A stretch of DNA of 64,000 nt, from the NCBI GenBank assembly GCA_026982655.1, contig JALSGO010000083.1, positions 30-64,029 of the forward strand, given 5' to 3'. The notes beneath the pieces were generated by a model. The model was not told the origin of the DNA. It made no database searches and saw only the letters and a list, made by a program, of their open reading frames with translations. Positions 1 through 64,000 of this stretch are shown piece by piece. This stretch comes from Candidatus Bipolaricaulota bacterium. Lineage in GTDB: Bacteria; Bipolaricaulota; Bipolaricaulia; RBG-16-55-9. The position numbers and the translations under genes were made by a program. The number at the start of each line of letters is the position of its first letter. Position 1 is the first letter of the stretch.

Positions 1-1
1 G

Positions 2-247
2 ACGTGGGACCTGGAGACGGGCCTGCGCTGGCACCTCTCGCCGCAGTTGGCCCTCTCCCTGCAGGCCCTCTTTCTCTTCGACGTCCTCGACGGCTTCGGC
101 CCCCAGCTGGGGGCCGAGGTGCGCTGGAGCTTTCCCCTAACTTCGACAGGGTCGTGGAGGTTCTTCAACGAGGTAGGGCTGTACGTTCCCCTGAAGGAGC
201 GCTTCGTACAGCCCGTCTACGGGGCAGGGATCTCGCTGCGGTTTTGA
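2..247 (+). CDS. 3' fragment of a gene entering from upstream; C-terminus resembles an outer-membrane beta-barrel protein (ends ...YGAGISLRF*)
   Basis: Open frame from the window edge to TGA at 245-247; alternating hydrophobic pattern and C-terminal Phe typical of OMPs. Confidence 0.35.
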   Translation, partial: TWDLETGLRWHLSPQLALSLQALFLFDVLDGFGPQLGAEVRWSFPLTSTGSWRFFNEVGLYVPLKERFVQPVYGAGISLRF

Positions 248-424
248 CGACGGAGGGTGGGATCCACCGGGCGATGATCCGGCTCATGTCCTGGTGAGCA
301 GGTAAGCTTTGCAGGTTTGACATGGGAGGATCTGCGAACTCCACAGACCTTCTCGTCGGAGTCTCGAAAGGAGGGGGACTAAAGCTGGGTACGTGCCAGC
401 CGGATGGGGAGAGAACGCCCCGCC

Positions 425-814
425 CTACTCCCGGCGGTGCCGGGATCGTCGGCGCTCCGGAAAGAAAGCTAAAGCAAGCCCGATGCCCACGGCATCGATG
501 AGCACGTCCCGGGGGCTCCCCTCCCGCCCCGGAACGAAGCTTTGGTGGTACTCGTCGAGCGCGGCGTAGAAGAGGGCCAAGGCCGCTGCCGTGATCCGAA
601 CATGTCGCGGTGCCAGCGAGTGAGCGCGGAGCGCCCGTCCCAGGAGCCAGGTAAGAACCGCATATTCGAACACATGCCCGACCTTCCGAAGGACGAGGTC
701 TCCGGCCCGGGGCAGCCCCGATTCCAGGGAGGGCACCGAGGAGAGGGCGAAGATGAGCCCCGCCCAGGCGAACACGGGGAGCCAGTAGCGAAGAAAAAGC
801 CTCGGGCTGTGCAT
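425..814 (-). CDS. VanZ-like family membrane protein
   Basis: Motifs FAWAGLIFALSS, HVFEYAVLTW, DEYHQSFVPGR and SPRDVLIDAVG typical of the VanZ family; start placed at Met of MHSPRLF (the longer ORF extends upstream). Confidence 0.6.
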   Translation of the reverse strand: MHSPRLFLRYWLPVFAWAGLIFALSSVPSLESGLPRAGDLVLRKVGHVFEYAVLTWLLGRALRAHSLAPRHVRITAAALALFYAALDEYHQSFVPGREGSPRDVLIDAVGIGLALAFFPERRRSRHRRE

Positions 815-897
815 CGTAGTCGGGATGATAGCACAGATGCAGACACAGAGGAAGTTAGGTTGACGGGAGAGAGACGATCCCCTAAGCTCAGAGCGCG

Positions 898-2595
898 ATG
901 AGCTGCGGGGTCGTCGGGGTCCTCCCCCTTGCGAGCGTCGAGGCACGCGAGGCCGTAGGGCTGACCATCGAGCTGCTGGAGAACTGCCGCAACCGCGGCG
1001 AGGACGGCACCGGCTTGCTGTTGTACGGCCAAGGGCTCTTCCCCCGGCTCTTCCACATCGAGAAGTGGTTCGGCTCCGCGTACGAGATCCCGCAACGCCT
1101 CTACGAGCTCAACCTGGAACACCACCCCGAGGCCATCCTGGGGCACACCCGCTACGCCACCCGCGGCGTCATCCAGGAGGAGAACATCCACCCCGTCTGG
1201 GCCGGATTTTCACCTTCCTGCGACGGGAATTCCCGAGACTTTGAGGAAGAAGTCCACCTCTTTCTGGTGATGAACGGCGAGGTCTCGTTCACAGAGCGCT
1301 GGGTTCGCCTCGCAGAGCGAAGGGGCATCAACCTCCACGGGGCCACCACGGACACCGCCGGGTGCGCCGGGTACTTGCTGGCGCTCTACCTCGAGCGTCG
1401 CGATCTGGGGGAGGCGCTCACGGAGTTCTACAAGCAGGCCTTCCCCTTCGGTGGCTTTTCGATTCTGGGCCTGCTCCTCGACGGCCCGCAGGCGTGGTTT
1501 CTCTATCTGAGGGACGGGATGCGCCCGCTCCACCGCGCCCGCTACGAGGGCTACGAGATCTTCGTCTCGGAGACGAAGCCCTTAACGAGCTTAGGGCTCC
1601 TCTATGAGGACATCGCCGCGATCCCGGCGGGGAGCGTGGGCTTTTGCTCCTTAGAGGATCGGGCTTGGGAGCACTTGGACATGACAAAAAGGCTTAAGGG
1701 CCGGGCGTTTCGTGGGGAGTGCTCCTTCGAGTACGCGTATTTTCAAGAGCCCAACTCCGTCATGCACGGGAGGAGCATGGACGAGATCCGGAGGGAGTTC
1801 GGCAAGGCCGCCTGCCGGGAGCATCCGCCCCAAAAACCCGAAACCGACCCGGGGGCTCGGGTGGTGGTGACCCCGGTGCCCAAGTCGGGGATCAGCGCCG
1901 CCTATGGGTACGCGGAGCAGGCGCTGCGCGACGGGTACGACGTCCACCTGGGGGCGGTGGTGCTGCGCCGGGGTGGGAGGGGGAGCGAGACCCGCTCCTT
2001 CCTGGGGGAGGGCCGCCCGGAGATCGTCCGCCGTCTGCGCAAGAAGTTCGAGATCAACGTCCAAGAGGCCAAGGACGCCGTGATCGTCAACGTGGACGAC
2101 TCCATCGTCCGGGGGAACGTCTCGGCCTGGATCACCCAGGGGGAGCGAAGAGCGGGGGCGCGGGAGGTTCGATTTGTCTCGGCCTGGCCGCCCATCCTCG
2201 GCCCCTGCTTTGCGGGGATCGCCATCGACATGGGCGAGCCCTTGGCGCATCTGGTGGCGGAGTTCGAGCCCGAAGAGCTCGCCCAAGACCACACCCCCCT
2301 GGAGGAGGAACTCAAGGAGGGCTTCGAGCACGAGGAGTTCGGCCCCACGCGCTTCGACGAGGTGGGCTACGTGAGCGTCCGGGCCGTCACCGACATCTTG
2401 CGGAAGATCGTCCCCGGGGACTTCTGCACCGGCTGCTTTACGGGGCTGTACAACTACATCAACCCGCTCAACATCCGGGGGAAGCCCTATCGCTACGCGA
2501 GGTGGCTCGACGAGTTCATCGAACAGAACGGCGTGGAGATGCCGAACGCCGAGGCCCCCGAACGAGGAGAACGGGGAGAAGGAGGCGCTTCGTGA
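898..2595 (+). CDS. Class II glutamine amidotransferase fused to a type I phosphoribosyltransferase domain (amidophosphoribosyltransferase/PurF-like)
   Basis: N-terminal M-S-CGVVG Ntn-type nucleophile region; C-terminal PRTase motif VIVNVDDSIVRGN; 565 aa ORF. Confidence 0.6.
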   Translation: MSCGVVGVLPLASVEAREAVGLTIELLENCRNRGEDGTGLLLYGQGLFPRLFHIEKWFGSAYEIPQRLYELNLEHHPEAILGHTRYATRGVIQEENIHPVWAGFSPSCDGNSRDFEEEVHLFLVMNGEVSFTERWVRLAERRGINLHGATTDTAGCAGYLLALYLERRDLGEALTEFYKQAFPFGGFSILGLLLDGPQAWFLYLRDGMRPLHRARYEGYEIFVSETKPLTSLGLLYEDIAAIPAGSVGFCSLEDRAWEHLDMTKRLKGRAFRGECSFEYAYFQEPNSVMHGRSMDEIRREFGKAACREHPPQKPETDPGARVVVTPVPKSGISAAYGYAEQALRDGYDVHLGAVVLRRGGRGSETRSFLGEGRPEIVRRLRKKFEINVQEAKDAVIVNVDDSIVRGNVSAWITQGERRAGAREVRFVSAWPPILGPCFAGIAIDMGEPLAHLVAEFEPEELAQDHTPLEEELKEGFEHEEFGPTRFDEVGYVSVRAVTDILRKIVPGDFCTGCFTGLYNYINPLNIRGKPYRYARWLDEFIEQNGVEMPNAEAPERGERGEGGAS

Positions 2596-2614
2596 TTCGT
2601 TTCGTGAGATCAAG

Positions 2615-3100
2615 ATGAGGAAGCGGCGGACGTGGGCTTTTGTGTTCGTGCTCTTGCTTGCGATAAGCCTTTTGTCGGGGGAGGTCCGGGCGGTCGTCCG
2701 CGTCGGTGGGGGGGTGGGGTTCGTCGGCGGGGAGGCGGCTCCGGTGGGGCGGGTCGTGCTGGACGTGCTGCCCCTGTGGTTCATCGCCCTCTCGCTGGAC
2801 GTGGAGTACTGGCTCCTCCCCGACCGGGGGGAGCTGCTGCCGTTTTTGACCGCAAGCACGACGCTGATCCTCCAAGCTACCTTGGGAGCCGGTCCCCTTC
2901 TCGCTTTCAGGCTCGCGGATGAGGAGAGGAAGATAGCGCTGCAGGGGGTGGGGCTTAAGGCCGGAATCGGGACGGTGCTCGGGCCCTTAGGACTCTTTGC
3001 CGAAGCGATCGTGCTCCCGGGAGCGGATGCTCCCCTGGCCCCGCCCCTCCGGGTGCGGGGGGAGCTGCGCTTCGCCGTCGGAGCCACGCTGGGGTTCTAG
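2615..3100 (+). CDS. Small secreted/outer-membrane beta-barrel-like hypothetical protein
   Basis: Signal peptide MRKRRTWAFVFVLLLAISLLSGEVRA, Gly/Val-rich amphipathic strands, C-terminal Phe. Confidence 0.45.
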   Translation: MRKRRTWAFVFVLLLAISLLSGEVRAVVRVGGGVGFVGGEAAPVGRVVLDVLPLWFIALSLDVEYWLLPDRGELLPFLTASTTLILQATLGAGPLLAFRLADEERKIALQGVGLKAGIGTVLGPLGLFAEAIVLPGADAPLAPPLRVRGELRFAVGATLGF

Positions 3101-3138
3101 GGGCTGGGAAGGAGGAGGAGAAAGGGAGGGGATCCTCG

Positions 3139-4945
3139 GTGAACAAGTGGATTCTGCTCGTGCTGGCGGCGCTCGTCGTAGCGCTGCTGCTCCTGGGCTT
3201 GGGACGCCCCAAGCCGGAGGCGCCGGAGCAGGTGGCTCCTACCCCTACTCCGGCACCGAGGACGGAGAGGAGGGCGGAGCCCGTCGCGGAGGAGGGCGCG
3301 TTTAGGATGCTCTACGCGGGCTCGCCCGTCGGGGAGGAGCGCTACTCCCTGCGGAGCGTCGAAGGGGAGTGGGAGCTCCGCTCCGAGGTGGACCTCTCGA
3401 TCTTCGGGCAGGAGGCTACGCTTCGGACGAACCTGCAGCTCGCAGCGCCGGACCTCCCCCAGACGTACAGCCTCCAGGCGGACACACCCCAGGAGAGACA
3501 AGAGCTGCGGGTCACCCTCGACTGGACCGCCGGAAAGGCCTCCCTCCAAGCGAAGGCGGGAAGGCGGACGGTTCAACGCGAGCTCTCCGTGGAACGCCCG
3601 CTCTTCGTGATCGACAACAACGTGAGCAGCCACTTCGTCGTGCTCTACCGGGCGCTCCGCGTCCATGACTGGGGTGCCCGCCCGGAGCTGAAGGGGATGG
3701 CGCTCGCCCCACAACCCATGCTGACGGTCCCCCTGCGGGCCGAGCCTCCGCAGTCCGCTTCCGTCGTGAACAGAGCCACGGGGGAGACGGTGGACGTACA
3801 GAGCTTCCGCGTGCAGCTGGGAGACCTTGCGATCACGGTCTATGGGCAGGGGGACACCCTGCTGGTCATCGACAACCCGGCCCAACAGGTGCTCGTCTAC
3901 CGCTCCGACCTCCTGCCGGAGGGCGTAGAGCTCTCCGCTCCCTCGTCGGAGGCGGAAGCGTCCGAATCAGCCCTTCCCCGAGGGGTGCGGGAGGTGGAGC
4001 TCTCGTTCCGGAGCGAGGGGCTCACGCTGGCGGGGACGCTCGCGCTCCCCCAAGGGGAGGGGCCGTTCCCCGCCGTGCTGCTGCTCCCCGGCTCCGGGCC
4101 CGTAGATCGCGATGAGAACGCCCCCGGATTGCCGATCGACTTCTTCCGGGAGGCAGCCCATCGCTTGGCCCGAGAGGGGATCGCGAGCTTCCGCTACGAC
4201 AAGCGCGGCGTGGGGGAGAGCGAGGGCGACCTCTCCCGGGCGGGGATGCGCGATTTGGTAAGAGACGCCCGGGCCGCCCTAGAATTTCTCAGATCCCGGG
4301 AGGAAGTCGACCCCCGCAGGGTCTTCGTGCTGGGCCACAGCGAAGGAGGGGTCTTGGCCCCCCTGCTCGCCTCGGAGGGCGGGGTCGCCGGGGTCATCCT
4401 CGTGGCCGCGCCCGCCCAGCCCCTCGATCGGGTGCTCCTAGAGCAAGCCCGGCGAATCGCCGAAGCGATGGGCCTTCCGCCCGAACAGGTGGAAGCCCAA
4501 GTCCGGCAGACCCGACGGTTCATCGAGCTGGTGAAGTCCACCGAGGGCGATTGGGAGGACCTCCCCCCGGAGGAGCTCCAAGAGCGCTTCCCCTTGGCTC
4601 ACCGAGGAGCTGCTCGAGGCGTATCAGGGCCTCTCTCTGAGGTGGTTCCGCGAGCACTTTCGGCACAACCCCCTGCGGGCCGTGCAGTTCGTGCAGGCCC
4701 CCGTGCTGATCCTCCACGGCGAGAAGGATTTGCAGGTCGCGCCCTACCACGCGGAGCGCCTGGCCGAGGCCCTGCGCGAGGCCGGAAACCCGGACGTCAC
4801 GGTGAAGATCCTCCCCGACCTCAACCACCTCCTGCGCCGCCACCCGGAGGAACCCAGCGTCGCCTATCGGCATCTGGACGAGCCCGTGGACGAGCGCGTC
4901 CTGCGCCTCATCGCCGACTGGGTGAAGGAGCGCCTAGGGGGCTAA
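3139..4945 (+). CDS. Secreted two-domain protein ending in an alpha/beta-hydrolase (dienelactone hydrolase/S9-like) domain; reading frame is interrupted near 4595 (frameshift)
   Basis: Signal/TM N-terminus; LLLPGSGPVDRD...GHSEGG (GxSxG) hydrolase core in frame 1; C-terminal hydrolase segment (VLILHGEKDL...) continues in frame 2 from ~4598; frame-1 tail is Pro/Arg/Gly-rich junk. Confidence 0.5.
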
Positions 4946-6844
4946 GTGCTCCGTGAAGAAGCGGACGATCTCGTTATAGCATCGAACTTTGTTGGGGAAC
5001 TTCGTCACGTCGTGCCCCTCGTCCTCGAACACCAAGTATTCGACCTGCTTCCCCTGCCGACGGAGTTCCTCGACCAAGTCGCGCGACTCGGCTTCCACCA
5101 CCCGCGGGTCGTTCTTCCCCTGAATCACCAGTAGGGGGCACGCCAGACGGTGCAAATGCGTCTTGGGCGATCGCTCCACCAAGAAGTCGCGGTCGCGCTC
5201 GGGATCCCCTAGGATCATCCGGAAGTACGTCTGCCACGTCGGGGGGATGCGCTCCAAAAACGTTAAGAGGTTGTACGGCCCGAACATGTCGCAGGCGGCC
5301 TTCCACAATTCGGGGTGGCAGCCTGCGAGCATCAACGTCATATAGCCCCCGTAGGAGCGGCCCATGACGCCCGCACGCTCTAGGTCCAGCCTCTCGTCGT
5401 CCTTGAGGTGCTCGAAGGCGGCTACGTGGTCTAAGCGGTCCTTCCCGCCCCAGTCGCGGTCCACCTGCTTCATGTAGGAGAGCCCATAGCCGGAGCTGCC
5501 CCGGACGTTGGGGACGAAGACCGCAAAGCCCTTCAGCGTGAAGTACTGGATCAAGGGCATGGAGAACCAGGTGAAGTCGGGGCGCTCCTGGCTGTGGGGT
5601 CCCCCGTGGATGTAGAAGATCACGGGCCGTGGGCCTCGATACCCCAGCTGCTCCGAGGGCAGATACAACCGGGCGGAGACCCGCAGCCCGTCGTGGCTCT
5701 CATACGAGGCGTCCTCCCCCGGGGAGAGGAGCTCTTGAGGGATCCCCAGCACCCGCTCGCGGGTGTGCCGCCTCACCTCCCCGTCCTCCACGGTGTAGAT
5801 CTGCGCGGGCGAGGTGGCGGTGGAGAACGTCAGCACGAAGTGCCCGCTCCCCTTGTCGAAGTGCAAAGACTGGAGCACGCCGTCCCGCAGCGGGGCTTGG
5901 AGGCCGCAGATCGGGCGCTCGATGCGCAGTCGAAGGGCCTCTTCGTCGAAGGTCCCCTCGTAGACGTAGGAGCAGCCGTCGATGTTGTAATAAACGAGGT
6001 AGCGGTCGCCGTGGAGGCGCTCCAGGCCGGTAAGCTCCCCGAGGCCTCGGTGGAGGGTCCCCTCCACAGCCACGGGGCGCACGTCCTTGGGGTTCGCCAG
6101 CGGGAAGTACCCCAGGCCGTAGGTATCCTCGAAGAGGGAGGTCACAAAGAGCAGCCCCTCCCGCGTGAAGTGGCAGTCGTGGATCGAGTTTAAGGGGACC
6201 TCCTCGCCCGCTCGTCGTCCCTCTAAAGGCGTGCCGAAGAGGAGCTCCCGCCGTCGGGAGCCCTCCTCCCAGAGGTAGAGCACGTGATCCCCCGCCGTGT
6301 AGGAGTCCCGGAGGATGAGCTTTCGGTGATCCTCGCTTACGCCGTCCACGAGGTTGCCGTAGAGGCTCGTCCCCAGCTCTTCCCGTTTTAGGGTCTCGAG
6401 ATGGCAGCGGAACGTGAGGTGATTCGGGTCGGTGCGCGGGTCGACGGAGAAGTACGCTAGGTTGGCGTCGGGATCGCAGCGGAGGAGCCGGAGCTGTTGG
6501 CCCTCAAATTCTTCCCCGAAGAGCGGCTCGGGGAAGCCCCCCTCCAGGGGGATGACGTACGGCTGATAGTTCTCGTCCCCGTCGCGGTCGATCATCACCA
6601 CGATCTTCCCCAGTCGGGGGAAGACGGAGAAGGGCTTCCCGAACAGGAGGGCCGGGGTGTGCAGCGCCACGTCCCGGGGCAGCAAGGGCTCGGGGACGCT
6701 CCCGCCCTGGTCCATGGCGTACAGACTCAGGCGCCCGGAGAGGTCGCTGACGAAGTAGATGCGCTCCCCCACGAGCTGGGGGCTTACGAAGAGCCGAGTC
6801 GACAATAGGGCTTCTACAGATACAGACGTGCGGAGCGATGTCAT
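4934..6844 (-). CDS. S9 family serine peptidase (prolyl oligopeptidase/acylaminoacyl-peptidase-like) with N-terminal beta-propeller
   Basis: IHGGPHSQ...GRSYGGYMT (GxSxG) and DxxH catalytic region; TolB-like propeller N-terminus; start at Met of MTSLRTSV with GGGGAGAG RBS. Confidence 0.75.
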   Translation of the reverse strand: MTSLRTSVSVEALLSTRLFVSPQLVGERIYFVSDLSGRLSLYAMDQGGSVPEPLLPRDVALHTPALLFGKPFSVFPRLGKIVVMIDRDGDENYQPYVIPLEGGFPEPLFGEEFEGQQLRLLRCDPDANLAYFSVDPRTDPNHLTFRCHLETLKREELGTSLYGNLVDGVSEDHRKLILRDSYTAGDHVLYLWEEGSRRRELLFGTPLEGRRAGEEVPLNSIHDCHFTREGLLFVTSLFEDTYGLGYFPLANPKDVRPVAVEGTLHRGLGELTGLERLHGDRYLVYYNIDGCSYVYEGTFDEEALRLRIERPICGLQAPLRDGVLQSLHFDKGSGHFVLTFSTATSPAQIYTVEDGEVRRHTRERVLGIPQELLSPGEDASYESHDGLRVSARLYLPSEQLGYRGPRPVIFYIHGGPHSQERPDFTWFSMPLIQYFTLKGFAVFVPNVRGSSGYGLSYMKQVDRDWGGKDRLDHVAAFEHLKDDERLDLERAGVMGRSYGGYMTLMLAGCHPELWKAACDMFGPYNLLTFLERIPPTWQTYFRMILGDPERDRDFLVERSPKTHLHRLACPLLVIQGKNDPRVVEAESRDLVEELRRQGKQVEYLVFEDEGHDVTKFPNKVRCYNEIVRFFTEHLAP

Positions 6845-6930
6845 ATGGGTTCTCTCCCCTTGGATCTCGATTGAGGGTAACGGCATCGTACCCCAAACGG
6901 GGAGGGGGCACAAGGTCCGCCTGCTGGTCG

Positions 6931-7224
6931 TCAGGTTGGCATGACTTCGTAGAGTTGAAACTCGTTGGGACGGCTGAACCACTCCTTCGACGCTCCGCGG
7001 CGATGGCCTTTTTGGAACTCCTCCGAGTTCGTCCAGCGTTCGAAGTCCTCTCTCGATTCCCACCAGGTCATCACCAGGTAGTCCTCTCCGGTGGTGGGGC
7101 GGAGGATCTGGATGCGCACGAACCCCGGCATCGTCTCCACCAGCCGCTCCCGCTCGCGGAACCGCTGCTCGAAGGACTCCCGATACTCCGGTTTCACGAA
7201 GATCCGGTTGACGGCAACGATCAT
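6931..7224 (-). CDS. Antibiotic biosynthesis monooxygenase (ABM) domain protein
   Basis: ~97 aa ferredoxin-like ABM fold signature (MIVAVNRIFVKPEY...FVRIQILRP...); GGAGG RBS before the chosen ATG. Confidence 0.6.
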   Translation of the reverse strand: MIVAVNRIFVKPEYRESFEQRFRERERLVETMPGFVRIQILRPTTGEDYLVMTWWESREDFERWTNSEEFQKGHRRGASKEWFSRPNEFQLYEVMPT

Positions 7225-7259
7225 CTCGTCTACCTCCTCGCTACGGGATCGGATGTGCA

Positions 7260-8384
7260 TCACGTTCTCATTATAGTGCGCGGCGTCTCCGCTCGATAGA
7301 GCGTGTGCGCTCCGGTGGCTGCGAGTGTCTCCACCTGTTGGAAGGACTCCCGGAGCCAGCGGAGGAGGGGGAGCCCCGCGGAGCTTACGACGTAGGCCCT
7401 CCCCCGGGGCTGCAACACCCGGGCTGCCCCCTGGATGAACCGCTGGGCCGTCTCCCGATCCCGCGTCCAGTCGCGATGAGCCGGGGGGTAGGTCAGCACG
7501 ACGTCAAAGCGTTCCCCTGCGATGCCGGAGGTGACGTCGCTATATCGTACCGCCGCCTGGGGCTCGGAGAGCCCGTAGAGCGCGAGGGTGCGCCGGGAGG
7601 CCTCCAAGGCGGCGGCGCTTACGTCCACCAGCACCGCTCGCGCCGCAAAGCGCCGGACTGCGAGGAGCCCCACGATTCCGGACCCGCATCCCAGGTCCAG
7701 CACGCGCTCCCCCGGCCTGAGGTCCATAGATTCTAGCAGCATGCGGGTCCCTGGGTCGAGTCCCTCGGCACCGTAGGCGAAGAGGGCCGGGTGGGTGTAG
7801 CTGTGCCACCTTTGCCCGTAGACCTCGACCTCGTGGAGCCGAAACCCCTCTCCGGGGTCCTCCCTCCGGGAGGAGAGAAGGAGCACGGCGCAGGCAGCTC
7901 GGCAGCCTCCGCCGTACGTCTCCTCCTCCAGATCCCCAAACAGCTCCCGTGTGAAGGCCAGGGCACCGGAGATGCCGCCGCGCTTCGGACCCGCCAGGCA
8001 GAACCGCCCGCCGGGTCGAAGGTACCAAGCGGCCAGCCGGATCAGTCGGCGGGTGAACTCCTTCCCCTTGGGGATGGAAAGACAGACGAGATCGAAGCTT
8101 CCCGGCGTAAGAACCGCGTAGCCGTCGCCGTGGAGGAGTCGGATTCGTCGCCCTGGATCGCGATCGCCCATGAGGCTGTCGCGGGCGAGAGCCCGGCGGA
8201 GGGCTTCAATGGCCCCTCCGTGGTCGTCCGCCAGCACCACGTCCCCGAGAGCTCGGCGGACGAGGAAGCGGGCGAGCTCACCCTTCCCTGCGCCACACCG
8301 CAGGTCGAGAACCCGGCGGGTGGGAGGAGAGAGGCTCAACCGGGCGATGAGCAGGCGGGCTGCGGGATCGCCGGGCTCCCTCAT
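7260..8384 (-). CDS. Class I SAM-dependent methyltransferase with duplicated small MTase domains (RsmC/RlmG-like rRNA methyltransferase)
   Basis: Two glycine-rich SAM motifs (VLDLRCGAGKG; VLDLGCGSGIVG) and a TYPP/NPPxH-like motif (VLTYPPAH). Confidence 0.5.
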   Translation of the reverse strand: MREPGDPAARLLIARLSLSPPTRRVLDLRCGAGKGELARFLVRRALGDVVLADDHGGAIEALRRALARDSLMGDRDPGRRIRLLHGDGYAVLTPGSFDLVCLSIPKGKEFTRRLIRLAAWYLRPGGRFCLAGPKRGGISGALAFTRELFGDLEEETYGGGCRAACAVLLLSSRREDPGEGFRLHEVEVYGQRWHSYTHPALFAYGAEGLDPGTRMLLESMDLRPGERVLDLGCGSGIVGLLAVRRFAARAVLVDVSAAALEASRRTLALYGLSEPQAAVRYSDVTSGIAGERFDVVLTYPPAHRDWTRDRETAQRFIQGAARVLQPRGRAYVVSSAGLPLLRWLRESFQQVETLAATGAHTLYRAETPRTIMRT

Positions 8385-9175
8385 TCTAGGGGGGCCGGGG
8401 GACTCCAAAACCCCACGAGCCAAACCTCCGATGCTGCGGCACGGAGTCGGATCGGACGGGCTGCGGAGAGCAGGGTCAACCCGCCGGGCTCCACCGTCAC
8501 CTCGGAGCCGAAGCGGTTCGTGCCCAGCCGCAACCCACCCCGCATCACGTAGAGCGCGACATCGCCTTCCGCCGGCCGCAGAGACCCCGTCCCCCGCAGG
8601 CGCAGGAGCCAAACGCTCCCGGTGGGGGACTCGAAGACGGGGGAGCCCTCTATGCTCTCGCCCTCTCCGGCTTCGGCTTCGACGTCGGTACCGGCCTTGA
8701 GCGACCTCAGAGGTTGGGTAAACCGCACGTCAAGAGCGATCCGAAGCGGAAAGAGCCCTCCAGAGATCGGCGGCTCGTCCCGGGTCACCGAGGGGGGAGG
8801 CGTGGAGAAGACGAGCAGGAGGAGAGTCCGATCGCCCGAAGGGCGGATCTCCGCTTGGGTCCCTTGGAAGAGGATGAGCAGCTCCTCCGCGTCCAGGCGG
8901 AGGTCCCCCTGAGGGAAGGTGGCGTGCCCTTGGCCCCGAAGGGCGAGCACGGCCTCGTGGCTGGCGGGGTTCGAGCGCCAGCTCTCCCCCGGCGGGATGC
9001 GCCAGAGGGTAAGGCGCCCCGACGGGTTCTCCCAGAGGACCCAAGGGGAAGGGGAGAGGGGGTCCCGGATCTCCTCCGGCGCGAGCACCCGAGGCCGAGA
9101 GCCCCCGCCGACGAGGAGATTCAGCGCCCACAGCCCCGTAAGCGCAGCGATCAGGAGGGCGAGAACCCAACGCAT
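8381..9175 (-). CDS. Hypothetical secreted protein
   Basis: ORF with N-terminal signal peptide MRWVLALLIAALTGLWALNL; no recognisable catalytic motif. Confidence 0.4.
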   Translation of the reverse strand: MRWVLALLIAALTGLWALNLLVGGGSRPRVLAPEEIRDPLSPSPWVLWENPSGRLTLWRIPPGESWRSNPASHEAVLALRGQGHATFPQGDLRLDAEELLILFQGTQAEIRPSGDRTLLLLVFSTPPPSVTRDEPPISGGLFPLRIALDVRFTQPLRSLKAGTDVEAEAGEGESIEGSPVFESPTGSVWLLRLRGTGSLRPAEGDVALYVMRGGLRLGTNRFGSEVTVEPGGLTLLSAARPIRLRAAASEVWLVGFWSPPAPLE

Positions 9176-9188
9176 GCGGCCCCGTCCT

Positions 9189-9563
9189 TCAGCCCCTCAT
9201 CGTGGGGGGGGGAGCGGGTTGGTCTCGACGGATCTCGTCCAGGGTTTCCACCGCCCTTCGCAAATGGGGGATGACGATGGACCCGCCTACGATCAAGGCA
9301 ACGCCGAACGCTTCGAAGAGCTCCTCGTCGGTTACGCCCTGCTCGGTGCACCGTAAGAGGTGGTACGTGATGCAGTCGTCACAGCGGAGCACCATCGAGG
9401 CTACCAACCCCATAAGCTCCTTCGTGCGGGCGGGCAGGGCCCCGTCCCGATACATCTGGGTGTCCAAGCTGAAGAGCCGGTTGATCGCAAGGTTCCCCTG
9501 GCGAAAGATCCGCTCGTTCATCCGTTCGCGGTACTCCTGGAATGCCTTGAGGCGATCGCCCAT
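9189..9563 (-). CDS. Carboxymuconolactone decarboxylase (CMD)/AhpD-like family protein
   Basis: AhpD-core motif VLRCDDCITYH; start ATG overlaps the stop of the upstream esterase (ATGA). Confidence 0.65.
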   Translation of the reverse strand: MGDRLKAFQEYRERMNERIFRQGNLAINRLFSLDTQMYRDGALPARTKELMGLVASMVLRCDDCITYHLLRCTEQGVTDEELFEAFGVALIVGGSIVIPHLRRAVETLDEIRRDQPAPPPTMRG

Positions 9564-10510
9564 CAAGGACTTCCCCCTTTCCTCCGCTCCGGTAAAGGAA
9601 GCGTCTTCCTCAAGAACGTCACGACGAGCTGGGTGGCGGGATCCTCCCTCCGGCCCAGGAACGCTACGATCGACCCGTGGTCCCGATCCGGGACCTCGGA
9701 GAGGTCCGCGTCCGCTCCTTGGGCGAGGAGGGCGCGATAGAAGACCTGCGCTTGGTGGCCCAACGTGGGGATATCGTACTGAGCGTACAAGATGAGAAAG
9801 GGAAACGGGGGAGGGTCGCCCTCCCGAGCGTACGTGAGGGGGGAAGCGTCTCGCCGGCGTTCGGGGTCGTTCCCGAAGACCTCGGCAAACCCGGGGACGG
9901 CGTTGAGGTCGTAGACGCCGCTGATGGGGATCACGCCGTCGAGGATCCGGGGGGAGAGCCCCTGCTCGCGGAGGTAGCGGTCGTCGAGGGCCAGCAGCGC
10001 GACGAGATGCCCCCCGGCCGAGTGGCCCATGAGGACGATCCGTTCGGGGTCTCCGCCGTAGTCGGCGATGCGGTTGTAGGTCCAGGCCACGGCGCGGGCG
10101 ACGTCCCGGACGTGCACCGGGTGCTGCACCTCGGGGCTCAGGCGGTAGTTGGGGATCACGGTCACGTACCCCTGGGAGGCGAAGGCATTCCCCAGGTAGC
10201 CATAGGTGCCCTTGTCGCCGCTCGTCCACCCCCCGCCGTGGACGAAGAGGAGCACCGGGGCCGCCTCCGCCCCCCGGAGGCGGTAGAGGTCCAGCGCGTT
10301 GCGCCGGGGATCCGCTCCGAACCCCTCGAAGTAGGGAAGGTCTTGGAGGACCTCTACCGCCGTCTCGGGCGAAAGGGGCTGTGCGTAAGGGATCAGCCCT
10401 CCCAGCAAGAGCAGAACCCAAGCTGCTCCTAGGTCCTGAAGCGTTCGGTGCCCACGCCGATCCCGATCCCGAGAGCGGTGCCGTCTCGGTCGTGCTGGGC
10501 GATCGATCAT
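9563..10510 (-). CDS. Alpha/beta hydrolase fold-3 esterase/lipase (paralog of 20373-21269)
   Basis: HGGGW oxyanion motif, GHSAGG nucleophile elbow, conserved Asp/His; GGAGG RBS before the chosen ATG. Confidence 0.75.
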   Translation of the reverse strand: MIDRPARPRRHRSRDRDRRGHRTLQDLGAAWVLLLLGGLIPYAQPLSPETAVEVLQDLPYFEGFGADPRRNALDLYRLRGAEAAPVLLFVHGGGWTSGDKGTYGYLGNAFASQGYVTVIPNYRLSPEVQHPVHVRDVARAVAWTYNRIADYGGDPERIVLMGHSAGGHLVALLALDDRYLREQGLSPRILDGVIPISGVYDLNAVPGFAEVFGNDPERRRDASPLTYAREGDPPPFPFLILYAQYDIPTLGHQAQVFYRALLAQGADADLSEVPDRDHGSIVAFLGRREDPATQLVVTFLRKTLPLPERRKGGSP

Positions 10511-10529
10511 GAGGGACCTCCTCGGGAGG

Positions 10530-11945
10530 TCAAAACTCCTCCCATACAAGGTCGGTCACCACAGGGAGGCCGTTCTCCAAGCGCTTGACCTCCGCGCGCT
10601 GGATGCGAACGCGAACCTCACCCGTCTGCGAGTCCCAGTCCAGAAGCTTGCGGTAGGCGTACGGGAACCCCCGGAAGAGCCGAACCACGAAGGCGATCTT
10701 CTCGCGCAAGACCGTCTTGCCCGTGAGCGATTCGATGCGCTGCGCTCGGCTCACCATCGCGGGGGTGTCTCGGGTGTACGCTTCGAAGGTCGAGGCGAAA
10801 TCTTCGAAGCGATTGACCATGGCGTAGTGGAGGATCCCTGCCCGGCGGGCTCCGGCATCGGCGTCTTGGATGGGATAGCGATCGGAGTCCTCGCCTGAGC
10901 GCCGATGGAGCTGTATCCAGCGCTGCTGCTCCGAGGGGGTGAAGAGGCGATCCTGGAGGACGTGGCCGATCTCGTGATAGGTGGTCTCGGCAAAGGCCTT
11001 GAGGTGCCGGAGGTTGGCGAAGAGCCGTACGGTGCCCACCCCTGTGTACATGCCGGCGATCTCTTCGCTCTCCGGCATGCGGATGAACTGTGCGATCGGG
11101 TTGCGTAAGGGGTCCGGCAGGCTGCGGAGGACGGCCAGCAGGATCGCGCAGTAGGGCTCCGTCAGCGGCTCGGCCCCCTCCCGCTCGCCGATGAAGAGGA
11201 GGAACTCCTCAAAGATCCGGGTGCAGCTCTCCTCCGGCTGGGGAGGAGGGGCGGCAAAGAGGTCCACCGTGTCCCCTTCTCGGACGGCAAGCACCGCGAT
11301 GTCGTACGCTTGGCCCGCGCTGCGGTTGTCCCAACCGCGGGAAGTCGACCGTTCGTCCACATAGATCCCCCAGGAGCGGATCCTCTGCAGGGAGGTTTCC
11401 CAGTTGTAGAAGGCGGCATTTCCCGCGAGGTCCACGTCTTGGGAGTTAAGGACGAAGAACCCTCCTTCCCGGTTCCTCTCCGCCGTGTTGTCGCGGAGAC
11501 GCACCCGCTGTGAGTCGACGACCTGGAAGCCCCGATCGCTGCCCGTGACCCGGCAGGCCTCCACGGTGACGTTCGCAACCCGCTCCAGCAGGATCCCTAC
11601 CTCCCGGGCGTTGAGCACCTCACAGCGGCGTAGGATCACATACGCATCCGTGTCGGAGAGGTGAACCCCCACGGAGGCTTCGGAGGCGTCGATGCGCCAA
11701 CCTTCGATCACGTAGGGATCCCTTTCGGTGCCCGATCCCCGCAGCACGCCGTTTCTCCCCGTGAACTCTTCGTTCCCTCGGATGACGATGGGCGCGTGGG
11801 ACCGGAGAGGGCGCTCCTCCCGAGCTTGGGCCCAGACCGAGGAGCCCAAGTCCTCGGCCGGGAGGGCCAGGATTCCCACTAGCAAAGCTCCCCACAGGAA
11901 CGCCCGGATCGTGGCCATCCCTCGGGGCTTCTCCTCCTGCAGCAT
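10530..11945 (-). CDS. Secreted right-handed parallel beta-helix repeat protein with C-terminal HExxH (zincin-like) motif
   Basis: Signal peptide; PbH1-like repeats (NAREVGILLERVANVTVEA..., DNTAERNREGGFFVLNS...); TYHEIGHVLQ motif; strong AAGGAGGAGGAG RBS before ATG at 11945. Confidence 0.55.
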   Translation of the reverse strand: MLQEEKPRGMATIRAFLWGALLVGILALPAEDLGSSVWAQAREERPLRSHAPIVIRGNEEFTGRNGVLRGSGTERDPYVIEGWRIDASEASVGVHLSDTDAYVILRRCEVLNAREVGILLERVANVTVEACRVTGSDRGFQVVDSQRVRLRDNTAERNREGGFFVLNSQDVDLAGNAAFYNWETSLQRIRSWGIYVDERSTSRGWDNRSAGQAYDIAVLAVREGDTVDLFAAPPPQPEESCTRIFEEFLLFIGEREGAEPLTEPYCAILLAVLRSLPDPLRNPIAQFIRMPESEEIAGMYTGVGTVRLFANLRHLKAFAETTYHEIGHVLQDRLFTPSEQQRWIQLHRRSGEDSDRYPIQDADAGARRAGILHYAMVNRFEDFASTFEAYTRDTPAMVSRAQRIESLTGKTVLREKIAFVVRLFRGFPYAYRKLLDWDSQTGEVRVRIQRAEVKRLENGLPVVTDLVWEEF

Positions 11946-12153
11946 GCGGTGCTCCTCCTCCTTGCTTGCGTCGCCGGAAGTTGAAACAGGGGCGCTGCGG
12001 TAGATTCTGCCCTCCCAAGGGAGCGCACGCAACCCGTACCCTCCCCCCGGGGGGGCCAGGCTGTCGCGGGCGAGGCAGCCGTCCTTGTCTGCTCGACAAA
12101 GGTCGGGTATACCCAATCATCCGGTGGAACGGGCAAGGAAGGGAGGCGTCTCA

Positions 12154-12585
12154 ATGCTGGCTAAAGTGTTTGGGCAACCCGACGACGTAGCGTTGTTTCT
12201 CGGGCGGGTCATCCTCGGGGTGATCTTCTTTGCCCACGGGTATCAGAAGTTCTTCGACATCGGGGTGGAGAACGTCGCGTCCTTCTTCGCATCGATAGGG
12301 ATTCCGGCCCCCCTGTTCTTTGCCTGGGGGGTCTCGTTGGTGGAGCTCCTGGGCGGAGCGGCGCTGGTGGTGGGGGTCTTTACCCGCTGGGCGGCGTTGG
12401 GCGTTGCGATCATCCTGGTGGTGGCTACCCTCACCGTGAAGTTGCCTGTGGGACTCATCGCGCCCCCGGGGAAGGGAGCCGGCTACGAGCTCGACCTGGC
12501 CCTTTTGGGGCTGGCTTTGATCTTCCTCCTCGTCGGGCCCGGGCGCCTCTCTCTGGAGAAGGGCGTGCTCCGGAGGGAGATGTAG
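12154..12585 (+). CDS. DoxX family membrane protein
   Basis: Four-TM protein with FAHGYQKF motif typical of DoxX; AAGGAAGGGAGG RBS. Confidence 0.7.
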   Translation: MLAKVFGQPDDVALFLGRVILGVIFFAHGYQKFFDIGVENVASFFASIGIPAPLFFAWGVSLVELLGGAALVVGVFTRWAALGVAIILVVATLTVKLPVGLIAPPGKGAGYELDLALLGLALIFLLVGPGRLSLEKGVLRREM

Positions 12586-12795
12586 CCTCCCTCGGGTCCT
12601 TGCCGGACGGAAGGGGCTCCGGTATGCTGAACGGGGTCGGCTCGAGAGGCCCTGCCCGACTCGGCGGTGCGACGGATGCCAGGCTGGGGAGGGGGGAGGA
12701 GGGGAGCCCTTTCAGCAAGACCGACGTCGATACGGGACCGGGGGAGGATCGGATCGAAGGGGTGGGAGAAGGGGTGGGATAGGAGAGGCAGGATC

Positions 12796-13866
12796 ATGCG
12801 GGAACGGAGATCGGAAGAGATCGAGGAGAGCCGGAGCGAGAGGGAAGCGGCAGCAGAAGCCGGAGCAGGCGCGGAGGAGGCTTTTGTCTCCTCGGGGTCT
12901 GACCTCGCCCCCGACCCCGATCCTGCCCTGGAGGGGAGCTGGGGCCCCTTGGGGGAGTGGGAAGAGGGAGAAGGGGAAGGGGATCGAGCCGAGGAGGGGA
13001 GCGCCCCGCCTGCGGAAGGAGGATCGGGAGGCCGGGAGGATCCGATCCAAACCTACCTCCGGGAGATCGGCCGCATCCCGCTGCTGACGGCGGAGGAGGA
13101 GAAGGAGTTGGCCCGTCGCGCCCGTGCCGGGGACGAGGAAGCCAAGGCGAAGCTCGCCGCGGCCAACCTGCGCCTGGTGGTCTCCATCGCCAAGCGCTAC
13201 ACCGGACTGGGGCTCCCCCTGCTCGATTTGATCCAAGAGGGGAACGTGGGCCTGATGCGGGCCGTAGAGAAGTTTGACCCCGAGCGGGGATACAAGTTCA
13301 GCACCTACGCCACGTGGTGGATTCGTCAGGCCATCACGCGGGCCCTAACGCAGACTGCTCGATCCATCCGCCTCCCGGAGTCCCTCCTGCAGCGGTTGCG
13401 CAAGATCCAGGAAGCCGAGTCGGAGTGGCTCCAGGAGTACGGCGAGCTCCCCACGGACGAGGAGCTGGCGGAAGTGCTGGGGATGCCCGTTGAACAGATC
13501 CAAGAGGCCCGTCAGGCCCCGCAGTACACCCCCTCCCTCGATCAGCCCTTGGACGAAGAGGAGGACGGGGACGAGCTGGAGCAGCTCATCGGCAACGGGA
13601 GCCTCCCCTCCCCGCTGCGCACCGCCTTGAAGGAGCTGCGTCGCGAGGAGCTGCTCAAAGCTTTGGAATCGTTGAGTGAACGGGAGCGCAAGGTCCTCTC
13701 GCTGCGGTACGGTCTGGAGGACGACCAGCCCCGCACCCTCGAGGAGACCGGACGCATCCTGGGGATCAGCCGCGAGCGGGTCCGCCAGATCCAGAACGAA
13801 GCGCTGGAGAAGCTGCGCCAGCCCAAGATCCGCAAACGCTTGGAGAAGTTCCTCGACTTCACGTGA
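12796..13866 (+). CDS. RNA polymerase sigma factor, sigma-70 family (RpoD/SigA-like), acidic low-complexity N-terminus
   Basis: Regions 1.2 ([17 protein letters not shown]), 2 ([17 protein letters not shown]), 3 and 4 ([16 protein letters not shown]) clearly present. Confidence 0.85.
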
Positions 13867-14107
13867 GGGGCGACGCTCCGGCCCCAGGCGCGGCGGAAAG
13901 CGAATCCCCTCCCTGGCGCCCTGAGGATGGAGGCCTCGAAATCCCATCCTCTCCTTCCCTGTGTCCGTTGCCCCCGGACAGGTGCTCTGCTATACTCCGT
14001 CTAACCGTGTCGTACCGTGACGTGCGTGCTGCACCGAAGGGCGTCGGGCGGAGACCCGGAGTGCAAGACGAAGGAGAAGGAGTAGTAAAGGGAGAAGGAG
14101 GAAGCGT

Positions 14108-14368
14108 ATGGCCTTTGTCATCGCGGAGCCCTGTGTGAACACCAAGTCGGGCGAGTGCCTCCAAGTCTGTCCGGTGGATTGCATCCACCCGCGTCCGGAT
14201 GAGCCCGGATACGACGAGGCCCCCCAGCTGTACATCGACCCACAGACCTGCATCAACTGCGGCGCGTGCGCGTCCGTCTGCCCGGTGGAGGCGATCTTCC
14301 CCGAGGAGGACCTCCCCGAGGAGTGGCGCAAGTACATCGAGATCAACGCGCAGTACTATCAGAAGTGA
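14108..14368 (+). CDS. Ferredoxin (7Fe/4Fe-4S type)
   Basis: CxxSGEC...CP and CINCGACASVCP cysteine clusters; AGGAGG RBS. Confidence 0.8.
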   Translation: MAFVIAEPCVNTKSGECLQVCPVDCIHPRPDEPGYDEAPQLYIDPQTCINCGACASVCPVEAIFPEEDLPEEWRKYIEINAQYYQK

Positions 14369-14437
14369 CCCGCACGGAACGGAACGGGTCGTCTCCGCCT
14401 CCTCCAGGCCGTTCGGCGGTCCTGAAGGGCTTTCCTT

Positions 14438-15256
14438 TCAAGGGTCGAGGGCCGGATCCTTGGGAGGGCTCTGCCCCGTTCGGGGGACGAAGAGACGGAT
14501 CAACCCCATCCCGGCCAGGAATCCCCCGATATGGGCGATCCAAGCGACCCCGCCGCCGGCTCCGGATCCGGCCAGGGAAGCGTTCAGGAGCTGGAACAGG
14601 AACCAAAAGCCCAGGAAATACAGAGCCGGAAGCCGGAGGAGGCGCACGAAGTAGAAGAACCACAAGAGGGTGAGGACCCTTCCCCGAGGGTAGAGGACTA
14701 GGTAGGCCCCCAGCACGCCGGAGACGGCTCCCGAGGCACCGATCATCGGCACCGTCGAAGTAGGGTCTGCGGCGATCTGCGCTCCGGCGGCCGCCAATCC
14801 GCTTAGGAGATAGAAGAGAACAAAGCGAACCTTCCCCATCGCGTCTTCCACGTTGTCTGCAAAGACCCAAAGGTACCACATGTTCCCCACCAGATGGAGT
14901 ATGCTTCCGTGAAGAAACATAGAGGTGAATAGAGTCATCCAGAGGGGGAACTCGACGGGCGGGAAGGGCGAACAGCTCCCCAGCACCTCGCAGGGGGAGA
15001 GGCCGTAGGTGTAGAGGAAGAGCATCTCTCGGCTGAGATAAGCACCATGCCCTCCTCCGAGCTCAACCCAAACCCTACGATCGCCCAGGAGAAAGGCCTG
15101 ATAGAGGTAGATGAGGACGTCGATCGCGATGATCGTGACGGTCACCCCGGGGAAGGTGCGGCTGGGCCGGTAATCGCGCAGGGGGAAGAACACCGAGCAT
15201 CGCCTCGCTCTCCGGAAAGTCGGGCCCACTCTACCGCTTGGGGGAAAGCGCTGCAA
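14438..15256 (-). CDS. Rhomboid family intramembrane serine protease
   Basis: GASGAVSGVLGAY (GxSG) and downstream His-containing TM helices; multiple TM segments; start codon uncertain. Confidence 0.65.
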   Translation of the reverse strand: MQRFPPSGRVGPTFRRARRCSVFFPLRDYRPSRTFPGVTVTIIAIDVLIYLYQAFLLGDRRVWVELGGGHGAYLSREMLFLYTYGLSPCEVLGSCSPFPPVEFPLWMTLFTSMFLHGSILHLVGNMWYLWVFADNVEDAMGKVRFVLFYLLSGLAAAGAQIAADPTSTVPMIGASGAVSGVLGAYLVLYPRGRVLTLLWFFYFVRLLRLPALYFLGFWFLFQLLNASLAGSGAGGGVAWIAHIGGFLAGMGLIRLFVPRTGQSPPKDPALDP

Positions 15257-15294
15257 CTCCGCTCCGTTTGAGTTCGCGGAGGCGCGGGCCTACA

Positions 15295-15702
15295 ATGATA
15301 ACGATGCGCTCCTCAAAGCTTCTTGCGTTCTTCGCGCGCTGGGTGGCCGGGACCCTGGCCATCTACGCCGTGGCTTGGCTTCTGCCGGGCATCGTGGTGG
15401 AGGACTTCGCCGCGGCGATCTGGGCCGGGCTGGCGTTGGGGCTCCTCAACGCTTTCCTACGCCCGCTGTTGATCTTCTTCACCCTCCCGGCCACGATCGT
15501 GACGTTGGGGCTGTTTATCCTGGTGATCAACGCGTTCATCCTCTATTTGGTGGGGGAGCTGGTGGCGGGCGTGGAGATCCGCGGCTTCGGCTCCGCGTTC
15601 CTGGGGGCGCTCCTCATCAGCCTCCTGAGCAGCGTCCTCTACGCCCTCATCGGACCGGAAGAATATCGTGTGCGGGTGGAACTTCGACGGGGACCCCGAT
15701 GA
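15295..15702 (+). CDS. Phage holin family (PF04020-like) small membrane protein
   Basis: WLLPGIVVEDF...LGLLNAFLRPLL signature; four TM segments; ~135 aa. Confidence 0.55.
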   Translation: MITMRSSKLLAFFARWVAGTLAIYAVAWLLPGIVVEDFAAAIWAGLALGLLNAFLRPLLIFFTLPATIVTLGLFILVINAFILYLVGELVAGVEIRGFGSAFLGALLISLLSSVLYALIGPEEYRVRVELRRGPR

Positions 15703-15977
15703 AGAGGAAGACGAGGGTGAAGGTCTTCTCCCTTCGGCGCTATGTCGAGGAAGCGCTGAAAAGGGCTTGCTACGAGGTCGACGAGAACGGCGTGGTGATC
15801 GCCAAGGTGCCGGATGCGTCCGGGTTCTTCGCCCAAGGGGAGACGTTCGAGGAGGCCCGGGAGAACCTGCGCGACGTCATTGAGGGAAACGTCATACTGG
15901 CCTTGCAGTTGGGGCTGGAGATCCCCCAGGTCTCCGGCGTCAAGATCGAAGAGCGCGAGGTTCCTATCGAGTCGTGA
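15699..15977 (+). CDS. hicB: Type II toxin-antitoxin system antitoxin, HicB family
   Basis: HicB-like RNase H fold signature (GVVIAKVPDASGFFAQGETFEEARENLRDVIE); start overlaps the upstream stop (GATGA); followed by hicA. Confidence 0.7.
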   Translation: MKRKTRVKVFSLRRYVEEALKRACYEVDENGVVIAKVPDASGFFAQGETFEEARENLRDVIEGNVILALQLGLEIPQVSGVKIEEREVPIES

Positions 15978-15984
15978 GGGGCGG

Positions 15985-16209
15985 ATGGCCAAGCTCACCC
16001 CTCTCAAGCCCCGGCAGGTGATTCAAAAGCTGAGGAAGCTCGGCTACGTCGGTCCCTTCCCCGGCGGACGCCATCGCAGAATGGTACACCCGGAGTCGGG
16101 CAAGATCATTCCCATCCCCATGCACAGGGGGAAGGATGTGAGCGTAGGCCTCATCCGCGAGATCCTCCGCGAACTCGGCATCTCGCGTGAGGAGTGGCTG
16201 GACCTATAG
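15985..16209 (+). CDS. hicA: Type II toxin-antitoxin system toxin, HicA family (mRNA interferase)
   Basis: KPRQVIQKLRKLGYV...GGRHRRMVHPESGKIIPIPMH, typical HicA dsRBD-like toxin. Confidence 0.75.
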   Translation: MAKLTPLKPRQVIQKLRKLGYVGPFPGGRHRRMVHPESGKIIPIPMHRGKDVSVGLIREILRELGISREEWLDL

Positions 16210-16273
16210 CTTCTCCTTCCCTGCTTGCAAGGCGGCTGGCGGACCGGAAGGTCGCAGGCAGGAGGAACTGGAC

Positions 16274-17230
16274 CTATAGCTCCAGCTCCTTCCCCACCCC
16301 CTGCTCCCGGGCCTTCCGGAAGAGGTGTGCCCCTACGGCGACGTCCTCCAGCGCGATCCCCTGGGACTCGAAGAGGGTGATCTCCTCGGCCTGAAGCCTT
16401 CCGGGGACGATCCCCGCCACCACGTCCTTGAGCTCACGGACCTGCTCCCAGCGCAGCACCCCCCGTTCGACCGCGGGGAGGAGGTCCCCGCACTCGACCC
16501 GGGCCTGCTCGAGGTCGTCCACCACCACGCGATTCGCCCGGCGGACGGCCTCGGTGTCCAGCTCGCGCCGGAGCCAGTGGTTCGAGCCCGCCGCCAGCAC
16601 GCACGTCCCCGGGGCGAGCCACTCCCCCCGGAGGACGGGCTCACGGGCCGAGGTGATCGTGATCACGATGTCCGCGCCCTCCACGGCCTCCCGCGCGTCG
16701 TCCACGGGTCGGATCTCCACACCCAGATGTTGGCCCATGCGCTCGGCGAAGGCCCGGCGGCGCTCGGGGGTGCGGCTGTAGACCCGGACGCGCTCGACGG
16801 GGCGGACCCGGCAGACGGCCTCCAACTGGGTCTCCGCTTGGTAGCCCGCGCCCAGAAGGCCCACGACCCAGGAGTCCTCTCGGGCCAAGTATTTGGCGGC
16901 CACCCCGGAGGCCGCGCCCGTGCGCACCTGCCCCAGGCGGTCGGCCTCCATCAAGGCCAAGACCTCCCCGGTCTCCGCGCCGAAGAGCACCACGAGGAAG
17001 CGGGCCCGGTGGCCCGCGACGGTGGAGTAGGACTTAAAGCCCATCACGCGCTCGTCGAGGGCCGCCGCGGGCATCAGGTGCAGAAAGCCGTGGGGCACCC
17101 GCACGCGCATCCGGGGACGGTTCACCGCCCTCCCCTCCCCCCAGCTGCGAAACGCCTCCTCCACGGCTCGGAGGGCGTCGTCCAGGGTGAGCAGCCTCTC
17201 CACATCGGATTCTCGAAGGAAAAGGGCCAT
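16274..17230 (-). CDS. Ornithine cyclodeaminase/mu-crystallin family protein
   Basis: Rossmann motif LGAGYQA and overall OCD-family similarity across 318 aa. Confidence 0.75.
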   Translation of the reverse strand: MALFLRESDVERLLTLDDALRAVEEAFRSWGEGRAVNRPRMRVRVPHGFLHLMPAAALDERVMGFKSYSTVAGHRARFLVVLFGAETGEVLALMEADRLGQVRTGAASGVAAKYLAREDSWVVGLLGAGYQAETQLEAVCRVRPVERVRVYSRTPERRRAFAERMGQHLGVEIRPVDDAREAVEGADIVITITSAREPVLRGEWLAPGTCVLAAGSNHWLRRELDTEAVRRANRVVVDDLEQARVECGDLLPAVERGVLRWEQVRELKDVVAGIVPGRLQAEEITLFESQGIALEDVAVGAHLFRKAREQGVGKELEL

Positions 17231-17261
17231 GCGAGTCCTCCTTTCTCATCCCAAGCCTTAC

Positions 17262-18533
17262 TTACGGTTGCTTCCGTAGCGCGGGGAAGACCCACGCGCC
17301 CACGAGGCCCGAGAGCGCCCCGCCCGCGCCCGCCAGCCCGAAGAGCCACGGCGCCTCCAACGCCTCGCCCAAGGCCCCCGTAGCAAACGACGAGAGGGCC
17401 ATAAACCCCACCACGGTAAGGTTCACCAGCGCGAAGACCCGCCCCAGGCGCTCCGGGGGCACAAGTTCTTGAATGAGCGACGTTCGGGTCACGGTGATGA
17501 GCGGGATGAACAGCCCGTGAAACGCGATCAGCGCCAAGCTCAGCCCGTAGGAGCGCACGTCCCCGCTCAGAAACGCCAGAAAGGGCAAATAGGTCGCCCC
17601 GTCCATCGCGATCCCGAGCAGCAGCAACTTCCCCTTGGGGAGGCGCTTGCCGTAGCGGAGCATCCCCAGCGTCCCCAGGAGCCACCCCGCCGCCAGCGCC
17701 GCCTGGAAGAACGCCAGGTGTCGGGCCTCCAGCTCGAGGGTTTGCTTGACGAAGAGGTTGGCCCCCACCACCGCCGGGCCCATGATGAAGAGGTTATCGA
17801 TGGCCGTGAGCAGCAGCAGCCCCCGCAGCACGGGCGAGCCCCACGCATACCGCAGCCCCTCGACGGCCTCCCGCCACGCCGAGGGCACCTCTCGTCGACG
17901 GCTCCCCAGGGGCGGCTCGTCCACCCGGATGAGCCAGACGCACAGGAACGAGACGAAGAAGGTGAGCCCGTCCAGCACCAGAAGCCGGATCATCGGGAGC
18001 ACCTCGTCCTCGCCCGCGCCTCCTCCGCTTCCCGTCTGCACGCTGAGCAGAACCCCGGCCAAGAGCGTCCCCGTGATCATCGCCAGCTGCGTCGAGGTCT
18101 GGACCCAGGCGTTCGCCTGCACCAGGCGCTCCTTCCCTACTAAAGAGGGGATCAGCGCGTCGCGGGCCGGGTTGAAGAGCGTGGAGAACGTCGAGAGCAG
18201 GAACGCGATCGCTCCCAAGGAGACCCAGCTCAGCCACCCCAGCGCCCAGAGCAGGGGCACCGCAAAGAGCAGAAGCCCCCGGGCGGCGTCGGAGAGGAGC
18301 ATCATCGTCCGGCGGCGGTAGCGGTCCACCAACGATCCGGCCAGGAGCCCGAACAACAAGAAGGGCAGCGTCTCCAAGGTGCTGACCGTCCCGGCCTTGA
18401 GCGCGCCCTGGGCGGGCTCGATCGTGAGGATCAAGAAGAGGACCGTGGCCTGAAACAGGAAATCCCCCGTCTGGGAGATGAACTGCCCGGCCCAAAGCAG
18501 CACCAAATTGCGGCTCTCCCGGAGGGCGATCAT
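17262..18533 (-). CDS. MFS transporter
   Basis: 12 predicted TM helices, MFS loop motif (LVDRYRRR). Confidence 0.7.
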   Translation of the reverse strand: MIALRESRNLVLLWAGQFISQTGDFLFQATVLFLILTIEPAQGALKAGTVSTLETLPFLLFGLLAGSLVDRYRRRTMMLLSDAARGLLLFAVPLLWALGWLSWVSLGAIAFLLSTFSTLFNPARDALIPSLVGKERLVQANAWVQTSTQLAMITGTLLAGVLLSVQTGSGGGAGEDEVLPMIRLLVLDGLTFFVSFLCVWLIRVDEPPLGSRRREVPSAWREAVEGLRYAWGSPVLRGLLLLTAIDNLFIMGPAVVGANLFVKQTLELEARHLAFFQAALAAGWLLGTLGMLRYGKRLPKGKLLLLGIAMDGATYLPFLAFLSGDVRSYGLSLALIAFHGLFIPLITVTRTSLIQELVPPERLGRVFALVNLTVVGFMALSSFATGALGEALEAPWLFGLAGAGGALSGLVGAWVFPALRKQP

Positions 18534-18555
18534 CGATCTAGGATCTAGACGTTAT

Positions 18556-19047
18556 CTAGACGTCCACGCGCTCGGCCTCGTGGGTTTCGGTGTCGTAGAG
18601 CGCGAAGGTGGAAGCCCCGAAGCGACCCATCACTTCCCCGGGGTTGATCAACAACGCGTTCCCCTCGCGCGAGAGGTGGAAGCGATGGTCGTGCCCGTAG
18701 CAGACGACGTCGTACTGCCCGGACTTCGCCAGGGCGCGCCCGATCTCGGGGAAGTGGGTCACCGCAAAGCGCTTCCCCCCTAACGAGAGCTCCGCGAACT
18801 CGCCGTGCAGCTTGACGTGCTCATAGCGCAGGGCCTGCTGCGCGATGCGGAAGGGGTCCCCGTCGTTGTTCCCGAAGACGATGTGGATCTCGCCCGAGAA
18901 GCCCTCGGCCAGCTGCGGAACGACGAAGGGCGCGCACAAGTCGCCGCAGCAGATCAGCGCTTCTGCGCCCCGCTTCCCGATCTCCTTCAGAACCTCCGAG
19001 AGCTTCCAGATGTTATCGTGGATGTCGGAGAGAATGACGATCTTCAC
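18556..19047 (-). CDS. Metallophosphoesterase (YfcE/MJ0936-like phosphodiesterase)
   Basis: MKIVILSDIHDN...CCGDL...GHDH motifs of the calcineurin-like fold. Confidence 0.75.
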   Translation of the reverse strand: MKIVILSDIHDNIWKLSEVLKEIGKRGAEALICCGDLCAPFVVPQLAEGFSGEIHIVFGNNDGDPFRIAQQALRYEHVKLHGEFAELSLGGKRFAVTHFPEIGRALAKSGQYDVVCYGHDHRFHLSREGNALLINPGEVMGRFGASTFALYDTETHEAERVDV

Positions 19048-19062
19048 GCCCTCACCTCCCCT

Positions 19063-19620
19063 TCAGTACTTGTACCCCTTCGCTTCCTCCTCGCTGAACT
19101 CGACGCCCAATCCCAAGGCCACGCGGTTTACGAAGTTGAAGTAGCTCACGATCAAGTTGGCTTGCAGGATCTCCTCGTCGGAGAAGCCGGCTTCCCTGAG
19201 GGTCTGAACGTCCTGCTCCGTCACGGACGAGGGCGATCGGGTGAGTTGGGCCGCGTACTCGACGATCGCCCGATCCTTCGGGGAGAGCTCGACTTGGCGG
19301 TAATCTTCAAGGAGCTTCTGCAGGCGCTCCTCGTCCTTCCAGTAGAAGTTGAGGGCTTCGGCGTGGTGGCGGGTGCAGTAGGCGCAGTCGTTGAGCACGG
19401 AGACGACCGTCGCGATCAGCTCCCGCTGCTCGCGGCGCAGCCCGCCGGGGCGGAACATGAGGGCTACGTAGAGCTCGAGGTGCTGCTGCATCGTCTCGGG
19501 CAGGAGGCTCTGCACCTTGAGGATGTTGGCCACCTTGCCCCGGGCTTCTCGAATTGCCTCGTAGATCCGGGCCAGATCCCCTTGGGCCTCGGGTTCGTCG
19601 ACGACGCGGATCCAGGGCAT
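19063..19620 (-). CDS. Carboxymuconolactone decarboxylase/AhpD-like peroxidase-related protein
   Basis: CAYCTRHH motif; start at Met of MPWIRVV (the longer ORF extension is low-complexity). Confidence 0.65.
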   Translation of the reverse strand: MPWIRVVDEPEAQGDLARIYEAIREARGKVANILKVQSLLPETMQQHLELYVALMFRPGGLRREQRELIATVVSVLNDCAYCTRHHAEALNFYWKDEERLQKLLEDYRQVELSPKDRAIVEYAAQLTRSPSSVTEQDVQTLREAGFSDEEILQANLIVSYFNFVNRVALGLGVEFSEEEAKGYKY

Positions 19621-19726
19621 CGTATGCACCCCTTCGATGGTACGCCGAGCGGGCAGCACGGGCAAGCGAGCGGCATGGGGAACGAACTTGTCTTTTCGCG
19701 AGCCAGCCGTTAAAGTTTCGCAGGAG

Positions 19727-20518
19727 GGTGCGATGAGTACGAAGATCTTGTGGATCGTAGCGGCGGCGTTGGCAGTGCTGCTGGGCTTCCTCTGGATCTC
19801 CGGGGGCCGAGGCGGGGTGCAGTCGGCCGAGGAACCCGAGGGGGGGGAGGAGTACCCTCTCGCGGTCGCGGAGCTTGTGAACACGGAAGGGATGTTCGTG
19901 GGGATCGCGATCCTCACCGAGCTTCCCGAGGGCGTGCGGGTTCAGCTCAAGGCCGAGAGGCTCCCGCCGGGGGAGCACGCCCTCCACATCCACGAGACGG
20001 GGCGGTGCGAGCCGCCGGATTTCCGCAGCGCCGGGGGTCACTTCAACCCCTTCGGGAAGCGCCATGGGCTCAACAACCCCGAGGGGCCGCACGCAGGGGA
20101 CCTTCCCAACGTGACCGTGGACGAGGACGGCTCCCTGGATGTAGACCTCGTCGCGGAGGGGGTGACGCTCCGGCCCGGGGCGCAGAACTCGCTCTTCGAC
20201 GGGGACGGCTCGGCCTTGGTGATCCACGCCGGGCCCGACGATCTCAGGAGCGACCCGGCAGGGAACGCGGGGCCGCGGATCGCCTGCGGTGTGATCCAAC
20301 AACCGGAGTCCGGAAGCCACATAGACCTGTCTTCCCGCATGTCCTCCGGTAGAGGACAAGAAAGGAACACCGATGGGTGGAGCAGTAGCAGCAGTGCTCG
20401 GGCGTCGCAGGCACCTGCGGCTGGGGGCGTGGGTGTTCGCCCTCTTGGTCGGGTTGGTTTCTTCCTCGGTCGCGCAGATCTCCCCTCAGTCCCCGTCTTC
20501 GCTCAACATTTCTCTTAA
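19727..20518 (+). CDS. sodC: Cu/Zn superoxide dismutase (SodC) with signal peptide; ORF reads ~85 aa past the expected C-terminus into the next gene
   Basis: HIHETGRC...GGHFNP...HAGDLPN...ALVIHAGPDD...RIACGVI, all canonical Cu/Zn-SOD ligand motifs. Confidence 0.8.
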   Translation, partial: GAMSTKILWIVAAALAVLLGFLWISGGRGGVQSAEEPEGGEEYPLAVAELVNTEGMFVGIAILTELPEGVRVQLKAERLPPGEHALHIHETGRCEPPDFRSAGGHFNPFGKRHGLNNPEGPHAGDLPNVTVDEDGSLDVDLVAEGVTLRPGAQNSLFDGDGSALVIHAGPDDLRSDPAGNAGPRIACGVIQQPESGSHIDLSSRMSSGRGQERNTDGWSSSSSARASQAPAAGGVGVRPLGRVGFFLGRADLPSVPVFAQHFS

Positions 20519-21269
20519 CATCCCCTACTTTGCAGGCAAGGACTCCGATCCTCGAAGAAACGCGTTGGACATCTACGCGCAAGCGGGGGCGGAGGCGGCC
20601 CCGGTGCTCCTCTTCGTCCACGGCGGGGGGTGGACGAGCGGCGACAAGGGCACCTATGGCTACCTGGGGCGCTCCTTCGCCTCCCAGGGGTACGTGACCG
20701 TGATCCCCAACTACCGCCTGAGCCCCGAGGTGCAGCACCCGGTGCACGTCCGGGACGTCGCCCGCGCCGTGGCCTGGACCTACAACCGCATCGCCGACTA
20801 CGGCGGAGACCCCGAACGGATCGTCCTCATGGGCCACTCGGCCGGGGGGCATCTCGTCGCGCTGCTGGCCCTCGACGACCGCTACCTCCGCGAGCAGGGG
20901 CTCTCCCCCCGGATCCTCGACGGCGTGATCCCCATCAGCGGCGTCTACGACTTGACCGTGATCCCTGCCTTCACGGAGGTCTTTGGAAACAGCTTGGATC
21001 GCCGTCGTGACGCCTCCCCCCTCTACCACGCCCGGGAAGGGCGCCTCCCGTCCCTCCCCTGGCGAATCCTCTACGCCGAGGAGGACCTGCCCACCCTAGG
21101 GGAGCAAGCGGAAGACTTCTACCAAGCGCTCCGCTCCCGGGGGGCGAGAGCGGAGCTCTTCCGGATCCCAGGCCGGGACCATGAGACGATTATCTCGTTC
21201 CTCGGGCGCAATGCGGACCCGGCTACGCGGCTCGTCCTGGCGTTCCTGAAGGAGCAGATCGGTCCCTGA
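20373..21269 (+). CDS. Alpha/beta hydrolase fold-3 esterase/lipase (paralog of 9563-10510, ~400 nt identical)
   Basis: Signal peptide; HGGGW, GHSAGG; RBS GAAAGGAACACC before ATG. Confidence 0.75.
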   Translation: MGGAVAAVLGRRRHLRLGAWVFALLVGLVSSSVAQISPQSPSSLNISLNIPYFAGKDSDPRRNALDIYAQAGAEAAPVLLFVHGGGWTSGDKGTYGYLGRSFASQGYVTVIPNYRLSPEVQHPVHVRDVARAVAWTYNRIADYGGDPERIVLMGHSAGGHLVALLALDDRYLREQGLSPRILDGVIPISGVYDLTVIPAFTEVFGNSLDRRRDASPLYHAREGRLPSLPWRILYAEEDLPTLGEQAEDFYQALRSRGARAELFRIPGRDHETIISFLGRNADPATRLVLAFLKEQIGP

Positions 21270-21282
21270 CCTGCGCGGAGGG

Positions 21283-21302
21283 GAACCCCCTACGAGGGGT
21301 TC
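21283..21302 (+). terminator. GC-rich hairpin (GAACCCC-loop-GGGGTTC) just after the esterase stop; possible intrinsic terminator without a U-tract
   Basis: 7-bp perfect stem with 6-nt loop located 14 nt downstream of the stop at 21269. Confidence 0.25.
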
Positions 21303-21390
21303 GCGACGTCTCCGCAGTCCGATCCGGAAGGCGAGATACGGCTTCGCTTGACAACTCCACGCCTCGCCGGTATCCTTGGTGGCGCCCGTA

Positions 21391-21417
21391 TTAGCAGTCC
21401 TCCAAGGAGAGTGCTAA
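21391..21417 (+). promoter_or_regulatory. CIRCE (HrcA operator) inverted repeat: TTAGCAGTC-N9-GAGTGCTAA
   Basis: Near-perfect match to the CIRCE consensus TTAGCACTC-N9-GAGTGCTAA, 3 nt upstream of the hrcA GTG start. Confidence 0.9.
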
Positions 21418-21420
21418 CCC

Positions 21421-22473
21421 GTGGACGACCGGAAGCGCCTAGTGCTCAAAGCCATCGTCGATCACTACATCAAGACCGGACAACCCTTAAGCAGCCAGAC
21501 GCTGCTTAAGGAGTACGGCCTCGACGTCAGTTCCGCCACGATCCGCAACGACATGAAGGCGCTGGAGCGCGAGGGGCTGATCACCAAGGAGTACAGCTCC
21601 GCGGGGCGCGTCCCCACGGAGAAGGGGTTCCGCTTCTTCGTAGATTGGTTGGTAGAGCTCAGCGAGCTGACCCGTCCCGAGGAGCACGCGCTCATGGAGA
21701 GCTATCGCCTCCAGCGCCAGCCCTTGGAAGAACTCCTCAAACAGACGGCGCTCCTTCTGGCGGGTCTCAGCGGCTACGCCGGGTTCGTCCTCTCCCCCCG
21801 GCTGGAGGAGACCCGCCTCGAGTCCATCACGTGGGTGAAGCTCGACGAGGAGAGCGCTCTGGTCGTCATCTTATCGGAGCTGGGGATCGTGGAGCATCGA
21901 ATCCTGCCCACGTCCCTCTCCCAGGAGGAGCTCGAAGAAATTGGAAGATGGCTGAGCGAGCGGCTCCGAGGGCGCACCCTCAGCGAGGTGCGTGAAGAAG
22001 CCCAACGGTACGTGACGGAGGCGGGCGAGGGCTGGCACGACCCCCGCACCCAGAGCGCCTTCCAACTGCTGCGGAGCGCCCTCGAGCGGCGCTTGGAGCG
22101 GAGACTGTACACCGAGGGGCTCTTCAACCTCCTCCAGAAGCTCCTAGAGGAGGAGGTAGGACTCGCGGAAGTGCGGGACATCGTGCGGCTCCTCAGCGAG
22201 TCCGCCCGCTTCGGGGAGTATTTGGAATCCCAGATCGAGGACTCGAAGCTGCAGGTGCGCATCGGCTCCGAGAACTCTTTGCGGGAACTGCGACCGTGCA
22301 GCTTGGTCCTGATGGGCTACGGCTACTCCGGCGTGCTGGGGGTGCTCGGCCCCGTGCGCATGGACTACTCCAAGGCCTGCTCCATCACCCAGTACATCGG
22401 GAACCGCCTGGAGGCGATCCTCACGCTCAGCCGCCGCGCGCCCATGGAGGCCCCGGAGGTGAACCCGTCGTGA
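21421..22473 (+). CDS. hrcA: Heat-inducible transcription repressor HrcA
   Basis: N-terminal winged-helix (RKRLVLKAIVDHYIKTGQPLSSQ), full-length 350 aa, precedes grpE-dnaK-dnaJ. Confidence 0.9.
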   Translation: MDDRKRLVLKAIVDHYIKTGQPLSSQTLLKEYGLDVSSATIRNDMKALEREGLITKEYSSAGRVPTEKGFRFFVDWLVELSELTRPEEHALMESYRLQRQPLEELLKQTALLLAGLSGYAGFVLSPRLEETRLESITWVKLDEESALVVILSELGIVEHRILPTSLSQEELEEIGRWLSERLRGRTLSEVREEAQRYVTEAGEGWHDPRTQSAFQLLRSALERRLERRLYTEGLFNLLQKLLEEEVGLAEVRDIVRLLSESARFGEYLESQIEDSKLQVRIGSENSLRELRPCSLVLMGYGYSGVLGVLGPVRMDYSKACSITQYIGNRLEAILTLSRRAPMEAPEVNPS

Positions 22474-23150
22474 GCGACACCGAGAAGGATCAACGCGAAC
22501 GCGAACGCGAGGCCGAGCAGCAGAGGGAGGCTCAGGTCCAGCAGGCGCAAGGGCAGCCCGACGCGGAAGCGCTCCGGAAGGAGCTTCAAGGGCTAAGACA
22601 GCAGTTGGAGGAGCGCGACCGGCAGCTCCAGGAGCTTACGGAGCGCCTCCGGCGCCTGCAGGCAGACTTCGACAACTACAAGAAGCGCGTCGAGCGCGAG
22701 CGGGAGGAGTTCGCCCGCATCGTCGAGGATCGGTTTCTGCTCAAGATCCTCCCGATCTACGACAACCTGGAGCGGGCCTTTCGCTCGTACGACCACAACA
22801 ACGACAAGGACTCGTTCATCGAGGGCATGGAGCGGATCTTCGCCCAGTTCCGCGAGTTCTTGAAGGGCGAGGGGGTCCAGCCCATCGAGGCGTTAGGGAA
22901 ACCGTTCGACCCCTTGCTCCACGAGGCGCTCCTCAGCGTCGAGACCGAGAACGATCCGCCCAACGTGGTGCTCGAGGAGTTCGAGCGGGGGTATCTCAGA
23001 GCGGAGCGGGTGCTGCGCCCCAGCCGCGTCAAGGTGAGCCGCAGGCCCGCCAAAGCCCCGACGCAGGGGACCGACGAGGAAGGCTCCGGATCGGGCGAGA
23101 GCGAAGGCCGGAGCGGGAACGGGAACGGGCAGGCGAAAGAGGAGGGATAG
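22470..23150 (+). CDS. grpE: Nucleotide exchange factor GrpE
   Basis: Coiled-coil N-terminus, conserved ERLRRLQADFDNYKKR, C-terminal beta domain; GTG overlapping hrcA stop (GTGA). Confidence 0.85.
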   Translation: MSDTEKDQREREREAEQQREAQVQQAQGQPDAEALRKELQGLRQQLEERDRQLQELTERLRRLQADFDNYKKRVEREREEFARIVEDRFLLKILPIYDNLERAFRSYDHNNDKDSFIEGMERIFAQFREFLKGEGVQPIEALGKPFDPLLHEALLSVETENDPPNVVLEEFERGYLRAERVLRPSRVKVSRRPAKAPTQGTDEEGSGSGESEGRSGNGNGQAKEEG

Positions 23151-23153
23151 GAG

Positions 23154-25043
23154 ATGGCCAAGGAGAAAGTGGTGGGCATCGATTTGGGCACGACGATGTC
23201 GGCCATCGCCATCGTCGAGGGAGGCCGACCGGAGATCATCCCCAACGCCGAGGGCGAGCGAATCACGCCCTCCGTGGTGGCGTTCACCGAGGACGGCGAG
23301 CGCCTGGTGGGTCGGCTGGCGCTGCGCCAGGCGATCACGAACCCCGAGCGCACCGTCATGGAGATCAAGCGTAAGATGGGGACCTCCCATCGTGTGAAGA
23401 TCCAGACGAACGCCTGGACCAAGGAGTTCTCCCCGGAGGAGATCTCCGCAATGATCCTCCAGAAGCTCAAGAAGGACGCGGAGGAGCGCTTGGGGCACCC
23501 CGTCAAGAAGGCCGTGATCACCTGTCCGGCCTACTTCGACAACACCCAGCGCCAGGCGACCAAGGACGCCGGGAAGATCGCCGGTCTGGAGGTGCTGAGG
23601 ATCATCAACGAGCCGACCGCCGCCGCGCTCGCCTACGGGCTCGACAAAGAAAAAGACCAGACGATCCTGGTGTACGACCTGGGAGGGGGGACCTTCGACG
23701 TCTCGATCCTCGAGATCGGGGAGGGCGTCTTCGAGGTCGTGGCCACCGGCGGGGACAACCAGCTCGGCGGCAAGGACTTCGACGAGCGGATCATGGACTG
23801 GCTCATCGAGGAGTTCAAGGAGGAGACGGGCATCGACCTGCGGAACGACGCCGCCGCGATGCAGCGCCTCAAGGAAGCCGCCGAGAACGCCAAGAAGGAG
23901 CTCTCCTCCAAGAAGGAGACGGTCATCCACCTCCCCTACATCACCGCGGACGCCAGCGGCCCCAAGCACCTCGAGAAGAAGCTCACCCGCGCCAAGCTCG
24001 AGAGCTTGATCGGCGACCTCCTCGAGCGCACGATCGACCTGCTGCACCAGACGCTCAAGGAAGCGAAGATGACCGAAAAAGACATCGACCAGATCGTGCT
24101 GGTGGGCGGGTCCACCCGGATCCCCAAGGTGCAGCAGCTCATCGAGGAGGCGATCCCGGGCAAGATCAACAAGGAGATCAACCCCGACGAGGTGGTCGCC
24201 CTGGGCGCGGCGCTCCAGGGGGCCGTCCTCTCCGGGGAGATCGACGAGATCGTGCTCTTAGATGTAACCCCCTTGACGCTCTCCGTCGAGACCCTGGGCG
24301 GGATCGCCACCCCCATCATCGAGAAGAACACCACCATCCCCTGCGAGAAGACGCGGGTCTTCACCACCGCCGAGGACGGGCAGACCACGGTGGACATCCA
24401 CATCGTCCAGGGGGAGCGCAAGCTCGCCAAGGACAACAAGAGCCTAGGGAGGTTTCAGCTCACGGGCATCCCGCCCGCGCCGCGGGGCGTGCCCCAGATC
24501 GAGGTGAAGTTCGCCATCGACGCCGACGGCATCCTCAACGTCACGGCCAAGGACCTGGGGACGGGCAAGTCCGCGAGCATCGTCATCAAGGAGACCTCGC
24601 GCCTGAGCGAGGAGGAGATCGAGCGGATGCGCAAGGAGGCGGAGGAGCACGCGGAGGAGGACCGCCGCCGGGTCGAGGAGATCGAGACCCGCAACCAAGC
24701 CGACCAACTCGTGTACATGACCGAGAAGAGCCTGAGAGAGTACGGCGACAAGGTGAGCGCCGCCACCCGCCAGAGCATCGAGGAGAAGCTCAAGGAGCTG
24801 AAGGAGCTGATCGAGAAGGAAGCGCCCGTCGCCGATCTGCGAAGGGCGATGGAGGAGCTGCGCCAGGCCTCGTTCGAGCTGGGCCAGCAGATCTATCAGC
24901 AACAGCAGCAGGCGGCCACCGCCGCGGCGGGGTCGACGGAGGCGAGCCCCGACGGCTCGGATGCCCAAGCCGAGGAGGCTGCCACGAAGACCGGCGGGTA
25001 CGTGGAAGCCGAGTACGAGAAGGACGACGAGGAGAAGAAGTGA
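23154..25043 (+). CDS. dnaK: Molecular chaperone DnaK (Hsp70)
   Basis: [28 protein letters not shown] and all other Hsp70 signatures across 629 aa. Confidence 0.97.
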
Positions 25044-25046
25044 GGG

Positions 25047-26156
25047 ATGGCGAAGAAGGACTACTACGAGATCCTCGGGGTCTCGCGCGACGCATCCCCA
25101 GAGGAGATCAAGCGGGCCTACCGCCGCTTGGCCAAGAAGTACCACCCCGACGTGGCCAAGGACGGCGGGAGCGCCGAGAAGTTCAAGGAGATCGCCGAGG
25201 CCTACGAGGTCTTGTCGGACCCGGAGAAGCGGGCCCAATACGATCGCTTCGGCCACGTGGGGCCGGAGCAGGGCTTCGACTTCGACGTGGGCGATTTCCG
25301 CCGGGCGCGCGAGACCTTCGAGGAGTTCTTCGGGTTCGGGAGCTGGGAGGACCTCTTCGACCTCTTCTTCGGGGAGGGCCCGAGCACCCGGACCCGGACC
25401 CGCAGACGCACCCGCGCCCGCCGCGGCGAGGACCTCGAGTACAAGCTGCGCCTGACCCTAGAGGACGCCGCGCAGGGGACGCGGGTGAAGGTGACGGTGC
25501 CCCGCTACGTGGCCTGCGACCGCTGCGGCGGGACGGGCCGTGAGCCCGGCACGGACGCCCGGATCTGCCCCACGTGCAACGGGGCCGGACAGGTCGAGTA
25601 CCGCCGCCGGACGATGCTGGGGAGCTTCGTCAACATCCAGACCTGCGGGCGCTGCGAGGGGACCGGCGAGATCATCGAGGAGCCCTGCACCCGCTGCGAC
25701 GGCAAGGGGAGGGTGTGGGAGCAGAGCCGCATCTCGATTAAAGTCCCGCCGGGGGTGGACACGGGCTCCCGCTTGAAGCTCACGGGCGAGGGGAACGCGG
25801 GACTCTACGGGGGCCCGCCGGGGGACCTCTACATCGTGGTAGAGCTTGCGCCCCACGACGTCTTCACCCGCCAGGGGGACGACCTCTACTGCGAGGTGCC
25901 CATCACCTTCCCGCAGGCCGCCTTGGGGGCCACCATCAAGGTCCCCACGCTCTTCGGGGAGGAGGAGCTGAAGATCCCGCCGGGGACGCAGTCGGGGGAG
26001 ACGTTCGTGCTCCGCGGCAAGGGGATTCCGCACCTTCGGGGCCGCGGACGCGGCGATCAGTACGTCACCGTCAAGGTCCAGACCCCCAAGCGGGTGACCC
26101 GCCGGGTGCGGAAACTCCTCGAGGAGCTGGATCAGGAGCTGCGGGAGCAGCAGTAG
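25047..26156 (+). CDS. dnaJ: Molecular chaperone DnaJ (Hsp40, type I)
   Basis: J-domain with HPD, G/F region, four CxxCxGxG zinc-finger repeats. Confidence 0.95.
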
Positions 26157-26228
26157 CGCTACAGGGCGTCGTTTGCATCCCATGTTGCAGATGTTGCAGG
26201 ACCTCTTCTGTGACGGCATACTCCGGGT

Positions 26229-26441
26229 ATGGACGTACGAGACCTGGCCGAAAGCGTGCTGCCCAGCGAGGTCTTCGCCATGGTCACCTTCGACCCGGAG
26301 ACCCAGGAGGTGGGCGTGCAGTACGGCTACGTACTGCTGAGCCTGCCCCGCGAGGACTTCGAAAGCTTCGTCGAGCTGCTCGTCCGGGCGGGAGAGCGGC
26401 TCGAGGGGGCGGAACCGGAAGGCCGAAGGAAGAAGGGATGA
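26229..26441 (+). CDS. Small hypothetical protein (70 aa) in the dnaK operon tail
   Basis: ORF with protein-like composition between dnaJ and the Rad52-like gene. Confidence 0.35.
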   Translation: MDVRDLAESVLPSEVFAMVTFDPETQEVGVQYGYVLLSLPREDFESFVELLVRAGERLEGAEPEGRRKKG

Positions 26442-26444
26442 ACG

Positions 26445-27191
26445 ATGGCCACCGCGAAGGAGAAGGGCGATCTGCTCTCCTCGGCTGCGCGGACGAAGGA
26501 ACCCCAAGAGCTAACGAAGGCGCCGAGCAGCCCCCTCACCCTCCGACAGATCGAGGAACTCAAGAAACCCCTCGACCCGAGCCGGGTGCTGCGCCGGGTG
26601 GGCTTCCGCGGCCAGCAGCTCGAGTATCTCCCCGTCCACGACGTCATCGAGACGGCCAACCGCATCTTCGGGTACGGGGGCTGGCAGCGGGAGATCCGGC
26701 GCCTCGAGAAGGTCTACGAGGACGAGACGGACGGCGTCTACAGCGTCGGGTACCTCTGCGAGTATCGAGTGCGGGTGGGGGACGTGGTCCACGAGGACGT
26801 GGGGTTTGGCTCCTCTTCGAATCAACCCGACCCGGCCCAGGCCCACGAGATGGCGGTAAAAGCCGCCGTCTCCGACGCGCTCAAGCGCTGCTTTCGGGCC
26901 TTCGGCGATCAGTTCGGGCTGAGCTTATATCGCAAGCACGAGATTGAGGAGGGCCCCGCAGGCGGGGTGCGCACCGCCACCGACGCCCAAGTGGGCAGGC
27001 TGCGCAAGTCGCTCCGGACCCACGGCCTCCAGGAGGGCGACCTCCTGGAGTACATCAACGCCAAGATGGGGACGGACTACGCCCGCCTCTCGGACCTGCC
27101 CCTCAAGGTCGCCAGCCGCGCGATCGAGCGCTTCACCAAGGAAGGGGAGGCCTTCGCCGCCGAGATCCGCGAGATCGCCCAGGCGAAATAA
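26445..27191 (+). CDS. Rad52/Rad22-family single-strand annealing protein (SSAP)
   Basis: Matches Rad52 N-terminal domain core: VIETANRIFGYGGWQREI, VHEDVGFG, KAAVSDALKRCFRAFGDQFG (cf. eukaryotic EAVTDGLKRALRSFGNALG). Confidence 0.7.
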   Translation: MATAKEKGDLLSSAARTKEPQELTKAPSSPLTLRQIEELKKPLDPSRVLRRVGFRGQQLEYLPVHDVIETANRIFGYGGWQREIRRLEKVYEDETDGVYSVGYLCEYRVRVGDVVHEDVGFGSSSNQPDPAQAHEMAVKAAVSDALKRCFRAFGDQFGLSLYRKHEIEEGPAGGVRTATDAQVGRLRKSLRTHGLQEGDLLEYINAKMGTDYARLSDLPLKVASRAIERFTKEGEAFAAEIREIAQAK

Positions 27192-28762
27192 CGAAGACGC
27201 ACCCCCGGATCGAGTGCAAGGAGCAAGAGAAGCGGCCAAAGCGCCGTAGCTGTCGCCCACGCTTCCCCGTCTACGGGGACATAGGCCCAGGGGAGCCGGG
27301 CGAAGAACTCCACCGCATATGTAAGCCCGGAGAGCCACAACCCTTCGAGCCTCCCCACGAGGGCGGCGACCGGAACCGGGACCGGGAAGAGGGCCAGCAC
27401 CAGGAGGAGCACCCCCAGCCAGAGGGCGACGGCCACCATGGGCACGACCACCCCGTTGGCCACCCAAGCCCCCACGTAGAGTCGCTGGAAGTGATAGGCG
27501 ATCACGGGGGCTACCGCCAGCTGCGCCGCCCCGGAGATCACCACCAGGTAGATGCCCTTCTCCAGGACCCAGAGCAGAAAGCGCTTCGGGAGGGGCAGGG
27601 GGCTTCGTGCCCCGCCTCCGCCCTCGCTCCCGCTCCCGCCCCGGAGCCTGCGGAACCGGCGCTGCAGGCGCGGGTGCGCCCACCCGAGCGCGAGCAGGAT
27701 GCCCGCAGTGGCAGCGAAGCTGAGCTGAAAGCTCACGTCGAAGAGCGCGGCGGGCGTCGTCCCCAAGATCACCAGGGCTGCGAGGCTCAACCCCTGGAGG
27801 GGATCGCTCCAGCGCCGCAGGATGAGGCCGCGCTCGGCCAGCACGGAGCCCAGGGCCACGAAGGCCAGCATCAGCGACGCCCGGACCAAGCTCACCTTGA
27901 AGCCCACCAGCGTCAGGTACAGCAGCGTCAGCGGCAGGAGTACCCCATAGGTGGCCGTAGCGGAGAGCCCCGCAGCCCGAAGGAGCCACCAGCCGAGTCC
28001 CAGCAGGATGCTGAGGTGCAGCCCCGAGACGGCGAGGACGTGCATCACCCCCGCGTCGCGAAAGCTCGCCTCCTGTTCGGGGGAGAGATGGGCCCGCTCC
28101 CCGAAGAGAAGCCCTTTGAGCAGTCCCCCTTCCTGCTCCGGGAGATGACGGTCGATGAGGTCGAAAAGCTCCCTTCGGGCTCGATCGCCCCACCGCAGCA
28201 GGGGGTGACCCCCTTCCCGCTCTAGGACCCGCAGCTGCCGCCCGCTCCAGAAGGTTCCCACGCCCCAGACGCCCCGCGTCTCGAGGTACGCGCGGTAGTC
28301 GAAGTCCTCGAACGTCCAGGGGACCTCGAAGTCGGCCTCCAGCTCGACGACGTCGCCGTACGCGACGGCCTTGGAGGCCCCCCGGGGGTGCCGATAGAAG
28401 ATCTGGAGCTGGCCGGGGAGGCCCTCGGGCCGGAGCCGGAAGCTCGTTCGGTCCGGGCGCTCCGTCGGGTAGCTCACGACCGTCCCGCGGACGCGGGCCA
28501 TCCCCTCCAAGAGGGGGTAGAGCCGCTCCACGGGGAGGCGGGTCTCGACGTACCCGAGCGCTCCTACGGCGGCCACGAGCCCGAGGAGCGCGCCGGACCA
28601 TCCCGGATGCCCCCGCAGGTAGAGGGCGGCCGTAAGCCCCAGGAGCCCGACCGCTGTGGCCCACAGAGCCACCGGCGGGACTACGGGCGAGAGCTCGCGG
28701 CCATAGGCGATCCCCAGCGCTCCGGCCAGCCCAAGGTACAGCAGAGGACACCGACGGGCCAT
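27077..28762 (-). CDS. comEC: DNA internalization competence protein ComEC/Rec2 (DUF4131 + competence domain, no C-terminal MBL domain)
   Basis: Polytopic membrane protein with ComEC signature AGVMHVLAVSGLHLSILLG...; start placed at Met of MARRCPLLYLG (the longer ORF extension is an artefact of reading through the (CAAG)n repeat). Confidence 0.75.
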   Translation of the reverse strand: MARRCPLLYLGLAGALGIAYGRELSPVVPPVALWATAVGLLGLTAALYLRGHPGWSGALLGLVAAVGALGYVETRLPVERLYPLLEGMARVRGTVVSYPTERPDRTSFRLRPEGLPGQLQIFYRHPRGASKAVAYGDVVELEADFEVPWTFEDFDYRAYLETRGVWGVGTFWSGRQLRVLEREGGHPLLRWGDRARRELFDLIDRHLPEQEGGLLKGLLFGERAHLSPEQEASFRDAGVMHVLAVSGLHLSILLGLGWWLLRAAGLSATATYGVLLPLTLLYLTLVGFKVSLVRASLMLAFVALGSVLAERGLILRRWSDPLQGLSLAALVILGTTPAALFDVSFQLSFAATAGILLALGWAHPRLQRRFRRLRGGSGSEGGGGARSPLPLPKRFLLWVLEKGIYLVVISGAAQLAVAPVIAYHFQRLYVGAWVANGVVVPMVAVALWLGVLLLVLALFPVPVPVAALVGRLEGLWLSGLTYAVEFFARLPWAYVPVDGEAWATATALWPLLLLLALDPGVRLRYFAWAISRISAAKASPSLVKRSIARLATLRGRSERRA

Positions 28763-28817
28763 CTCCCTTGGCCTCCCGGGGAGGACAACGTTATACTCGT
28801 TCGTGCCCTGTGCTACC

Positions 28818-28849
28818 TGTACCAGCTGTACTATGTACCATCTGTACCA
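28818..28849. repeat. Array of four TGTAC[C/T]A heptamer direct repeats (spacing 9/7/9) in the comEC-ABC transporter divergent intergenic region
   Basis: TGTACCAGC TGTACTA TGTACCATC TGTACCATCC read directly. Confidence 0.6.
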
Positions 28850-28904
28850 TCCCGGGCCCGGGCGAGCCAACGCCGGTTCGGTGCTTGCGCATACGGTGCA
28901 GGAA

Positions 28905-28940
28905 GCAAGGAGCAAGCAAGCAAGCAAGCAAACAAGCAAG
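28905..28940. repeat. (CAAG)n tetranucleotide microsatellite (~8 units, one imperfect) ending at the RBS of the ABC substrate-binding protein gene
   Basis: gcaagcaagcaagcaagcaaacaagcaagg read directly. Confidence 0.8.
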
Positions 28941-28951
28941 GAGGGAGAACG

Positions 28952-30565
28952 ATGGCTACGACCGCAAGGGATGTCGTCGTCCGGTGGGCACAGCGTGGGG
29001 GCCGTGCCCTGATCGTCGTGGGCCTAGGGGTCCTGGGGTTGCTGGGAGCCCTGGGGTGGGAGAGCGGGACGACGGCCGTTGGACAGGGTGCCTCCGAACT
29101 CGTCATCGGCGTGGCCAAGGACCAATATCGTCTCGAAGGGGACGCGGCCGCCTTGGGGGTTTACCCCTTGAACGCGAACATCACCGAGACGCTGGTGCGT
29201 CTCACCCCGGACTTCCAGATCATCCCCTGGCTAGCCACCTCGTGGGAGTACGTCGGGGAAAACACCTGGCGGTTCTCCCTGCGCCGGGGGGTCAAGTTCC
29301 ACAACGGGGACGAGATGGACGCCGAAGCCGTCAAGTGGTCGCTGGCCAAACAGCAGCGCTTCCAGCCCCTCTTCCCCGCGGGCGAGGAGAACATCCGCGT
29401 GGTGGACAAGTACACGATCGAGATCACGACCCGCTGGGACTTCCGCCGGGTGGTGGAGGCGCTCACCCACCCGAGCTACGCGATCTACTCACCCAAGGGC
29501 GACCCGGGGCGCAACCCCATCGGGACGGGGCCGTTCCGCCTGGTGGAGTACCGCCAGAACGAGGTCCTCGTCGTGGAGCGCTTCGCAGACTACTGGAACG
29601 CGGAGGAGGCCCCGCGGGTGGACCGCCTCGTCTTCCGCTTCGTCCCCGACGGTTCGACGCGTATCCTCGCGCTCCAGGCCGGCCAAGTCGACCTGATCGT
29701 GCCGGTCCCGCGCGAGAACGCCGCCGCGCTGGCTCAGCAGCCGGGCATCACCGTCTATCAAGCCCCTGCGAACGCTTACTACGCGCTCTACTTCGCCACC
29801 AAGGACCAAGTCCCACCCTATGATACCCTCACCGACCCTCGGGTGCGCAAGGCCGTCAACTACGCGATCGACCGGGAGACGATCGTCGAGCAGATCTACT
29901 CGGGCTTCGCCGAGGTGGCCAAGACCCTCACGCCGCCCGCCGTGCTCCCCGAAGTCGACGCCGGGGTAGAGGGCTTCTCGTTCTCCCCGGAGCGCGTGGC
30001 CGAGCTGCTCACGGAGGCGGGCTACACCCGCGGAGCCGACGGCTTCTGGGAGAAGGACGGCGAGCCGCTCGCCCTGACGCTGGTGTCGGGCTTCCCGCCC
30101 GCCAGCATCATCAAGCCCCTGCCGGAGGTCCTCCAGGCGATGCTCGAGGACCAGGGCATCCGGGTGCGCCTCGTCGAGTTCGACGACATCGGGGCCTACT
30201 ACGACTACGTCGACACCGGGGAGCTCCACATGGTCATCGAATCGGGCAGCTGGAACATGCCCGACCCCTCGTTCATCCCCTTCGGGCTCTTCTGCTCCTG
30301 CAACACCGAGGGGGAGGCCATCCTCTACCAGCGCTTCTGGATCAACGAGGCGTTCGAGCAAGAGGTCATGCGCATGGTCTCCGCCGAGGACCGGGCCGAG
30401 GTCGTAGAGGCCGCCGTCCGGGCCGCCCAGATCCTGGTCGACGAGTTCACGGGGGTGGGCCCGATCGCCTACATCCCGAACCTGATCGCCGCCCGCGATG
30501 AGGTCCAGGGGGTGGTCGTCCACCCGGCGGCCGTCCACCAGCGCTGGACGGGGATGGGCAAGTAA
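28952..30565 (+). CDS. ABC transporter substrate-binding protein, family 5 (peptide/nickel/opine; DppA/NikA-like)
   Basis: Signal/TM N-terminus then SBP_bac_5 fold hallmarks across ~535 aa; GGAGGGAG RBS; start ATG 28952 (longer ORF upstream is an extension). Confidence 0.8.
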   Translation: MATTARDVVVRWAQRGGRALIVVGLGVLGLLGALGWESGTTAVGQGASELVIGVAKDQYRLEGDAAALGVYPLNANITETLVRLTPDFQIIPWLATSWEYVGENTWRFSLRRGVKFHNGDEMDAEAVKWSLAKQQRFQPLFPAGEENIRVVDKYTIEITTRWDFRRVVEALTHPSYAIYSPKGDPGRNPIGTGPFRLVEYRQNEVLVVERFADYWNAEEAPRVDRLVFRFVPDGSTRILALQAGQVDLIVPVPRENAAALAQQPGITVYQAPANAYYALYFATKDQVPPYDTLTDPRVRKAVNYAIDRETIVEQIYSGFAEVAKTLTPPAVLPEVDAGVEGFSFSPERVAELLTEAGYTRGADGFWEKDGEPLALTLVSGFPPASIIKPLPEVLQAMLEDQGIRVRLVEFDDIGAYYDYVDTGELHMVIESGSWNMPDPSFIPFGLFCSCNTEGEAILYQRFWINEAFEQEVMRMVSAEDRAEVVEAAVRAAQILVDEFTGVGPIAYIPNLIAARDEVQGVVVHPAAVHQRWTGMGK

Positions 30566-30651
30566 CCCGGGCGGCAAACGCAAAGCGCGCAAGGCTTGCG
30601 TGAGGCTCCGGGGGACGAGGGACAGTCCGGAGGGGCAGGAGGGCGAACGGC

Positions 30652-31584
30652 GTGTTGCGCTATCTCGCCTCGCGTCTGGTGCAGCTGGGGGTCGTCTTGT
30701 TCGCCATCACGGTACTGAGCTTCGCCCTCCTGCACCTGGCCCCCGGCGACCCGGCCCAGATCCTCCTACGCAACCAGGGGGCGCTGCTCACCCAGACGAC
30801 CGTCGAGAAGATGCGGGCGGAGCTGGGGCTGGATCAGCCCCTTCCCGTGCAGTATTGGAGGTGGTTGAGGGGCGCCGTGCGCTTGGATTTCGGGGTCTCT
30901 TTCCGGACGGGGCAACCCGTCGCCGAGCTGCTCCTCGGGCGCTTGGGGGCGACGGTGGAGCTGGCCGCGGCGGCGTTGGTCCTGGCCCTGCTGTGGTCGG
31001 TGCCCTTGGGCATCCTCGCCGCCGTCTATCGGGACACCCTCCTCGACCACGCGAGCCGTCTGCTCGCGCTGGTAGGGGCGTCCATGCCCAGCTTTTGGCT
31101 TGGACTTCTGCTCATCTACGCCTTCGCCGTCCAATTGGGTTGGTTTCCCGTCCTGGGCCGGGGGTCGCTGGCCCACCTGGTGCTCCCTGCGATCACCCTT
31201 GCGTTGAGCTTGGCCCCCGTCTACATGCGCCTGATCCGGGCGAACCTCTGCGATGCGCTGCGGGAAGACTACATCCGGACCGCGCGGGCCAAAGGGGCCT
31301 CCGAGCGGCGGGTGATCCTGCGCCACGGGCTGCGGACGGCCCTCATCCCCGTGGTCACCCTCTTCGGGATGACGCTGGCCCACTTGTTGGGCGGCACCGT
31401 CGTGGTCGAGACGATCTTCGCTTGGCCGGGGATTGGCCAGCTCGCCGTCGAGGCGATCCTGAACCGAGACTTTCCCGTTGTCCAGGCCTTTGTGCTGCTC
31501 CTGTCCCTCGCCTTCGCGCTGGCCAACCTGGCCGTCGACCTCTTCTACGTCTTGCTGGACCCGCGGATCCGAGTGGAGGGATAG
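30652..31584 (+). CDS. ABC transporter permease (DppB/NikB-like)
   Basis: Six TM helices, EAA-like motif (ARAKGASERRVILRHGLRTALIP). Confidence 0.85.
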   Translation: MLRYLASRLVQLGVVLFAITVLSFALLHLAPGDPAQILLRNQGALLTQTTVEKMRAELGLDQPLPVQYWRWLRGAVRLDFGVSFRTGQPVAELLLGRLGATVELAAAALVLALLWSVPLGILAAVYRDTLLDHASRLLALVGASMPSFWLGLLLIYAFAVQLGWFPVLGRGSLAHLVLPAITLALSLAPVYMRLIRANLCDALREDYIRTARAKGASERRVILRHGLRTALIPVVTLFGMTLAHLLGGTVVVETIFAWPGIGQLAVEAILNRDFPVVQAFVLLLSLAFALANLAVDLFYVLLDPRIRVEG

Positions 31585-31587
31585 GGC

Positions 31588-32415
31588 GTGTGGAGACGGC
31601 TTCGGAGGGATCGGCTGGCCTGGGTGGGGCTCCTCCTCCTTGGGGGCATCGGCGCCGCGGCCCTGTTCGCCCCGTGGCTGACGGACCGGGATCCCCTCGA
31701 GACCGACTTCCTCCGGCGCTTCGAGCCGCCGAGCCGGGAGCACCCCTTGGGCACCGACCAGCTGGGGAGGGATCTGCTCGCCCGCTTGCTCTACGGCGCC
31801 CGCTACACCCTGGGGGCGGGCTTGGCGGCCTTGGTCCTCATCCTTACGGTGGGCACGGCGGTCGGCTTGGGGGCCGGACTCGTGGGAGGGCGCGTGGACG
31901 CCTTTCTGATGCGGATTGTGGACGTCCTGCTCGCCTTCCCCGGACTGATCTTGGCGTTGGCGATCGTCGGAATGCTGGGGCCCAGCTTGGGCAACGTGCT
32001 GATCGGAATCGCGGCCGTAAGCTGGGCTTCGTACGCTCGGGTGGTGCGGGGGTTGGTGCTCAGCCTGCGGGAACGGGAGTTCGTCGAAGCCGCCCGCGCC
32101 TTGGGCGCCCCTCGCCTCTGGGTGGCGCGACGGCACATCCTGCCCCATGTGCTCCCGACGGTCGTGGTGCTGGCCAGCCTCGATCTGGGCAACCTGCTGT
32201 TGGCCATCTCGGCGCTCTCCTTCCTCGGCGTCGGCGCGCAGGCTCCCACCCCGGAGTGGGGACGCATGCTCAACGACGCGCGGGCCTTCCTCTGGCAGGC
32301 TCCCCACCTGATGCTCTTTCCCGGGTTGGCCCTCTTCTTGGTGGTGCTCGCCTGTAACTTCTTGGGGGACGGGCTGCGCGATCTGCTCGATCCGCACCTT
32401 CGACAAGGGAGCTGA
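31588..32415 (+). CDS. ABC transporter permease (DppC/NikC-like)
   Basis: N-terminal DppC-type segment, EAA motif (EAARALGAPRLWVARRHILPHV). Confidence 0.85.
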   Translation: MWRRLRRDRLAWVGLLLLGGIGAAALFAPWLTDRDPLETDFLRRFEPPSREHPLGTDQLGRDLLARLLYGARYTLGAGLAALVLILTVGTAVGLGAGLVGGRVDAFLMRIVDVLLAFPGLILALAIVGMLGPSLGNVLIGIAAVSWASYARVVRGLVLSLREREFVEAARALGAPRLWVARRHILPHVLPTVVVLASLDLGNLLLAISALSFLGVGAQAPTPEWGRMLNDARAFLWQAPHLMLFPGLALFLVVLACNFLGDGLRDLLDPHLRQGS

Positions 32416-32478
32416 CGGATGCCGGATCCGTTCCCGCCCTTGACAACCCGGGTCGGTCGTGGTATCGTAGGATCGCCT

Positions 32479-32502
32479 TTCCCACCCCACCGGGGGTGGG
32501 AA
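32479..32502 (+). promoter_or_regulatory. CsoR-type operator, perfect 10-bp-arm inverted repeat TTCCCACCCC-ACCG-GGGGTGGGAA
   Basis: Read directly; same architecture (CCCACCCC-N4-GGGGTGGG) as characterised CsoR operators; 28 nt upstream of the Rieske gene start. Confidence 0.6.
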
Positions 32503-32530
32503 GAGCCCGAGGAAAGGGGAGGGATCTCTC

Positions 32531-33181
32531 GTGAAAGCGCGGAAGAAACGGCCCGAGGAGGAGCGGTGGGAACTCTCGCCGGAGGCGCGTCGACTGAGCC
32601 GGCGGAAGTTCCTGGCTCGCTTGGGCCTGGGCTCGCTGGTCCTCACGGCGGGAGGAGCGGTCAGCAGCATCGGCGCCTACATCCTGCCGAAGGTGAACTT
32701 TGAGCCCTCTCAAGCGTTTACCGCCGGGCGACCGGAGGACTACAACGTCGGGGACGTGCGGCTGATCGAATCCCAGGCCGTGTTCATCTTCCGCACGCCC
32801 TATGGCTTTCAGGCCGTCTCGGACATCTGCACCCACCTGGGGTGCGCCTATCAGCCGTACGGCCCGCCGGACGACGAGTACCCCCAGGTCCATGCCCATT
32901 GCCCCTGTCACGGGTCGGTCTTCGCGCGGGACGGGCGGGTGTTGCGGGCTCCCGCTCCTCGGCCCGTGCCCTTCTACTACATGACGATCAACCCATCGGG
33001 CTTGCTGGTGGTGGACAAGGGGGTCTACGATCCCACGGACGAGCTGAGCCGCCAGAGCGGCGAGGGGGTAGGGCACAACCTCTATCTCGACCCCGAGACG
33101 GGGCAGATGGTAGAGGGTCCGCTGCCCACCGGCGAGGACCTCCGGTTCGGAGCGATCCGAACCGAGCCCTCTCGAGGCTGA
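32531..33181 (+). CDS. Rieske [2Fe-2S] iron-sulfur protein with twin-arginine signal
   Basis: SRRKFLARLG Tat motif; CTHLGC...CPCHGS Rieske boxes; AGGGGAGGG RBS. Confidence 0.8.
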   Translation: MKARKKRPEEERWELSPEARRLSRRKFLARLGLGSLVLTAGGAVSSIGAYILPKVNFEPSQAFTAGRPEDYNVGDVRLIESQAVFIFRTPYGFQAVSDICTHLGCAYQPYGPPDDEYPQVHAHCPCHGSVFARDGRVLRAPAPRPVPFYYMTINPSGLLVVDKGVYDPTDELSRQSGEGVGHNLYLDPETGQMVEGPLPTGEDLRFGAIRTEPSRG

Positions 33182-33268
33182 AGCCCGCGGGTGCGGAACG
33201 GGCGTGGAATAGAGAGAACAAAGAAGGAAGGCAAAGAAAGAATCTCCCAACGATGGAGGTGCTGTTCG

Positions 33269-35848
33269 GTGCAGAGATCGCAGGCACAGGCGAGGACGGC
33301 GACGGAGAAACGGGAGCAAAGCTCCGCGGACACGCGTCTGGAGCTCCCCATCCGCGGGATGACGTGCGCTTCGTGCGTGGCCCGGGTCGAGCGGGCGCTC
33401 CAAGGCGCGCCCGGCGTCCGGGAGGCCCAGGTGAACTTCGCCGCGGAGCGCGCGTCCGTGGTGCTCAACCCGGAGGCGGGCTCCCCGGAAGCGCTGGTGG
33501 AGGCCGTCCGCGAGGCCGGCTATGAGGTCCCCACCGAGGCGCTCACCCTGCGGGTAAAGGGGATGACGTGCGCTTCGTGCGTGGCCCGGGTCGAGCGGGC
33601 GCTTCGCGAGGTCCCGGGAACCTTGAAGGCCGCGGTCAACTTCGCCGCGGAGACGGCCCAGATCGAGTACCTCCCCGGGGTGGCCTCGCCGCAGGACTAC
33701 CTCCAGGCCGTCCGGGACGCGGGCTACGAGGCCCAGCTCGCCGAGGAGGAGCGGGGCGAGGACGCGCTGGAGCGCCAGAGGCGGGAACACGAGGCCCATC
33801 TCAAGAAGCTCCGCCTTAAGATCGCCGTCGGTGCGATCATCAGCGTCCCCGTCTTCTTCGGCAGCTACCCCAAGCTCTTCCCCTGGGTGCCGGAGATCCT
33901 GCAGAACTTCTACGTGCTCTGGGCGCTGACCACCCCGGTGCAGTTCTGGGTCGGCTGGCAGTTCTACAAGGGGACCTGGGCGGCCTTAAAGCACAAGTCC
34001 GCGGACATGAACACGCTGATCGCCGTCGGCACCTCCGCGGCCTACCTCTACAGCGTGCTCCTCATCTTGTTCCCCCGGTTCTTCGAGGCCCAGGGGATCG
34101 CCCGGGAAGTGTACTTTGACACCTCGACGATCATCATCACCCTCATCCTGGTGGGGCGGTATCTCGAGGCCGTGGCCAAGGGACGCACCTCGGAGGCCAT
34201 CCGCAAGCTCATGGGGCTCCAAGCCAAGACGGCCCGCGTGGTCCGCGACGGGCGCGAGATCGAGATCCCCGTCGAGGAGGTCCAGGTCGGCGACATCGTG
34301 GTGGTGCGCCCCGGCGAGAAGGTGCCTGTAGACGGCGTGGTGATCGAGGGCTCCTCCGCGGTGGACGAGTCGATGGTCACGGGCGAGTCGATCCCCGTGG
34401 AGAAGGGCCCCGGCGACGAGGTGATCGGGGCGACGATCAACAAGACGGGGACCTTTACCTTCAAGGCGACCCGAGTGGGCAAGGACACCTTCCTGAGCCA
34501 GATCATCAAGCTGGTCGAGGAGGCCCAGGGCTCGAAGGCCCCCATCCAGCGCCTGGTCGACAAGGTGACGGGCGTCTTCGTCCCGGCGGTGATGCTCATC
34601 GCCTTGGGGACGTTCGTCGTGTGGTACTTCTTCGGGCCGCACCCCGCTTTGACCTATGCGCTGCTCAACGCCGTGTCGGTGCTGATCATTGCCTGCCCCT
34701 GCGCGCTGGGGCTGGCCACTCCGACGTCCATCATGGTGGGGATGGGCAAGGGGGCCGAGCACGGCATCTTGATTCGCAGCAGCGAGGCGCTCGAGCGGGC
34801 GGGCAAGATACAGACCATCGTCTTCGACAAGACGGGGACGCTCACCCGCGGAGAGCCCCAACTGACGGACATCCTCCCCGCGGAGGGCTTCACGGAGGCC
34901 GAGGTGCTCCGACTGGCGGCGGCCGCGGAGCGGCGGAGCGAGCACCCCCTGGGGGAGGCGATCGTCCGAGGCGCCGAGGAGCGGGGGTTGGACTTGGCCG
35001 AGCCGGAGGGCTTCCAGGCGATCCCGGGCCACGGCATCGAGGCCACGGTCGAGGGGCACCGGGTGCTGTTGGGCAACCGGCGGCTCATGGAACGGGAGGG
35101 CGTCGACGTGCGCGCCTTGCAGGCCCAACTGGAGCGACTGGCCGACGAGGGCAAGACCCCCATGATCGTGGCCGTCGACGGCCGGGCAGCCGGGGTGCTG
35201 GCCGTGGCCGACACCCTCAAGGAGGGCTCCCGAGAGGCGATCGAGGCGCTGCACCGGTTGGGCATCGAGGTGGCGATGATCACGGGCGACAACCGGCGCA
35301 CCGCCGAGGCGATCGCCCGCCAGGTGGGGATCGATCGGGTGCTGGCCGAGGTGCTCCCCCAGGACAAGGCCAAGGAGGTCAAGCGCCTCCAGCAGGAGGG
35401 CCGGGTGGTGGCCATGGTGGGCGACGGGATCAACGACGCGCCCGCGCTGGCCCAGGCCGACGTGGGGATCGCCCTGGGGACGGGGACGGACATCGCCATC
35501 GAGACGGCCGAGGTCATCCTGATCTCGGGCGACGTGCGCGGGGTGGTGACCGCCATCGCCCTCTCCCGGGCCACGATCCGCAACATCAAGCAGAACCTCT
35601 TCTGGGCCTTCTTCTACAACACGGCGCTCATCCCTGTGGCCGCCGGGGTGCTCTACCCGTTCACGGGCCTGTTGCTCAACCCCATCCTCGCCGCGGCGGC
35701 GATGGCCACCAGCTCCGTCTCCGTGGTGACGAACGCCCTGAGGCTGCGGCGGTTCCGCCCCCCGGTCGTCCAGGGACCGCCCGGCCCCTCGCGCGGGGAG
35801 CCGCGCCCCGACTCCGTCCCGGTCCCGGCGGCCGGAGCGGGCCGCTAG
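33269..35848 (+). CDS. copA: Copper-translocating P1B-type ATPase with two N-terminal HMA domains
   Basis: Two [12 protein letters not shown] (MxCxxC) domains, TGES, CPC in TM6, [19 protein letters not shown]; GTG start chosen (ORF opens at 33191). Confidence 0.9.
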
Positions 35849-35923
35849 AGGGCAGAGCGGACGACCGTCGATCGCCCTTGCCCTCGCAACCACAACGAAG
35901 AAGAGAAGAGAGGAGAGGAGAGG

Positions 35924-36238
35924 ATGACCGAAGAACTACTGGTGTTGTTACAGCAGGGGAGCCTGGCGGCCCACCCGGAGGCGAAGCGCCACGCCCAGCG
36001 GCTCGTCCGCACCGTCATCGGCCACACCCAGGGCATCGAGCGGATGATCGAGGAAGAGCGATACTGCATCGACATCTTAAAGCAGATCGCCGCGGTGCAG
36101 GGGCTGCTGACCAAGCTGGCCCACACCGTAAGCGAAGCCCACATGAAACACTGCGTGCGACTGGCCATCGAGGAGGGCCACGGCGAGGAGGCCGTTGAAG
36201 AACTGATGGAGACGCTGAAATACCTGCGGAGCGTATAG
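35924..36238 (+). CDS. csoR: CsoR family Cu(I)-sensing transcriptional repressor
   Basis: ~104 aa; Cys (RYC) and H-x3-C (AHMKHC) with C-to-H spacing of 25 as in M. tuberculosis CsoR C36/H61/C65; no N-terminal His cluster (not RcnR). Confidence 0.8.
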   Translation: MTEELLVLLQQGSLAAHPEAKRHAQRLVRTVIGHTQGIERMIEEERYCIDILKQIAAVQGLLTKLAHTVSEAHMKHCVRLAIEEGHGEEAVEELMETLKYLRSV

Positions 36239-36245
36239 TTCCCCC

Positions 36246-38663
36246 ATGGGGTGGCTGGACGGCCTGCTGCGCCATCGTGGGCTCGTGCTGGGGGCGGCTT
36301 TGCTGCTCACCGTTCCGGCGCTCCTGTCTCTCAGTCGATTGGAGTCCCAGGACACCTACGATGCTTGGTTCCCCCCGGACGACCCGGCGTATCGCTTCTA
36401 TCGGGAGTTCCAGCGGCGGTTTGAGAACGACATGTTCATCGTGGTGGCCTATCGAGACGAGACCCTCTTCACCCGGGAGGGGCTGGCGTTCCTCGCGGAG
36501 CTCACCGCCCGTCTTGCGGAGCTCCCCTACGTGCGGGAGGTGACCAGCCTCACGAACGTCGAGCACGTCCGGGGGGAAGAGCAGGCGCTCATCGTCGAAC
36601 CCCTCGTCCCCGATCCGGAGCGCCTCGATCCCGACGTCGTCCGGCAACGGGCCCTCTCGCGCCCCCTCTACCGCGGGCTGCTGATCTCCGAGGACGGGAC
36701 GACGACCGCGGTCGTCGCCGAACTCGACCGGATCGCCTCCATGGACGAGGAGGCCGCTCTGGTGGGGGCCCTCAAGGACCTCCTGCGCACGCTGGAGGTC
36801 CGAACGGGCAAGTCCTTCTACATCGGGGGCTATCCCGTCCTCGACGTCGAGATCATGCAGGCTTCCGAGCGGGATATCCGGACGTTCATCCCCTTGACCG
36901 TCGGGGCCATCTTCCTCGTATTGTGGGGGGTCTTCCGCCGACCGTCGCTGGCCGCCCTGGCGTTCGTGTCCGTCTCGCTGGCGCTGGCTTGGACCTTCGG
37001 GCTGTACGCCGGCCTGGGTCTTAAGTACAGCATGATGCTGAGCATCCTGCCCACGATCATCCTCGCCATCGGGATTGCGGATGCGGTACACATCTTGGTC
37101 CACTACTACGAGGAGCTCGCCCGGGGGCGGCCGCAGCGGGAGGCCCTCCGTCAGACCCTACGAAAGATGCTCCGCCCCTGTCTGTTCACGACGCTGACGA
37201 CCGGAGCCGGGTTCATCTCGTTCTTGAGCAGCGATATCCCCGTGGTGCGGCTGACGGGGCTCTTTGCCGCGGTGGGCATCGGGCTTGCGTTCGTGCTCAC
37301 GGTGCTCGTGCTGCCCGCAGCCGTCTCGTTTTTCCGCCCGCCGCACGGGACGGCCCGGCGACGGTCTCAGGGCACGTTCGCTCGGGCCTTGGAGGGGCTG
37401 ACCCGAACGACCCTGGCCCACCCGCGCGCCGTGCTCCTGGGGGCCGGGATCGTGCTCGTCTTCGGCCTGTACGGGATCTCCCGCTTGGAAGCCGAGACGC
37501 TGGGCCTGGAGTGGCTGCGCGACGACCACCCCCTCCAGCAGAGCTATCGCTTCATCGAGGAGAACCTCACCGGGCTGTACAACCTCGAGCTCATCGTCGA
37601 GGGCGAACGGGACGCGCTCCGCTCCCCCGAGATGCTCCGCCGGATCGAGGAACTCAGTGCGTTTGCGCTCCAACAGCCGGGCGTGCGCAAGGCGATCTCC
37701 GTGGTCGACTACGTCAAAGAGATCCACCGGGCGCTCCGCGGGGGAGATCCCCGGTACTACACGATCCCGGACACGGCCCGCGACGTCGCGCAGGCGTTGT
37801 TGCTCTACGAGTTCTCCGGGGGACGCGAGCTGCGCGAGATCGTAAGCGGCGACTACAGCGCCGGACGACTCACCCTGCTGCTGGATGCCCTCTCCAGCCG
37901 GGAGTACACCGAGCTCAACCGACGCATCCTCGAGCGCGCCGAGACGTTGGACTTCCCTCGGCCCGTGCAGGCAACCGGTGCAGTGGTCCTGGTCGAGGCG
38001 ATGCTCAAGAAGCTCACCCTCAGCCAGGTCCGGAGCTTGGGGTTGGCTTTGGCCCTGATCACCTTGCTTATGATCGCCCTGTTGCGCTCCTGGAAGTTGG
38101 GGCTGCTCAGCTTGATCCCCAACGGGCTGCCGATCCTGCTGATGTTTGCGACCATGGGCCTGCTCTCCATCCCCCTGGACGCGGCGACGTCCACGGTCGC
38201 GGGGATGGCTTTAGGGATCGCCGTGGACGACACGATCCACTTCTTGACCCGCTTCCGACGCGAACTGAACGTGACGGGCGACTATCGCCGGGCGCTCACG
38301 CAGACGGCCCGGACGGTCGGCCAGGCGATCGTGTTCACGTCCGTGATCCTGCTGGCCGGCTTCAGCGTGCTGTTGCTGGGCAGCTTCAAGGGAACGGTGT
38401 ATATGGGGTTGCTCGTCGGGCTCACGATGCTCTTCGCGCTCGTAGGGGATTTGGTGCTCCTACCCGCGCTGCTCTGGGTCCTCAAGCCCCTCCCTGTGTC
38501 CGCAGCTGCTTCGACCCCGGCTCCGGCTCCGATGGCGGACGATGGCCGATCAGCTTCCGACCAGAGGAGGTTGAGGGAGGTCATGGACGACGCCCCCCGG
38601 GTGCAGGGTACGCTTATGCGTGGCCGGGACGAGGAAACAGGAGCCCGCGAAGCCGGCAGGTGA
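36246..38663 (+). CDS. RND superfamily transporter, MMPL/HpnN-like (12 TM, two periplasmic loops)
   Basis: 805 aa with duplicated 6-TM bundles and MMPL-type motifs (GIGIADAVHIL..., GIAVDDTIHFLTRF). Confidence 0.8.
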   Translation: MGWLDGLLRHRGLVLGAALLLTVPALLSLSRLESQDTYDAWFPPDDPAYRFYREFQRRFENDMFIVVAYRDETLFTREGLAFLAELTARLAELPYVREVTSLTNVEHVRGEEQALIVEPLVPDPERLDPDVVRQRALSRPLYRGLLISEDGTTTAVVAELDRIASMDEEAALVGALKDLLRTLEVRTGKSFYIGGYPVLDVEIMQASERDIRTFIPLTVGAIFLVLWGVFRRPSLAALAFVSVSLALAWTFGLYAGLGLKYSMMLSILPTIILAIGIADAVHILVHYYEELARGRPQREALRQTLRKMLRPCLFTTLTTGAGFISFLSSDIPVVRLTGLFAAVGIGLAFVLTVLVLPAAVSFFRPPHGTARRRSQGTFARALEGLTRTTLAHPRAVLLGAGIVLVFGLYGISRLEAETLGLEWLRDDHPLQQSYRFIEENLTGLYNLELIVEGERDALRSPEMLRRIEELSAFALQQPGVRKAISVVDYVKEIHRALRGGDPRYYTIPDTARDVAQALLLYEFSGGRELREIVSGDYSAGRLTLLLDALSSREYTELNRRILERAETLDFPRPVQATGAVVLVEAMLKKLTLSQVRSLGLALALITLLMIALLRSWKLGLLSLIPNGLPILLMFATMGLLSIPLDAATSTVAGMALGIAVDDTIHFLTRFRRELNVTGDYRRALTQTARTVGQAIVFTSVILLAGFSVLLLGSFKGTVYMGLLVGLTMLFALVGDLVLLPALLWVLKPLPVSAAASTPAPAPMADDGRSASDQRRLREVMDDAPRVQGTLMRGRDEETGAREAGR

Positions 38664-38722
38664 GCGGCCTGCTCTGCCGGACGAAGCCATTCGGAAGCGA
38701 GAGGAAGGGAGGAAAGGAACTC

Positions 38723-39373
38723 ATGAACCCGCAGGAACGATGGAACGATGCTCTGACGCCGGAGAAGGAACCGACCGAGGGAGCTCTCTCGACGCCGCCC
38801 CCGGACGGCGCGTCCGAGGGGACCGGAGAGGGGCGGTCCCCTAAGGGGCGAACCGTGGGGATCGCCCTGATCCTCGCCGTGGTCGTGGGGATCGGCATCG
38901 GGTACTCGCTGTATTCCTTGCGGGCCGAGAGGGTGTCCGGGCTGGCGTCCACGGGGAGGGAGGTAGACCGGGGCCTCGGCGGCGGCATGCCGGCGATCGT
39001 GGTGGCCCCGCTGCTTAGGGATCTCGGGGAGGTGAGCGTCCAAGGGGGGACGGTGACCACCTTCTTCACCGTGCGCAATCCCGGGGACGGGGTGCTGGTC
39101 ATCACCGACATGGAGACTTCCTGTATGTGCACGGAGGTCGCTTTGATCGTGGACGGCGTGGAAGGCCCTCGACTCGGGATGCGCGGCCACGGTCCGCGGC
39201 CCGAGTGGTCGGCCCGGCTGAACCCGGGCGAGGAGGCGACCCTTAAGGTCTACTACGACCCCACGGTACACGAGGAGCTACGCGGACCGGTCACCCGCGT
39301 GGTGCGGGTTCACACGAACGTCCCCACCCGTCCCTACGTGGACATCTTGATCGATCTGGTGCAAACGGACTGA
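38723..39373 (+). CDS. DUF1573 domain protein (SCxCT motif variant SCMCT), membrane-anchored
   Basis: TM anchor, then FTVRNPGDGVLVITDMETSCMCT matching the DUF1573 signature N-G-PL-I-SCGCT; GGAGGAAAGGAA RBS. Confidence 0.65.
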   Translation: MNPQERWNDALTPEKEPTEGALSTPPPDGASEGTGEGRSPKGRTVGIALILAVVVGIGIGYSLYSLRAERVSGLASTGREVDRGLGGGMPAIVVAPLLRDLGEVSVQGGTVTTFFTVRNPGDGVLVITDMETSCMCTEVALIVDGVEGPRLGMRGHGPRPEWSARLNPGEEATLKVYYDPTVHEELRGPVTRVVRVHTNVPTRPYVDILIDLVQTD

Positions 39374-39424
39374 CTCCCGTGGGCAGACCGAAGGCTACAC
39401 GACAATCGGGGAGGGAATGCCAAG

Positions 39425-40000
39425 GTGATGAACGGGGAATCGAGGGACAAGGACCAAGGTCAGAATACGGAGATGCACGCGATCCGCCGCCGGGCGGCCT
39501 TCTTGAGCCGAGGCGGAGTGAGCCTGCCCCTCCTGATCATCGGGGTCCTCCTGGCCCTGGGGACGACTGCGGGCCTGGGGTATTTGCGTCTGGCGGGCCC
39601 ACCGGCGGCAGGCCCTCCGCGCATCGAGGTCACGCCGGAGCTCATCGAGTTCGGAGAGATCTCCCCCACCGAGAAGGCGGTCGTGGAGTACCGTGTGCGA
39701 AACGCCGGGGGAAGCCCGTTGGAGATCACCCGCGTGAGCACCTCGTGTGGGTGCACCACCGCCGAGGTCGGCAAGACGACGCTCCTCCCCGGCGAGACGA
39801 CTCCGTTGCGCGTCACCTTCGACCCCCAAGCGATGCGGGCCGAAGGGCTCAACGAGGAGGACATCTACCGGATCATCTTCCTAAGGAGCAACGACCCCGA
39901 GCGGCCGGAGGTTACCGTCGAGCTTCGCGGTCGCGTCCTGCCGTCGGACTCGGACTCGAACTCGAACTCGGAGCCGGAGTCTGCCGTCGAGGGGAGGTAA
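39425..40000 (+). CDS. DUF1573 domain protein (canonical SCGCT motif), membrane-anchored, (DS/NS)n-rich C-terminus
   Basis: YRVRNAGGSPLEITRVSTSCGCTT signature; paralog of the preceding gene. Confidence 0.7.
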   Translation: MMNGESRDKDQGQNTEMHAIRRRAAFLSRGGVSLPLLIIGVLLALGTTAGLGYLRLAGPPAAGPPRIEVTPELIEFGEISPTEKAVVEYRVRNAGGSPLEITRVSTSCGCTTAEVGKTTLLPGETTPLRVTFDPQAMRAEGLNEEDIYRIIFLRSNDPERPEVTVELRGRVLPSDSDSNSNSEPESAVEGR

Positions 40001-40098
40001 CCGAAGCGCTCGGTTGGGGCCGGGCACGGGGGACGGCCCCCTAATCCCACCCCAGGAGGGAAGGGAAAGGGGAAGCTTCCTGAAGGAAGAAGAAGCCC

Positions 40099-42771
40099 AT
40101 GGCCAAGGTCAAAGACCCCGTCTGCGGGATGGAGATCGACGAGGAAGAGGCCGTCGCCTCCCACGTCTACGAGGGGCAGACGTACTCCTTCTGCTCCAAG
40201 GACTGCGAGAAGGAGTTCGTCGAGAAGCCCGAGTTTTATGTCAAGCCGGAGCCCGCCCGCTCGGCGACCACGGGCGTGGACGTCGAGAGCACGGAGCCGG
40301 TGCACGCCGAGCTCCCCCTGGCGGGCTTGGACTGCACCAGCTGCGTGGTGACCGTCGAGCGCACCCTGCGGGAGGTCCCCGGCGTGGAGAGGGCCCACGT
40401 CAACTTCTCGCTGGGGATCGCGCACGTCACCTACGATCCCAAGGAGGCGAGCGTCGAGGACGCCGTCCAGGCGCTCAAGAAGGCGGGCTACGACGTGGGG
40501 GCCGCCGAGATGCGGGTGCGCATCGAGGGGCTTCGCTGCGCCTCCTGTGTGGGCTTCATCGAGGAGGCCCTGCGGAAGGTCCCCGGCGTCTTGGAGGCCA
40601 CGGTGAGCCCCGGAACGGAGACGGCGGTCATCCGCTACGTCCCCGGGATGGTGAGTTTTCCGGCGATCAAGGAAGCGATCGAATCTACGGGCTACAAAAC
40701 GGTCCACCGCCTGGAGGAGGAGGAGCCGCCCGATCAGGAGGCCGCCGCCCGCGAGCGGGAGTACCGCCTGCTCATGCGCCGCTTCCTCTTCGCCGCCGTC
40801 GTCTCCGTCCCGGTGCTCCTTACGGCCTATCCCGAGTTCGTGCCCTTCTTGAGGGATCTTCCCCGGAGCACGATCCGGCTCATCTGGGCCTTCGACGCGC
40901 TGCTGACGCTGCCCGTGTTGTTGTGGTCGGGTCAGCGCTTCTTCACGGGCGCTTGGGCGGCGTTCAAGCACCACAGCGCGGACATGAACACGCTGATCGC
41001 GCTGGGCACCGGCGCGGCGTGGGCCTATTCGACGGTCGCGATCGCCTTCCCTCAAGTGTTCCCCGAGGGGACGGCGGAGCCCTTCTTCGACGTGGCCGCC
41101 GTGGTCATCGCCTTGGTCGTGTTGGGCCAAGCGCTCGAGGTCCGGGCCAAGGGGCGCACCAGCGCGGCGATCAAAAAGCTTCTCGACTTACAAGCCAAGA
41201 CGGCCCGCGTGGTGCGCGACGGGCAGGAGATGGACATCCCCGTGGAAGAGGTGCTCGTGGGCGACGTGGTGGTGGTCCGCCCCGGCGAGAAGGTGCCTGT
41301 AGACGGCGTGGTGATCGAGGGCTCCTCCGCGGTGGACGAGTCGATGATCACCGGGGAGCCGATCCCCGTGGAAAAAAATCCCGGGGATGAGGTGATCGGC
41401 GGGACGATCAACAAGACGGGGTCCTTCAAGTTCCGGGCGACCAAGGTGGGCAAGGAGACGGCGCTGGCGCAGATCGTCCAGCTCGTACAACAAGCCCAAA
41501 GCACCAAGCCCCCGATCGCCCGGCTGGTGGATGTGGTGAGCGGCTACTTCGTGCCCGCGGTGATGATCATCGCGGTGCTGGCGTTCTTGGTATGGTTTAA
41601 TTTCGGGCCGGAGCCGCGGCTGACCTTCGCCCTGGTGACCGCGGTGACCACGCTGATCATCGCCTGCCCCTGCGCGCTGGGGCTGGCCACCCCCATGAGC
41701 ATCATGGTCGGGGTGGGCAAGGCCGCCGAACACGGGATTCTCATTCGCAACGGCGAGGCCCTCCAAAAGGCCTCGAAGCTGGACACGATCGTGCTCGACA
41801 AGACGGGCACGGTCACCAAGGGGAAGCCCGAGCTGACCGACGTGATCGCCGCTGAGGGCTTTACAGAAGACGAGGTGCTCCGCCTGGCGGCCAGCGCGGA
41901 GCGGGCCAGCGAACACCCCTTGGCCGAGGCGATCGTCCAGGGCGCCCAGGCGCGCGGACTGGAGCTTGCGGACCCCGAGACGTTCAACGCCGTCCCCGGC
42001 CACGGGATCGAAGCCACGCTCGACGGCAAGAGAGTGCTCCTGGGCAACGTAAAACTCATGAAGCGCGAGGGCATCGACGTCGGCGGCCTCCGCGAGGCGG
42101 CGGAGCGCCTCTCCGACGAGGGCAAGACCCCGATGTACATGGCCGTCGACGGCCAAGCCGCGGGGCTGATCGCCGTGGCCGACACGATCAAGGAAGACTC
42201 CGTCGCGGCCATTCGGACGCTCCAGGAGCTGGGGCTGGAGGTCGTCATGCTCACCGGGGACAACCGCCGCACCGCCGAGGCGATCGCCCGCCAGGTCCAC
42301 ATCGACCGGGTCCTGGCCGAAGTGCTCCCGGAGCAGAAGGCGGCAGAGGTGAAGAAGCTGCAGCTCGAGGGCCGCAGGGTCGGCATGGTCGGCGACGGGA
42401 TCAACGACGCGCCCGCCCTGGCCCAGGCCGACGTGGGCTTCGCCATCGGGACGGGGACGGACGTGGCCATTGAAGCTGCGGACATCACGCTCGTGGGCGG
42501 AAGCCTCCGCGGGGTGGTCACCGCCATCGAGATCTCCAAGGCCACCATGCGCAACATCAAGCAAAATCTCGTGGGAGCCTTCATCTACAACACGCTGGGC
42601 ATCCCGGTGGCCGCGGGGGTCTTCTATCCCCTCACGGGGATGCTGCTGAGCCCCCTCATCGCGGGGGCGGCGATGGCGTTTAGCAGCGTGACCGTGGTGA
42701 CGAACGCCAACCGCCTGCGGCGGTTCCGGCCCCGGATCGTCTCCGACTTCGAGGAAGGAGGTACGACATGA
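40099..42771 (+). CDS. copA: Copper-translocating P1B-type ATPase with N-terminal YHS/TRASH domain plus two HMA domains
   Basis: [11 protein letters not shown]...[12 protein letters not shown] (YHS/TRASH); two CxxC HMA domains; [16 protein letters not shown]. Confidence 0.9.
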
Positions 42772-43142
42772 TCGCGCAAATCGTGGTGAACGTCTTGGGG
42801 CTGCTCGCGATCGTCTGGATCGTCTGGTACTTCTGGATCTACGAGAAGAAGGGCGTCGTGGCCGCGGAGGCGGGCGGCGCTCAAGAAGTTCGCATTCGGG
42901 TCAAGGGGGGCTACGACCCCGACGTCATCGTCGTCCAGGCCGGAAAGCCCGTGAAACTCCACTTCTACCGCGAGGAGGAGGCGTCGTGCAGCGAGACGGT
43001 CGTCTTCCCGGACTTCGCCCAGTCGCTGAAGCTTCCGCCCTTTGAGACCGTCACCCTGGAGCTTCTGCCGGAGAAGCCGGGGGAGTACGAGTTCCACTGC
43101 CAGATGAACATGCTGCGGGGCAAGCTCATCGTGGAGGAGTGA
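42768..43142 (+). CDS. Cupredoxin-like domain small membrane protein fused downstream of copA ([10 protein letters not shown] motif)
   Basis: N-terminal TM helix, ~90 aa beta-sandwich region with Cys/His/Met cluster; paralog of 48785-49270; start overlaps copA stop (ATGA). Confidence 0.6.
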
Positions 43143-43190
43143 GCCCTACGTGCGATCCACCTCCACAGAGAACGAAAGGATCGAAAGGGC

Positions 43191-44582
43191 ATGGGCGTAG
43201 ACTTGACGTTCCTCGGCGCCGCCGGGACGGTCACGGGCTCCAAGTATTGGCTCTCGGCGGGCGGCAAAAACTATCTCATCGACTGCGGGCTCTTCCAGGG
43301 ACCGGACGAGCTGGAGCAGCTCAACTGGGAACAGCTTCCCATCGCCCCCGCGGAGCTGGACGCCGTGGTGCTGACCCACGGGCACCTCGACCACTCGGGG
43401 TACCTCCCGCGGCTTGCGAAGAGGGGCTACTCCGGGCCGGTCTACGCCTCGGAGGCCACCTGCGCGCTGCTCGAGCTGCTTTTGCCCGACTCGGGATACC
43501 TGCAGGAGGAGCACGCGGGCTACGCCAACCGCAAGGGCTACTCCCGCCACAAGCCCGCGCTTCCGCTGTACACCTACGACCAAGCGCTCGAGTCCCTAAA
43601 GCTCTTACGGCCCGTGAAGCTCGCGGAGCCCTTCGCCGTAGACAAACACCTCACGGTCACGATGCGCCCGGCGGGCCACATCCTGGGCTCCGCGATCGTA
43701 GAGTGCGAGCTTGATAATAAAAAGATCGTCTTCTCCGGGGACCTGGGCCGCTACGATCAGGAAGTGATGAAATCCCCAGCGACGGTGACGCGGGCCGACT
43801 ATCTGCTGGTCGAGTCGACGTACGGCGATCGGGAGCACGGCGAGGACCCCATCGAAGATCAGCTGGCCCCCGTGGTGAACGCCGCTGTCGAGCGCGGCGG
43901 GGCGCTTCTCATCCCGAGCTTCGCCGTGGGCCGCACCCAGCACGTCCTCTACTACCTGCGAAAGCTCCAAGACCAAAAGCGCATCCCCGAGGTGCCCATC
44001 TACGTGGACAGCCCGATGGCCATCGACGCGACGGCGATCTACTGCCGCTTCGGAGATGAGCTCAACCTCAACGTCAACCTGCTGATGGACGACGAAGCCT
44101 GCCCGCTGCGCTGCCGCGACACGCGCTTTACGCGGACGGTCCCCGAGTCGAAGCGGCTCAACGACGCGCCGGGGCCTCTTGTGATCCTCTCCGCGAGCGG
44201 GATGTGCACCGGCGGTCGGATCCTCCACCACCTGAAGCACCGCCTGCCCGACCCCAAGAACACCGTGCTCTTCGTGGGCTACCAGGCCCAAGGCACCCGG
44301 GGCCGCAGGCTCCTCGAGGGAGCCGACGAGATCAGAATTCACGGGATGACCGTCCCGGTGCGGGCGGAGATCGCCCAGATCGACGGCCTCTCCGCCCACG
44401 GAGACGCCCGGGAGCTGATGCGCTGGCTCTCCGGGTTCGAGCGGCCTCCCGAACAGACGTTCCTCGTCCACGGGGAGCCGCACGCCTCCCAAGCGCTGGA
44501 GGAGCGCATTCGGAAGGAGCTGGGCTGGGCGACCCACCGGCCCCGCTACGGCGAGACCGTCTCCTTGGAGGGCAGGGGATGA
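43191..44582 (+). CDS. MBL-fold beta-CASP family RNA-metabolising hydrolase
   Basis: THGHLDHSG metallo-beta-lactamase motif, beta-CASP motifs (D..H..H) and C-terminal RNA-specificity region. Confidence 0.75.
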   Translation: MGVDLTFLGAAGTVTGSKYWLSAGGKNYLIDCGLFQGPDELEQLNWEQLPIAPAELDAVVLTHGHLDHSGYLPRLAKRGYSGPVYASEATCALLELLLPDSGYLQEEHAGYANRKGYSRHKPALPLYTYDQALESLKLLRPVKLAEPFAVDKHLTVTMRPAGHILGSAIVECELDNKKIVFSGDLGRYDQEVMKSPATVTRADYLLVESTYGDREHGEDPIEDQLAPVVNAAVERGGALLIPSFAVGRTQHVLYYLRKLQDQKRIPEVPIYVDSPMAIDATAIYCRFGDELNLNVNLLMDDEACPLRCRDTRFTRTVPESKRLNDAPGPLVILSASGMCTGGRILHHLKHRLPDPKNTVLFVGYQAQGTRGRRLLEGADEIRIHGMTVPVRAEIAQIDGLSAHGDARELMRWLSGFERPPEQTFLVHGEPHASQALEERIRKELGWATHRPRYGETVSLEGRG

Positions 44583-45304
44583 TCCGCTACGCGCTCTTCG
44601 ACTTGGACGACACGCTCTATCCCCCGGCGGCGGGGCTCATGGAGGCCCTCAGCCGCCGCTTTACGCAGTGCATCGCCGAGGAGCTGGGCATCTCCCTCGA
44701 ACAAGCCGAGGCCCTGCGGCGCGAGTACGGCAAGCGCTACGGCTCGACCACGCGGGGGCTCGCCCTGCATCACCACGTGGACATCGGGGGATTTTTGGCC
44801 AAGGTCCACGACCTGCCCATCGAGGAGTATCTGCAGCCCGACCCCGAGCTGGGGTGTTTGTTGGACTGCATCGACGCGCAGAGGTGCATCTTCACCAACG
44901 CGCCGGAGGCCTACGCCCGGCGGGTGTTAGACGTCCTGGGCGTCGCGGATCGCTTCTGTCGGGTCTTCGCGGTCGAGTTCTCGGGTTATAGGGGCAAGCC
45001 CGACCCCCTCGTCTACGAGCGGGTGGTCGCCGAGCTGGGCGCTTCCGACCCGGAGATCGTGATGCTCGACGACGTGCGGGCCAACCTCCTCCCCGCCGCG
45101 CAGAGGGGCTGGACGACCGTCTGGGTCAACGGGCGGGGGAAGCCCGCCGACCCTCAAGACCTCGACGGGATCTCCTATGCGGTGGGCGACCTCTGGGAGG
45201 TGGCCCGCGTCTTCCGCGAGATCGGGCTCCTCGACGAGGCCCACCACGAGGAGTGGAACCGCTGCCTCCTCCGGTGCCCGCTGGGCCGGAGACGGGCTGG
45301 GTGA
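44579..45304 (+). CDS. HAD superfamily hydrolase (pyrimidine 5'-nucleotidase/SDT1-like)
   Basis: FDLDDTLY motif I, FTNAP motif II, later K and DD motifs. Confidence 0.7.
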   Translation: MIRYALFDLDDTLYPPAAGLMEALSRRFTQCIAEELGISLEQAEALRREYGKRYGSTTRGLALHHHVDIGGFLAKVHDLPIEEYLQPDPELGCLLDCIDAQRCIFTNAPEAYARRVLDVLGVADRFCRVFAVEFSGYRGKPDPLVYERVVAELGASDPEIVMLDDVRANLLPAAQRGWTTVWVNGRGKPADPQDLDGISYAVGDLWEVARVFREIGLLDEAHHEEWNRCLLRCPLGRRRAG

Positions 45305-45347
45305 CCTTGCTGGACGTCTTCCGGGGGGAACATGACGCAGATCATTG

Positions 45348-45371
45348 ATCCCACCCCACGGGGGGTGGGAT
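45348..45371 (+). promoter_or_regulatory. CsoR-type operator, perfect inverted repeat ATCCCACCCC-ACGG-GGGGTGGGAT lying between -35 TTGATC and -10 GATAAT
   Basis: Read directly; 18-bp spacer promoter fully occupied by the palindrome; downstream gene is cytochrome b. Confidence 0.65.
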
Positions 45372-45405
45372 AATGGCGGGCGAAAGGCGGGCGAAGGAGG
45401 GACGC

Positions 45406-46491
45406 ATGGAAGCACAGAAGACGGTCATGCAAAGCCGACGGCGACGCCTCTGGGAGGCGCTCGACGAGCGCCTGGGGTTGAGCGCCCTGAGGTACCCCGT
45501 CCCCGCCCACGCCAACACGCTGGGATATATGTTAGGCGGGATCACCCTCTTTGGCTTCCTCATCTTGATCGCCACAGGCATTTATCTTACGCAGTTCTAC
45601 AACCCCGACCCCAGCCAAGCCCACGACAGCGTCGTCTACCTCGTCGAGCAGACGACGTTCGGGGACCTCGTCCGCAGCATCCACTACTGGACGGCCAACT
45701 TGGTGGTCGTCACCGTTCTCCTCCACCTTCTACGGATCTTCTTTGCGGGGGCGTACAAGCGGCCCCGGGAGGCCAACTGGCTGGTCGGCTTGGCGCTTTT
45801 GGCGATCACCATCGGCTTCGTCTTCACCGGCACGGTCCTCAAGTGGGACCAAGAGGCCTACGAGGCGATGCTCCACAACATGGCCTTCTCGGAGCTTCTG
45901 GGCGGGATCGGGAGCTGGTTCTCCCCAAGTTTTACCCTGAGCGTGCCGATGCTCACCCGCCTCTACGCCGTCCACATCGCGGTGCTCCCGGCGCTCTTCC
46001 TCATCTTGATCGCGATTCATCTGATGCTGGTCAAGTACCACGGGATCTCGCCGCTGCCCACCCTGAACGCTCGGGCGGGCACCTGGGGCAAGGAAGGGAC
46101 GGGCCGCTTCTCCGCGCACCTGCGGCGCATGGTGGGCTACGGGCTATGGCTGCTGGCCTTAGCGGGGGTGCTGGCGCTCCTCTGGCCCGCGCCGCTGGGC
46201 TATCCCCCGGTTCCGGGCGCCGAGGTGACGAAGCCCCCGTGGTTGTTCCTGTGGCTCTACGCCTTCGAGAACTGGGTGGGGACCGCCGGGCTGCTCTGGC
46301 CACCGCTTGTGCTCTTCCTGCTGCTGGCGTTGGTGCCCTTCCTCGACCGCAGCCCCTATCTGGCACCCCGAAAGCGACCCGTAACCGTCACGCTCGGCGT
46401 GGTGCTGTTGCTCTTTTTGGTCGGGTTGAGCGTGTACGTGGCCCTCACCCCGCCGGTGAGCCACATCCAAGGGCAAGGGATGGGAGGTTGA
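45406..46491 (+). CDS. Cytochrome b (bc/b6f-complex type; N- and C-terminal domains fused)
   Basis: Helix B/D bis-His pairs (HYWTANLVVVTVLLH; LHNMAF...VHIAVLP), 8 TM helices; GAAGGAGG RBS before ATG 45406 (ORF opens at 45373 inside the promoter). Confidence 0.75.
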   Translation: MEAQKTVMQSRRRRLWEALDERLGLSALRYPVPAHANTLGYMLGGITLFGFLILIATGIYLTQFYNPDPSQAHDSVVYLVEQTTFGDLVRSIHYWTANLVVVTVLLHLLRIFFAGAYKRPREANWLVGLALLAITIGFVFTGTVLKWDQEAYEAMLHNMAFSELLGGIGSWFSPSFTLSVPMLTRLYAVHIAVLPALFLILIAIHLMLVKYHGISPLPTLNARAGTWGKEGTGRFSAHLRRMVGYGLWLLALAGVLALLWPAPLGYPPVPGAEVTKPPWLFLWLYAFENWVGTAGLLWPPLVLFLLLALVPFLDRSPYLAPRKRPVTVTLGVVLLLFLVGLSVYVALTPPVSHIQGQGMGG

Positions 46492-46495
46492 GACC

Positions 46496-47077
46496 ATGCG
46501 ACCACAGAGCAGTTGGGTTCACGTCGGTTGGATCACAGCGTTGCTGACGGTGGCGGTGGGGATCGGGCTTGCGGTGGGGCTTCCGGGACGGGCCCACGAG
46601 GGCGCGGAGGTGAGCGCCTATCCTACCACCGTGGCCCCGGGGGAGACGCTCTTCGTGGAGGGCGCGGACATCAACCCTAACGGCCCGATCGCCCTCTTCT
46701 TGGAGGGCGTAAAGGGCAAGTTCCGCCTGGGTCAGGTCCGGGGGGACGAGGACGGCGGGTTCAAGACGAGCGTGGCCCTCCCGCCGGATCTCCCGCCGGG
46801 GACCTATTTGTTGGTGGCCGTCGGGGCCAACGGGGAGAAGGCCACCTTCTCGGTGACGGTGGCCGCCGCGGTAAGCTCCCTCACCCAAGAGCCCAGGGAG
46901 CCCACGGACGCGCTCATGGAGCTGGACCGGTCAAGGTCCTCCGAGGAGTGGGCGTTCCTCGCCGTCGTGATCGGGCTGAGCCTGCTCCTGGGGGCGTGGC
47001 TGGCCCGCCCGGAACGGATGGTTGCACCTGCCTCTCCTTCTGCCTCCGCCGCCGAGCCCGACGGGAGCGGGCCTTGA
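46496..47077 (+). CDS. Hypothetical periplasmic Ig-like protein with predicted mature N-terminal His and C-terminal TM anchor (possible CopC-like Cu-binding protein)
   Basis: Signal peptide ...GLPGRA|HEGAEV; beta-rich core; C-terminal helix WAFLAVVIGLSLLLGAWLA. Confidence 0.4.
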   Translation: MRPQSSWVHVGWITALLTVAVGIGLAVGLPGRAHEGAEVSAYPTTVAPGETLFVEGADINPNGPIALFLEGVKGKFRLGQVRGDEDGGFKTSVALPPDLPPGTYLLVAVGANGEKATFSVTVAAAVSSLTQEPREPTDALMELDRSRSSEEWAFLAVVIGLSLLLGAWLARPERMVAPASPSASAAEPDGSGP

Positions 47078-47103
47078 GCGCAAAGGGGGCCGAGAGGAAG
47101 GAG

Positions 47104-48309
47104 ATGAGCCGACGGGGGTACGAAGGAGTTTCGGTCGTGGGGGCCGGACCGGCGGGGCTTGTGGCGGCCCTCACGCTGGCCCGCGCAGGCGTCCCCGTCA
47201 CCGTCTACGAGAAGGGGCCGACGGTGGGCACCCGCTTCCACGGCGACTTTCAAGGCTTAGAGAACTGGTCCCGCGAGCTCGACGTCTTGGAGGATCTCCG
47301 GACGATGGGGCTTGCGATCAACTTCGCCGTGCAACCGCGCGACTCAGCGGACTTCTACGACGCCTGGGACCGGAAGTACGACATCAGGACCCGAGAGCCC
47401 CTCTTCTATCTGGTGCGCCGCGGGGGTGGGGAGGGGAGCCTCGACCGCGGGCTCTACGCCCAGGCCCGGGAGGCCGGGGTGCGGTTCCGTTTCCACACCA
47501 AGCTCGATCGGGTGGAGGGCCCGGCGATCGTGGCCACCGGCCCGCGCTACGCCGACGGCATCTGCGTGGGCTACCTCTTCGAGACGGACCTAGAAGACCT
47601 TACGGCCTGCATCCTCTCCCAGCGCCTGGCCCCCCGCGGCTACAGCTACCTCCTGGTGGCCGACGGTCGGGCGACGCTGGTGAGCTGCCACTTCGCCGAC
47701 CTCCCCCGCTGGCGGGATCATCTGGAGGCCACCGTCGAGGCCTTCCGAAAGCTTTACCGCTTTGAGATGCGGAACCCCCGCTTCTTCTCCGGCTACGGGA
47801 ACCTCTTCGCCCGGGGGCGCTTCCGCGACGGCCAAAAACTCTACGTGGGCGAGGCCGCCGGGCTCCAGGACGGCCTGTGGGGCTTCGGGATGCGCTTTGC
47901 CCTGCGCTCGGGATATCTGGCGGCCCAGAGCCTGCTCTCCGGCCAAGACTACGACGAGCTGGTCCGAAGGGAGCTTCTGCCGCACCACCGGGCGGGGCTG
48001 GTCAACCGCTTTTTCTGGAACCTCTTGAGCGATCGCATGTTGGCGTTCTTCCTGCGGCGGGCGGCGCGCTGGACCGACCTTCGGGGGCGGCTGCGCGAGC
48101 TCGCCGGGCCCCGTCCCTGGAAGGATCGGCTCTATCCCTTCATCCGGGGAGCCTGCGGCTGGCGGGCCCGCTACCGCGACGAGCGCTGCCTCCGGGAGGG
48201 GTGTCCCTGCATCGGGTGCGCGTGTCGGAGTCCTTCGCGTACGATCTCGAGCCCCTGCGTCTCTTGGGGAGCGGCTCGGTTCCGACTCGACATGACGCAA
48301 GTCATTTGA
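47104..48309 (+). CDS. FAD-dependent oxidoreductase (geranylgeranyl reductase-like) with Cys-rich C-terminal tail
   Basis: VSVVGAGPAGLVAALTLARAG dinucleotide-binding motif; tail ERCLREGCPCIGCACRS. Confidence 0.65.
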   Translation: MSRRGYEGVSVVGAGPAGLVAALTLARAGVPVTVYEKGPTVGTRFHGDFQGLENWSRELDVLEDLRTMGLAINFAVQPRDSADFYDAWDRKYDIRTREPLFYLVRRGGGEGSLDRGLYAQAREAGVRFRFHTKLDRVEGPAIVATGPRYADGICVGYLFETDLEDLTACILSQRLAPRGYSYLLVADGRATLVSCHFADLPRWRDHLEATVEAFRKLYRFEMRNPRFFSGYGNLFARGRFRDGQKLYVGEAAGLQDGLWGFGMRFALRSGYLAAQSLLSGQDYDELVRRELLPHHRAGLVNRFFWNLLSDRMLAFFLRRAARWTDLRGRLRELAGPRPWKDRLYPFIRGACGWRARYRDERCLREGCPCIGCACRSPSRTISSPCVSWGAARFRLDMTQVI

Positions 48310-48331
48310 CCCACCCCCTCTGGGGTGGAAT
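48309..48331 (+). promoter_or_regulatory. CsoR-type operator (imperfect): ACCCACCCC-CTCT-GGGGTGGAAT between -35 TTGACC and -10 AATAAT (17-bp spacing)
   Basis: Read directly; paralogous to the 45331-45375 module (CATGACGCA..TCATT..CCCACCCC..GGGGTGG.ATAAT). Confidence 0.55.
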
Positions 48332-48342
48332 AATAGAGTGAA

Positions 48343-48669
48343 ATGTCTGCAGAAGCGCGGCGCGGGATCGACAGCAGGTTCCGGGATCTCCTGTCCCTGT
48401 TGCTCATCGGGGTGTTGATCCTGCCGATGGCCGGCCCCTCCGGCCCCTTCACGGAGTCAGGGGCGTGTTCGGGGAACCCGCTTGAGGCGGGATGCGCTGC
48501 GATTCTGCATGTCGCCCGAGGCACGGCCGGTCATTGCCTGCCTTGTGGTGCCGTTGTCCTCCTGAGCTCTCCTCTGCCCTTTGCCTGGGCACTCGTAGGG
48601 GATTGGACTTCCGCCGGACTTGGCAGCCCGTTGGATCCGTCCTTTGTGCCCTGGCGTCCCCCTGCCTGA
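48343..48669 (+). CDS. Small Cys/His-rich membrane protein, probably leaderless (ATG 8 nt after the -10)
   Basis: TM helix LLSLLLIGVLILPMAG then GACSGN...GCAA...HCLPCG cysteine cluster; no SD. Confidence 0.4.
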   Translation: MSAEARRGIDSRFRDLLSLLLIGVLILPMAGPSGPFTESGACSGNPLEAGCAAILHVARGTAGHCLPCGAVVLLSSPLPFAWALVGDWTSAGLGSPLDPSFVPWRPPA

Positions 48670-48784
48670 CCTCCGCTTCGTTCTTTTGCCCGTGCCCGCG
48701 GTCCTTTGAACGGGCCTTCGTCGGCCTAAGGGATCGTACGTATCTCAACTCCATCTGCAATCTGCACAAGGAGCAGGAGGTCGA

Positions 48785-49270
48785 GTGCCAATGCCTAAGA
48801 AGACGAACAAGGATCGGAAGGTCAAGCAGCAGCGTCTACTCCGGCAGGGGGCGGCCGGGGGCTGGCGGCCCTGGGCCTTTGGGGCCGTCACCCTCGGGGT
48901 GCTAACAGCCGCGTTTGGGCTGCTCTTGCCGAAGTTCTTCGCCGACGGTCCCGCAGCGGACGGGGAGGCCAACGTCATCCTGGTCGAAGCGGACATGGCC
49001 GGGCTCTATCCCAAGGAGATCCGGGTCAAGGCCGGGGAGCCCGTGACCATCCGCCTGCGCAGCTTGGACAACCGGTTCCACCTGGACGGGGGAGGCAAGC
49101 ACCAGTTCGCCATCGACGAGCTGGGGGTCAACATCATCGCTCCGCCGCTCGGCACGGCCGAGGCCACCTTCATCCCTACGGAACCGGGTGAATACGAGTT
49201 CTACTGCGACATCTGCTGCGGCGGGCGGGCCAACCCGACCATGGTAGGGAGGCTGATCGTCGAGCTATGA
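48785..49270 (+). CDS. Cupredoxin-like domain protein (EYEFYCDICCGG motif), membrane-anchored
   Basis: Paralog of 42768-43142 (shared PGEYEF-xC motif and beta-sandwich core); GGAGCAGGAGG RBS. Confidence 0.6.
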   Translation: MPMPKKTNKDRKVKQQRLLRQGAAGGWRPWAFGAVTLGVLTAAFGLLLPKFFADGPAADGEANVILVEADMAGLYPKEIRVKAGEPVTIRLRSLDNRFHLDGGGKHQFAIDELGVNIIAPPLGTAEATFIPTEPGEYEFYCDICCGGRANPTMVGRLIVEL

Positions 49271-50109
49271 GCGCTCTGACCCAGATCTCCGCGCGCAAGG
49301 TGGTGCTGGCCTCGGCGATCGCCCTGGGGGTGATCGCCGCCGCGGTCTTCTTGGGGCTGCGGCACCCCTCCGCCCAGGCCGTCCCGATGAGCCCGCTCCT
49401 CCCGGCGGTGACGCTGGGGACCATCGTGGTGGCCGGGATCGTCGACGGGATCAACCCCTGTGCCTTCACGGTGCTCCTACTGTTCGTTACTGCCCTGCTC
49501 GCGAGCCTGCAAACCCGCAGCGACGTCGGGATCGCCGAGAACGTGGGGGCCACGCGCGCCCGGATCGTGGGGCTCGGCTCCATCTACATCGCAGCCATCT
49601 TCCTCACCTACCTGGCGCTGGGGGCGGGGCTCTTGGTGACGGCAGATCTCTTCGTGCGGGAGCACCTGCCCGCCCGGATCGGGGCGCTGCTCGCCATCTT
49701 CCTCGGGCTGTGGATGCTCAAGGACTACTTCCTGCCCGGGTGGGGCTGGCGGCTGGGGGCCCCCAAGGTCGTGGGGGAGTGGGCCCGGCGCGCGGCCCGG
49801 AAGATGACCGTCCCGGCGCTGGCGCTCGGGGGCTTTCTCATCGGGCTCTGCACCGTGCCCTGCAGCGGGGCGGTCTACCTGGCGGTGCTGGCGCTCCTCT
49901 CGACCCAGCCGACCGCGACGGCCTTCGGGTACCTGGTGCTCTACAACCTGATGTTCATCCTCCCGTTGGTCGGGGTGCTGGCCGTGGCCGCGTCGCGCCC
50001 GGCGCTGAACCGCTTGGCCCGCTGGAACCTCCACCACCGGGAGGGGGTCCGGCTGGCCTTGGGGTCGGGTGTCGTGCTCATGGGGCTGTTCATCCTGTAC
50101 ACCGTCTAG
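49267..50109 (+). CDS. Cytochrome c biogenesis CcdA/DsbD-family thiol-disulfide transmembrane protein
   Basis: Two TM-embedded Cys (DGINPCAF; CTVPCSGAV) in 6-8 TM helices. Confidence 0.7.
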   Translation: MSALTQISARKVVLASAIALGVIAAAVFLGLRHPSAQAVPMSPLLPAVTLGTIVVAGIVDGINPCAFTVLLLFVTALLASLQTRSDVGIAENVGATRARIVGLGSIYIAAIFLTYLALGAGLLVTADLFVREHLPARIGALLAIFLGLWMLKDYFLPGWGWRLGAPKVVGEWARRAARKMTVPALALGGFLIGLCTVPCSGAVYLAVLALLSTQPTATAFGYLVLYNLMFILPLVGVLAVAASRPALNRLARWNLHHREGVRLALGSGVVLMGLFILYTV

Positions 50110-50159
50110 CTGGGAAACGGAGAACGGATCGAGAACCCAGGAGAAAGGAGGAAGCGGCG

Positions 50160-50480
50160 GTGAACAACCATCATGCGGGAGGCGGCAAGCCCTGCCACGT
50201 CGAGCGGCTGGAGAAAGAGGTGGACATGGAGGCGCTGCGCTCCACCCGGGTCAGCATCCTGGCGGTGACGGGGATGGGGTGTCCCAACTGTGCCCTGCGG
50301 GTGCACAACGCGCTCCTCGCCCTCCCCGGCGTCCATCGGGTGGACGTGGAGCTGGAGGCCGAGCGGGCGATCGTCTACTGGGACCCGACCGCCCTGCAGC
50401 CGGAGAGGCTGATCGAGGCGGTCTCCCAGGCTGCGGCGGGGACCCCTCACGACTACCGGGCGTACTTCGTGAAGCCGTAG
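50160..50480 (+). CDS. Heavy-metal-associated (HMA) domain protein, CopZ-like (GMGCPNC)
   Basis: MxCxxC motif in beta-alpha-beta-beta-alpha-beta context; AGGAGAAAGGAGG RBS before GTG 50160. Confidence 0.65.
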   Translation: MNNHHAGGGKPCHVERLEKEVDMEALRSTRVSILAVTGMGCPNCALRVHNALLALPGVHRVDVELEAERAIVYWDPTALQPERLIEAVSQAAAGTPHDYRAYFVKP

Positions 50481-50642
50481 CGGAGCCACAGACGCAGAGC
50501 GGGGCTGCCCGGGGCCCGAGTCACCGTCGTCGCATCGGCTTCCACCTCCGCCCCGGGCAGCTCCCCGCCCTGCCCGCCGACGGCAGGGAGCTCCCACACA
50601 CGGGGAGAGAAGGAGAAAGGGAAGACACAAGGAGGGATTTCC

Positions 50643-51173
50643 ATGGACCTTAGGCTCATCGCCGTTGCGATCGTCTCCTTGGCGCTGGGGTTCCTCTTGG
50701 CCTCCGGCCTGCGCCCGGAGGTCGGGGTGGGGCCTTCGGAGGCGGAGCGGATCTTGGAGCGGCTGCGGCGCGAGATCATCCCGGAGGAGGGCAGCCCCAC
50801 GGGCTACGGGATCGCCTTCAGCGAGGCGGGCTACCAGACCCTGGTGGCCAAGAACCGCACACTCAGCGTCCCGCCCGAGCGGGCGGACGACTTCGAGGGC
50901 CTGGACATGAGCCTGCCCTGCTGTCCCTTCCAGAGCCCGAGCGTCGACGAGGCGAAGAACTGCCCGTGCGAGCACCATCAGGCGCTCTACGGGCTGGCCA
51001 AGTGGCTCCTCCAAGAAGACTATCCCGCAGACCGGGTCCAGGAGGAGGTGGCGCGCTGGAGCCGCTACCTCTTCCCCAAGGAGGCGCTGCGGGCGGAGAT
51101 GGAGCGGCGGGCGAAGCTCGATCCCGCCGTCGAAGCCGCCCTGGAGGAGCTCAAGGCCAAGGGGAAGTGCTAG
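50643..51173 (+). CDS. Membrane-anchored Cys-rich hypothetical protein (LPCCPF...NCPCEHH motifs)
   Basis: N-terminal TM helix; two CC/CxC clusters plus HH; AAGGAGGGA RBS. Confidence 0.5.
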   Translation: MDLRLIAVAIVSLALGFLLASGLRPEVGVGPSEAERILERLRREIIPEEGSPTGYGIAFSEAGYQTLVAKNRTLSVPPERADDFEGLDMSLPCCPFQSPSVDEAKNCPCEHHQALYGLAKWLLQEDYPADRVQEEVARWSRYLFPKEALRAEMERRAKLDPAVEAALEELKAKGKC

Positions 51174-51227
51174 GCCGATTGGAACAGGGACGACCCGACG
51201 AGATCGAGGACGAGGAGGCGAGCGACG

Positions 51228-52541
51228 ATGATGGCATCCACAGCCGAACCGGCGGAAACGGAACCCCGACGGGGCGGGGGCCTGGGGAAGAGCCTTCGGG
51301 AGCGCTGGGCGCTCTGGACCCTGGGGCTGTTCGCCCTGCTGATCGTAGGGCTCTTCTTCTTCTACCGCCCGCCCATGGAGGAGAGCATCACGGGGGACAC
51401 CTTCCACCCCATCCGCGGGCTGATCGGCTTCCCCCACGGCCCGGGGGCCGCCGCGGAACCCTACGACGAGGAGGCCCTCGACCGCTTCGTGGAGGAGACG
51501 ATCGCGGAGACCTACGCCAAGGCGCGCATCGATCAGATCAAGCTCCTCCTCATGGGGCTCCTCATCGGCTTGATCCCGCTGGGCTATTACCGCGGTCGGT
51601 CGGACCGCCTAAAGCGCCTGGGACAGCGGGTCAACAAGATCTGGGACCCCTACACCTTCGGCACCGTCTCGGGGCTCCTTTTGGTGGGGGTGATCATCCC
51701 TACGGGGACGGTCCTCGGCCTCTTCTACAGCGCCGACGCGGAGAAGCTCTACGAGAGCATGGCGGGCATCGTGGGGAACCCCATCCTGAGTTTCCTGCGC
51801 AACCTCCACCTCTGGGCCTCGGAGGCGTTCTTGCTCTTCCTGTTCCTGCACACGGCCCGGATCGTCTCCACGCGGGCCTACTTTGCGGGACGCAAGCTCG
51901 TCTGGGTTCTGGGTGTCGTGCTGCTTGTGATCAGCTGGGCGACCTTCCTGATCGGCACCTTCATCCGGGGGGACCAGGAAGCGTTTGAGGCCTGGGTCCA
52001 CATGATGGCCCTCATCCGCTTCATCCCCCTCGTCGGGGACCCGATCGCCGACTTCTTCTCCGGCCCCTTCGCCGTCATGCGGCTGTACGTCTTCCACATC
52101 GTGATCACCACCATCGCCTTGCTGCTGATTCTGGCACCCCACGTGCTGATGCAGAAGGTGTACGTCCACGTGCAGCGGCGCTGGAGGGCGGCCCTTCGCT
52201 ACACCCTGGGGCTTACGGCCCTGATCGCGGTCCTCAGCCTGCTGGTGCCCGCCCCCTTCCTGGCGGAGCCCTACCACGACCTGGAGATCACCAAGCCACC
52301 GTGGCCCTATTACTTCCTGTACGCCTGGGAGAACATCGGCGGCGCGGTGAGCATGATCTGGTCGCCGCTGCTCATCCTGGTGCCGCTGCTTCTGCTGCCG
52401 TACGCGCTGGAGCAGCTGCCACTCGCCCGCCGGACCGCCCAACGGGTGGGCGACTGGGTCTTCTACGGCGGGGTCCTGATCACCTTAGGGCTGAGCTACT
52501 GGGTGGCCGCCTCGGGAATTGTGGCCCACGTCTTCGAATGA
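51228..52541 (+). CDS. Cytochrome b (bc-complex type), second paralog
   Basis: Bis-His helix motifs (NLHLWASEAFLLFLFLH; WVHMMALIRF...FHIVITT), 8-10 TM helices. Confidence 0.7.
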   Translation: MMASTAEPAETEPRRGGGLGKSLRERWALWTLGLFALLIVGLFFFYRPPMEESITGDTFHPIRGLIGFPHGPGAAAEPYDEEALDRFVEETIAETYAKARIDQIKLLLMGLLIGLIPLGYYRGRSDRLKRLGQRVNKIWDPYTFGTVSGLLLVGVIIPTGTVLGLFYSADAEKLYESMAGIVGNPILSFLRNLHLWASEAFLLFLFLHTARIVSTRAYFAGRKLVWVLGVVLLVISWATFLIGTFIRGDQEAFEAWVHMMALIRFIPLVGDPIADFFSGPFAVMRLYVFHIVITTIALLLILAPHVLMQKVYVHVQRRWRAALRYTLGLTALIAVLSLLVPAPFLAEPYHDLEITKPPWPYYFLYAWENIGGAVSMIWSPLLILVPLLLLPYALEQLPLARRTAQRVGDWVFYGGVLITLGLSYWVAASGIVAHVFE

Positions 52542-52590
52542 GGAGGGCCGGACTTGACAACCCTCCCCGGATGGGGTACAGTGAGACCAT

Positions 52591-52613
52591 ATCCCACCCC
52601 AGGTGGGGTGGAT
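52591..52613 (+). promoter_or_regulatory. CsoR-type operator (imperfect): ATCCCACCCC-AGGT-GGGGTGGAT immediately before GATAAG and the MMPL gene start
   Basis: Read directly; TTGACA at 52554-52559 upstream. Confidence 0.5.
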
Positions 52614-52618
52614 AAGGG

Positions 52619-55573
52619 GTGAAGCGAATGGCCCGAGGGCCGGACTTCCTGATACGTTGGCGCGTGCCGCTGCTGGTCGCCGTCCTGGTGGCCACCGCGC
52701 TCTTGGGCGCGGCGGTCATGGGAGCCAAGCTCAACGCCGACTTCTCCACGTATCTTTCCCAAGACAGCCCGCTCGTCCGGGAGTTCAACCGCGTCGGCGA
52801 GGTCTTCAAGGCCAACTACGTCGGCATGGTCCTCGTCCGGACCGAGGATCTGTTCACCCCCGAGAACCTCAGGCTGCTGGATCGCCTGACCCGAGCGTAT
52901 AAGTCCATCGAGGGCGTCGACTCGGTGACCAGCCTCACCAACGCCGTCGACTTCCGGCGGGCCGACGGCGGCCTGGTTGTGGGAAAACTCCTCGAGGGCA
53001 AGCCCCTCCCGACGGCGCCCGAGGAGCTGGAGAGGTTCAAGCGCTACGTGCTCTCCAAGGAGATGTACGTCGGCGCGTTGGTCAACGCCAAGGGCACCAC
53101 CGCCGTGATCCTGGTGCGCCTGCTTCCCAAGGTGAATCACTTCAAGGTCGCCGGGCAGATCGACCAAGTCACCCAGGAGATCGCGCCCAATGCAGAAAAC
53201 ATCTACTACGGCGGGATGCCCTTCCTCATCTACTCCATGACCGGGCTCATCCTCGACAACCTCTTCTTCCTGGTGCCGCTGATCATCCTGTTGCTCGTGG
53301 GGGTGCTGGAGCTGGGTTTCCGCCGCCTGGGCGGGGTGCTCGCCCCCCTGACCGTGGTGCTGCTCGCCGTGGTCTGGACGATGGGGATCCTGGCGCTCCT
53401 GGGCCGCCCGATCGACCTTCTGACCGGGATCGTCCCCATCATCCTCATCGCGATGGGCTCGGCGGACGGGATCCACTTCATGCGGCGCTTCTACGAGGCG
53501 CGGGCCGCCGGAGCCGAGCGCCGCGAGGCCGTGAAAATCACAATGAGGGAGATGGGCACGCCGATCGTCTTTACGTCCATCACGACCATGATCGGGTTCG
53601 CCTCGCTGGCCATCTCGAACTTCGACATCATCCGGACGTTCGGCTGGGCCACCGCGCTGGGGATCTTCCTGGCGCTGGTCGTCACCCTGATCGTGCTCCC
53701 CGCCGGACTGTCCTTTGGCCGGGAGCGGGCCTCCGTGCCTGCCGAGACGGACAACAGCGGGAGGCCGCGCAGCGTCCGGGGAGGGAGCCGGGCGATGGCC
53801 GCCCTGGGCGGGGGGATCCACCGGCGTCCGGGCGCGATCGCGCTCCTGACGGTGGGGGTGATCGCGCTGGCCGCGGTGGGGATCCCCCGCATCGTGGTGA
53901 ACGTGGACTGGTCGCTCTGTCTGGCACGGGGCAGCAAGCCGTACTTGGCGGAGATGCTGCTGCGCCGGGAGTTCGGCGGCTCCCTGCCCCTGCTCGTGTC
54001 CGTGAAGGGCGACGTCAAGGACCCGGCGACGCTGGAGACGATGCGGGCCGTGGAGCGCCACCTCGACGCGCTGCCCGAGGTGAGCGAGGCCGAGTCGATA
54101 GCGTCGGTGCTGGCGGAGATGAACTGGACGCTCAACGGGCGCTTCGCCGTGCCCACCGAGCGGGCTCAAGTCAACAACTTGTGGTTCCTGCTCCAGGGAC
54201 AAGACGTGCTCGATCAGATGGTCCGCTCGGACAACCAAGAGGCGCTGGTGCAGGCGAAGGTGGCCTCGCTGGGCACGGCGGTGATCAGCCGGGTGGTCGA
54301 GGACGTGAACGCCTTCTTGAGCCGCCTGCCCCAGAAGTTGGTCGTCGTGGACGCCGCCCAAGCGCCCCCGGATGCTCAACAGGCGCTGAGGGAACTCCAA
54401 GCTCAGCAAGTGAAAGAGGCTCTGGCTCAAGACCTGCGGGCCAAAGGCCTTTCGGTTGAACCCGCGGCGCTCGAAGCTGTTGTTGAGGCAGCGCAGAGCT
54501 GGACCCCCGGCGAACCCGACTACGCGGCGCTCGGCGAAGCCATTGAGAAATATTTGCTGAGCCCCGAGTCCGAGGTGCCGTTCGACGACCCTGCACAGGC
54601 CGCGACGATAGCCGAGTCGATCACCACAGCGCTCAGCGAGCGAGGCGGACGGCCATTGAGTGTCTCTGAGTTAGAAGCGTTGCTGCGCCCCCAGGTCGAG
54701 ACGTCCTACCCCGAGGACGTGGCCTGGCTGGCAGAGGCGTTAGTTTATCGCGTCGATGAGTTTTTAGATGCCCGTCGCGTGGAGGCGGCTTACGCGCAGC
54801 TGGCCGCCCAGCTGCCCCCGGAGGCGCGCTCCAACACGGATCTTGCGAAGAAGCTGCGCGGCGACCTTTGGGGGCTGACGACTGCGACGCTGGCGCTCGG
54901 TCCCCAGCAGTACGAGTCCCTGCAGGCCCAATATGGTCTGGACCTCGCGCGGACGGTGACCCTGGCCGCCGAGCCCTCGGGCCTAGCCCCGGTGCTGGAT
55001 CAGATGGAGAAGGAGCTGCTCCCCACCCAGATCGAGAGCACGGCGCTGGCCTTGTTGGCCGTGACGCTCTTGCTGATTTTGGTGTTCCGCTCGCTGCGGG
55101 CGGGGCTTTTGGGGATCGTCCCCGTGGGCCTGACCATTCTGGTCAATTTCGCAGTGTTAGGCTACTTCGGCATCGGCCTGGACTCGTTCACCGCGATGAT
55201 CGCCAGCATCACCATCGGCCTGGGGATCGACTACGCGATCCACTTCACCCACCGCTTCCGGAAGGAGTTCGAGCGCTCCGGCGACGAGCGGACGGCCCTC
55301 ATCACCACGTTGCAGACGACGGGCGTGGCGATCCTCATCAATTCGTTTTCGGTGGGCGCGGGGTTCGCCGTGCTGCTCTTGGCCGGCGGCCAGCACATCC
55401 GGCTCTTGGGAGGCCTTACGGCAATAGCGCTCCTGGTGAGCGCGCTCTTCACCCTGGTCGTGCTCCCGGCGCTCACGCTCTTGTGGAAGCCGCGCTACTT
55501 TCAGACCCCCGTCGTCGTGGAGCCGAAGCTGCGCCCTGAGCCCGAAGCCGAGAGGGGAGTTCAAAGCGCGTGA
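52619..55573 (+). CDS. RND superfamily transporter, MMPL family (984 aa, large periplasmic domains)
   Basis: Duplicated 6-TM bundles, MMPL motifs (GSADGIHFMRRF; GLGIDYAIHFTHRF); real start may be ATG 52628 (leaderless). Confidence 0.8.
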   Translation: MKRMARGPDFLIRWRVPLLVAVLVATALLGAAVMGAKLNADFSTYLSQDSPLVREFNRVGEVFKANYVGMVLVRTEDLFTPENLRLLDRLTRAYKSIEGVDSVTSLTNAVDFRRADGGLVVGKLLEGKPLPTAPEELERFKRYVLSKEMYVGALVNAKGTTAVILVRLLPKVNHFKVAGQIDQVTQEIAPNAENIYYGGMPFLIYSMTGLILDNLFFLVPLIILLLVGVLELGFRRLGGVLAPLTVVLLAVVWTMGILALLGRPIDLLTGIVPIILIAMGSADGIHFMRRFYEARAAGAERREAVKITMREMGTPIVFTSITTMIGFASLAISNFDIIRTFGWATALGIFLALVVTLIVLPAGLSFGRERASVPAETDNSGRPRSVRGGSRAMAALGGGIHRRPGAIALLTVGVIALAAVGIPRIVVNVDWSLCLARGSKPYLAEMLLRREFGGSLPLLVSVKGDVKDPATLETMRAVERHLDALPEVSEAESIASVLAEMNWTLNGRFAVPTERAQVNNLWFLLQGQDVLDQMVRSDNQEALVQAKVASLGTAVISRVVEDVNAFLSRLPQKLVVVDAAQAPPDAQQALRELQAQQVKEALAQDLRAKGLSVEPAALEAVVEAAQSWTPGEPDYAALGEAIEKYLLSPESEVPFDDPAQAATIAESITTALSERGGRPLSVSELEALLRPQVETSYPEDVAWLAEALVYRVDEFLDARRVEAAYAQLAAQLPPEARSNTDLAKKLRGDLWGLTTATLALGPQQYESLQAQYGLDLARTVTLAAEPSGLAPVLDQMEKELLPTQIESTALALLAVTLLLILVFRSLRAGLLGIVPVGLTILVNFAVLGYFGIGLDSFTAMIASITIGLGIDYAIHFTHRFRKEFERSGDERTALITTLQTTGVAILINSFSVGAGFAVLLLAGGQHIRLLGGLTAIALLVSALFTLVVLPALTLLWKPRYFQTPVVVEPKLRPEPEAERGVQSA

Positions 55574-55624
55574 GGAATTTCGTCGGGGAGAGAATATCCC
55601 GTACAATAACAGGAGGTTGTTCCC

Positions 55625-56407
55625 ATGAAGCGTAGTGGAAGTAGAACGAGAACGGTGATCCTCGGACTGACGGTGACGTTGCTCCTGGCGGTCGGCGCTT
55701 GGGCGATCACGGGCGACGAGGTGCTGCAGAGGTCTCAAGAGGCGATGCGGCCCGGCCAGGACGCGACGATCACGGAACGGATGACGATCGCCAAGCCCGA
55801 CGGCCAGACGGACGTGCTGGAGCTCAAGATGTACATGAAGGGGGAGAAGACGCTGATCCGCGTCCTCGCCCCGGAGGACTTCGCGGGCATTGGGCTGTTG
55901 ATCCTGCCCCAGGAGGACGGCGGCGAGGAGATCTGGCTCTATCTTCCGGCCTTCCGGGACGTGAAGCAGATCGTGGCCGAATCCTTGAGCGAGGGCTTCG
56001 TCGGCTCGGACTTCGCCTACGAAGATCTCACGGTGCGCTACACCTCCAAGTGGGACGTGACCTCCATGAGCGAGGAGGAAGGGCAATACGTCCTGACGCT
56101 GGCTCCCAAGCCCGAGGCCCAGCTCAGTTACAGCGGGGCGCGCATGTGGGTGGACCAGGAGACGTTCCTGCCCACGCGGGCGGAGTTCGACCGGGAGGGA
56201 GAGCTGCTCAAGGTGCTGACCCTCTCGGAAGTGCAGGACTTCCCCAGCGTCGCGGACCCCGAGACGAGCTACCCCACCCCGACGCGGATCGAGATGGCCA
56301 ACGTGAAGACGGGGAGCCGGACCCTCATCGAGCTTTTGGAGGTCGAGTACGACACCGGGCTCTCGGACGACTTCTTCACCGTACGCAACCTCAAGCGGGG
56401 CGAATAA
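55625..56407 (+). CDS. LolA-like outer-membrane lipoprotein-sorting family protein (MMPL-associated)
   Basis: Signal peptide, LolA-like half-barrel signature (IWLYLPAFRDVKQI...GSDFAYEDL); paralog of 60626-61486. Confidence 0.65.
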   Translation: MKRSGSRTRTVILGLTVTLLLAVGAWAITGDEVLQRSQEAMRPGQDATITERMTIAKPDGQTDVLELKMYMKGEKTLIRVLAPEDFAGIGLLILPQEDGGEEIWLYLPAFRDVKQIVAESLSEGFVGSDFAYEDLTVRYTSKWDVTSMSEEEGQYVLTLAPKPEAQLSYSGARMWVDQETFLPTRAEFDREGELLKVLTLSEVQDFPSVADPETSYPTPTRIEMANVKTGSRTLIELLEVEYDTGLSDDFFTVRNLKRGE

Positions 56408-56460
56408 GACTGGACTGAGCTAAGATAGCCGTACACAAGCCGTAAAGGGAGAGGAGGGGG

Positions 56461-57798
56461 ATGGGAATGGCGCAAGCGACGGCGACGGCAGATCGCACGG
56501 AAGCCCAAGTGCGAGCGGTTTTAGACCGCCTGCTCGAGGCCATCCGCCCGAGGGAGTTCGCCGTGCGACTCTGGAACGGGGAGGTCATCGAGCCCGACCC
56601 CGGCCATCCGGCCCGCTTTACGCTCGTACTTAACCACCCGGGCGCGCTGGGGCGGATGCTCTGGCCGCCCTCGGACCTCACGATAGGAGAAGCCTACATC
56701 CGGGGGGACTTCGACGTCGAAGGAGATCTCATCGCCGCCTTCTCGCTGCGGGAGCACTTCACCCGCCCGCCGTTCCGCCTTACGGAGATGCTGCGCATGG
56801 TCCGCGTCCTGCGCCGAGCGGCCCGGACGGCCCCTCCCCTCCAGCCCGATCGAGGGCCCGCGCGCCTGCGCGGGGCGCGCCACTCCAAGGAGCGGGATCG
56901 GGCCGCCGTCCGCTACCACTACGACGTGGGCAACGACTTCTACGCCCTGTGGCTCGACCGCAACATGGTCTACTCCTGCGCGTATTTTGAGACGGGCACC
57001 GAAGATATTGACACAGCCCAGGAAGCCAAACTGGACTACATCTGCCGCAAGCTGCGCCTTCAGCCGGGAGAACGGCTGTTGGACATCGGCTGCGGCTGGG
57101 GCGGACTCCTGATGCACGCGGCCCAGCACTACGGCGTCGAGGCCGTCGGCATCACGCTAAGCCCCCCGCAAGCCGAATGGGCCCGGGAGCGCATCCGCGA
57201 GCGGGGGCTCGCCGACCGCTGCCGGGTGGAGGTCGCCGACTATCGCGACTTCGACGAGGGCCCCTTTGACAAGCTGGTGAGCGTCGGGATGTTCGAGCAC
57301 GTGGGCGCGAAGATGCTCCCCGTCTACTTCCAAAAGGCCTGGTCGCTGCTTAAGCCCGGCGGGGTTTTTCTCAATCATGGGATTACGCTGGGCCCGGGCC
57401 CGCGCGACGAGCCGAGCTGGTGGGGACGCACGCTCTTTAAGCAGGGGCTGTTCATCCAGCGATACGTCTTCCCCGACGGCGAGCTGGAGCCGATCCACGA
57501 GTCGCTCCAGGCCGCCGGTGAGGTGGGCTTTGAACTTAGGGATGTGGAGTCGCTGCGCGAGCACTACGCGCTCACCCTGCGCCGCTGGGTCCAGCGCCTG
57601 GAGGCCCGCCACGACGAGGCCGTCCGCGCCGCGGGCGAGGCCGTTTATCGCATCTGGCGACTGTTCATGGCCGGATCGGCGTATCACTTCGAGATCGGGA
57701 GGCTCAACGTCTACCAGGCGCTCTTCGTCAAGCCCGATCGCGGGCGGAGCGGTTTGCCTCTGACCCGAGCCGACTGGTATGCTCGCCCTAGTTCCTAG
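56461..57798 (+). CDS. cfa: Cyclopropane-fatty-acyl-phospholipid synthase family SAM-dependent methyltransferase
   Basis: YDVGNDFYALWLD, LLDIGCGWGGL, VSVGMFEHVG and the other CFA synthase motifs. Confidence 0.8.
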   Translation: MGMAQATATADRTEAQVRAVLDRLLEAIRPREFAVRLWNGEVIEPDPGHPARFTLVLNHPGALGRMLWPPSDLTIGEAYIRGDFDVEGDLIAAFSLREHFTRPPFRLTEMLRMVRVLRRAARTAPPLQPDRGPARLRGARHSKERDRAAVRYHYDVGNDFYALWLDRNMVYSCAYFETGTEDIDTAQEAKLDYICRKLRLQPGERLLDIGCGWGGLLMHAAQHYGVEAVGITLSPPQAEWARERIRERGLADRCRVEVADYRDFDEGPFDKLVSVGMFEHVGAKMLPVYFQKAWSLLKPGGVFLNHGITLGPGPRDEPSWWGRTLFKQGLFIQRYVFPDGELEPIHESLQAAGEVGFELRDVESLREHYALTLRRWVQRLEARHDEAVRAAGEAVYRIWRLFMAGSAYHFEIGRLNVYQALFVKPDRGRSGLPLTRADWYARPSS

Positions 57799-57815
57799 GG
57801 AAAGGGGGTGATACG

Positions 57816-58022
57816 ATGAACGAGTCGTTCACCGATCCCGTCTGCGGGATGACGATCGATAAGAGCCAAGTCGCCGCGACCCTCGAGTACGGAGGGAAAA
57901 CGTACTACTTCTGCTCCCCCGGCTGCAAGGTCGCCTTCGAGCGCGAGCCCGAGAGGTATGCCGAGTCGGAGTCCAAGCCGGAGTCCTCGGAGGGGAGCGC
58001 TCCCGGGTCGTCCTCTCCTTGA
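57816..58022 (+). CDS. YHS/TRASH domain small protein
   Basis: DPVCGMTID...YYFCSPGCKVAF, same motif as the copA2 N-terminus. Confidence 0.7.
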   Translation: MNESFTDPVCGMTIDKSQVAATLEYGGKTYYFCSPGCKVAFEREPERYAESESKPESSEGSAPGSSSP

Positions 58023-58060
58023 AGTTCACCCCTTGGATAAACGAGGGAGCGCGAAAGCCT

Positions 58061-58106
58061 CCCGGACCGGCGGGGACCGAGGGACATCCCTCCCCGCCGG
58101 TCCGGG
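58061..58106 (+). terminator. Strong GC hairpin: 15-bp perfect stem CCCGGACCGGCGGGG / CCCCGCCGGTCCGGG with 16-nt loop, 39 nt after the YHS gene stop
   Basis: Inverted repeat read directly; no U-tract. Confidence 0.3.
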
Positions 58107-58188
58107 GCCGAGGACGGACCCCGCCCTCTCCACAAGATCTCCACAGCTCTTTCACCGGGACTTCACACCCCCTCCCTAAGGTGTCCTC

Positions 58189-60585
58189 ATGTCGACGCGA
58201 TCGCTCAAGGAGGAGAATCCCTCGATCATGTACAAGAAATACGTGGAATGGGTGCTGAACCGCCCCAAACTCGTGCTCGCGCTGATCGCGCTGGTGACCC
58301 TGGGGTTCGCCGCGGGGCTCCCGCGCATCCAGACGGACACCGACCCCGAGAACATGCTCCGTCCCGACGCCCCCATCCGCGTCTACAACGACCAGGTCAA
58401 AGCTTGGTTCGACCTCCAAGACGTGCTCGTCTTAGGGATCGTCAACGACCAAGACCCCAACGGGGTCTTGAACGCCCAAACGCTGGGGAAGATCTACCGC
58501 ATCACCCAAGAGATCCTCAAGATCGAGGGCGTCGTCCGCCGCAACGTCTGGAGTTTTCCGACGACCAACCACATCCGGGTGCGGGGAGGCACCCTCGTCC
58601 AAGAGCGTTTGCTCAAGACCGATCGGCCCACGGATGCCGACATCGCCGCGCTCGCCCAGGCCCTCGACGGAAACCCCCTCTTCGAGCGCATTCTCATCTC
58701 GGACGACCGCACGTTGGCCGCCCTCTACATCCCCGTGGAGGACGACGTGGACGCGAAACCCATCACGGATCGCATTCAGGAGATCGTCCAAGCCGAGGGC
58801 GGGCCGGAGGAGTATTACCTCGGCGGACAGCGCGTCGCCGAGGACGTCTTCGGGGTGCTGATGTTCCAACAGATGCTGCTGCTCTCGCCCTTGGTGGCCC
58901 TCGTCATCTGGGTGGGCTTGTGGCTCATGTTTCGAAGGCTGCGCTTTGCGTTTGTCTTCTCCCCCTTGTTGATCGCCTTGGTCTCGGTGATCTGGACGAT
59001 GGGGCTCATGATCTGGCTCGGGATCCCCGTCCACATCATGAGCTCCATGGCCCCCGTGTTTCTGATGAGCATCGGCGTGGTCGACGGGATCCACATCCTC
59101 AGTGAGTTCGTCGATCAGTACCCTAAGAGCCGCAACCGCCGCCGAGCGATCCTCGACACCCTGGTGGCCCTCAAGCGGCCCCTGCTCTACACCTCGCTGA
59201 CCACCGCCGTCGGCTTTGCGTCTTTGTACTTCACGGACATCCCGCCCGTTAGGGTCTTCGGGGTGTTCGTGGCCTTCGGGATCCTGGCCGCCTGGGTGCT
59301 TACGATCACCATGGTCCCGGCGATCGTGATGGTCCTGCGCGAGCAGGATGCCAAGGAGCTCGCTGCCAAGGAGAACCGCCTGGCCCGCGGGCTCCAAGCC
59401 CTGGGACGCTTCAGCATCCGGCGCCGCCGGGCCGTGCTCGTCGGGGGCCTCCTCGCTTTGGCCGTCGCGGGCTTCGGGCTGACTCAAATTCACATCGACG
59501 ACAGCCCCGTCTGGTGGTTCAAGAAGGGCCAGCCCATCCGCGAGGCCACCGCTTTATTGAACGAGAAGCTGGGAGGGACTTCGCTCCTGTATGTCGTGCT
59601 CGAGGGGGAGAAGGGCACGATGAAAGAACCCGAGGTGCTGCGGTACCTCGAGGAACTCCAGCGGTATCTGGAAGAATCCCCGTTGGTGGGCAAGACGACC
59701 TCGCTGGCCGACGTCGTCAAACGCATCAACGAGGCCTGGAACGACGACGATCCTCGGTATCGCGTGATCCCCGACTCCCGCAGGGCCGTAGCTCAGTTCC
59801 TGCTGCTGTACCTCTCCTCGGGGGACCCCAGCGATCTACAAGACTTCGTGACCCATGGCACGGGCTACGACAAGGCCAACGTCATCGTACAGGTGAAGAG
59901 CCCCGGTTCGGCGGCCATGGAGCGGGTCGTAGCACGGGCGCAAGCCTTCGTAGAGGGGAATCCGCCGCCCCGGGGGGTGCGGGTGAGCTTCGCCGGGCCG
60001 GGGTACTTCAATGCGAAGTGGAACGAGGAGATGTTCCGCGGGATGATGCGCGCCGTGGCCGGGGCCACCCTCGTCGTGTGGTTGCTGCTGTCGCTCAACT
60101 TCCGCTCGATGCGTTGGGGGATCGTGGGGCTGCTCCCCTTAGGGTTTACGATCGTGTTCACCTACGGGATGCTGGCTTTGCTGGGGGTGCCCTTCACCAT
60201 GCCCATCGAGGTGATCTCGGCCCTCTCGCTGGGGATGGCCGTGGACTTCGCCATCCACTTCGTCCAACGCTTCCGCGAGCGCTACGCCGAGACTCAAGAC
60301 GTAGAGGGCTCCTTGAGGTGGACCATGGGCGGGCCCGGCGTGGCCATTTTGCGCAACGCCGTCATCCTGTTTGTGGGCTTTACGGTGCTGATCTTCGCGC
60401 CGCTTACGCCGTATATCACCGTGGGGGTCTTTATCGCGATCATCATGGCCCTAAGCTCGCTGACCACGCTCTTCTTCTTGCCCGCGCTCATACGGCAGTT
60501 TGCCCCCTGGCTGGTGGACCGGCCCGCGCGGGCGGCCGTCCCCGCGGCCGCTGAAGTGGAAGCGGAAGTGGAACCGAAAGCCTAA
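58189..60585 (+). CDS. RND superfamily transporter, MMPL family (third copy)
   Basis: 798 aa; motifs GVVDGIHILSEF and GMAVDFAIHFVQRF; 12 TM helices. Confidence 0.8.
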   Translation: MSTRSLKEENPSIMYKKYVEWVLNRPKLVLALIALVTLGFAAGLPRIQTDTDPENMLRPDAPIRVYNDQVKAWFDLQDVLVLGIVNDQDPNGVLNAQTLGKIYRITQEILKIEGVVRRNVWSFPTTNHIRVRGGTLVQERLLKTDRPTDADIAALAQALDGNPLFERILISDDRTLAALYIPVEDDVDAKPITDRIQEIVQAEGGPEEYYLGGQRVAEDVFGVLMFQQMLLLSPLVALVIWVGLWLMFRRLRFAFVFSPLLIALVSVIWTMGLMIWLGIPVHIMSSMAPVFLMSIGVVDGIHILSEFVDQYPKSRNRRRAILDTLVALKRPLLYTSLTTAVGFASLYFTDIPPVRVFGVFVAFGILAAWVLTITMVPAIVMVLREQDAKELAAKENRLARGLQALGRFSIRRRRAVLVGGLLALAVAGFGLTQIHIDDSPVWWFKKGQPIREATALLNEKLGGTSLLYVVLEGEKGTMKEPEVLRYLEELQRYLEESPLVGKTTSLADVVKRINEAWNDDDPRYRVIPDSRRAVAQFLLLYLSSGDPSDLQDFVTHGTGYDKANVIVQVKSPGSAAMERVVARAQAFVEGNPPPRGVRVSFAGPGYFNAKWNEEMFRGMMRAVAGATLVVWLLLSLNFRSMRWGIVGLLPLGFTIVFTYGMLALLGVPFTMPIEVISALSLGMAVDFAIHFVQRFRERYAETQDVEGSLRWTMGGPGVAILRNAVILFVGFTVLIFAPLTPYITVGVFIAIIMALSSLTTLFFLPALIRQFAPWLVDRPARAAVPAAAEVEAEVEPKA

Positions 60586-60625
60586 TGGAGAGATTTTACA
60601 GAACCCCATAGGAGGTTGACCGACC

Positions 60626-61486
60626 ATGAGGCAGAGCACAAGCAACAGACTCCTCACGACCGGACGGACGTTGGGGCTCCTGGCCCTGGGGCTGCTCCTC
60701 ACGCTGGGGGCCTTCCCCGTGGTCCTCACGCAGGCCCAAGCGCAAGGTCCCTCGGCGGAGGAGATCATGCAACAGGCGAAGGACCGCTGGCAGGGCGAGG
60801 ATTTCACGTCGGCCGTGCGGCTTACGACCGCGGAGCCCGGCGGCGGGGAGACCGTCCTCGACGTCGACTTCAAGGCCAAGCTCATCGAGGAGAGCCGGGA
60901 CTCGGGTGCGTTCCGCTACAAGGTGTTGGCCCGCGTCACGGCCCCGGAGGACGTAGCGGGCTGGGCGGTCCTCATCTGGGAGCAGGAGTTCCCCACCCCG
61001 GACGACATCTGGCTCTACCTGCCGGCGCTCGAGTCCACGAAGAAGATCTCGCTGGAGAACTTCCGTAACCCGCTCTTTGGAAGCGAGTTCGTGTTCGAGG
61101 ACGTCATCGGGCGCGAGCCGGGGCTCGACACCCACGAACTCCTGCGGGAGGAGACCCTCAACGTCGGCGGCGAGGACCGCCCCGTCTGGGTGATTAAGAG
61201 CACGCCTCAGGACCCCGATCTGGCGGGCTTCGCCTACCGCATCACCTACGTGGACCGGGAGACGCTCTTGGAGCTCCGCATGGAGCTCTACAACGACACC
61301 GACGCGTTGATCAAGCTCTACCAAGCCGAGGAGGTGCGAGAGCTGCAGGGCATCCCCACGTGGGTTACGGCGACGGCGGAGAACCTCGAGACGGGTCGAG
61401 TCACCACCTTCGAGTTCCTCGAGCCGGTCTACAACACGGGCGTTCCGGACGAGATCTTCGACCCGGAGCGGTTGGGGCAGCCGTAA
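60626..61486 (+). CDS. LolA-like outer-membrane lipoprotein-sorting family protein (MMPL-associated)
   Basis: Signal peptide; IWLYLPALESTKKI...GSEFVFEDV, paralogous to 55625-56407. Confidence 0.65.
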   Translation: MRQSTSNRLLTTGRTLGLLALGLLLTLGAFPVVLTQAQAQGPSAEEIMQQAKDRWQGEDFTSAVRLTTAEPGGGETVLDVDFKAKLIEESRDSGAFRYKVLARVTAPEDVAGWAVLIWEQEFPTPDDIWLYLPALESTKKISLENFRNPLFGSEFVFEDVIGREPGLDTHELLREETLNVGGEDRPVWVIKSTPQDPDLAGFAYRITYVDRETLLELRMELYNDTDALIKLYQAEEVRELQGIPTWVTATAENLETGRVTTFEFLEPVYNTGVPDEIFDPERLGQP

Positions 61487-61502
61487 CGGCTGCAGGGGCT
61501 TG

Positions 61503-61543
<41 letters not shown>

Positions 61544-61681
61544 GATCCCCCTTGCGTTGGGATCTCCCCCTTGCTATCGTGAACCTATGTCGTTACGGAG
61601 GGAAACGTTCATCGCGCTGCGTCCGCAACCGGGGCGCACCGAGACCCTGAGGCACAACTCTGAGGAGGAGGGGATGAGCCC

Positions 61682-63124
61682 ATGAATGAGAAGACGTGGA
61701 TGATCGTGATGGTCGTGCTCGCGCTGGCCCTGGGACTGTGGTGGCTCTCCACACCGAAAGGCCCCCGGATGGAGATGGGGCAGAGAGCGGCCCCTGCGGC
61801 CGAGGAGGCCGTAGCCGGGGCTCAAGGGGGGCTGAACCGCCTGGCGTTCGTCGACCCGAGGACGGGCAGTCGGTTCACGGTCGAGGTCGGCCCGGCCACC
61901 CACGGCGTAGGCGTCCTGCCGGACGGCTCGAAGGCGTACGCCACCAGCTTCGGCGCCGACGAGATCTCCGTAGTCGATTTGGCCCAGAAGAAGACGGTCA
62001 AGACGATCTCCATCGGGGCCAAGTCCCACCATGTCGAGATCAGTCCCGACGGGCGTTGGGCCTACATCACCGCCGCGGACGACACCGTGGCCGTGATCGA
62101 CACCCGCACCGACACCCTGGCCGCGAAGATCGCCGTCCCGCCCGGCCCGATGTACGCCGTCTTCTCGCCCGACGGGCGCTTCGCGTACGTCACCAGCATG
62201 AAGGGCGGCGTGGTGAGCGTCCTCGACGTCGAAGCCCAGCAAGTCGTCCGGGAGATCCCCGTCGGGAAGGGGCCGGATCACGCGGCGCTCACCCCCGACG
62301 GGCGCTTCCTCTACGTCGCAAACCGCAACGACGGGACCGTGAGCGTCATTGACACCCAGCAGGGGAGCGTTATAGCGACGATCCCCGTGGGGAAGGGACC
62401 TCATGGGGTGGCCGTCGTCGAACGCGGTGGGAAACTGCTCGTCTTTGTGGGCAACCGCGGCGAGACGACGATCTCCATCATCGATCCCACGACGAACGCA
62501 GTCCTCGAGACGTTCGATCTGGGGGTAAGCCCCGAGCACCTCACGCCCTCCTTCGACCGCAAGACGCTCTACATCGGGAGCATCCCCGCGAAGCAGCTCT
62601 TCGTCTACGACGTCGAGCGCGGGGAGATCGTGCAGCGCTTCGACGTCGAAGGGGAGATCCACCAGATCGTCGTCGTGCCCCCACGCCAACAGGCCCGCAT
62701 GCCCATGCCGAGGATGCCCATGGAGCCTGAGCAAGAGAAGGGGAAAGAGATGGGCATGCCTATGGAAGTCGAGTACGAGCTCGTCGAGGTCGAGGGCGGC
62801 AGCTACCGAAATATCGACGCCCCCACCCTCTGGGCGATGCTCCAACAGAAGGACTTTCTGCTGATCAACGTCCACATCCCCTACGCGGGCGAGCTGCCCG
62901 AGACGGACTTGTTCATCCCCTTCAACGCCATTGAAGAAAACCTCGACAAGCTCCCGGAAGACAAGGACACGAAGATCGTGGTCTACTGCCGCAGCGGGCC
63001 GATGAGCGCGAAGGCCGCCGCGACGCTGGTGAAGCTGGGCTACACGAACGTCTGGAACTTAGAGCAGGGGATGCGCGAGTGGCAGGCGGCGGGGTTCCCA
63101 CTCTTGACGAACAAGGCGGAGTAG
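61682..63124 (+). CDS. Membrane-anchored YVTN-family beta-propeller protein with Met-rich linker and C-terminal rhodanese domain
   Basis: Repeated ...SPDGR.AYV...G.VSVID... blades; MPMPRMPME...MGMPME Met-rich segment; rhodanese active-site loop VVYCRSGPMS; GAGGAGGGGA RBS. Confidence 0.7.
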   Translation: MNEKTWMIVMVVLALALGLWWLSTPKGPRMEMGQRAAPAAEEAVAGAQGGLNRLAFVDPRTGSRFTVEVGPATHGVGVLPDGSKAYATSFGADEISVVDLAQKKTVKTISIGAKSHHVEISPDGRWAYITAADDTVAVIDTRTDTLAAKIAVPPGPMYAVFSPDGRFAYVTSMKGGVVSVLDVEAQQVVREIPVGKGPDHAALTPDGRFLYVANRNDGTVSVIDTQQGSVIATIPVGKGPHGVAVVERGGKLLVFVGNRGETTISIIDPTTNAVLETFDLGVSPEHLTPSFDRKTLYIGSIPAKQLFVYDVERGEIVQRFDVEGEIHQIVVVPPRQQARMPMPRMPMEPEQEKGKEMGMPMEVEYELVEVEGGSYRNIDAPTLWAMLQQKDFLLINVHIPYAGELPETDLFIPFNAIEENLDKLPEDKDTKIVVYCRSGPMSAKAAATLVKLGYTNVWNLEQGMREWQAAGFPLLTNKAE

Positions 63125-63131
63125 GTGCCCC

Positions 63132-63886
63132 ATGGTCTTAGACCCATCCGAGCCCAACCCGGCGCAAAAGGCGATGCCCTCGAAGGCCTTCCCCATAGAT
63201 CCGGAAGCGACGGGGGTCACGCGGGCGCGCTACGACCGCGTGGCCCCCGTCTATGACCTCTACGAAGGCCTGATGGAAGGGCTCTTCTTCCGCTCGTGGC
63301 GGCGGCTCGTCTGGGGCGCCGTCCAAGAGCACCTGGAGCACCTGCAGCAAATCGCAGCCGCCACGAGCGCAGCGAAGCCCCGCTTGCTGGAGGTCGGCGT
63401 GGGCACGGGCAAGAACCTGCCCTACTACCCCGGAGGCGTCGAAGCCCTAGCCATCGACCTCAGCGAGAAGATGCTGGAGCGCGCCCGGAAGCGGGCTCTC
63501 AAGCTGGGAAAGCCCGTAGATTTGCTCCCGATGGACGCCCAGGCCCTCGCCTTCCCCGACGAGTCCTTCGACGTCGTGGTGGCCACGTTCGTGTTCTGCT
63601 CTGTGCCCGATCCCGTCCTAGGGCTCCGCGAAGTCAACCGGGTATTGAAGCCCCACGGACAGGTGGTTTTGCTGGAGCACATGCGTCCGCGCTCCGAGCG
63701 CTTGGGGAAACTCTTCGATCTCTTCAATCCCCTCGCCGTGAGGCTGACCGGGGCGAACATCAACCGCCGTACGGTCGAAAACGTCCGCAAGGCGGGCCTC
63801 GAACTTGAGAGCGTAAGGGAGCTCTCGGCCCAAGGAATCGTAAAGCTTATCGTAGCCCGAAGGGGCTCACCCGAAGGAGGTCAGCC

Positions 63887-63890
<4 letters not shown>
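63132..63890 (+). CDS. Class I SAM-dependent methyltransferase (UbiE/COQ5-like)
   Basis: LLEVGVGTGKNL motif I, acidic post-I and DVVVATF motif. Confidence 0.7.

Positions 63891-64000
<110 letters not shown>

Follow-up and report, generated by a model that had tools for sequence, protein, structure and literature searches.

Two membrane-anchored cupredoxins of probably distinct function, one of CupA type and one derived from CuA, in a putatively CsoR-controlled copper island of a Candidatus Bipolaricaulota bacterium

Analysis of a 64,000-nucleotide window from Candidatus Bipolaricaulota bacterium (GCA_026982655.1, JALSGO010000083.1:30-64029; the window is the whole stretch of DNA analyzed, and positions are counted from its first nucleotide) revealed a copper island, likely under CsoR control, that encodes two cupredoxins of probably distinct function (Table 1). 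Protein A is, with high confidence, a CupA-type chaperone on the inner face of the membrane, loading Cu(I) to the ATPase CopA2 for export. Protein B, named CupB, is likely a CuA-type cupredoxin with a thiolate-rich Cys3/His/Met copper site; together with a CcdA-like membrane protein and, where present, a three-cysteine HMA protein, it probably forms a cysteine-lined relay across the membrane. The two belong to different subfamilies, are placed on opposite sides of the membrane and probably have unrelated roles.

Table 1. Genes, ligand codons and regulatory sites of the copper island (window coordinates).
Feature	Position	Strand	Description
csoR	35924..36238	+	Copper-sensing repressor; Pfam Trns_repr_metal 6e-24
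copA2	40099..42771	+	P1B-type copper ATPase; Pfam E1-E2_ATPase 1e-63, Hydrolase, HMA x2, YHS
Protein A	42768..43142	+	CupA-type membrane-tethered cytoplasmic Cu(I) chaperone (very likely); 124 aa
Protein A ligand codons	C74 42987-89; C111 43098-100; M113 43104-06; M115 43110-12
Promoter upstream of cupB	48306..48334	+	Sigma70-like, TTGACC-17-AATAAT
Operator of cupB	48311-48328		CsoR-type, CCACCCC-N4-GGGGTGG; fills the promoter spacer
Protein B (cupB)	48785..49270	+	Extracytoplasmic N-terminally anchored CuA-derived cupredoxin; 161 aa from GTG
Protein B site residues	H99 49079-81; H106 49100-02; C141 49205-07; C144 49214-16; C145 49217-19; N150 49232-34; M153 49241-43
CcdA-like gene	49267..50109	+	CcdA/DsbD-superfamily membrane protein (likely); obligate partner of B, directly 3' of cupB
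HMA gene	50160..50480	+	Cytoplasmic HMA metallochaperone, special subfamily; Pfam HMA 9e-14
Cys/His-rich protein gene	50643..51173	+	Membrane-anchored, 176 aa (PCC...CPCEHH); in the cupB transcription unit
Cytochrome b-like gene	51228..52541	+	Membrane protein; Pfam Cytochrome_B 3.5e-18

A previous sequence-only reading had described A and B as membrane-anchored, cupredoxin-like paralogs in a copper context, neither having a textbook type-1 site. This description is accurate, far beyond chance: both open reading frames are present and show a strong coding signature (GC3 of 0.90 for A and 0.86 for B), and the two strings quoted for them were found, one in A and the other, PGEYEFYCDICCGG, in B. 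Both proteins match the Pfam profile Cupredoxin_1 (PF13473; E 8e-23, 80.8 bits against a cutoff of 27, for A, and E 4e-13, above cutoff, for B), and the anchored cupredoxin fold was borne out by the homology of A to the solved structure of CupA and by a confident AF2 model of B (domain pLDDT >90). No type-1 site occurs in either: A carries CxMxM with no conserved His, and in B no His follows the Cys. The term paralogs applies only loosely, as BLASTP aligns A and B with 27% identity over 88 aa (E 5e-9), but each is far more similar to its orthologs from other phyla (55-90% identity).

In a phmmer search of the PDB, the top match of protein A was CupA of Streptococcus pneumoniae (2mry/4f2e; E 3.6e-22, 41% identity over 94 aa), which it resembles in length, N-terminal anchor, ligand positions and adjacency to copA (4F2E, 2MRY; PMC5646241, PMC7558416). 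The stop codon (TGA) of copA2 and the start codon (ATG) of the protein A gene share an ATGA overlap, confirming the coupling to copA2 noted previously, and the same copA-cupA arrangement was observed in 11 further loci. Protein A contains one N-terminal hydrophobic helix (residues about 1-24), flanked within the family by 0-1 Lys/Arg residues ahead of it and 2-3 behind, so that its domain is predicted, by the positive-inside rule only, to be cytoplasmic with the N-terminus outside. The copper sites of CupA are S1, composed of Cys74 and Cys111, and S2, composed of Cys74, Met113 and Met115 (PMC5646241). Residues C74, C111, M113 and M115 of protein A occupy exactly these positions, and they are retained in 120 of 120 database homologs and invariant in 12 locus sequences. 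The ligand set His-Cys-x-Met-x-Met proposed for A has to be corrected in this respect: His110 is not conserved (its position is occupied by Q, A, S or T in about 90% of the 120 homologs), and the fourth ligand is the upstream Cys74, which had been missed.

By analogy with S. pneumoniae CupA, protein A would bind Cu(I) at the bis-thiolate site S1 (C74/C111) and at S2 (C74/M113/M115), and would pass it to the co-translated ATPase CopA2, from which it would be exported. The suggestion that A and B may be Cu(I) acceptors or chaperones for ATPase-delivered copper needs correcting for A, which from its cytoplasmic position would supply copper to the ATPase and not receive it from there. The system differs from the pneumococcal one in two respects. 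Whereas pneumococcal CopA has a cupredoxin metal-binding domain, CopA2 has an N-terminal YHS domain and two HMA (ferredoxin-like) domains, and its Pfam analysis gave no Cupredoxin_1 match, a cupredoxin-type N-terminal metal-binding domain thus being absent; moreover, the regulator is likely CsoR and not CopY. Homologs of protein A, numbering at least 784, were identified in Chloroflexota, Bipolaricaulia, Fraserbacteria, Nitrospinota, Nitrospirae, Gemmatimonadota and Thermaceae, among other groups, so the CupA family is not restricted to streptococci, contrary to two papers.

Protein B has a single N-terminal hydrophobic helix, and its translation probably starts not at the GTG but at an alternative ATG (48791) located 10 nt 3' of a GGAGG sequence, which gives a product of 159 aa. 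Foldseek searches with the AF2 model returned cupredoxin and CuA domains as the top matches, the CuA domains with E about 1e-7 and rmsd about 2.1-2.3 Å over about 98 residues. The best match, Bacillus anthracis Cupredoxin_1 (4HCF/4HCG; structures with Cu and Zn), shares its Pfam family with B; in contrast to the CxxCC of B, sequences related to it carry a mononuclear C-x4-H-x4-M type motif (e.g., CSVGxHRxxGM). The best PDB sequence match was the CuA domain of N2OR. As in CuA domains generally (N2OR and cytochrome oxidase subunit II), the His, the Cys-x3-Cys pair and the Met are in register, the correspondence with P. nautica N2OR being H106=His526, C141=Cys561, C145=Cys565, N150=His569 and M153=Met572. 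The Cys-x-x-Cys-Cys triad recognized earlier is thus present, but the site comprises more than a triad and is a modified CuA motif that includes His106 and Met153. It departs from the canonical H-x(~34)-C-x3-C-x3-H-x2-M in that (i) Asn150 replaces the second His, which is missing in every family member seen, (ii) the loop is longer by one residue, which shifts the Met by one position, (iii) there is an extra cysteine, Cys144, and (iv) an insertion of 8-9 residues with the HxDGGG loop (H99-x-D-G-G-G) precedes the first His. The invariance of H99, D101, H106, C141 and C144 in 78 locus sequences is in part a consequence of the peptide patterns with which the loci were retrieved; in an unbiased search, CxxCC, H106 and M153 were retained even by distant representatives, and H99 and N150 varied. 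Clustered Cys residues together with His and Met in an extracytoplasmic protein have a precedent in CopG, a periplasmic copper-resistance protein whose CxCC motif is associated with a cysteine-bridged tetranuclear copper cluster, so that multinuclear Cu-thiolate sites are not without precedent; CopG differs from B in its thioredoxin-like fold and in having no CcdA-like partner.

The protein B family is widespread (more than 1,700 homologs in at least eight phyla) and apparently unstudied, as our search found neither a paper nor a solved structure for it. A CcdA-like gene lies directly 3' of cupB in 81 of 82 loci, spanning at least eight phyla, and also follows a gene encoding a fusion protein (locus L083) and a distant cupB variant (locus L086). 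In the window, the TGA of cupB overlaps the ATG of the CcdA-like gene and the HMA gene comes next, so B indeed heads a CcdA-HMA cluster, and its obligate partner is the CcdA-like protein, not an ATPase. The extracytoplasmic location of the B domain follows from the Lys/Arg residues flanking the helix (about 6 on the N-terminal and about 1.5 on the C-terminal side) and from natural fusions in which a cytoplasmic HMA-like domain is joined through one TM helix to cupB. An "H-x-CC" motif is present in the cytoplasmic part of these fusions, several of which have a degenerate CxxC in the HMA domain.

The operator of cupB is the same as that of the copA1/csoR operon, and exact copies were found also at 32482, 45351 and 52594, a count that none of 100 shuffled sequences reached; CsoR is likely the regulator of the four sites. 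A CsoR-type operator upstream of cupB is rare elsewhere (2 of 81 loci). No promoter-like or convincing terminator-like site was found between 48334 and 52554, and the cytochrome b-like gene is the last one ahead of the next promoter. The Cys/His-rich protein of the same unit has no Pfam or NCBIfam match, and was seen again near cupB in three other loci (L010, L017 and L070). The presence of the cytochrome b-like gene at the end of this unit, and of the same operator upstream of another cytochrome b operon and a Rieske gene, could be taken to mean that B is an electron-transfer cupredoxin with a variant binuclear CuA-like center, partnered with these copper-regulated cytochrome b and Rieske proteins, e.g., in quinol-linked Cu(II)/Cu(I) redox, with the CcdA-like protein only reducing its cysteines at assembly. 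B keeps in register four of the five side-chain ligands of CuA, the superposition on CuA is about 2 Å, and engineered CuA azurin tolerates the loss of the C-terminal His. We nevertheless regard such a function as very unlikely, since no member has the second His and the third Cys is invariant, cytochrome b genes occur near cupB in only 6-7 of 82 loci, and neither the HMA fusions nor a CcdA-like partner whose gene overlaps cupB and is almost always present would be expected from a role confined to assembly. Unlike CuA domains, B stands alone as an anchored protein of 16 kDa, without oxidase or nos genes in its vicinity: cox/nos catalytic genes were absent from the scanned window genes (part of its ORFs) and from the recurrent neighbors of cupB.

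Judging from profile comparisons, the CcdA-like protein is likely related to the DsbD/CcdA proteins at the superfamily level. In Pfam, the only match of the protein encoded in the window is to SfLAP, at 23 bits (cutoff 35); of 20 relatives, 6 match DsbD_TM (best E 7e-7) and 13 match SfLAP. The JGI annotation of the family is CcdA. When the PDB was searched with a profile, nothing was matched even at E<=10, solved CcdA included. The redox cysteines of CcdA/DsbD are located within PCxxP motifs in TM1 and TM4 of a 3+3 repeat (PMC10319644). The CcdA-like protein contains Pro-Cys twice (NPC65AFT and VPC199SGA), aligned in register with an hhalign E of only 0.098, both motifs being without the second Pro, and it has an additional N-terminal helix. 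Its invariant residues are C65 (NPC), C195 and C199 (LCTVPC; one helical turn apart) and H133, and W253-N-x-H256-H257 is conserved, with H256/H257 nearly invariant. From a hydropathy and positive-inside reading only, H133 is predicted at the outer face and H256/H257 at the cytoplasmic face (the AF2 model is poor, with a pLDDT of 64).

A relay of the Scs/TlpA type would use this protein to carry reducing equivalents from a cytoplasmic thioredoxin outward, so that Cys141, Cys144 and Cys145 of B are held reduced or re-reduced and B sequesters Cu(I) or reduces Cu(II); it would accommodate the earlier proposal that B is an acceptor of Cu(I) outside the cell membrane, e.g., of that expelled by CopA. 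To our knowledge, transfer of reducing equivalents is the only experimentally shown function of PC-motif DsbD/CcdA proteins, which sets the prior in favor of this explanation, and the retention of Pro-Cys in two mutually aligned membrane helices, the DsbD_TM matches and the CcdA label are in line with it. B also has, outside the membrane, a CxxC (C141-x-x-C144), which is a classic redox motif; copper catalyzes thiol oxidation outside the membrane, and CuA-type Cys pairs need reduction ahead of metallation, as in TlpA/ScoI/CoxB. As in ScsB-ScsC and CcdA/DsbD-TlpA-ScoI/CoxB, relays that share the trait of being induced or needed in copper stress, a DsbD-superfamily gene is paired here with one for an extracytoplasmic Cys-bearing protein that binds copper (putatively, in the case of B). 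A precedent is the DsbD-like ScsB, which serves the Cu(I)-binding periplasmic ScsC (PMC7785015). In vitro, Cu(II) is reduced by the cysteines of CupA, which depend on a re-reductant, as yet unknown (PMC5646241). However, B is a cupredoxin and not a protein of the thioredoxin fold, and the CcdA-like protein, with its three invariant Cys, its conserved His and no full PCxxP motif, is too distant from solved CcdA for an HMM match. The third membrane Cys (C195), His residues on both predicted faces (H133 and H256/H257), the losses of the second Pro, the three-Cys HMA subfamily and the fusions of HMA or cytoplasmic "H-x-CC" through a TM helix to cupB are left unexplained by electron transfer and favor a relay of metal, as does the lack of any thioredoxin-like cluster when the two closest genes to either side were compared in 77 cupB loci; the cupredoxin is the sole constant neighbor of the CcdA-like gene. 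We regard a reductant relay as only slightly less probable than the relay of Cu(I) proposed below.

The HMA protein has no signal peptide and carries, besides GMGCPNC, an extra N-terminal Cys (KPCHVE), which is the third conserved Cys of its subfamily (NC[YH]VEP ... GMGCxNC ... GRHEYRA). The HMA gene is the commonest neighbor of the cupB-ccdA pair (16 loci) and is found at only about 20-40% of cupB loci; its cytoplasmic product, linked or fused to the cupB module, has no counterpart in the ScsB-ScsC and TlpA relays. A further alternative is that the module serves a different thiophilic metal (e.g., Hg(II), Ag(I) or Au(I)), works in a MerP/MerT-like manner and is a passenger in copper islands; the HMA protein has sub-threshold matches to MerP and MerTP models. 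Vicinal cysteines are typical of Hg(II) sites, and the module resembles MerP-MerT and the CcdA-domain "mercury transporters" in its Cys clusters within and on both sides of the membrane, its HMA component and its fusions (cf. MerTP). Actinomycete mer operons include proteins with a CcdA domain that bear the annotation of Hg transporter (PMC12195606, Table 4), which favors a metal relay of either kind. In contrast to MerT/MerP systems, there is no MerT sequence similarity, the HMA protein is cytoplasmic and not periplasmic, and the context is that of copper: the recurrent neighbors of cupB are copA, CupA-type, YHS and HMA genes (copA within 6 kb in 48 of 82 loci), with neither a MerA-like flavoprotein nor MerR among them, the cupB promoter shares its operator with the copA1/csoR operon, and B keeps the His and Met of a copper site. 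Specialization for another metal thus appears highly improbable.

We tentatively propose that the relay moves Cu(I) itself, with B as the outer copper site. Cu(I) would start at the cytoplasmic HMA protein (Cys plus CxxC), be transferred to the cytoplasmic His256/His257 of the CcdA-like protein and then to the membrane cysteines Cys65, Cys195 and Cys199, and reach B (Cys141/144/145, His106 and Met153) through the outer His133. The position of the operon behind a CsoR operator favors the outward direction, and this operator, together with the copA genes near many cupB loci, places B in a copper context. The CcdA-like protein would then not shuttle electrons but act as a permease for soft metals within the LysE/DsbD superfamily, conceivably a thiolate-lined Cu(I) permease with a dedicated chaperone at each face, HMA inside and B outside, although we hold this more specific assignment with slightly less assurance. 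The LysE superfamily, to which DsbD/CcdA belong, includes transporters of Cd, Mn, Ni/Co and Fe/Pb (PMC10319644), in favor of a metal relay. On the other side, an exporter that does not use ATP requires a driving force and a sink downstream of B, CopA already exports Cu(I), which makes a second route not obviously necessary, and the presence of HMA in a minority of loci, the degenerate CxxC of several fusions and the rarity of the operator elsewhere also speak against it.

If the proposed Cu(I) permease is real, it would constitute a third, ATP-independent path of Cu(I) across the cytoplasmic membrane, and one that would occur widely across mostly uncultured lineages, Chloroflexota, Rokubacteria and Gemmatimonadota among them.

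Two cupredoxin-like open reading frames had been proposed in the sequence-only reading. The quoted protein strings were found, and both products (proteins A and B) exceed the Pfam Cupredoxin_1 cutoff (E 8e-23 and 4e-13, respectively). The anticipated cupredoxin-like fold was upheld as well, for B by structure prediction and for A by a search of PDB sequences. GC bias at the third codon position is 0.90 for A and 0.86 for B, values that genuine genes show at the GC content of the window (66%). The ATG of A overlaps the TGA of the preceding P1B-type ATPase gene (copA2) as ATGA and lies downstream of a GGAGG sequence, and the TGA of cupB, encoding B, overlaps the downstream gene's ATG. Protein B probably starts at ATG 48791, 10 nt after GGAGG, matching the database gene call; its residues are numbered here from the GTG of the ORF listing, and 2 must be subtracted for the ATG start. 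A recent duplication giving rise to A and B was ruled out on account of their 27% identity and of the orthologs, 55-90% identical, that either protein has in other phyla.

Features of the copper island and its surroundings (window positions)
Feature	Position	Strand	Remark
CsoR-type operator	32482-32499		exact copy, at promoter
csoR	35924-36238
MMPL/RND-like transporter gene	36246-38663
DUF1573 protein	39425-40000		Ig-like, conserved CGC motif
Protein A	42768-43142	+	124 aa (ORF listing)
CsoR-type operator	45351-45368		exact copy, at promoter
Cytochrome b	45406-46491		about 361 aa from ATG 45406
193-aa protein (p193)	46496-47077		no family match
Promoter-like site	48306-48334		operator fills spacer
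CsoR-type operator	48311-48328		exact copy, at promoter
Stretch from promoter to B start	48335-48790		treated as long leader
108-aa ORF	48343-48669		rejected as gene
Protein B (cupB)	48785-49270	+	161 aa, numbered from GTG 48785 (ORF listing)
CcdA-like partner	49267-50109	+
HMA metallochaperone	50160-50480
p176	50643-51173		176 aa
Cytochrome b	51228-52541
Promoter-like site	52554-52582
CsoR-type operator	52594-52611		exact copy, at promoter
MMPL/RND-like transporter gene	52619-55573
LolA-like protein	55625-56407
Cyclopropane-fatty-acid-synthase-like protein	56461-57798
MMPL/RND-like transporter gene	58189-60585

In a search against all PDB sequences, the top match of protein A was Streptococcus pneumoniae CupA (2MRY/4F2E; E 3.6e-22, 41% identity over 94 residues), with the cupredoxin-type metal-binding domain of CopA from the same species in second place (4F2F; E 1.5e-9). 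CupA holds two Cu(I) ions, one at C74/C111 and the other at C74/M113/M115 (PMC5646241; reviewed in PMC7558416), and in protein A the same residues (Cys, Cys, Met and Met) occupy all four positions; the upstream Cys and the CxMxM motif are present in 120/120 database homologs. Of the ligand set His-Cys-x-Met-x-Met suggested earlier, the Cys and both Met residues were retained, Cys74 had been overlooked, and His110, which precedes the second Cys, was ruled out as a ligand, because this position is His in only 12 of the 120 homologs (Q in 65, A in 24, S in 9). The accompanying view that neither protein has a textbook type-1 site stands, B not showing the ligand set of such a site. With 0-1 Lys/Arg residues before its N-terminal helix and 2-3 after it, the domain of A is predicted to be cytoplasmic, as in CupA.

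By analogy, protein A very likely works like CupA, in which case it would pick up Cu(I) at the cytoplasmic face of the membrane and hand it to CopA2. The copA-cupA gene order is repeated in 11 unrelated loci. In contrast to pneumococcal CopA, CopA2 is composed of a YHS and two HMA domains, without a cupredoxin domain; protein A is therefore a further member of the CupA kind, but its partner pump is of another type. CupA is said in two papers to occur in a few streptococci only, whereas the family of A numbers at least 784 homologs and spans many phyla, including Bipolaricaulia, Fraserbacteria, Caldilineae, Nitrospinota, Nitrospirae, Gemmatimonadota and Thermaceae (the nearest named homologs, among the matches listed, are from Bipolaricaulia and Fraserbacteria MAGs). 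CupA-type chaperones are thus no streptococcal peculiarity; in many phyla they frequently accompany ordinary CopA pumps of the HMA type, and the pair of A and CopA2 weakens the idea that a cupredoxin chaperone needs a cupredoxin domain on its pump.

The top PDB sequence matches of protein B are CuA domains of nitrous-oxide reductase (N2OR), at E 1e-5 when B alone is the query and 5.6e-8 when the family profile is used. An AF2 model based on 26 homologs gave a confident domain (98 residues with pLDDT >=90), which Foldseek matched, with an rmsd of ~2 Å, to B. anthracis Cupredoxin_1 and to the CuA domains of ba3 oxidase and of N2OR, CupA ranking 29th. In the HMMER alignment with the CuA site of P. 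nautica N2OR, H106, C141, C145 and M153 of B correspond to His526, Cys561, Cys565 and Met572, respectively, and N150 stands at His569, where the ligand is lost. Compared with small proteins bearing the canonical FYCSVFCGxGHxxM motif, B has (i) a C-terminal loop longer by one residue, (ii) an additional cysteine (Cys144), and (iii) an 8-9 residue insertion (FH99xD101GGGx) ahead of H106. A search of 1.84 billion representatives, performed without a word index, yielded 3,405 hits with E<=1e-3 and 196 with E<=1e-10; distant members keep CxxCC, H106 and M153, and H99 and N150 are variable there. B does not qualify as a CuA centre, because the second His of such a site is absent, and a role as a CuA-like electron carrier is very unlikely. 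No nos or cox catalytic genes were found among the window genes scanned.

About six Lys/Arg residues in the N-terminal flank of the B helix, against about 1.5 after it, would place the B domain outside the cytoplasm. This topology is independently supported by natural fusions (P0272, P0275, P0286, P0325, P0327 and P0366) in which an HMA-like domain is joined through a linker with H-x-CC and a single TM helix to a CxxCC cupredoxin; the HMA-like domain of these proteins often has a degenerate CxxC. Since the domain of A is predicted to be cytoplasmic and that of B external, the two probably lie on opposite sides of the membrane.

Loci encoding B relatives were collected by scanning one genome per species, in which 113 of the 600 pattern-matching stretches listed encoded such proteins; 80 loci from the scan and 2 found via protein look-ups were kept (82 in all). 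Several B residues are invariant in this set partly because the search patterns demanded them. A homolog of the CcdA-like partner (53-77% identity) directly follows B in 81/82 loci, the sole exception being a B relative followed by a contig edge. The loci come from MAGs labelled Chloroflexota, Rokubacteria, Betaproteobacteria, Deltaproteobacteria, Gemmatimonadota, Verrucomicrobiota, Omnitrophica, Fraserbacteria and Phycisphaeraceae, and from one complete genome (Leptolinea sp. HRD-7). The pairing also occurs outside the pattern-selected set, in a distant variant (L086) and in a fusion locus (L083; 5001-6652), where the fusion gene overlaps by 4 nt the gene of a shorter CcdA-like protein (238 aa); the latter is without the extra N-terminal helix and keeps C65, C195, C199, H133 and H256.

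Mean column identity is 63% for the partner and 42% for B. Invariant in the partner are C65 (NPC), C195 and C199 (LCTVPC) and H133, and W253-N-x-H256-H257 is nearly so; hydropathy and the positive-inside rule would assign H133 to a loop on the outer side and H256/H257 to one on the cytoplasmic side. The protein seems to belong only loosely to the DsbD/LysE superfamily. DsbD_TM was matched in 6/20 relatives and SfLAP, below the cutoff, in 13/20; tests of CcdA membership gave negative or partial results, and, unlike the canonical PCxxP motifs of DsbD/CcdA proteins (PMC10319644), the partner motifs have lost the second Pro. A profile search of PDB sequences matched no solved CcdA, the AF2 model was poor (pLDDT 64), and its Foldseek search against the PDB gave nothing below E 0.1. 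In an hhalign comparison of the N- and C-terminal halves (3+3 repeat), the two PC motifs align, at an E value of only 0.098. Judged by sequence, B is a CuA scaffold reshaped into a three-cysteine site and genetically tied to a three-cysteine CcdA-like membrane protein.

The surroundings of the pair were surveyed in 77 distinct loci. An HMA subfamily is present in 16 of them, usually directly upstream of the pair (as in L050, L076, L056 and L034; in the window, downstream). It is distinguished by an additional conserved N-terminal Cys (NC[YH]VEP), GMGCxNC and a conserved C-terminal GRHEYRA, and no NCBIfam CopZ or MerP model scored above threshold for it. Genes for Lgt (prolipoprotein diacylglyceryl transferase; 16 loci, e.g., L034 and L012) and Lit/DUF1461 (lipoprotein intramolecular transacylase; 11 loci) recurrently precede the pair closely and in the same orientation, which suggests that lipoprotein remodelling is tied to copper stress in these lineages. 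Other recurrent neighbours are a methyltransferase and several small Cys/His-rich proteins. The membrane-anchored p176 (PCC...x...CPCEHH) has no Pfam or NCBIfam match, and similar proteins (PCCNNPTHFPDCNHG) recur beside cupB-ccdA elsewhere; a 166-aa polytopic membrane protein, likewise without a Pfam match, carries ACCAHH within a predicted helix (6 loci, e.g., L080, upstream of cupB). A copA gene lies within 6 kb in 48/82 loci, and no thioredoxin-like or MerA-like cluster recurs in the 77 loci.

The window has four exact copies of the motif CCACCCC-N4-GGGGTGG, and its tally of 6 matches was reached by 0/100 shuffles. Such G-tract pseudopalindromes are the known type of CsoR operator (PMC3902906). 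Only two promoter-like sites were detected in 48200-52700. Because a CsoR-type operator is located at its promoter and csoR is in the window, the unit encoding B, the CcdA-like partner, HMA, p176 and cytochrome b looks copper-derepressed. CsoR-type operators precede cupB in only 2/81 loci of other genomes, and the predicted copper regulation applies to this window only. The putative regulon comprises four operons: (i) Rieske-copA1-csoR-MMPL, (ii) cytochrome b-p193-FAD oxidoreductase, (iii) the cupB operon, and (iv) MMPL-LolA-like; copper-regulated Rieske, cytochrome b and RND/MMPL-type transporter genes are unusual. The ~450-nt leader of cupB gave no Rfam match, and the ORF within it has neither a coding signature nor a homolog in the loci. 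The pair of cytochrome b and p193 (signal or anchor, beta-rich domain, C-terminal TM helix), located behind an operator in the window, is kept in L028, L048 and L065. The copper island contains or adjoins three MMPL/RND-like transporter genes, the second followed by the LolA-like and cyclopropane-fatty-acid-synthase-like genes, and the DUF1573 gene is just upstream of copA2 within the island. The rest of the window is chromosomal (DnaK/DnaJ, peptide ABC transporter).

Protein B probably provides the external copper site in a trans-membrane relay built on cysteines, given its cupredoxin fold, the His/Cys3/Met constellation on a CuA scaffold, its predicted location outside, the obligate three-Cys partner, the linked or fused cytoplasmic metal-binding domain and the copper operator. 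That Cu(I) itself passes along this relay is possible, if short of probable; it is favoured by the third membrane Cys and the His residues on both predicted faces, by the three-Cys HMA partner and the HMA/HxCC fusions, and by the lack of a thioredoxin-fold client among the genes found. We also counted toward it that the LysE superfamily includes metal transporters (PMC10319644) and that CcdA-domain proteins have been annotated as Hg transporters (PMC12195606). Family precedent (CcdA/DsbD, ScsB-ScsC, TlpA-ScoI-CoxB) would instead have the relay carry reducing equivalents, keeping the B thiols reduced so that they can bind Cu(I); we regard this as possible too and only slightly less likely, the family-specific features named above speaking for Cu(I). 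The module resembles the Scs and Mer systems in its logic and is a member of neither; that it handles another thiophilic metal is hardly likely.

No solved structure of the B/partner module was found in the PDB and no description of a cupredoxin-CcdA copper module in the open-access literature; among 72,556 plasmids, none bore an annotated copy of B, the matches being to nosZ only. As far as we found, this large family has not been the subject of a previous study. Were the relay to carry reductant, a cupredoxin engaged in copper defence would be served directly by a CcdA-type transporter of reductant; were it to carry Cu(I), the CcdA fold would have been converted to a soft-metal transporter. 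Either would be new, and knowing which one holds would help to annotate the thousands of genes that at present bear the names 'cytochrome c biogenesis protein CcdA', 'cytochrome oxidase subunit 2' or 'nitrous-oxide reductase'.

Follow-up and report, generated by a model that had tools for sequence, protein, structure and literature searches.

A probable CsoR-repressed, copper-inducible promoter with its operator across the spacer, upstream of a cytochrome b operon in an uncultured Bipolaricaulia lineage

The cytochrome b operon described here is very likely driven by a sigma-70-type promoter (TTGATC, 18 nt, TG-n-GATAAT) that would be repressed by CsoR and inducible by copper, with a probable second input. 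The in-silico lines of evidence all agree with the reading of the site as a promoter of the sigma-70 type that has a CsoR operator in its spacer. From the sequence we infer a transcription start, CsoR binding and a copper response at this site. The operator-in-spacer arrangement is a known design and its mechanism is textbook rather than new. The case is a clean and conserved example of how a CsoR operator of about 20 bp with AT-rich flanks fits between a -35 and a -10 hexamer, and it carries next to the -35 a second conserved palindrome that may be bound by another regulator.

Promoter, operator and start codon of the cytochrome b operon

The site lies in the window, by which the whole 64-kb stretch of DNA that was analysed is meant. 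The promoter and the operon that follows it comprise these features:

45332-45345, + strand: palindrome ATGACGCAGATCAT (ATGAY-N4-RTCAT), assigned from conservation and sharing one base with the -35
45345-45350, + strand: -35 hexamer TTGATC, from the sequence and a consensus scan
45351-45368, + strand: 18-nt spacer CCACCCCACGGGGGGTGG, from the sequence
45348-45371, + strand: CsoR-type operator ATCCCACCCC-ACGG-GGGGTGGGAT (core 45350-45369), from its match to known CsoR sites and from conservation
45366-45374, + strand: extended -10 made up of TG (45366-67), G and GATAAT (45369-74), from the scan and conservation
45380-45382, + strand: predicted transcription start, placed 6-8 nt past the -10
45393-45400, + strand: Shine-Dalgarno sequence GAAGGAGG, 5 nt before ATG 45406
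45406-46491, + strand: cytochrome b gene, 361 aa, first in the operon (PF00033, PF13631)
46496-47077, + strand: gene of a 193-aa protein without a Pfam or NCBIfam match, same operon
47104-48309, + strand: gene of an FAD-dependent oxidoreductase, same operon

Searched against NCBIfam, the operon proteins gave nothing above the curated cut-offs.

The -35 hexamer at 45345-45350, the 18-nt spacer and the -10 hexamer at 45369-45374 had been proposed in the first-pass annotation and are confirmed by reading them directly from the sequence. The palindrome had been described as perfect and as exactly filling the spacer. Its two 10-nt arms, ATCCCACCCC and GGGGTGGGAT, are indeed fully complementary while the centre ACGG is not self-complementary, and instead of ending with the spacer the palindrome (45348-45371) runs 3 nt into each hexamer, the spacer lying wholly within it. 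The right arm also supplies the TG at 45366-67, which is the position of an extended -10 element.

In a consensus scan the promoter scores 9/12 overall, with a -35 that matches at only 4/6 positions and a spacer of 18 nt. The same scan returned two promoter-like matches between 38 and 52 kb, namely the site and a twin at 48306-48334, against 0.8 expected. Scans of the whole window found 11 promoter-like sites; of the four that score 10/12, one belongs to hrcA and three are associated with operators. Since the window holds an rpoD-like gene (12667-13866) and since TTGACA-17 promoters precede hrcA and two further operators, A and E, the sigma-70 model can be applied here. Transcription usually starts 6-8 nt after the -10 hexamer, and the start is therefore predicted near 45381.

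The operator core at 45350-45369, a GC-rich pseudopalindrome with C4/G4 tracts as in type 2 CsoR operators, reads CCCACCCC-ACGG-GGGGTGGG. As CCCACCCC-N4-GGGGTGGG it is identical to the experimentally defined CsoR sites of M. tuberculosis and T. thermophilus, which are quoted as GTAGCCCACCCCCAGTGGGGTGGGATAC (PMC10601412) and CCCCACCCCACCTGGGGTGGGG (PMC10318464), respectively. With at most one mismatch allowed, this pattern occurs four times in the 64 kb, at 32481, 45350, 48310 and 52593 (operators A, C, D and E), against 0.00 in 100 shuffles; the occurrence of an operator-like palindrome by chance is excluded. All four copies are intergenic, lie on the + strand and adjoin promoter-like hexamers.

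The start of cytochrome b had been placed at ATG 45406 rather than at the ATG at 45373, and this placement is backed by three observations. A ribosome-binding site, GAAGGAGG, precedes it; the public gene call P0001 (361 aa, 100% identity) corresponds to it; and in an alignment of 12 sequences its Met aligns with a Met common to four close homologues, while nothing in the homologues corresponds to the 11 extra residues that would be read from ATG 45373. ATG 45373-75, which is in frame with ATG 45406, overlaps the final two bases of the -10, and a transcript starting near 45381 would not include it. The gene start is thus corrected from ATG 45373 to ATG 45406.

From 32.5 to 52.5 kb every gene is co-directional, and a terminator scan gave no clear terminator ahead of the site; read-through might therefore feed the operon without the promoter of the site.

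Conservation of the module, its twin and the upstream palindrome

Upstream box, -35, operator and -10 form a composite module whose conservation was followed through cytochrome b homologues (66-86% identity) that were placed on contigs without using the DNA motif. The module is present in six independent loci (L001/L002, L003, L004, L005, L019 and L020), in most of which it precedes a DOMON gene and then cytochrome b. The layout of L017/L018 differs, with the box about 70 nt from an operator that has a wider centre, and L016 is too short at the locus for the module to be judged. A metagenome scan with the box and the left arm returned 12 loci, three of which are true modules (L028, L030 and L031, where L030 is the L004 contig); the other loci were set aside as chance matches in which the right arm and the -10 are absent. 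The six loci, the two copies in the window and the metagenome matches L028 and L031 make up ten instances that align without gaps, with the consensus A.ATGA...aG.TCATTga.CCCACCCC...tGGGGTGGgATAAT. Their mean pairwise identities are:

Left arm: 0.97
ATAAT: 0.96
Right arm: 0.89
-35 zone: 0.77
Upstream box: 0.73
4-nt operator centre: 0.39
Flanks on both sides: 0.28-0.31, which is background

Across all ten instances the -35, both arms and ATAAT keep a fixed register. TTGAY stands at the -35 in eight of them, the remaining two having TTTGA or TTTGC with a shift of 1 nt, and the -10 has an invariant A at position 2 and an invariant T at position 6 (10/10). The genes upstream of the module are divergent in L004 and L019, and the operon in these loci therefore needs a promoter of its own; the module is the sole promoter-like match on the + strand of the intergenic region in both.

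GGGATAA is common in other phyla, and the conservation of ATAAT might in part reflect an AT-rich operator flank and not a -10.

Within the window, the module is duplicated as a unit:

48292-48334, + strand: twin promoter with the box ATGACGCAAGTCAT (48292-305), TTGACC (48306-11) and AATAAT (48329-34)
48310-48329, + strand: twin operator core CCCACCCCCTCTGGGGTGGA
48343-48669, + strand: small conserved ORF of 108 aa with the motif CLPCGA...PWRPPA, predicted to be driven by the twin promoter

The twin and the promoter at 45332-45374 constitute repeat family D2 with 78% identity; the twin spacer measures 17 nt against the 18 nt at 45351-45368, and the ATG of the small ORF lies 8 nt past the twin -10. 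In the ortholog L031, the same module stands between the FAD oxidoreductase and the small ORF. Together with the conserved palindrome upstream of the -35, this twin at 48.3 kb had been overlooked in the first-pass annotation, whose account is in that respect incomplete, not wrong. The four predicted CsoR promoters of the window fall into two classes: in class 1 (A and E) the operator covers the start region of a TTGACA-17 promoter, from about +5 to +26, whereas class 2 (C and D) has its operator inside the spacer and a second palindrome upstream. The class 2 layout keeps the -40 region open to another protein.

Exact matches to ATGAY-N4-RTCAT number two in the window (45332-45 and 48292-305) against 0.04 expected, and both stand beside operators. 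A rival explanation takes this box as an AT-rich UP-like element or as mere duplicated sequence, and not as a regulator site. The box is AT-rich in a genome of 67% GC and occupies the position of an UP element, its two copies in the window could stem from a recent duplication, and a candidate regulator gene was not found among the approximately 60 ORFs of the window. However, its conservation is dyad-symmetric, with ATGA and TCAT invariant in 10/10 instances and variable inner positions, and six relatives have a second copy of the box exactly 22 bp farther upstream, which in L001 is the perfect palindrome TGACAATGATCTAGATCATTGTCA. The flanks around the module, moreover, are at background identity. 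An element without a regulator thus seems rather unlikely, and the upstream box most likely binds another dimeric regulator; the promoter would therefore probably integrate copper and a second signal.

The box resembles an FNR/CRP-like site. As in class II FNR/CRP promoters, it has an inverted-repeat core of TGA-N6-TCA and abuts the -35. Its predicted centre at about -42 would be near the class II position of -41.5, the centre at 45338.5 corresponding to -42.5 from the predicted start at 45381 or to -41.5 if transcription starts at 45380. PMC8465061 quotes TTGAT-N4-ATCAA as the consensus for FNR and AAATGTGATCTAGATCACATTT as that for CRP; the box matches the former at 8/10 positions. Unlike in FNR sites, A and T are exchanged at its outer positions (ATGAY instead of TTGAT), and unlike in class II FNR/CRP promoters, the -35 beside it is well conserved and the box of the relatives has the second copy 22 bp upstream. 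No gene of the CRP/FNR family was found among the approximately 60 ORFs of the 64-kb window with Pfam, and the same scan for a regulator of the box found only HrcA, CsoR and sigma-70. In the related loci (L001-L005, L019 and L020) the box was found solely beside the operator, and a wider regulon can therefore not be defined. The CusR/CopR copper box, ATGACAA-NN-TTGTCAT, was considered as the identity of the upstream box and set aside, as its half-site spacing differs by 2 bp.

A more specific proposal, which we put forward tentatively and regard as possible rather than probable, is a two-input device in which a CRP/FNR-like dimer at about -42, joined in the relatives by another dimer 22 bp farther upstream, would act together with CsoR in the spacer. 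If so, copper stress and a second signal, which may be redox or oxygen, would have to occur together for a module of respiratory type (DOMON, cytochrome b, cupredoxin) to be expressed. The combination of a CsoR operator with the site of a second regulator was not found in the literature searched, and this second palindrome with its putative second regulator is the part of the system that offers something to discover.

The copper island and the predicted mechanism

The repressor gene itself is found in the window, within a copper island whose genes are all on the + strand. The units were assigned from profile matches:

32440-32500, + strand: promoter A, TTGACA-17-TATCGT (32440-68), with a perfect operator core at 32481-32500
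Operator A unit, + strand: Rieske, CopA, CsoR (35924-36238), MMPL, two DUF1573 proteins, CopA with a YHS domain, cupredoxin, beta-CASP hydrolase and HAD hydrolase
35924-36238, + strand: csoR gene, 104 aa (PF02583, E = 6e-24)
Operator C unit (the promoter under study), + strand: cytochrome b, 193-aa protein and FAD oxidoreductase
Operator D unit (the twin), + strand: small ORF, cupredoxin, membrane proteins and a second cytochrome b
52554-52612, + strand: promoter E, TTGACA-17-TACAGT (52554-82), with an operator core at 52593-52612, predicted to drive MMPL and LolA-like genes
Operator E unit, + strand: MMPL, LolA-like protein, cyclopropane-fatty-acid-synthase-like methyltransferase and YHS protein, with a further MMPL/LolA-like pair

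The core of operator A lies 3' of its -10 and upstream of Rieske-copA-csoR; since it precedes these genes, autoregulation of csoR is implied.

Copper specificity of the CsoR encoded in the window is something that we infer from just its ligand set and the gene context. A promoter and operator that are real but controlled by a repressor for another signal, such as a different metal or persulfide, would be an alternative, given that the CsoR/RcnR family includes nickel, formaldehyde and persulfide sensors and that the best NCBIfam match of the protein, RicR, stays below the family cut-off. Against this, the Cu(I) ligands of M. tuberculosis CsoR (2hh7), Cys36, His61 and Cys65, have Cys48, His73 and Cys77 as their aligned counterparts, a C-H-C set typical of Cu(I) CsoRs, and the best matches among solved structures are three copper CsoRs (3aai, 4m1p and 2hh7), headed by T. 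thermophilus CsoR (3aai, E = 3e-18). The regulon in the window comprises two CopA-type ATPases, which carry HMA and YHS domains, as well as cupredoxins, and its operator is the same as that of copper CsoRs. A non-copper signal is accordingly improbable.

The steric-repression architecture that had been claimed for this site is well supported in silico by the identity of the operator, the presence of the csoR gene and the conservation of the module. In the proposed mechanism, CsoR from 35924-36238 would sit on 45348-45371 when copper is absent, covering the spacer, parts of both hexamers and the TG of the extended -10 and thereby excluding RNA polymerase; bound CsoR would also stop read-through from upstream genes. 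The characterised CsoR homologues are tetramers, two of which bind per operator (PMC3902906). Cu(I) on Cys48, His73 and Cys77 would lead to the release of CsoR, upon which transcription would proceed from near 45381, with ATG 45406 as the first usable start codon.

Rival readings of the spacer palindrome and comparison with known designs

Two further readings concern the palindrome in the spacer. If it formed an RNA hairpin in transcripts that read through from the HAD gene upstream, and served there as terminator, attenuator or stabiliser, the hexamers would be incidental. The predicted fold is stable (-28.2 kcal/mol, z = -3.3) and no terminator separates the site from the HAD gene. The stem nevertheless lacks a U-run, being followed by AUAAUGGCGGG, and is absent from the list of the terminator scan. 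Its arms are conserved as sequence, with substitutions that are uncompensated (L005 CCCTCCCC, L020 GGGACGGG, twin GGGGTGGA), the hexamers and their register are conserved as well, and L004 and L019 have no co-directional upstream gene as a source of read-through, all of which makes this reading very improbable. Least credible, to the point of being nearly negligible, is a MerR/CueR-type activator site at which a metal-bound protein would remodel the promoter: the dyad has its centre within the spacer, at about -22, and lies between -35 and -10 as in MerR-family promoters, but these depend on a DNA-twisting activator owing to their 19-20 nt spacers whereas the spacers here are 18 nt (site) and 17 nt (twin) and would hold a repressor site, no MerR-family gene was found with Pfam among the approximately 60 ORFs of the window, the same palindrome stands 3' of the -10 at 32481 and 52593 in positions incompatible with a MerR mechanism, and its core is identical to proven CsoR sites.

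For the CsoR operator, the closest known system is that of M. tuberculosis. The first-pass annotation had called the architecture classic, and it is the same as that published for the cso promoter, which has the same core, CCCACCCC-N4-GGGGTGGG, followed by GGGATA, and whose CsoR site is reported to overlap both -10 and -35 (PMC10318464, PMC10601412). The M. tuberculosis repressor is likewise a Cu(I)-sensing protein with the C-H-C ligand set that the CsoR of the window shares. The two systems differ in that the cso promoter drives csoR and an efflux ATPase while the promoter here drives a cytochrome b operon, in that the outer GTA/TAC flanks of the M. tuberculosis operator are absent here, and in that a second palindrome abuts the -35 here. 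The site of T. thermophilus HB8 CsoR (TTHA1719) has the same operator core. In Bradyrhizobium liaoningense and Corynebacterium glutamicum, the CsoR boxes (TATACCCCTACCGGGTATA type) overlap the -10, and there too repression works through overlap with the core promoter and is relieved by copper (PMC5057107). Those boxes represent a different subtype, in which the flanks are TAC/GTA and the G tracts shorter, and cover the -10 only, in contrast to the operator here, which spans the whole spacer.

Set against these systems, the novelty is modest and lies, besides the second palindrome, in a composite module (box, -35, operator, -10) that appears portable and in an unusual gene set under predicted CsoR control in an uncultured lineage. 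In this Bipolaricaulia MAG relative, the predicted CsoR regulon is widened beyond efflux pumps to cytochrome b, Rieske proteins, cupredoxins and MMPL and LolA-like genes, which hints that components of electron transfer may be remodelled by copper stress.

A scan for the palindrome followed by ATAAT, with one genome per species, found ten loci distributed over many phyla. The palindrome and ATAAT lie directly 5' of csoR (PF02583) in a Myxococcota MAG (L015) and in another MAG (L013), and directly 5' of an HMA-domain gene in a Thermoanaerobaculia MAG (L010). The Myxococcota locus reads TTGAC-CCCACCCC-AGGT-GGGGTGG-TATAAT and has the same operator-in-spacer design as the site at 45348-45371.

Two copies of the promoter module and their surroundings

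The promoter TTGATC-18-GATAAT at 45345-45374, which precedes a cytochrome b gene, belongs to a module made up of an upstream palindrome (the box), the -35 hexamer, the operator, which is the predicted CsoR binding site, and the -10 hexamer. A twin of this module (45 nt, 78% identity) lies at 48290-48334, which looks like a duplication of box, -35, operator and -10 together as a single unit. No operator match was found at or near the position of the twin in the related loci L003 and L004. The twin is followed by a small conserved ORF and a cupredoxin gene, the ORF being:

48343-48669: small ORF, 108 aa, with GC..LH..G..G.CLPCGA and a C-terminal PWRPPA conserved in the metagenome matches L028 and L031

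The small ORF starts 8 nt past the -10 of the twin and is not preceded by a Shine-Dalgarno sequence, and its mRNA may be leaderless or almost so. Neither Pfam nor NCBIfam contains a match to the ORF.

Most relatives carry a DOMON-domain gene between promoter and cytochrome b. When L003 (5754-5949) is compared with window 45375-45405, the L003 gene proves to be only an internally deleted remnant, corresponding to residues 1-39 and 178-203 of the L004 DOMON protein, while the window contains neither gene nor remnant, and the promoter therefore now stands immediately before cytochrome b. In L028, read on the reverse strand, a single module comes after the HAD gene, with the small ORF immediately behind that module, whereas in the window (45305-48342) a segment of cytochrome b, an unknown gene and FAD oxidoreductase, missing from L028, separates the two modules. 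This difference is consistent with gain or loss of the segment via recombination between the repeated modules. A variant layout precedes the DOMON-cytochrome b genes of L017 (2340-2470; the same as L018), where a wider-centred palindrome, CCACCCC-N8-GGGGTGG, has a box-like TTGACTAAGATCA some 70 nt upstream of it, and neither a -35 nor a -10 can be made out clearly.

The upstream palindrome and further operator sites

The box, ATGAY-N4-RTCAT, is conserved at window 45332-45345 and 48292-48305 and in L001 (5173-5208), L003, L004, L005, L019 and L020. It directly adjoins the -35, with its centre predicted at about -42, and in relatives a second copy lies exactly 22 bp upstream of the first. The box resembles FNR/CRP sites; no candidate protein to bind it is encoded within the 64-kb window.

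A second class of predicted CsoR-controlled promoter, in which a consensus TTGACA-17 promoter is combined with an operator that covers the region where transcription is predicted to start, occurs at 32440-32500 and 52554-52612 and in L003 (324), L004 (5827) and L005 (9116). Before the second copA, a degenerate operator-like CCCACCCCAGGAGGGAAGGG (40046-40065) has two mismatches in its right arm and no promoter-like hexamers, while the orthologous position in L003 holds a full TTGACA-17-TATACT promoter with a perfect operator. The window site is probably a decaying relic.

Genes in units under predicted operator control

The following genes lie in operator-controlled units:

32531-33181: Rieske protein
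42768-43142: cupredoxin
45406-46491: cytochrome b
48785-49270: cupredoxin
51228-52541: cytochrome b

Their location suggests a copper-inducible electron-transfer module beside the efflux pumps. Three MMPL-family transporters are encoded in the window (36246-38663, 52619-56407 and 58189-61486), two of them followed by a gene for a LolA-like protein, and at least one such pair lies behind a CsoR operator, an uncommon cargo for a copper regulon. The window also encodes a Cu/Zn superoxide dismutase (19637-20518) and a NosD-like protein (10530-12116).

Follow-up and report, generated by a model that had tools for sequence, protein, structure and literature searches.

On balance, the segment at 48291-48334 of the window (the whole stretch of DNA that was analyzed, 64,000 nucleotides) is probably a sigma-70-type promoter lying inside a copper island. 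It would combine a CsoR operator with a second dyad, P1, and drive a near-leaderless mRNA for a small protein whose translation would be coupled to that of the cupredoxin gene behind it. Without copper, CsoR would sit between the -35 and the -10 and keep RNA polymerase out, to judge from the identity of the operator to proven ones. With Cu(I), CsoR would leave, and the operon small ORF-cupredoxin-CcdA-(HMA), as its operator sequence suggests, would be transcribed. Given the same sequence identity, identical logic would apply at the remaining three operators that we predict in the window. The features discussed below are these:

32481-32500, unstranded: predicted CsoR operator A, 3' of promoter TTGACA-17-TATCGT (32440-32468) and 5' of Rieske-CopA-CsoR-MMPL
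35924-36238, + strand: CsoR repressor gene, 104 aa; PF02583; Cys47, His73, Cys77
45331-45374, + strand: module B, with P1 ATGACGCAGATCAT, -35 TTGATC, predicted CsoR operator CCCACCCCACGGGGGGTGGG (45350-45369) and -10 GATAAT; 5' of the cytochrome b gene (45406-46491)
48291-48334, + strand: module C, with P1 dyad, -35, CsoR-type operator and -10
48292-48305, + strand: dyad P1 of module C, ATGACGCAAGTCAT (ATGAY-N4-RTCAT); abuts the -35, with its centre at about -42.5 from the predicted start site
48306-48311, + strand: -35 TTGACC from the promoter scan; includes the flavoprotein TGA at 48307-48309
48310-48329, unstranded: CsoR-type operator of module C, CCCACCCC-CTCT-GGGGTGGA; fills the spacer of the promoter, reaching into both the -35 and the -10
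48329-48334, + strand: -10 AATAAT from the promoter scan, with an upstream TG (extended -10)
48343-48669, + strand: small ORF, 108 aa; signal- or anchor-like N-terminus, four conserved Cys, C-terminal WRPPA followed by the stop
48667-48679, + strand: small-ORF stop codon and anti-Shine-Dalgarno-like segment, UGACCUCCGCUUC; predicted to pair with 48770-48783
48770-48783, + strand: cupredoxin ribosome-binding region, GGAGCAGGAGGUCG, with core GGAGG at 48776-48780; 3' strand of the predicted helix
48791-49270, + strand: cupredoxin gene (Cupredoxin_1 domain), the first gene 3' of the small ORF
49267-50109, + strand: CcdA-like gene (thiol-disulfide membrane protein, 280 aa), overlapping the stop codon of the cupredoxin gene
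50160-50480, + strand: HMA-domain gene for a CopZ-like metallochaperone, next on the same strand
52593-52612, unstranded: predicted CsoR operator D, 3' of promoter TTGACA-17-TACAGT (52554-52582) and 5' of an MMPL-type transporter gene (52629-55573)

CsoR-type operators and the predicted copper regulon

The spacer of module C appears to hold a canonical CsoR-type operator, one of four that would together make up a copper regulon. The core CACCCC-N4-GGGGTG occurs at four sites in the window, compared to 0.54 expected, and the consensus over these sites is CCCACCCC-N4-GGGGTGG(G/A), a G/C-rich pseudo-palindrome with runs of at least four G or C, as is typical of CsoR sites. Their arms are identical to those of the experimentally defined CsoR operator of M. 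tuberculosis (GTAGCCCACCCCCAGTGGGGTGGGATAC; PMC10601412) and CsoR site of T. thermophilus (CCCCACCCCACCTGGGGTGGGG; PMC10318464). All four predicted operators lie at the 5' end of gene clusters, three of them intergenic and site C over the last flavoprotein codons, and each is ahead of a copper or respiratory operon; the genes 3' of them include CopA, HMA, cupredoxin, and MMPL. Consensus promoters are present at all four (three matches to the promoter consensus were found, with 0.5 expected), and the operators occur in two architectures, either within the spacer (B and C) or 3' of the -10 (A and D).

The window also encodes the likely repressor. The CsoR gene, 12 kb upstream of module C and adjoining a CopA-type ATPase gene, matches PF02583 (E=6e-24), and its closest solved structures are 3AAI, 4M1P, and 2HH7 (E ~1e-18). 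Its product carries the Cu(I) ligand set C-H-C, as YC47ID and H73-x3-C77. The preliminary description had read the region at module C as a promoter/operator module, and that part of it stands, but the canonical CsoR box and the four-operator regulon had been overlooked. The palindromic cores at 32481-32500 and 52593-52612 were absent from it. We also considered the operator hairpin as a terminator and rejected it, as no U-run follows the hairpin.

Module C as a probable duplicated promoter with a second dyad

Modules B and C are identical at 36 of 46 nt in an ungapped comparison (~78%, counted by eye). A 27-nt degenerate pattern for the 5' portion of the module matches modules B and C only, with 0 matches expected from 100 shuffles, which bears out the earlier proposal of a two-copy promoter/operator module (2 sites found, 0 expected by chance). 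Both of the strings given for the copies are present in the DNA, but the end assigned to module C, 48336, overshoots its 44-nt string by 2 nt; the true end is 48334. In the related loci L086 and L006, a single module serves the entire cyt b...small ORF-cupredoxin-CcdA operon, whereas a second copy, directly 5' of the small ORF, is present in the window and in L098, along with an inserted flavoprotein gene. This difference in synteny supports the suggested duplication of a whole module, although what was duplicated consists of two separable elements, the dyad and the CsoR box, and is not indivisible. We conclude that the module joins a known type of regulator to new accessory parts.

The flavoprotein stop codon does lie inside the -35 as described, with TGA at 48307-48309 within TTGACC at 48306-48311. 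In L098, the orthologous module C occupies the same position but lies outside the coding sequence, the flavoprotein gene there ending 8 nt 5' of the module. The overlap of stop codon and -35 is lineage-specific and incidental.

The composite TGAY-N4-RTCAT-TGA was found at seven independent promoters (modules B and C of the window, L006, L086, L089, L098, and L104), compared to ~1 expected in 1.08 Mb, and an eighth P1 dyad, in L087, is without the adjoining TGA. In L104, L087, and L089, P1 is present without a CsoR box, within promoters and directly 5' of the small ORF. Because it is kept independently of the CsoR box, P1 is probably the site of a second, dimeric regulator; bound next to the -35, this regulator would be placed much like a class II activator. 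In all eight instances the half-sites are 4 nt apart, and we rejected P1 as a CusR/CopR copper box (ATGACAA-NN-TTGTCAT) on that ground. Covariation of the two arms (ATGAT/ATCAT versus ATGAC/GTCAT) was likewise rejected, as four of the eight instances are mixed, with C/A at the inner position, which is merely degenerate. A search of the window for a CRP/FNR or two-component regulator gene whose product might bind P1 found none.

The promoter scan recovered the proposed combination of TTGACC, a 17-nt spacer, and AATAAT, adding an upstream TG. Its score of 10/12 was the highest in the 8.4-kb region scanned, and the module B promoter, TTGATC-18-GATAAT, scored 9/12. For both the promoter and its repression at module C, we infer function from consensus and analogy. 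The ATG at 48343 lies 8 nt beyond the end of the -10 (48334) and has no Shine-Dalgarno sequence, as had been noted, and an in-frame TAG two codons upstream makes an earlier start impossible. The transcript would begin 0-3 nt 5' of this ATG (predicted start 48340-48343), making leaderless or near-leaderless translation probable in this genome. The claim of a leader too short for a Shine-Dalgarno sequence holds provided that the predicted promoter fires, and a leaderless or near-leaderless mRNA here is plausible but unproven.

Most other genes of the window with reliable starts have GGAGG-type Shine-Dalgarno sequences, and the cytochrome b gene (45406-46491) has a 25-nt leader bearing AAGGAGG. 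Among the homologues of the small ORF, those in L098 and L104 likewise have short leaders without a Shine-Dalgarno sequence, the ATG lying 18 and 13 nt after the -10, respectively. The leaders in L087 and L089 are 25-30 nt long and contain AAGGAG, and a GGGAG precedes the small-ORF start in L006, L093, and L086. Leaderless expression is not a family-wide property of the small ORF.

Rather than a working promoter, module C may be only a roadblock formed by CsoR, or a duplicate in decay, within one long operon read from module B, with the small ORF translated via a weak GAG or by re-initiation after the flavoprotein stop 33 nt upstream. No terminator-like site was found between 46491 and 48343, so read-through from module B could supply the mRNA, and in L086 the small ORF is expressed within a long, single-module operon. 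On transcripts of this kind, weak Shine-Dalgarno function could be provided by a GAG at -7 to -5 of the ATG, which the window shares with L098 and L104. However, the TTGACC/TGnAATAAT frame and P1 would both be superfluous for a pure roadblock, and the -35/extended -10 that tops the scanned region is maintained in the intergenic module of L098. L104, L087, and L089, moreover, have P1-containing promoters immediately 5' of the small ORF. We regard a non-functional module C as a minority possibility and retain the internal promoter as our preferred reading.

A four-cysteine protein and the predicted helix behind its stop codon

Given its conservation across homologues, we take the small ORF to be a genuine protein-coding gene. 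Its product is restricted to one lineage, is either exported or anchored in the membrane, and carries four Cys. The Cys are at positions 42, 51, 65, and 68, the last two within a C65-x-x-C68-G motif. We identified ~10 homologues, which all belong to a single uncultured lineage with Candidatus Fraserbacteria as its named relatives: L006, L086, L087, L089, L093, L098, L104, and L092, plus P0122-P0126. A DNA pattern of WRPPA codons and CxxCG codons returned 16 loci, of which five were true members, and a profile search from the locus-derived homologues retrieves called genes of 97-110 aa.

The homologues share the stop position, the four Cys, W(R/H)PPA, and a signal-like N-terminus. In at least eight loci, the frame is open to a common stop position despite amino-acid identities of 23-35%; non-conservation, which the preliminary description had named as fatal to its reading, is not what we found. 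The C-terminus is the most conserved segment of the protein, with W(R/H)PPA invariant, and the codons of the WRPPA motif vary synonymously between homologues. For unsaturated pairs, dN/dS is 0.42-0.48 (~0.45). The order small ORF, cupredoxin, CcdA is kept in six loci, and the small protein would act on copper or thiols together with the two proteins always encoded behind it, one cupredoxin-like and the other CcdA, a reductant transporter.

The assignment to no known family also held in HMM searches. With all members as queries, neither Pfam-A (best E=0.0069, for one of five members) nor NCBIfam (best E 0.19-0.2, for one of five members) gave anything credible, and the best match in a PDB profile search, to zinc-ribbon proteins, was not significant (E 0.26). 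A word-seeded single-sequence search of 5.8 billion proteins found no relative of the small ORF. Exhaustive phmmer against 1.84 billion cluster representatives returned nothing credible; its one match, P0121, is a Cys-free repeat protein and was rejected as compositional. AlphaFold, run with a six-sequence alignment, gave a mean pLDDT of 55, the credible part being an N-terminal helix (residues 3-26; pLDDT 83-90 for residues 11-30), and the model gave no fold beyond this helix. Two assignments were rejected: a lipoprotein, as the first Cys has no preceding lipobox in any member, and a haem c site, as the motif is CxxCG rather than CxxCH. GC3 of the small ORF falls from 0.9 to ~0.55 after codon 35. 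Gene callers left the small ORF uncalled in same-strain contigs.

The stop codon of the small ORF and the segment just behind it are predicted, in both the minimum-energy and the centroid fold, to form a helix with the cupredoxin ribosome-binding region. In six of eight loci, the predicted probability of pairing between the Shine-Dalgarno core and the 24 nt after the stop is ~1.0, compared to a median of ~0.02 and a maximum of 0.75 for the 21 other intergenic gaps of the window, which served as controls. The duplexes at four loci range from -21.6 to -24.6 kcal/mol (p<=0.012 versus composition shuffles), and the extensions of the helix vary in sequence from lineage to lineage but remain complementary. 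Five of the 21 control gaps reach a pairing probability of 0.45-0.75. The helix is displaced in L086 and weak in L087, strict column-wise covariation of the helix was not found among the compared loci, and the fold z-score of the whole region is only -1.28. An Rfam scan of 44500-53000 matched no family. The predicted helix between the small-ORF stop and the Shine-Dalgarno sequence suggests translational coupling. A ribosome completing the small ORF would open the helix and free the Shine-Dalgarno sequence ~100 nt downstream, and cupredoxin translation would thereby be coupled to that of the small ORF, as folding and recurrence in relatives indicate.

A different role for the C-terminus has also to be weighed. 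Searches for monitoring substrates have used four criteria, namely a small ORF of unknown function directly 5' of secA, secDF, or yidC, a signal or TM segment at the N-terminus, conservation of the C-terminus, and a spacer of over 30 residues from one to the other; known arrest motifs are RAPP, RGPP, and HAPP (PMC10987492). Three of the four features are found in the small protein, with its helix at 3-26, its invariant W(R/H)PPA, and ~75 residues between. It could be mainly a cis-acting regulatory peptide, SecM/MifM/VemP-like. Its W(R/H)PPA-stop would slow or arrest the ribosome, and the downstream ribosome-binding site would stay exposed until the chain is pulled free, either by export or insertion or by a copper or thiol reaction of the exported Cys. 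The concentration of conservation at the C-terminus, the start of the Shine-Dalgarno-sequestering predicted helix at the stop codon, and the similarity of RPP to the known motifs all favor such a role. However, the genes 3' of the small ORF are cupredoxin and CcdA rather than sec or yidC, the motif is R-P-P-A and not R-x-P-P, and simple termination-dependent unmasking accounts for the helix without any arrest. A working protein is favored by the four invariant Cys and by a dN/dS of ~0.45 over its body. We give the arrest peptide a slim chance.

Slightly slimmer is the chance that the W(R/H)PPA proteins constitute a new class of exported regulatory nascent peptides, in which a pause at Pro-Pro-Ala-stop holds the helix open. 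Translation of the periplasmic copper-handling proteins of the cupredoxin/CcdA module would then depend on whether the Cys-bearing nascent chain has been exported or chemically altered. If so, nascent-peptide gating would be layered on transcriptional control by cytoplasmic CsoR and by the second regulator at ATGAY-N4-RTCAT, and arrest-peptide monitoring substrates would extend past the Sec/YidC machinery to metal homeostasis. A C-terminal motif that stalls ribosomes would tie nascent-chain sensing to metal homeostasis.

It is very improbable that 48343-48669 is instead non-coding and serves the cupredoxin gene as a long, structured 5' leader, with a chance frame in GC-rich DNA; the missing gene calls, the weak GC3 over the 3' two-thirds, and the empty protein searches would fit, but this reading is already contradicted by conservation, in the common stop, the invariant Cys and W(R/H)PPA, a dN/dS below 0.5 with synonymous changes in the motif codons, and the called genes found by profile search, and no Rfam family matches. 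A working small protein, coupled to cupredoxin by termination-dependent unmasking, is the reading that we carry forward.

Significance and comparison with known systems

For a lineage without cultured members or genetics, our analysis predicts a specific CsoR regulon with several operators, in which copper control would extend to respiratory cytochrome b and Rieske genes and to MMPL-type exporters. The second conserved promoter dyad is a testable new element. The small proteins form a four-Cys, exported mini-protein family, missed by gene callers and teamed with cupredoxin and CcdA, and completion of the small ORF is a predicted switch that unmasks the ribosome-binding site of the next gene. 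What annotation pipelines show as a ~480-bp "intergenic gap" is a gene here.

The predicted operators share CCCACCCC-N4-GGGGTGGG with the M. tuberculosis cso operon and T. thermophilus copZ-csoR-copA, and, as in M. tuberculosis, the operators at sites B and C overlap both promoter hexamers. As at other CsoR-repressed copper promoters, the repressor has the Cys-His-Cys set and its gene is beside that of a CopA-type ATPase. In contrast to those promoters, the window has four operators within 20 kb in two architectures, sites B and C bear an additional upstream dyad, and the predicted targets include, beyond the copZ/copA of known CsoR, cytochrome b, Rieske, MMPL-type transporters, and a cupredoxin-CcdA pair. 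The host also differs, being an uncultured lineage related to Candidatus Fraserbacteria.

FNR/CRP-type boxes have a 5-4-5 geometry, TTGAT-N4-ATCAA, with a TGA core, and class II sites are centred near -42. P1 has the same geometry and core as class II FNR-type sites and a centre near -42, but its outermost base differs from that of TTGAT-N4-ATCAA. It has the same ATGAC/GTCAT half-sites as the E. coli CusR box, AAAATGACAAnnTTGTCATTTT (PMC11195947), but with 4 nt between them rather than 6. The likeness of P1 to CusR and FNR/CRP boxes is one of resemblance only and is no evidence of membership.

Leaderless mRNAs are known from Actinobacteria, Deinococcus-Thermus, and archaea, and leaderless initiation requires AUG. 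Here too, a -10 lies 8 nt before an AUG that has no Shine-Dalgarno sequence. Unlike in those groups, the remaining genome region uses strong Shine-Dalgarno sequences, the L087 and L089 homologues carry ordinary leaders, and the start site is a predicted one.

The rpmI-rplT and MS2 coat-replicase pairs are coupled through the unmasking of a sequestered ribosome-binding site. Translational coupling by an unmasked ribosome-binding site is also found in secM-secA (PMC10987492). Shared with all three is a downstream Shine-Dalgarno sequence paired, here by prediction, with a segment that the upstream ribosome traverses or covers, and the upstream ORF is likewise short, with an export signal. In contrast to known cases, the pairing partner directly follows the stop codon and is separated from the Shine-Dalgarno sequence by ~100 nt, such that the whole intergenic region would be closed, and the genes controlled are those for copper and thiol proteins.

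CsoR operators and their promoters

The preliminary description had proposed that a promoter/operator module at 45331-45374 (module B) recurs in diverged form ahead of a 108-aa small ORF (module C, 48291-48334; ORF, 48343-48669). Both module sequences were found at these positions, and the 5' part of the module, written as a degenerate 27-nt pattern, has only two sites in the 64 kb and none in 100 shuffles. In a promoter scan, module C carries TTGACC-17-AATAAT (48306-48334; score 10/12, with an upstream TG) and module B TTGATC-18-GATAAT (45345-45374; 9/12), with three promoter-like sites in the 8.4-kb region versus 0.5 expected. The TGA of the preceding flavoprotein gene (48307-48309) falls inside the -35 of module C, as described. 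All sequence-level statements of that description were correct; the observation is confirmed, and its interpretation is partly supported.

At the core of the module lies an inverted repeat with no mismatch, CCCACCCC-N4-GGGGTGG(G/A), present in four copies in the window versus 0.54 expected.

Core repeats and the CsoR-family gene
32481-32500, operator A, ahead of Rieske-CopA-CsoR-MMPL
45350-45369, operator B, ahead of cytochrome b-193 aa-flavoprotein
48310-48329, operator C, ahead of small ORF-cupredoxin-CcdA-HMA
52593-52612, operator D, ahead of an MMPL-type transporter
35924-36238, CsoR-family gene (PF02583, E=6e-24)

The arms of the repeat are identical to those of the M. tuberculosis CsoR operator used in experiments, 5'-GTAGCCCACCCCCAGTGGGGTGGGATAC-3' (PMC10601412), and the T. 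thermophilus CsoR site, CCCCACCCCACCTGGGGTGGGG (PMC10318464), matches them too. The CsoR protein of the window has the Cu(I) ligand pattern Cys47 / His73-x3-Cys77, and among solved structures the CsoR entries 3AAI, 4M1P and 2HH7 are nearest to it. In M. tuberculosis the operator overlaps both promoter hexamers of cso, -10 and -35 (PMC10601412), and sites B and C are built likewise, with the operator filling the spacer; at sites A and D, the promoter TTGACA-17-TAnnnT comes first and the operator follows. The promoter of module C is very probably controlled by CsoR.

Three MMPL/RND-like transporter genes lie in the window (36246-38663, 52629-55573 and 58189-60585). Two stand behind CsoR operators, which is unusual for the output of such a regulon, and two are followed by LolA-like genes (PF17131; 55625-56407 and 60626-61486). 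The copper island also holds two divergent cytochrome b genes (45406-46491 and 51228-52541; 30-33% identical) and a Rieske gene (32531-33181), two of these being directly behind CsoR boxes; the island suggests a copper-regulated alternative quinol-oxidising complex. Two CopA-type P-type ATPase paralogues (33191-35848 and 40099-42771), 6971 nt apart, share 73-83% DNA identity along extended stretches. Both carry two HMA domains, to which the second adds a YHS domain at its N-terminus. A cupredoxin gene (42768-43142) overlaps the end of the second paralogue, ahead of which no CsoR box was found. Elsewhere, agcaaggagcaagcaagcaagcaagcaaacaagcaaggag (28904-28943), a short tandem repeat of the (GCAA)n type, lies just upstream of the SBP_bac_5 peptide-binding-protein start called in a same-strain contig (~28952 in the window), and in the window a long ORF (28388-30565) containing that gene reads through it.

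The upstream dyad and a probable module duplication

The upstream half of both modules is a 14-nt dyad, P1, with the sequence ATGACGCA(A/G)(G/A)TCAT (ATGAY-N4-RTCAT), which ends at the first -35 base. The composite TGAY-N4-RTCAT-TGA occurs at seven independent promoters versus about one expected by chance in 1.08 Mb: modules B and C, and the related loci L006, L086, L089, L098 and L104. An eighth dyad, in locus L087, lacks the adjoining TGA. P1 and a promoter precede the small-ORF homologue without a CsoR box in L104, L087 and L089, and P1 is conserved in L098 though outside coding sequence, which argues that P1 is itself a functional unit, separate from the CsoR box.

If transcription starts 7 nt after the -10, P1 is centred at about -42.5, the position of a class II activator. 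FNR-type boxes have a 5-4-5 geometry, to which that of P1 is similar. P1 also has the half-sites of the CusR box of E. coli, AAAATGACAAnnTTGTCATTTT (PMC11195947), but spaced 4 nt rather than 6 nt apart. We treat both likenesses as leads; no CusR- or FNR-type regulator gene for P1 was found in the window. In L087 (1-2027) the copper/DOMON/cytochrome b cluster is headed by a histidine kinase with a response regulator of the OmpR family; the pair is a candidate source of a P1 regulator, and none comparable occurs in the window. On an Anaerolineae contig with a CcdA homologue (L060, reverse strand, ~7557), a perfect TGAC-N4-GTCA dyad, TGACATATGTCATTGATC, abuts TTGATC; it may reflect chance or a wider distribution of P1.

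The earlier suggestion that a whole module was duplicated gains support from the relatives. In L086 and L006, one dyad-plus-CsoR module, located ahead of cytochrome b, serves the entire operon. The window and L098 have two modules, the second immediately in front of the small ORF, and an extra flavoprotein gene. This arrangement supports duplication of the module upon splitting of the operon. Few unconstrained positions are common to B and C (5' AC and three of the four dyad-spacer bases). The C-terminal tail of the flavoprotein (47137-48309), CGWRARYRDERCLREGCPCIGCAC, is rich in Cys. Comparing window 48150-48309 with L098 (reverse strand, 165-300), the L098 gene stops 8 nt before the dyad, and that of the window runs ~10 codons further, through P1 into the -35.

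The small ORF and its start

The small ORF had been assigned to no known family, and searches of Pfam, NCBIfam and PDB indeed returned no relative; single-sequence protein searches gave no homologue, and on same-strain contigs gene callers leave it uncalled, in a 480-bp gap. Relatives were located through the neighbouring CcdA gene and a DNA pattern scan of metagenomes, with the ORF in the same place and with the same stop position.

Small-ORF homologues
L006, 4077-4370
L086, 7092-7424, called there as a 110-aa gene
L087, 7081-7404
L089, 1495-1821
Also in L093, L098, L104 and L092

When 5.8 billion proteins were searched with a profile, only five clusters were recovered; among named genomes, MAGs of Candidatus Fraserbacteria are the closest. 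The alignment shows an N-terminal hydrophobic signal or anchor segment, four invariant Cys (C...GC...CxxCG) and an invariant W-(R/H)-P-P-A at the C-terminus, followed by the stop. Homologues are only 23-35% identical to the window protein, dN/dS is 0.42-0.48 (unsaturated pairs), the WRPPA codons vary synonymously, and six loci keep the order small ORF, cupredoxin, CcdA. AlphaFold gave an N-terminal helix only. We have little doubt that the ORF encodes a real protein. We infer that it is exported or membrane-anchored and, because of its gene context and CxxC motif, that it may act on copper or thiols with the cupredoxin-like protein and the CcdA reductant transporter.

The ATG at 48343 lies 8 nt past the -10 of module C and, as had been noted, lacks a Shine-Dalgarno sequence; among the other window genes whose starts are reliable, most have a GGAGG-type site. 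Translation would begin at an AUG, and an in-frame TAG two codons before it means that no earlier start is possible. If the predicted promoter is used, the 5' untranslated region is 0-3 nt at most. Leaderless expression from that promoter, as originally proposed, has about an even chance of being correct. Because no terminator was found between module B and the small ORF, read-through from module B may also supply the mRNA. Leaders differ among the relatives: the ATG is 18 nt past the -10 in the orthologous module of L098 and 13 nt past it in L104, both without Shine-Dalgarno; the leaders of L087 and L089 are normal and contain AAGGAG; and in L006, L093 and L086 the gene lies within a longer operon. 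It is therefore plausible that leaderless expression belongs to this promoter arrangement, not to the family. The small ORF in L006 (4013-4050) and L093 (reverse strand, ~1160-1195) has an internal promoter-like site of its own, TGGACA-17/18-TAAAAT or TAGAAT, with neither dyad nor CsoR box and with GGGAG in the leader.

A predicted stop-to-Shine-Dalgarno helix

The segment beginning at the stop codon, UGACCUCCGCUUC (48667-48679), is complementary to the cupredoxin ribosome-binding region, GGAGCAGGAGGUCG (48770-48783), and this helix closes the intergenic region in minimum-energy and centroid folds. With the stop-to-start interval folded, pairing of the Shine-Dalgarno core with the 24 nt that follow the stop has a probability of ~1.0 in 6/8 loci, including L089 despite its different downstream gene; by the same measure, 21 other window gaps have a median of ~0.02 and a maximum of 0.75. 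The helix is weak in L087 and shifted in L086 (CCCUACUC:GAGUAGGG). Its extensions vary by lineage and stay complementary (GCUUC:GGAGC, CUCAUCC:GGAUGAG and the L086 pair). In four loci the duplex energies, -21.6 to -24.6 kcal/mol, are more favourable than those of composition shuffles (p<=0.012). Strict column-wise covariation across the loci is absent, and the whole-region fold z-score is only -1.28. The simplest reading, which we hold tentatively, is translational coupling of the small ORF to the next gene: a ribosome terminating on the small ORF would melt the helix and expose the cupredoxin ribosome-binding site.

The small ORF could instead be an arrest-peptide switch. The family shows three of the four published features of monitoring-substrate arrest peptides (an N-terminal signal/TM segment, a conserved C-terminus and a spacer >30 aa), and its R-P-P resembles their RAPP-like motifs (PMC10987492). 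We consider arrest improbable: neither sec nor yidC genes follow the small ORF, its motif is a different one, and the conserved Cys point to a working protein.

New here, but narrow in distribution, are P1, the family of the small protein and the helix between stop codon and Shine-Dalgarno sequence, all with putative functions. The operator is by its sequence a canonical CsoR box, a known device in a new host.
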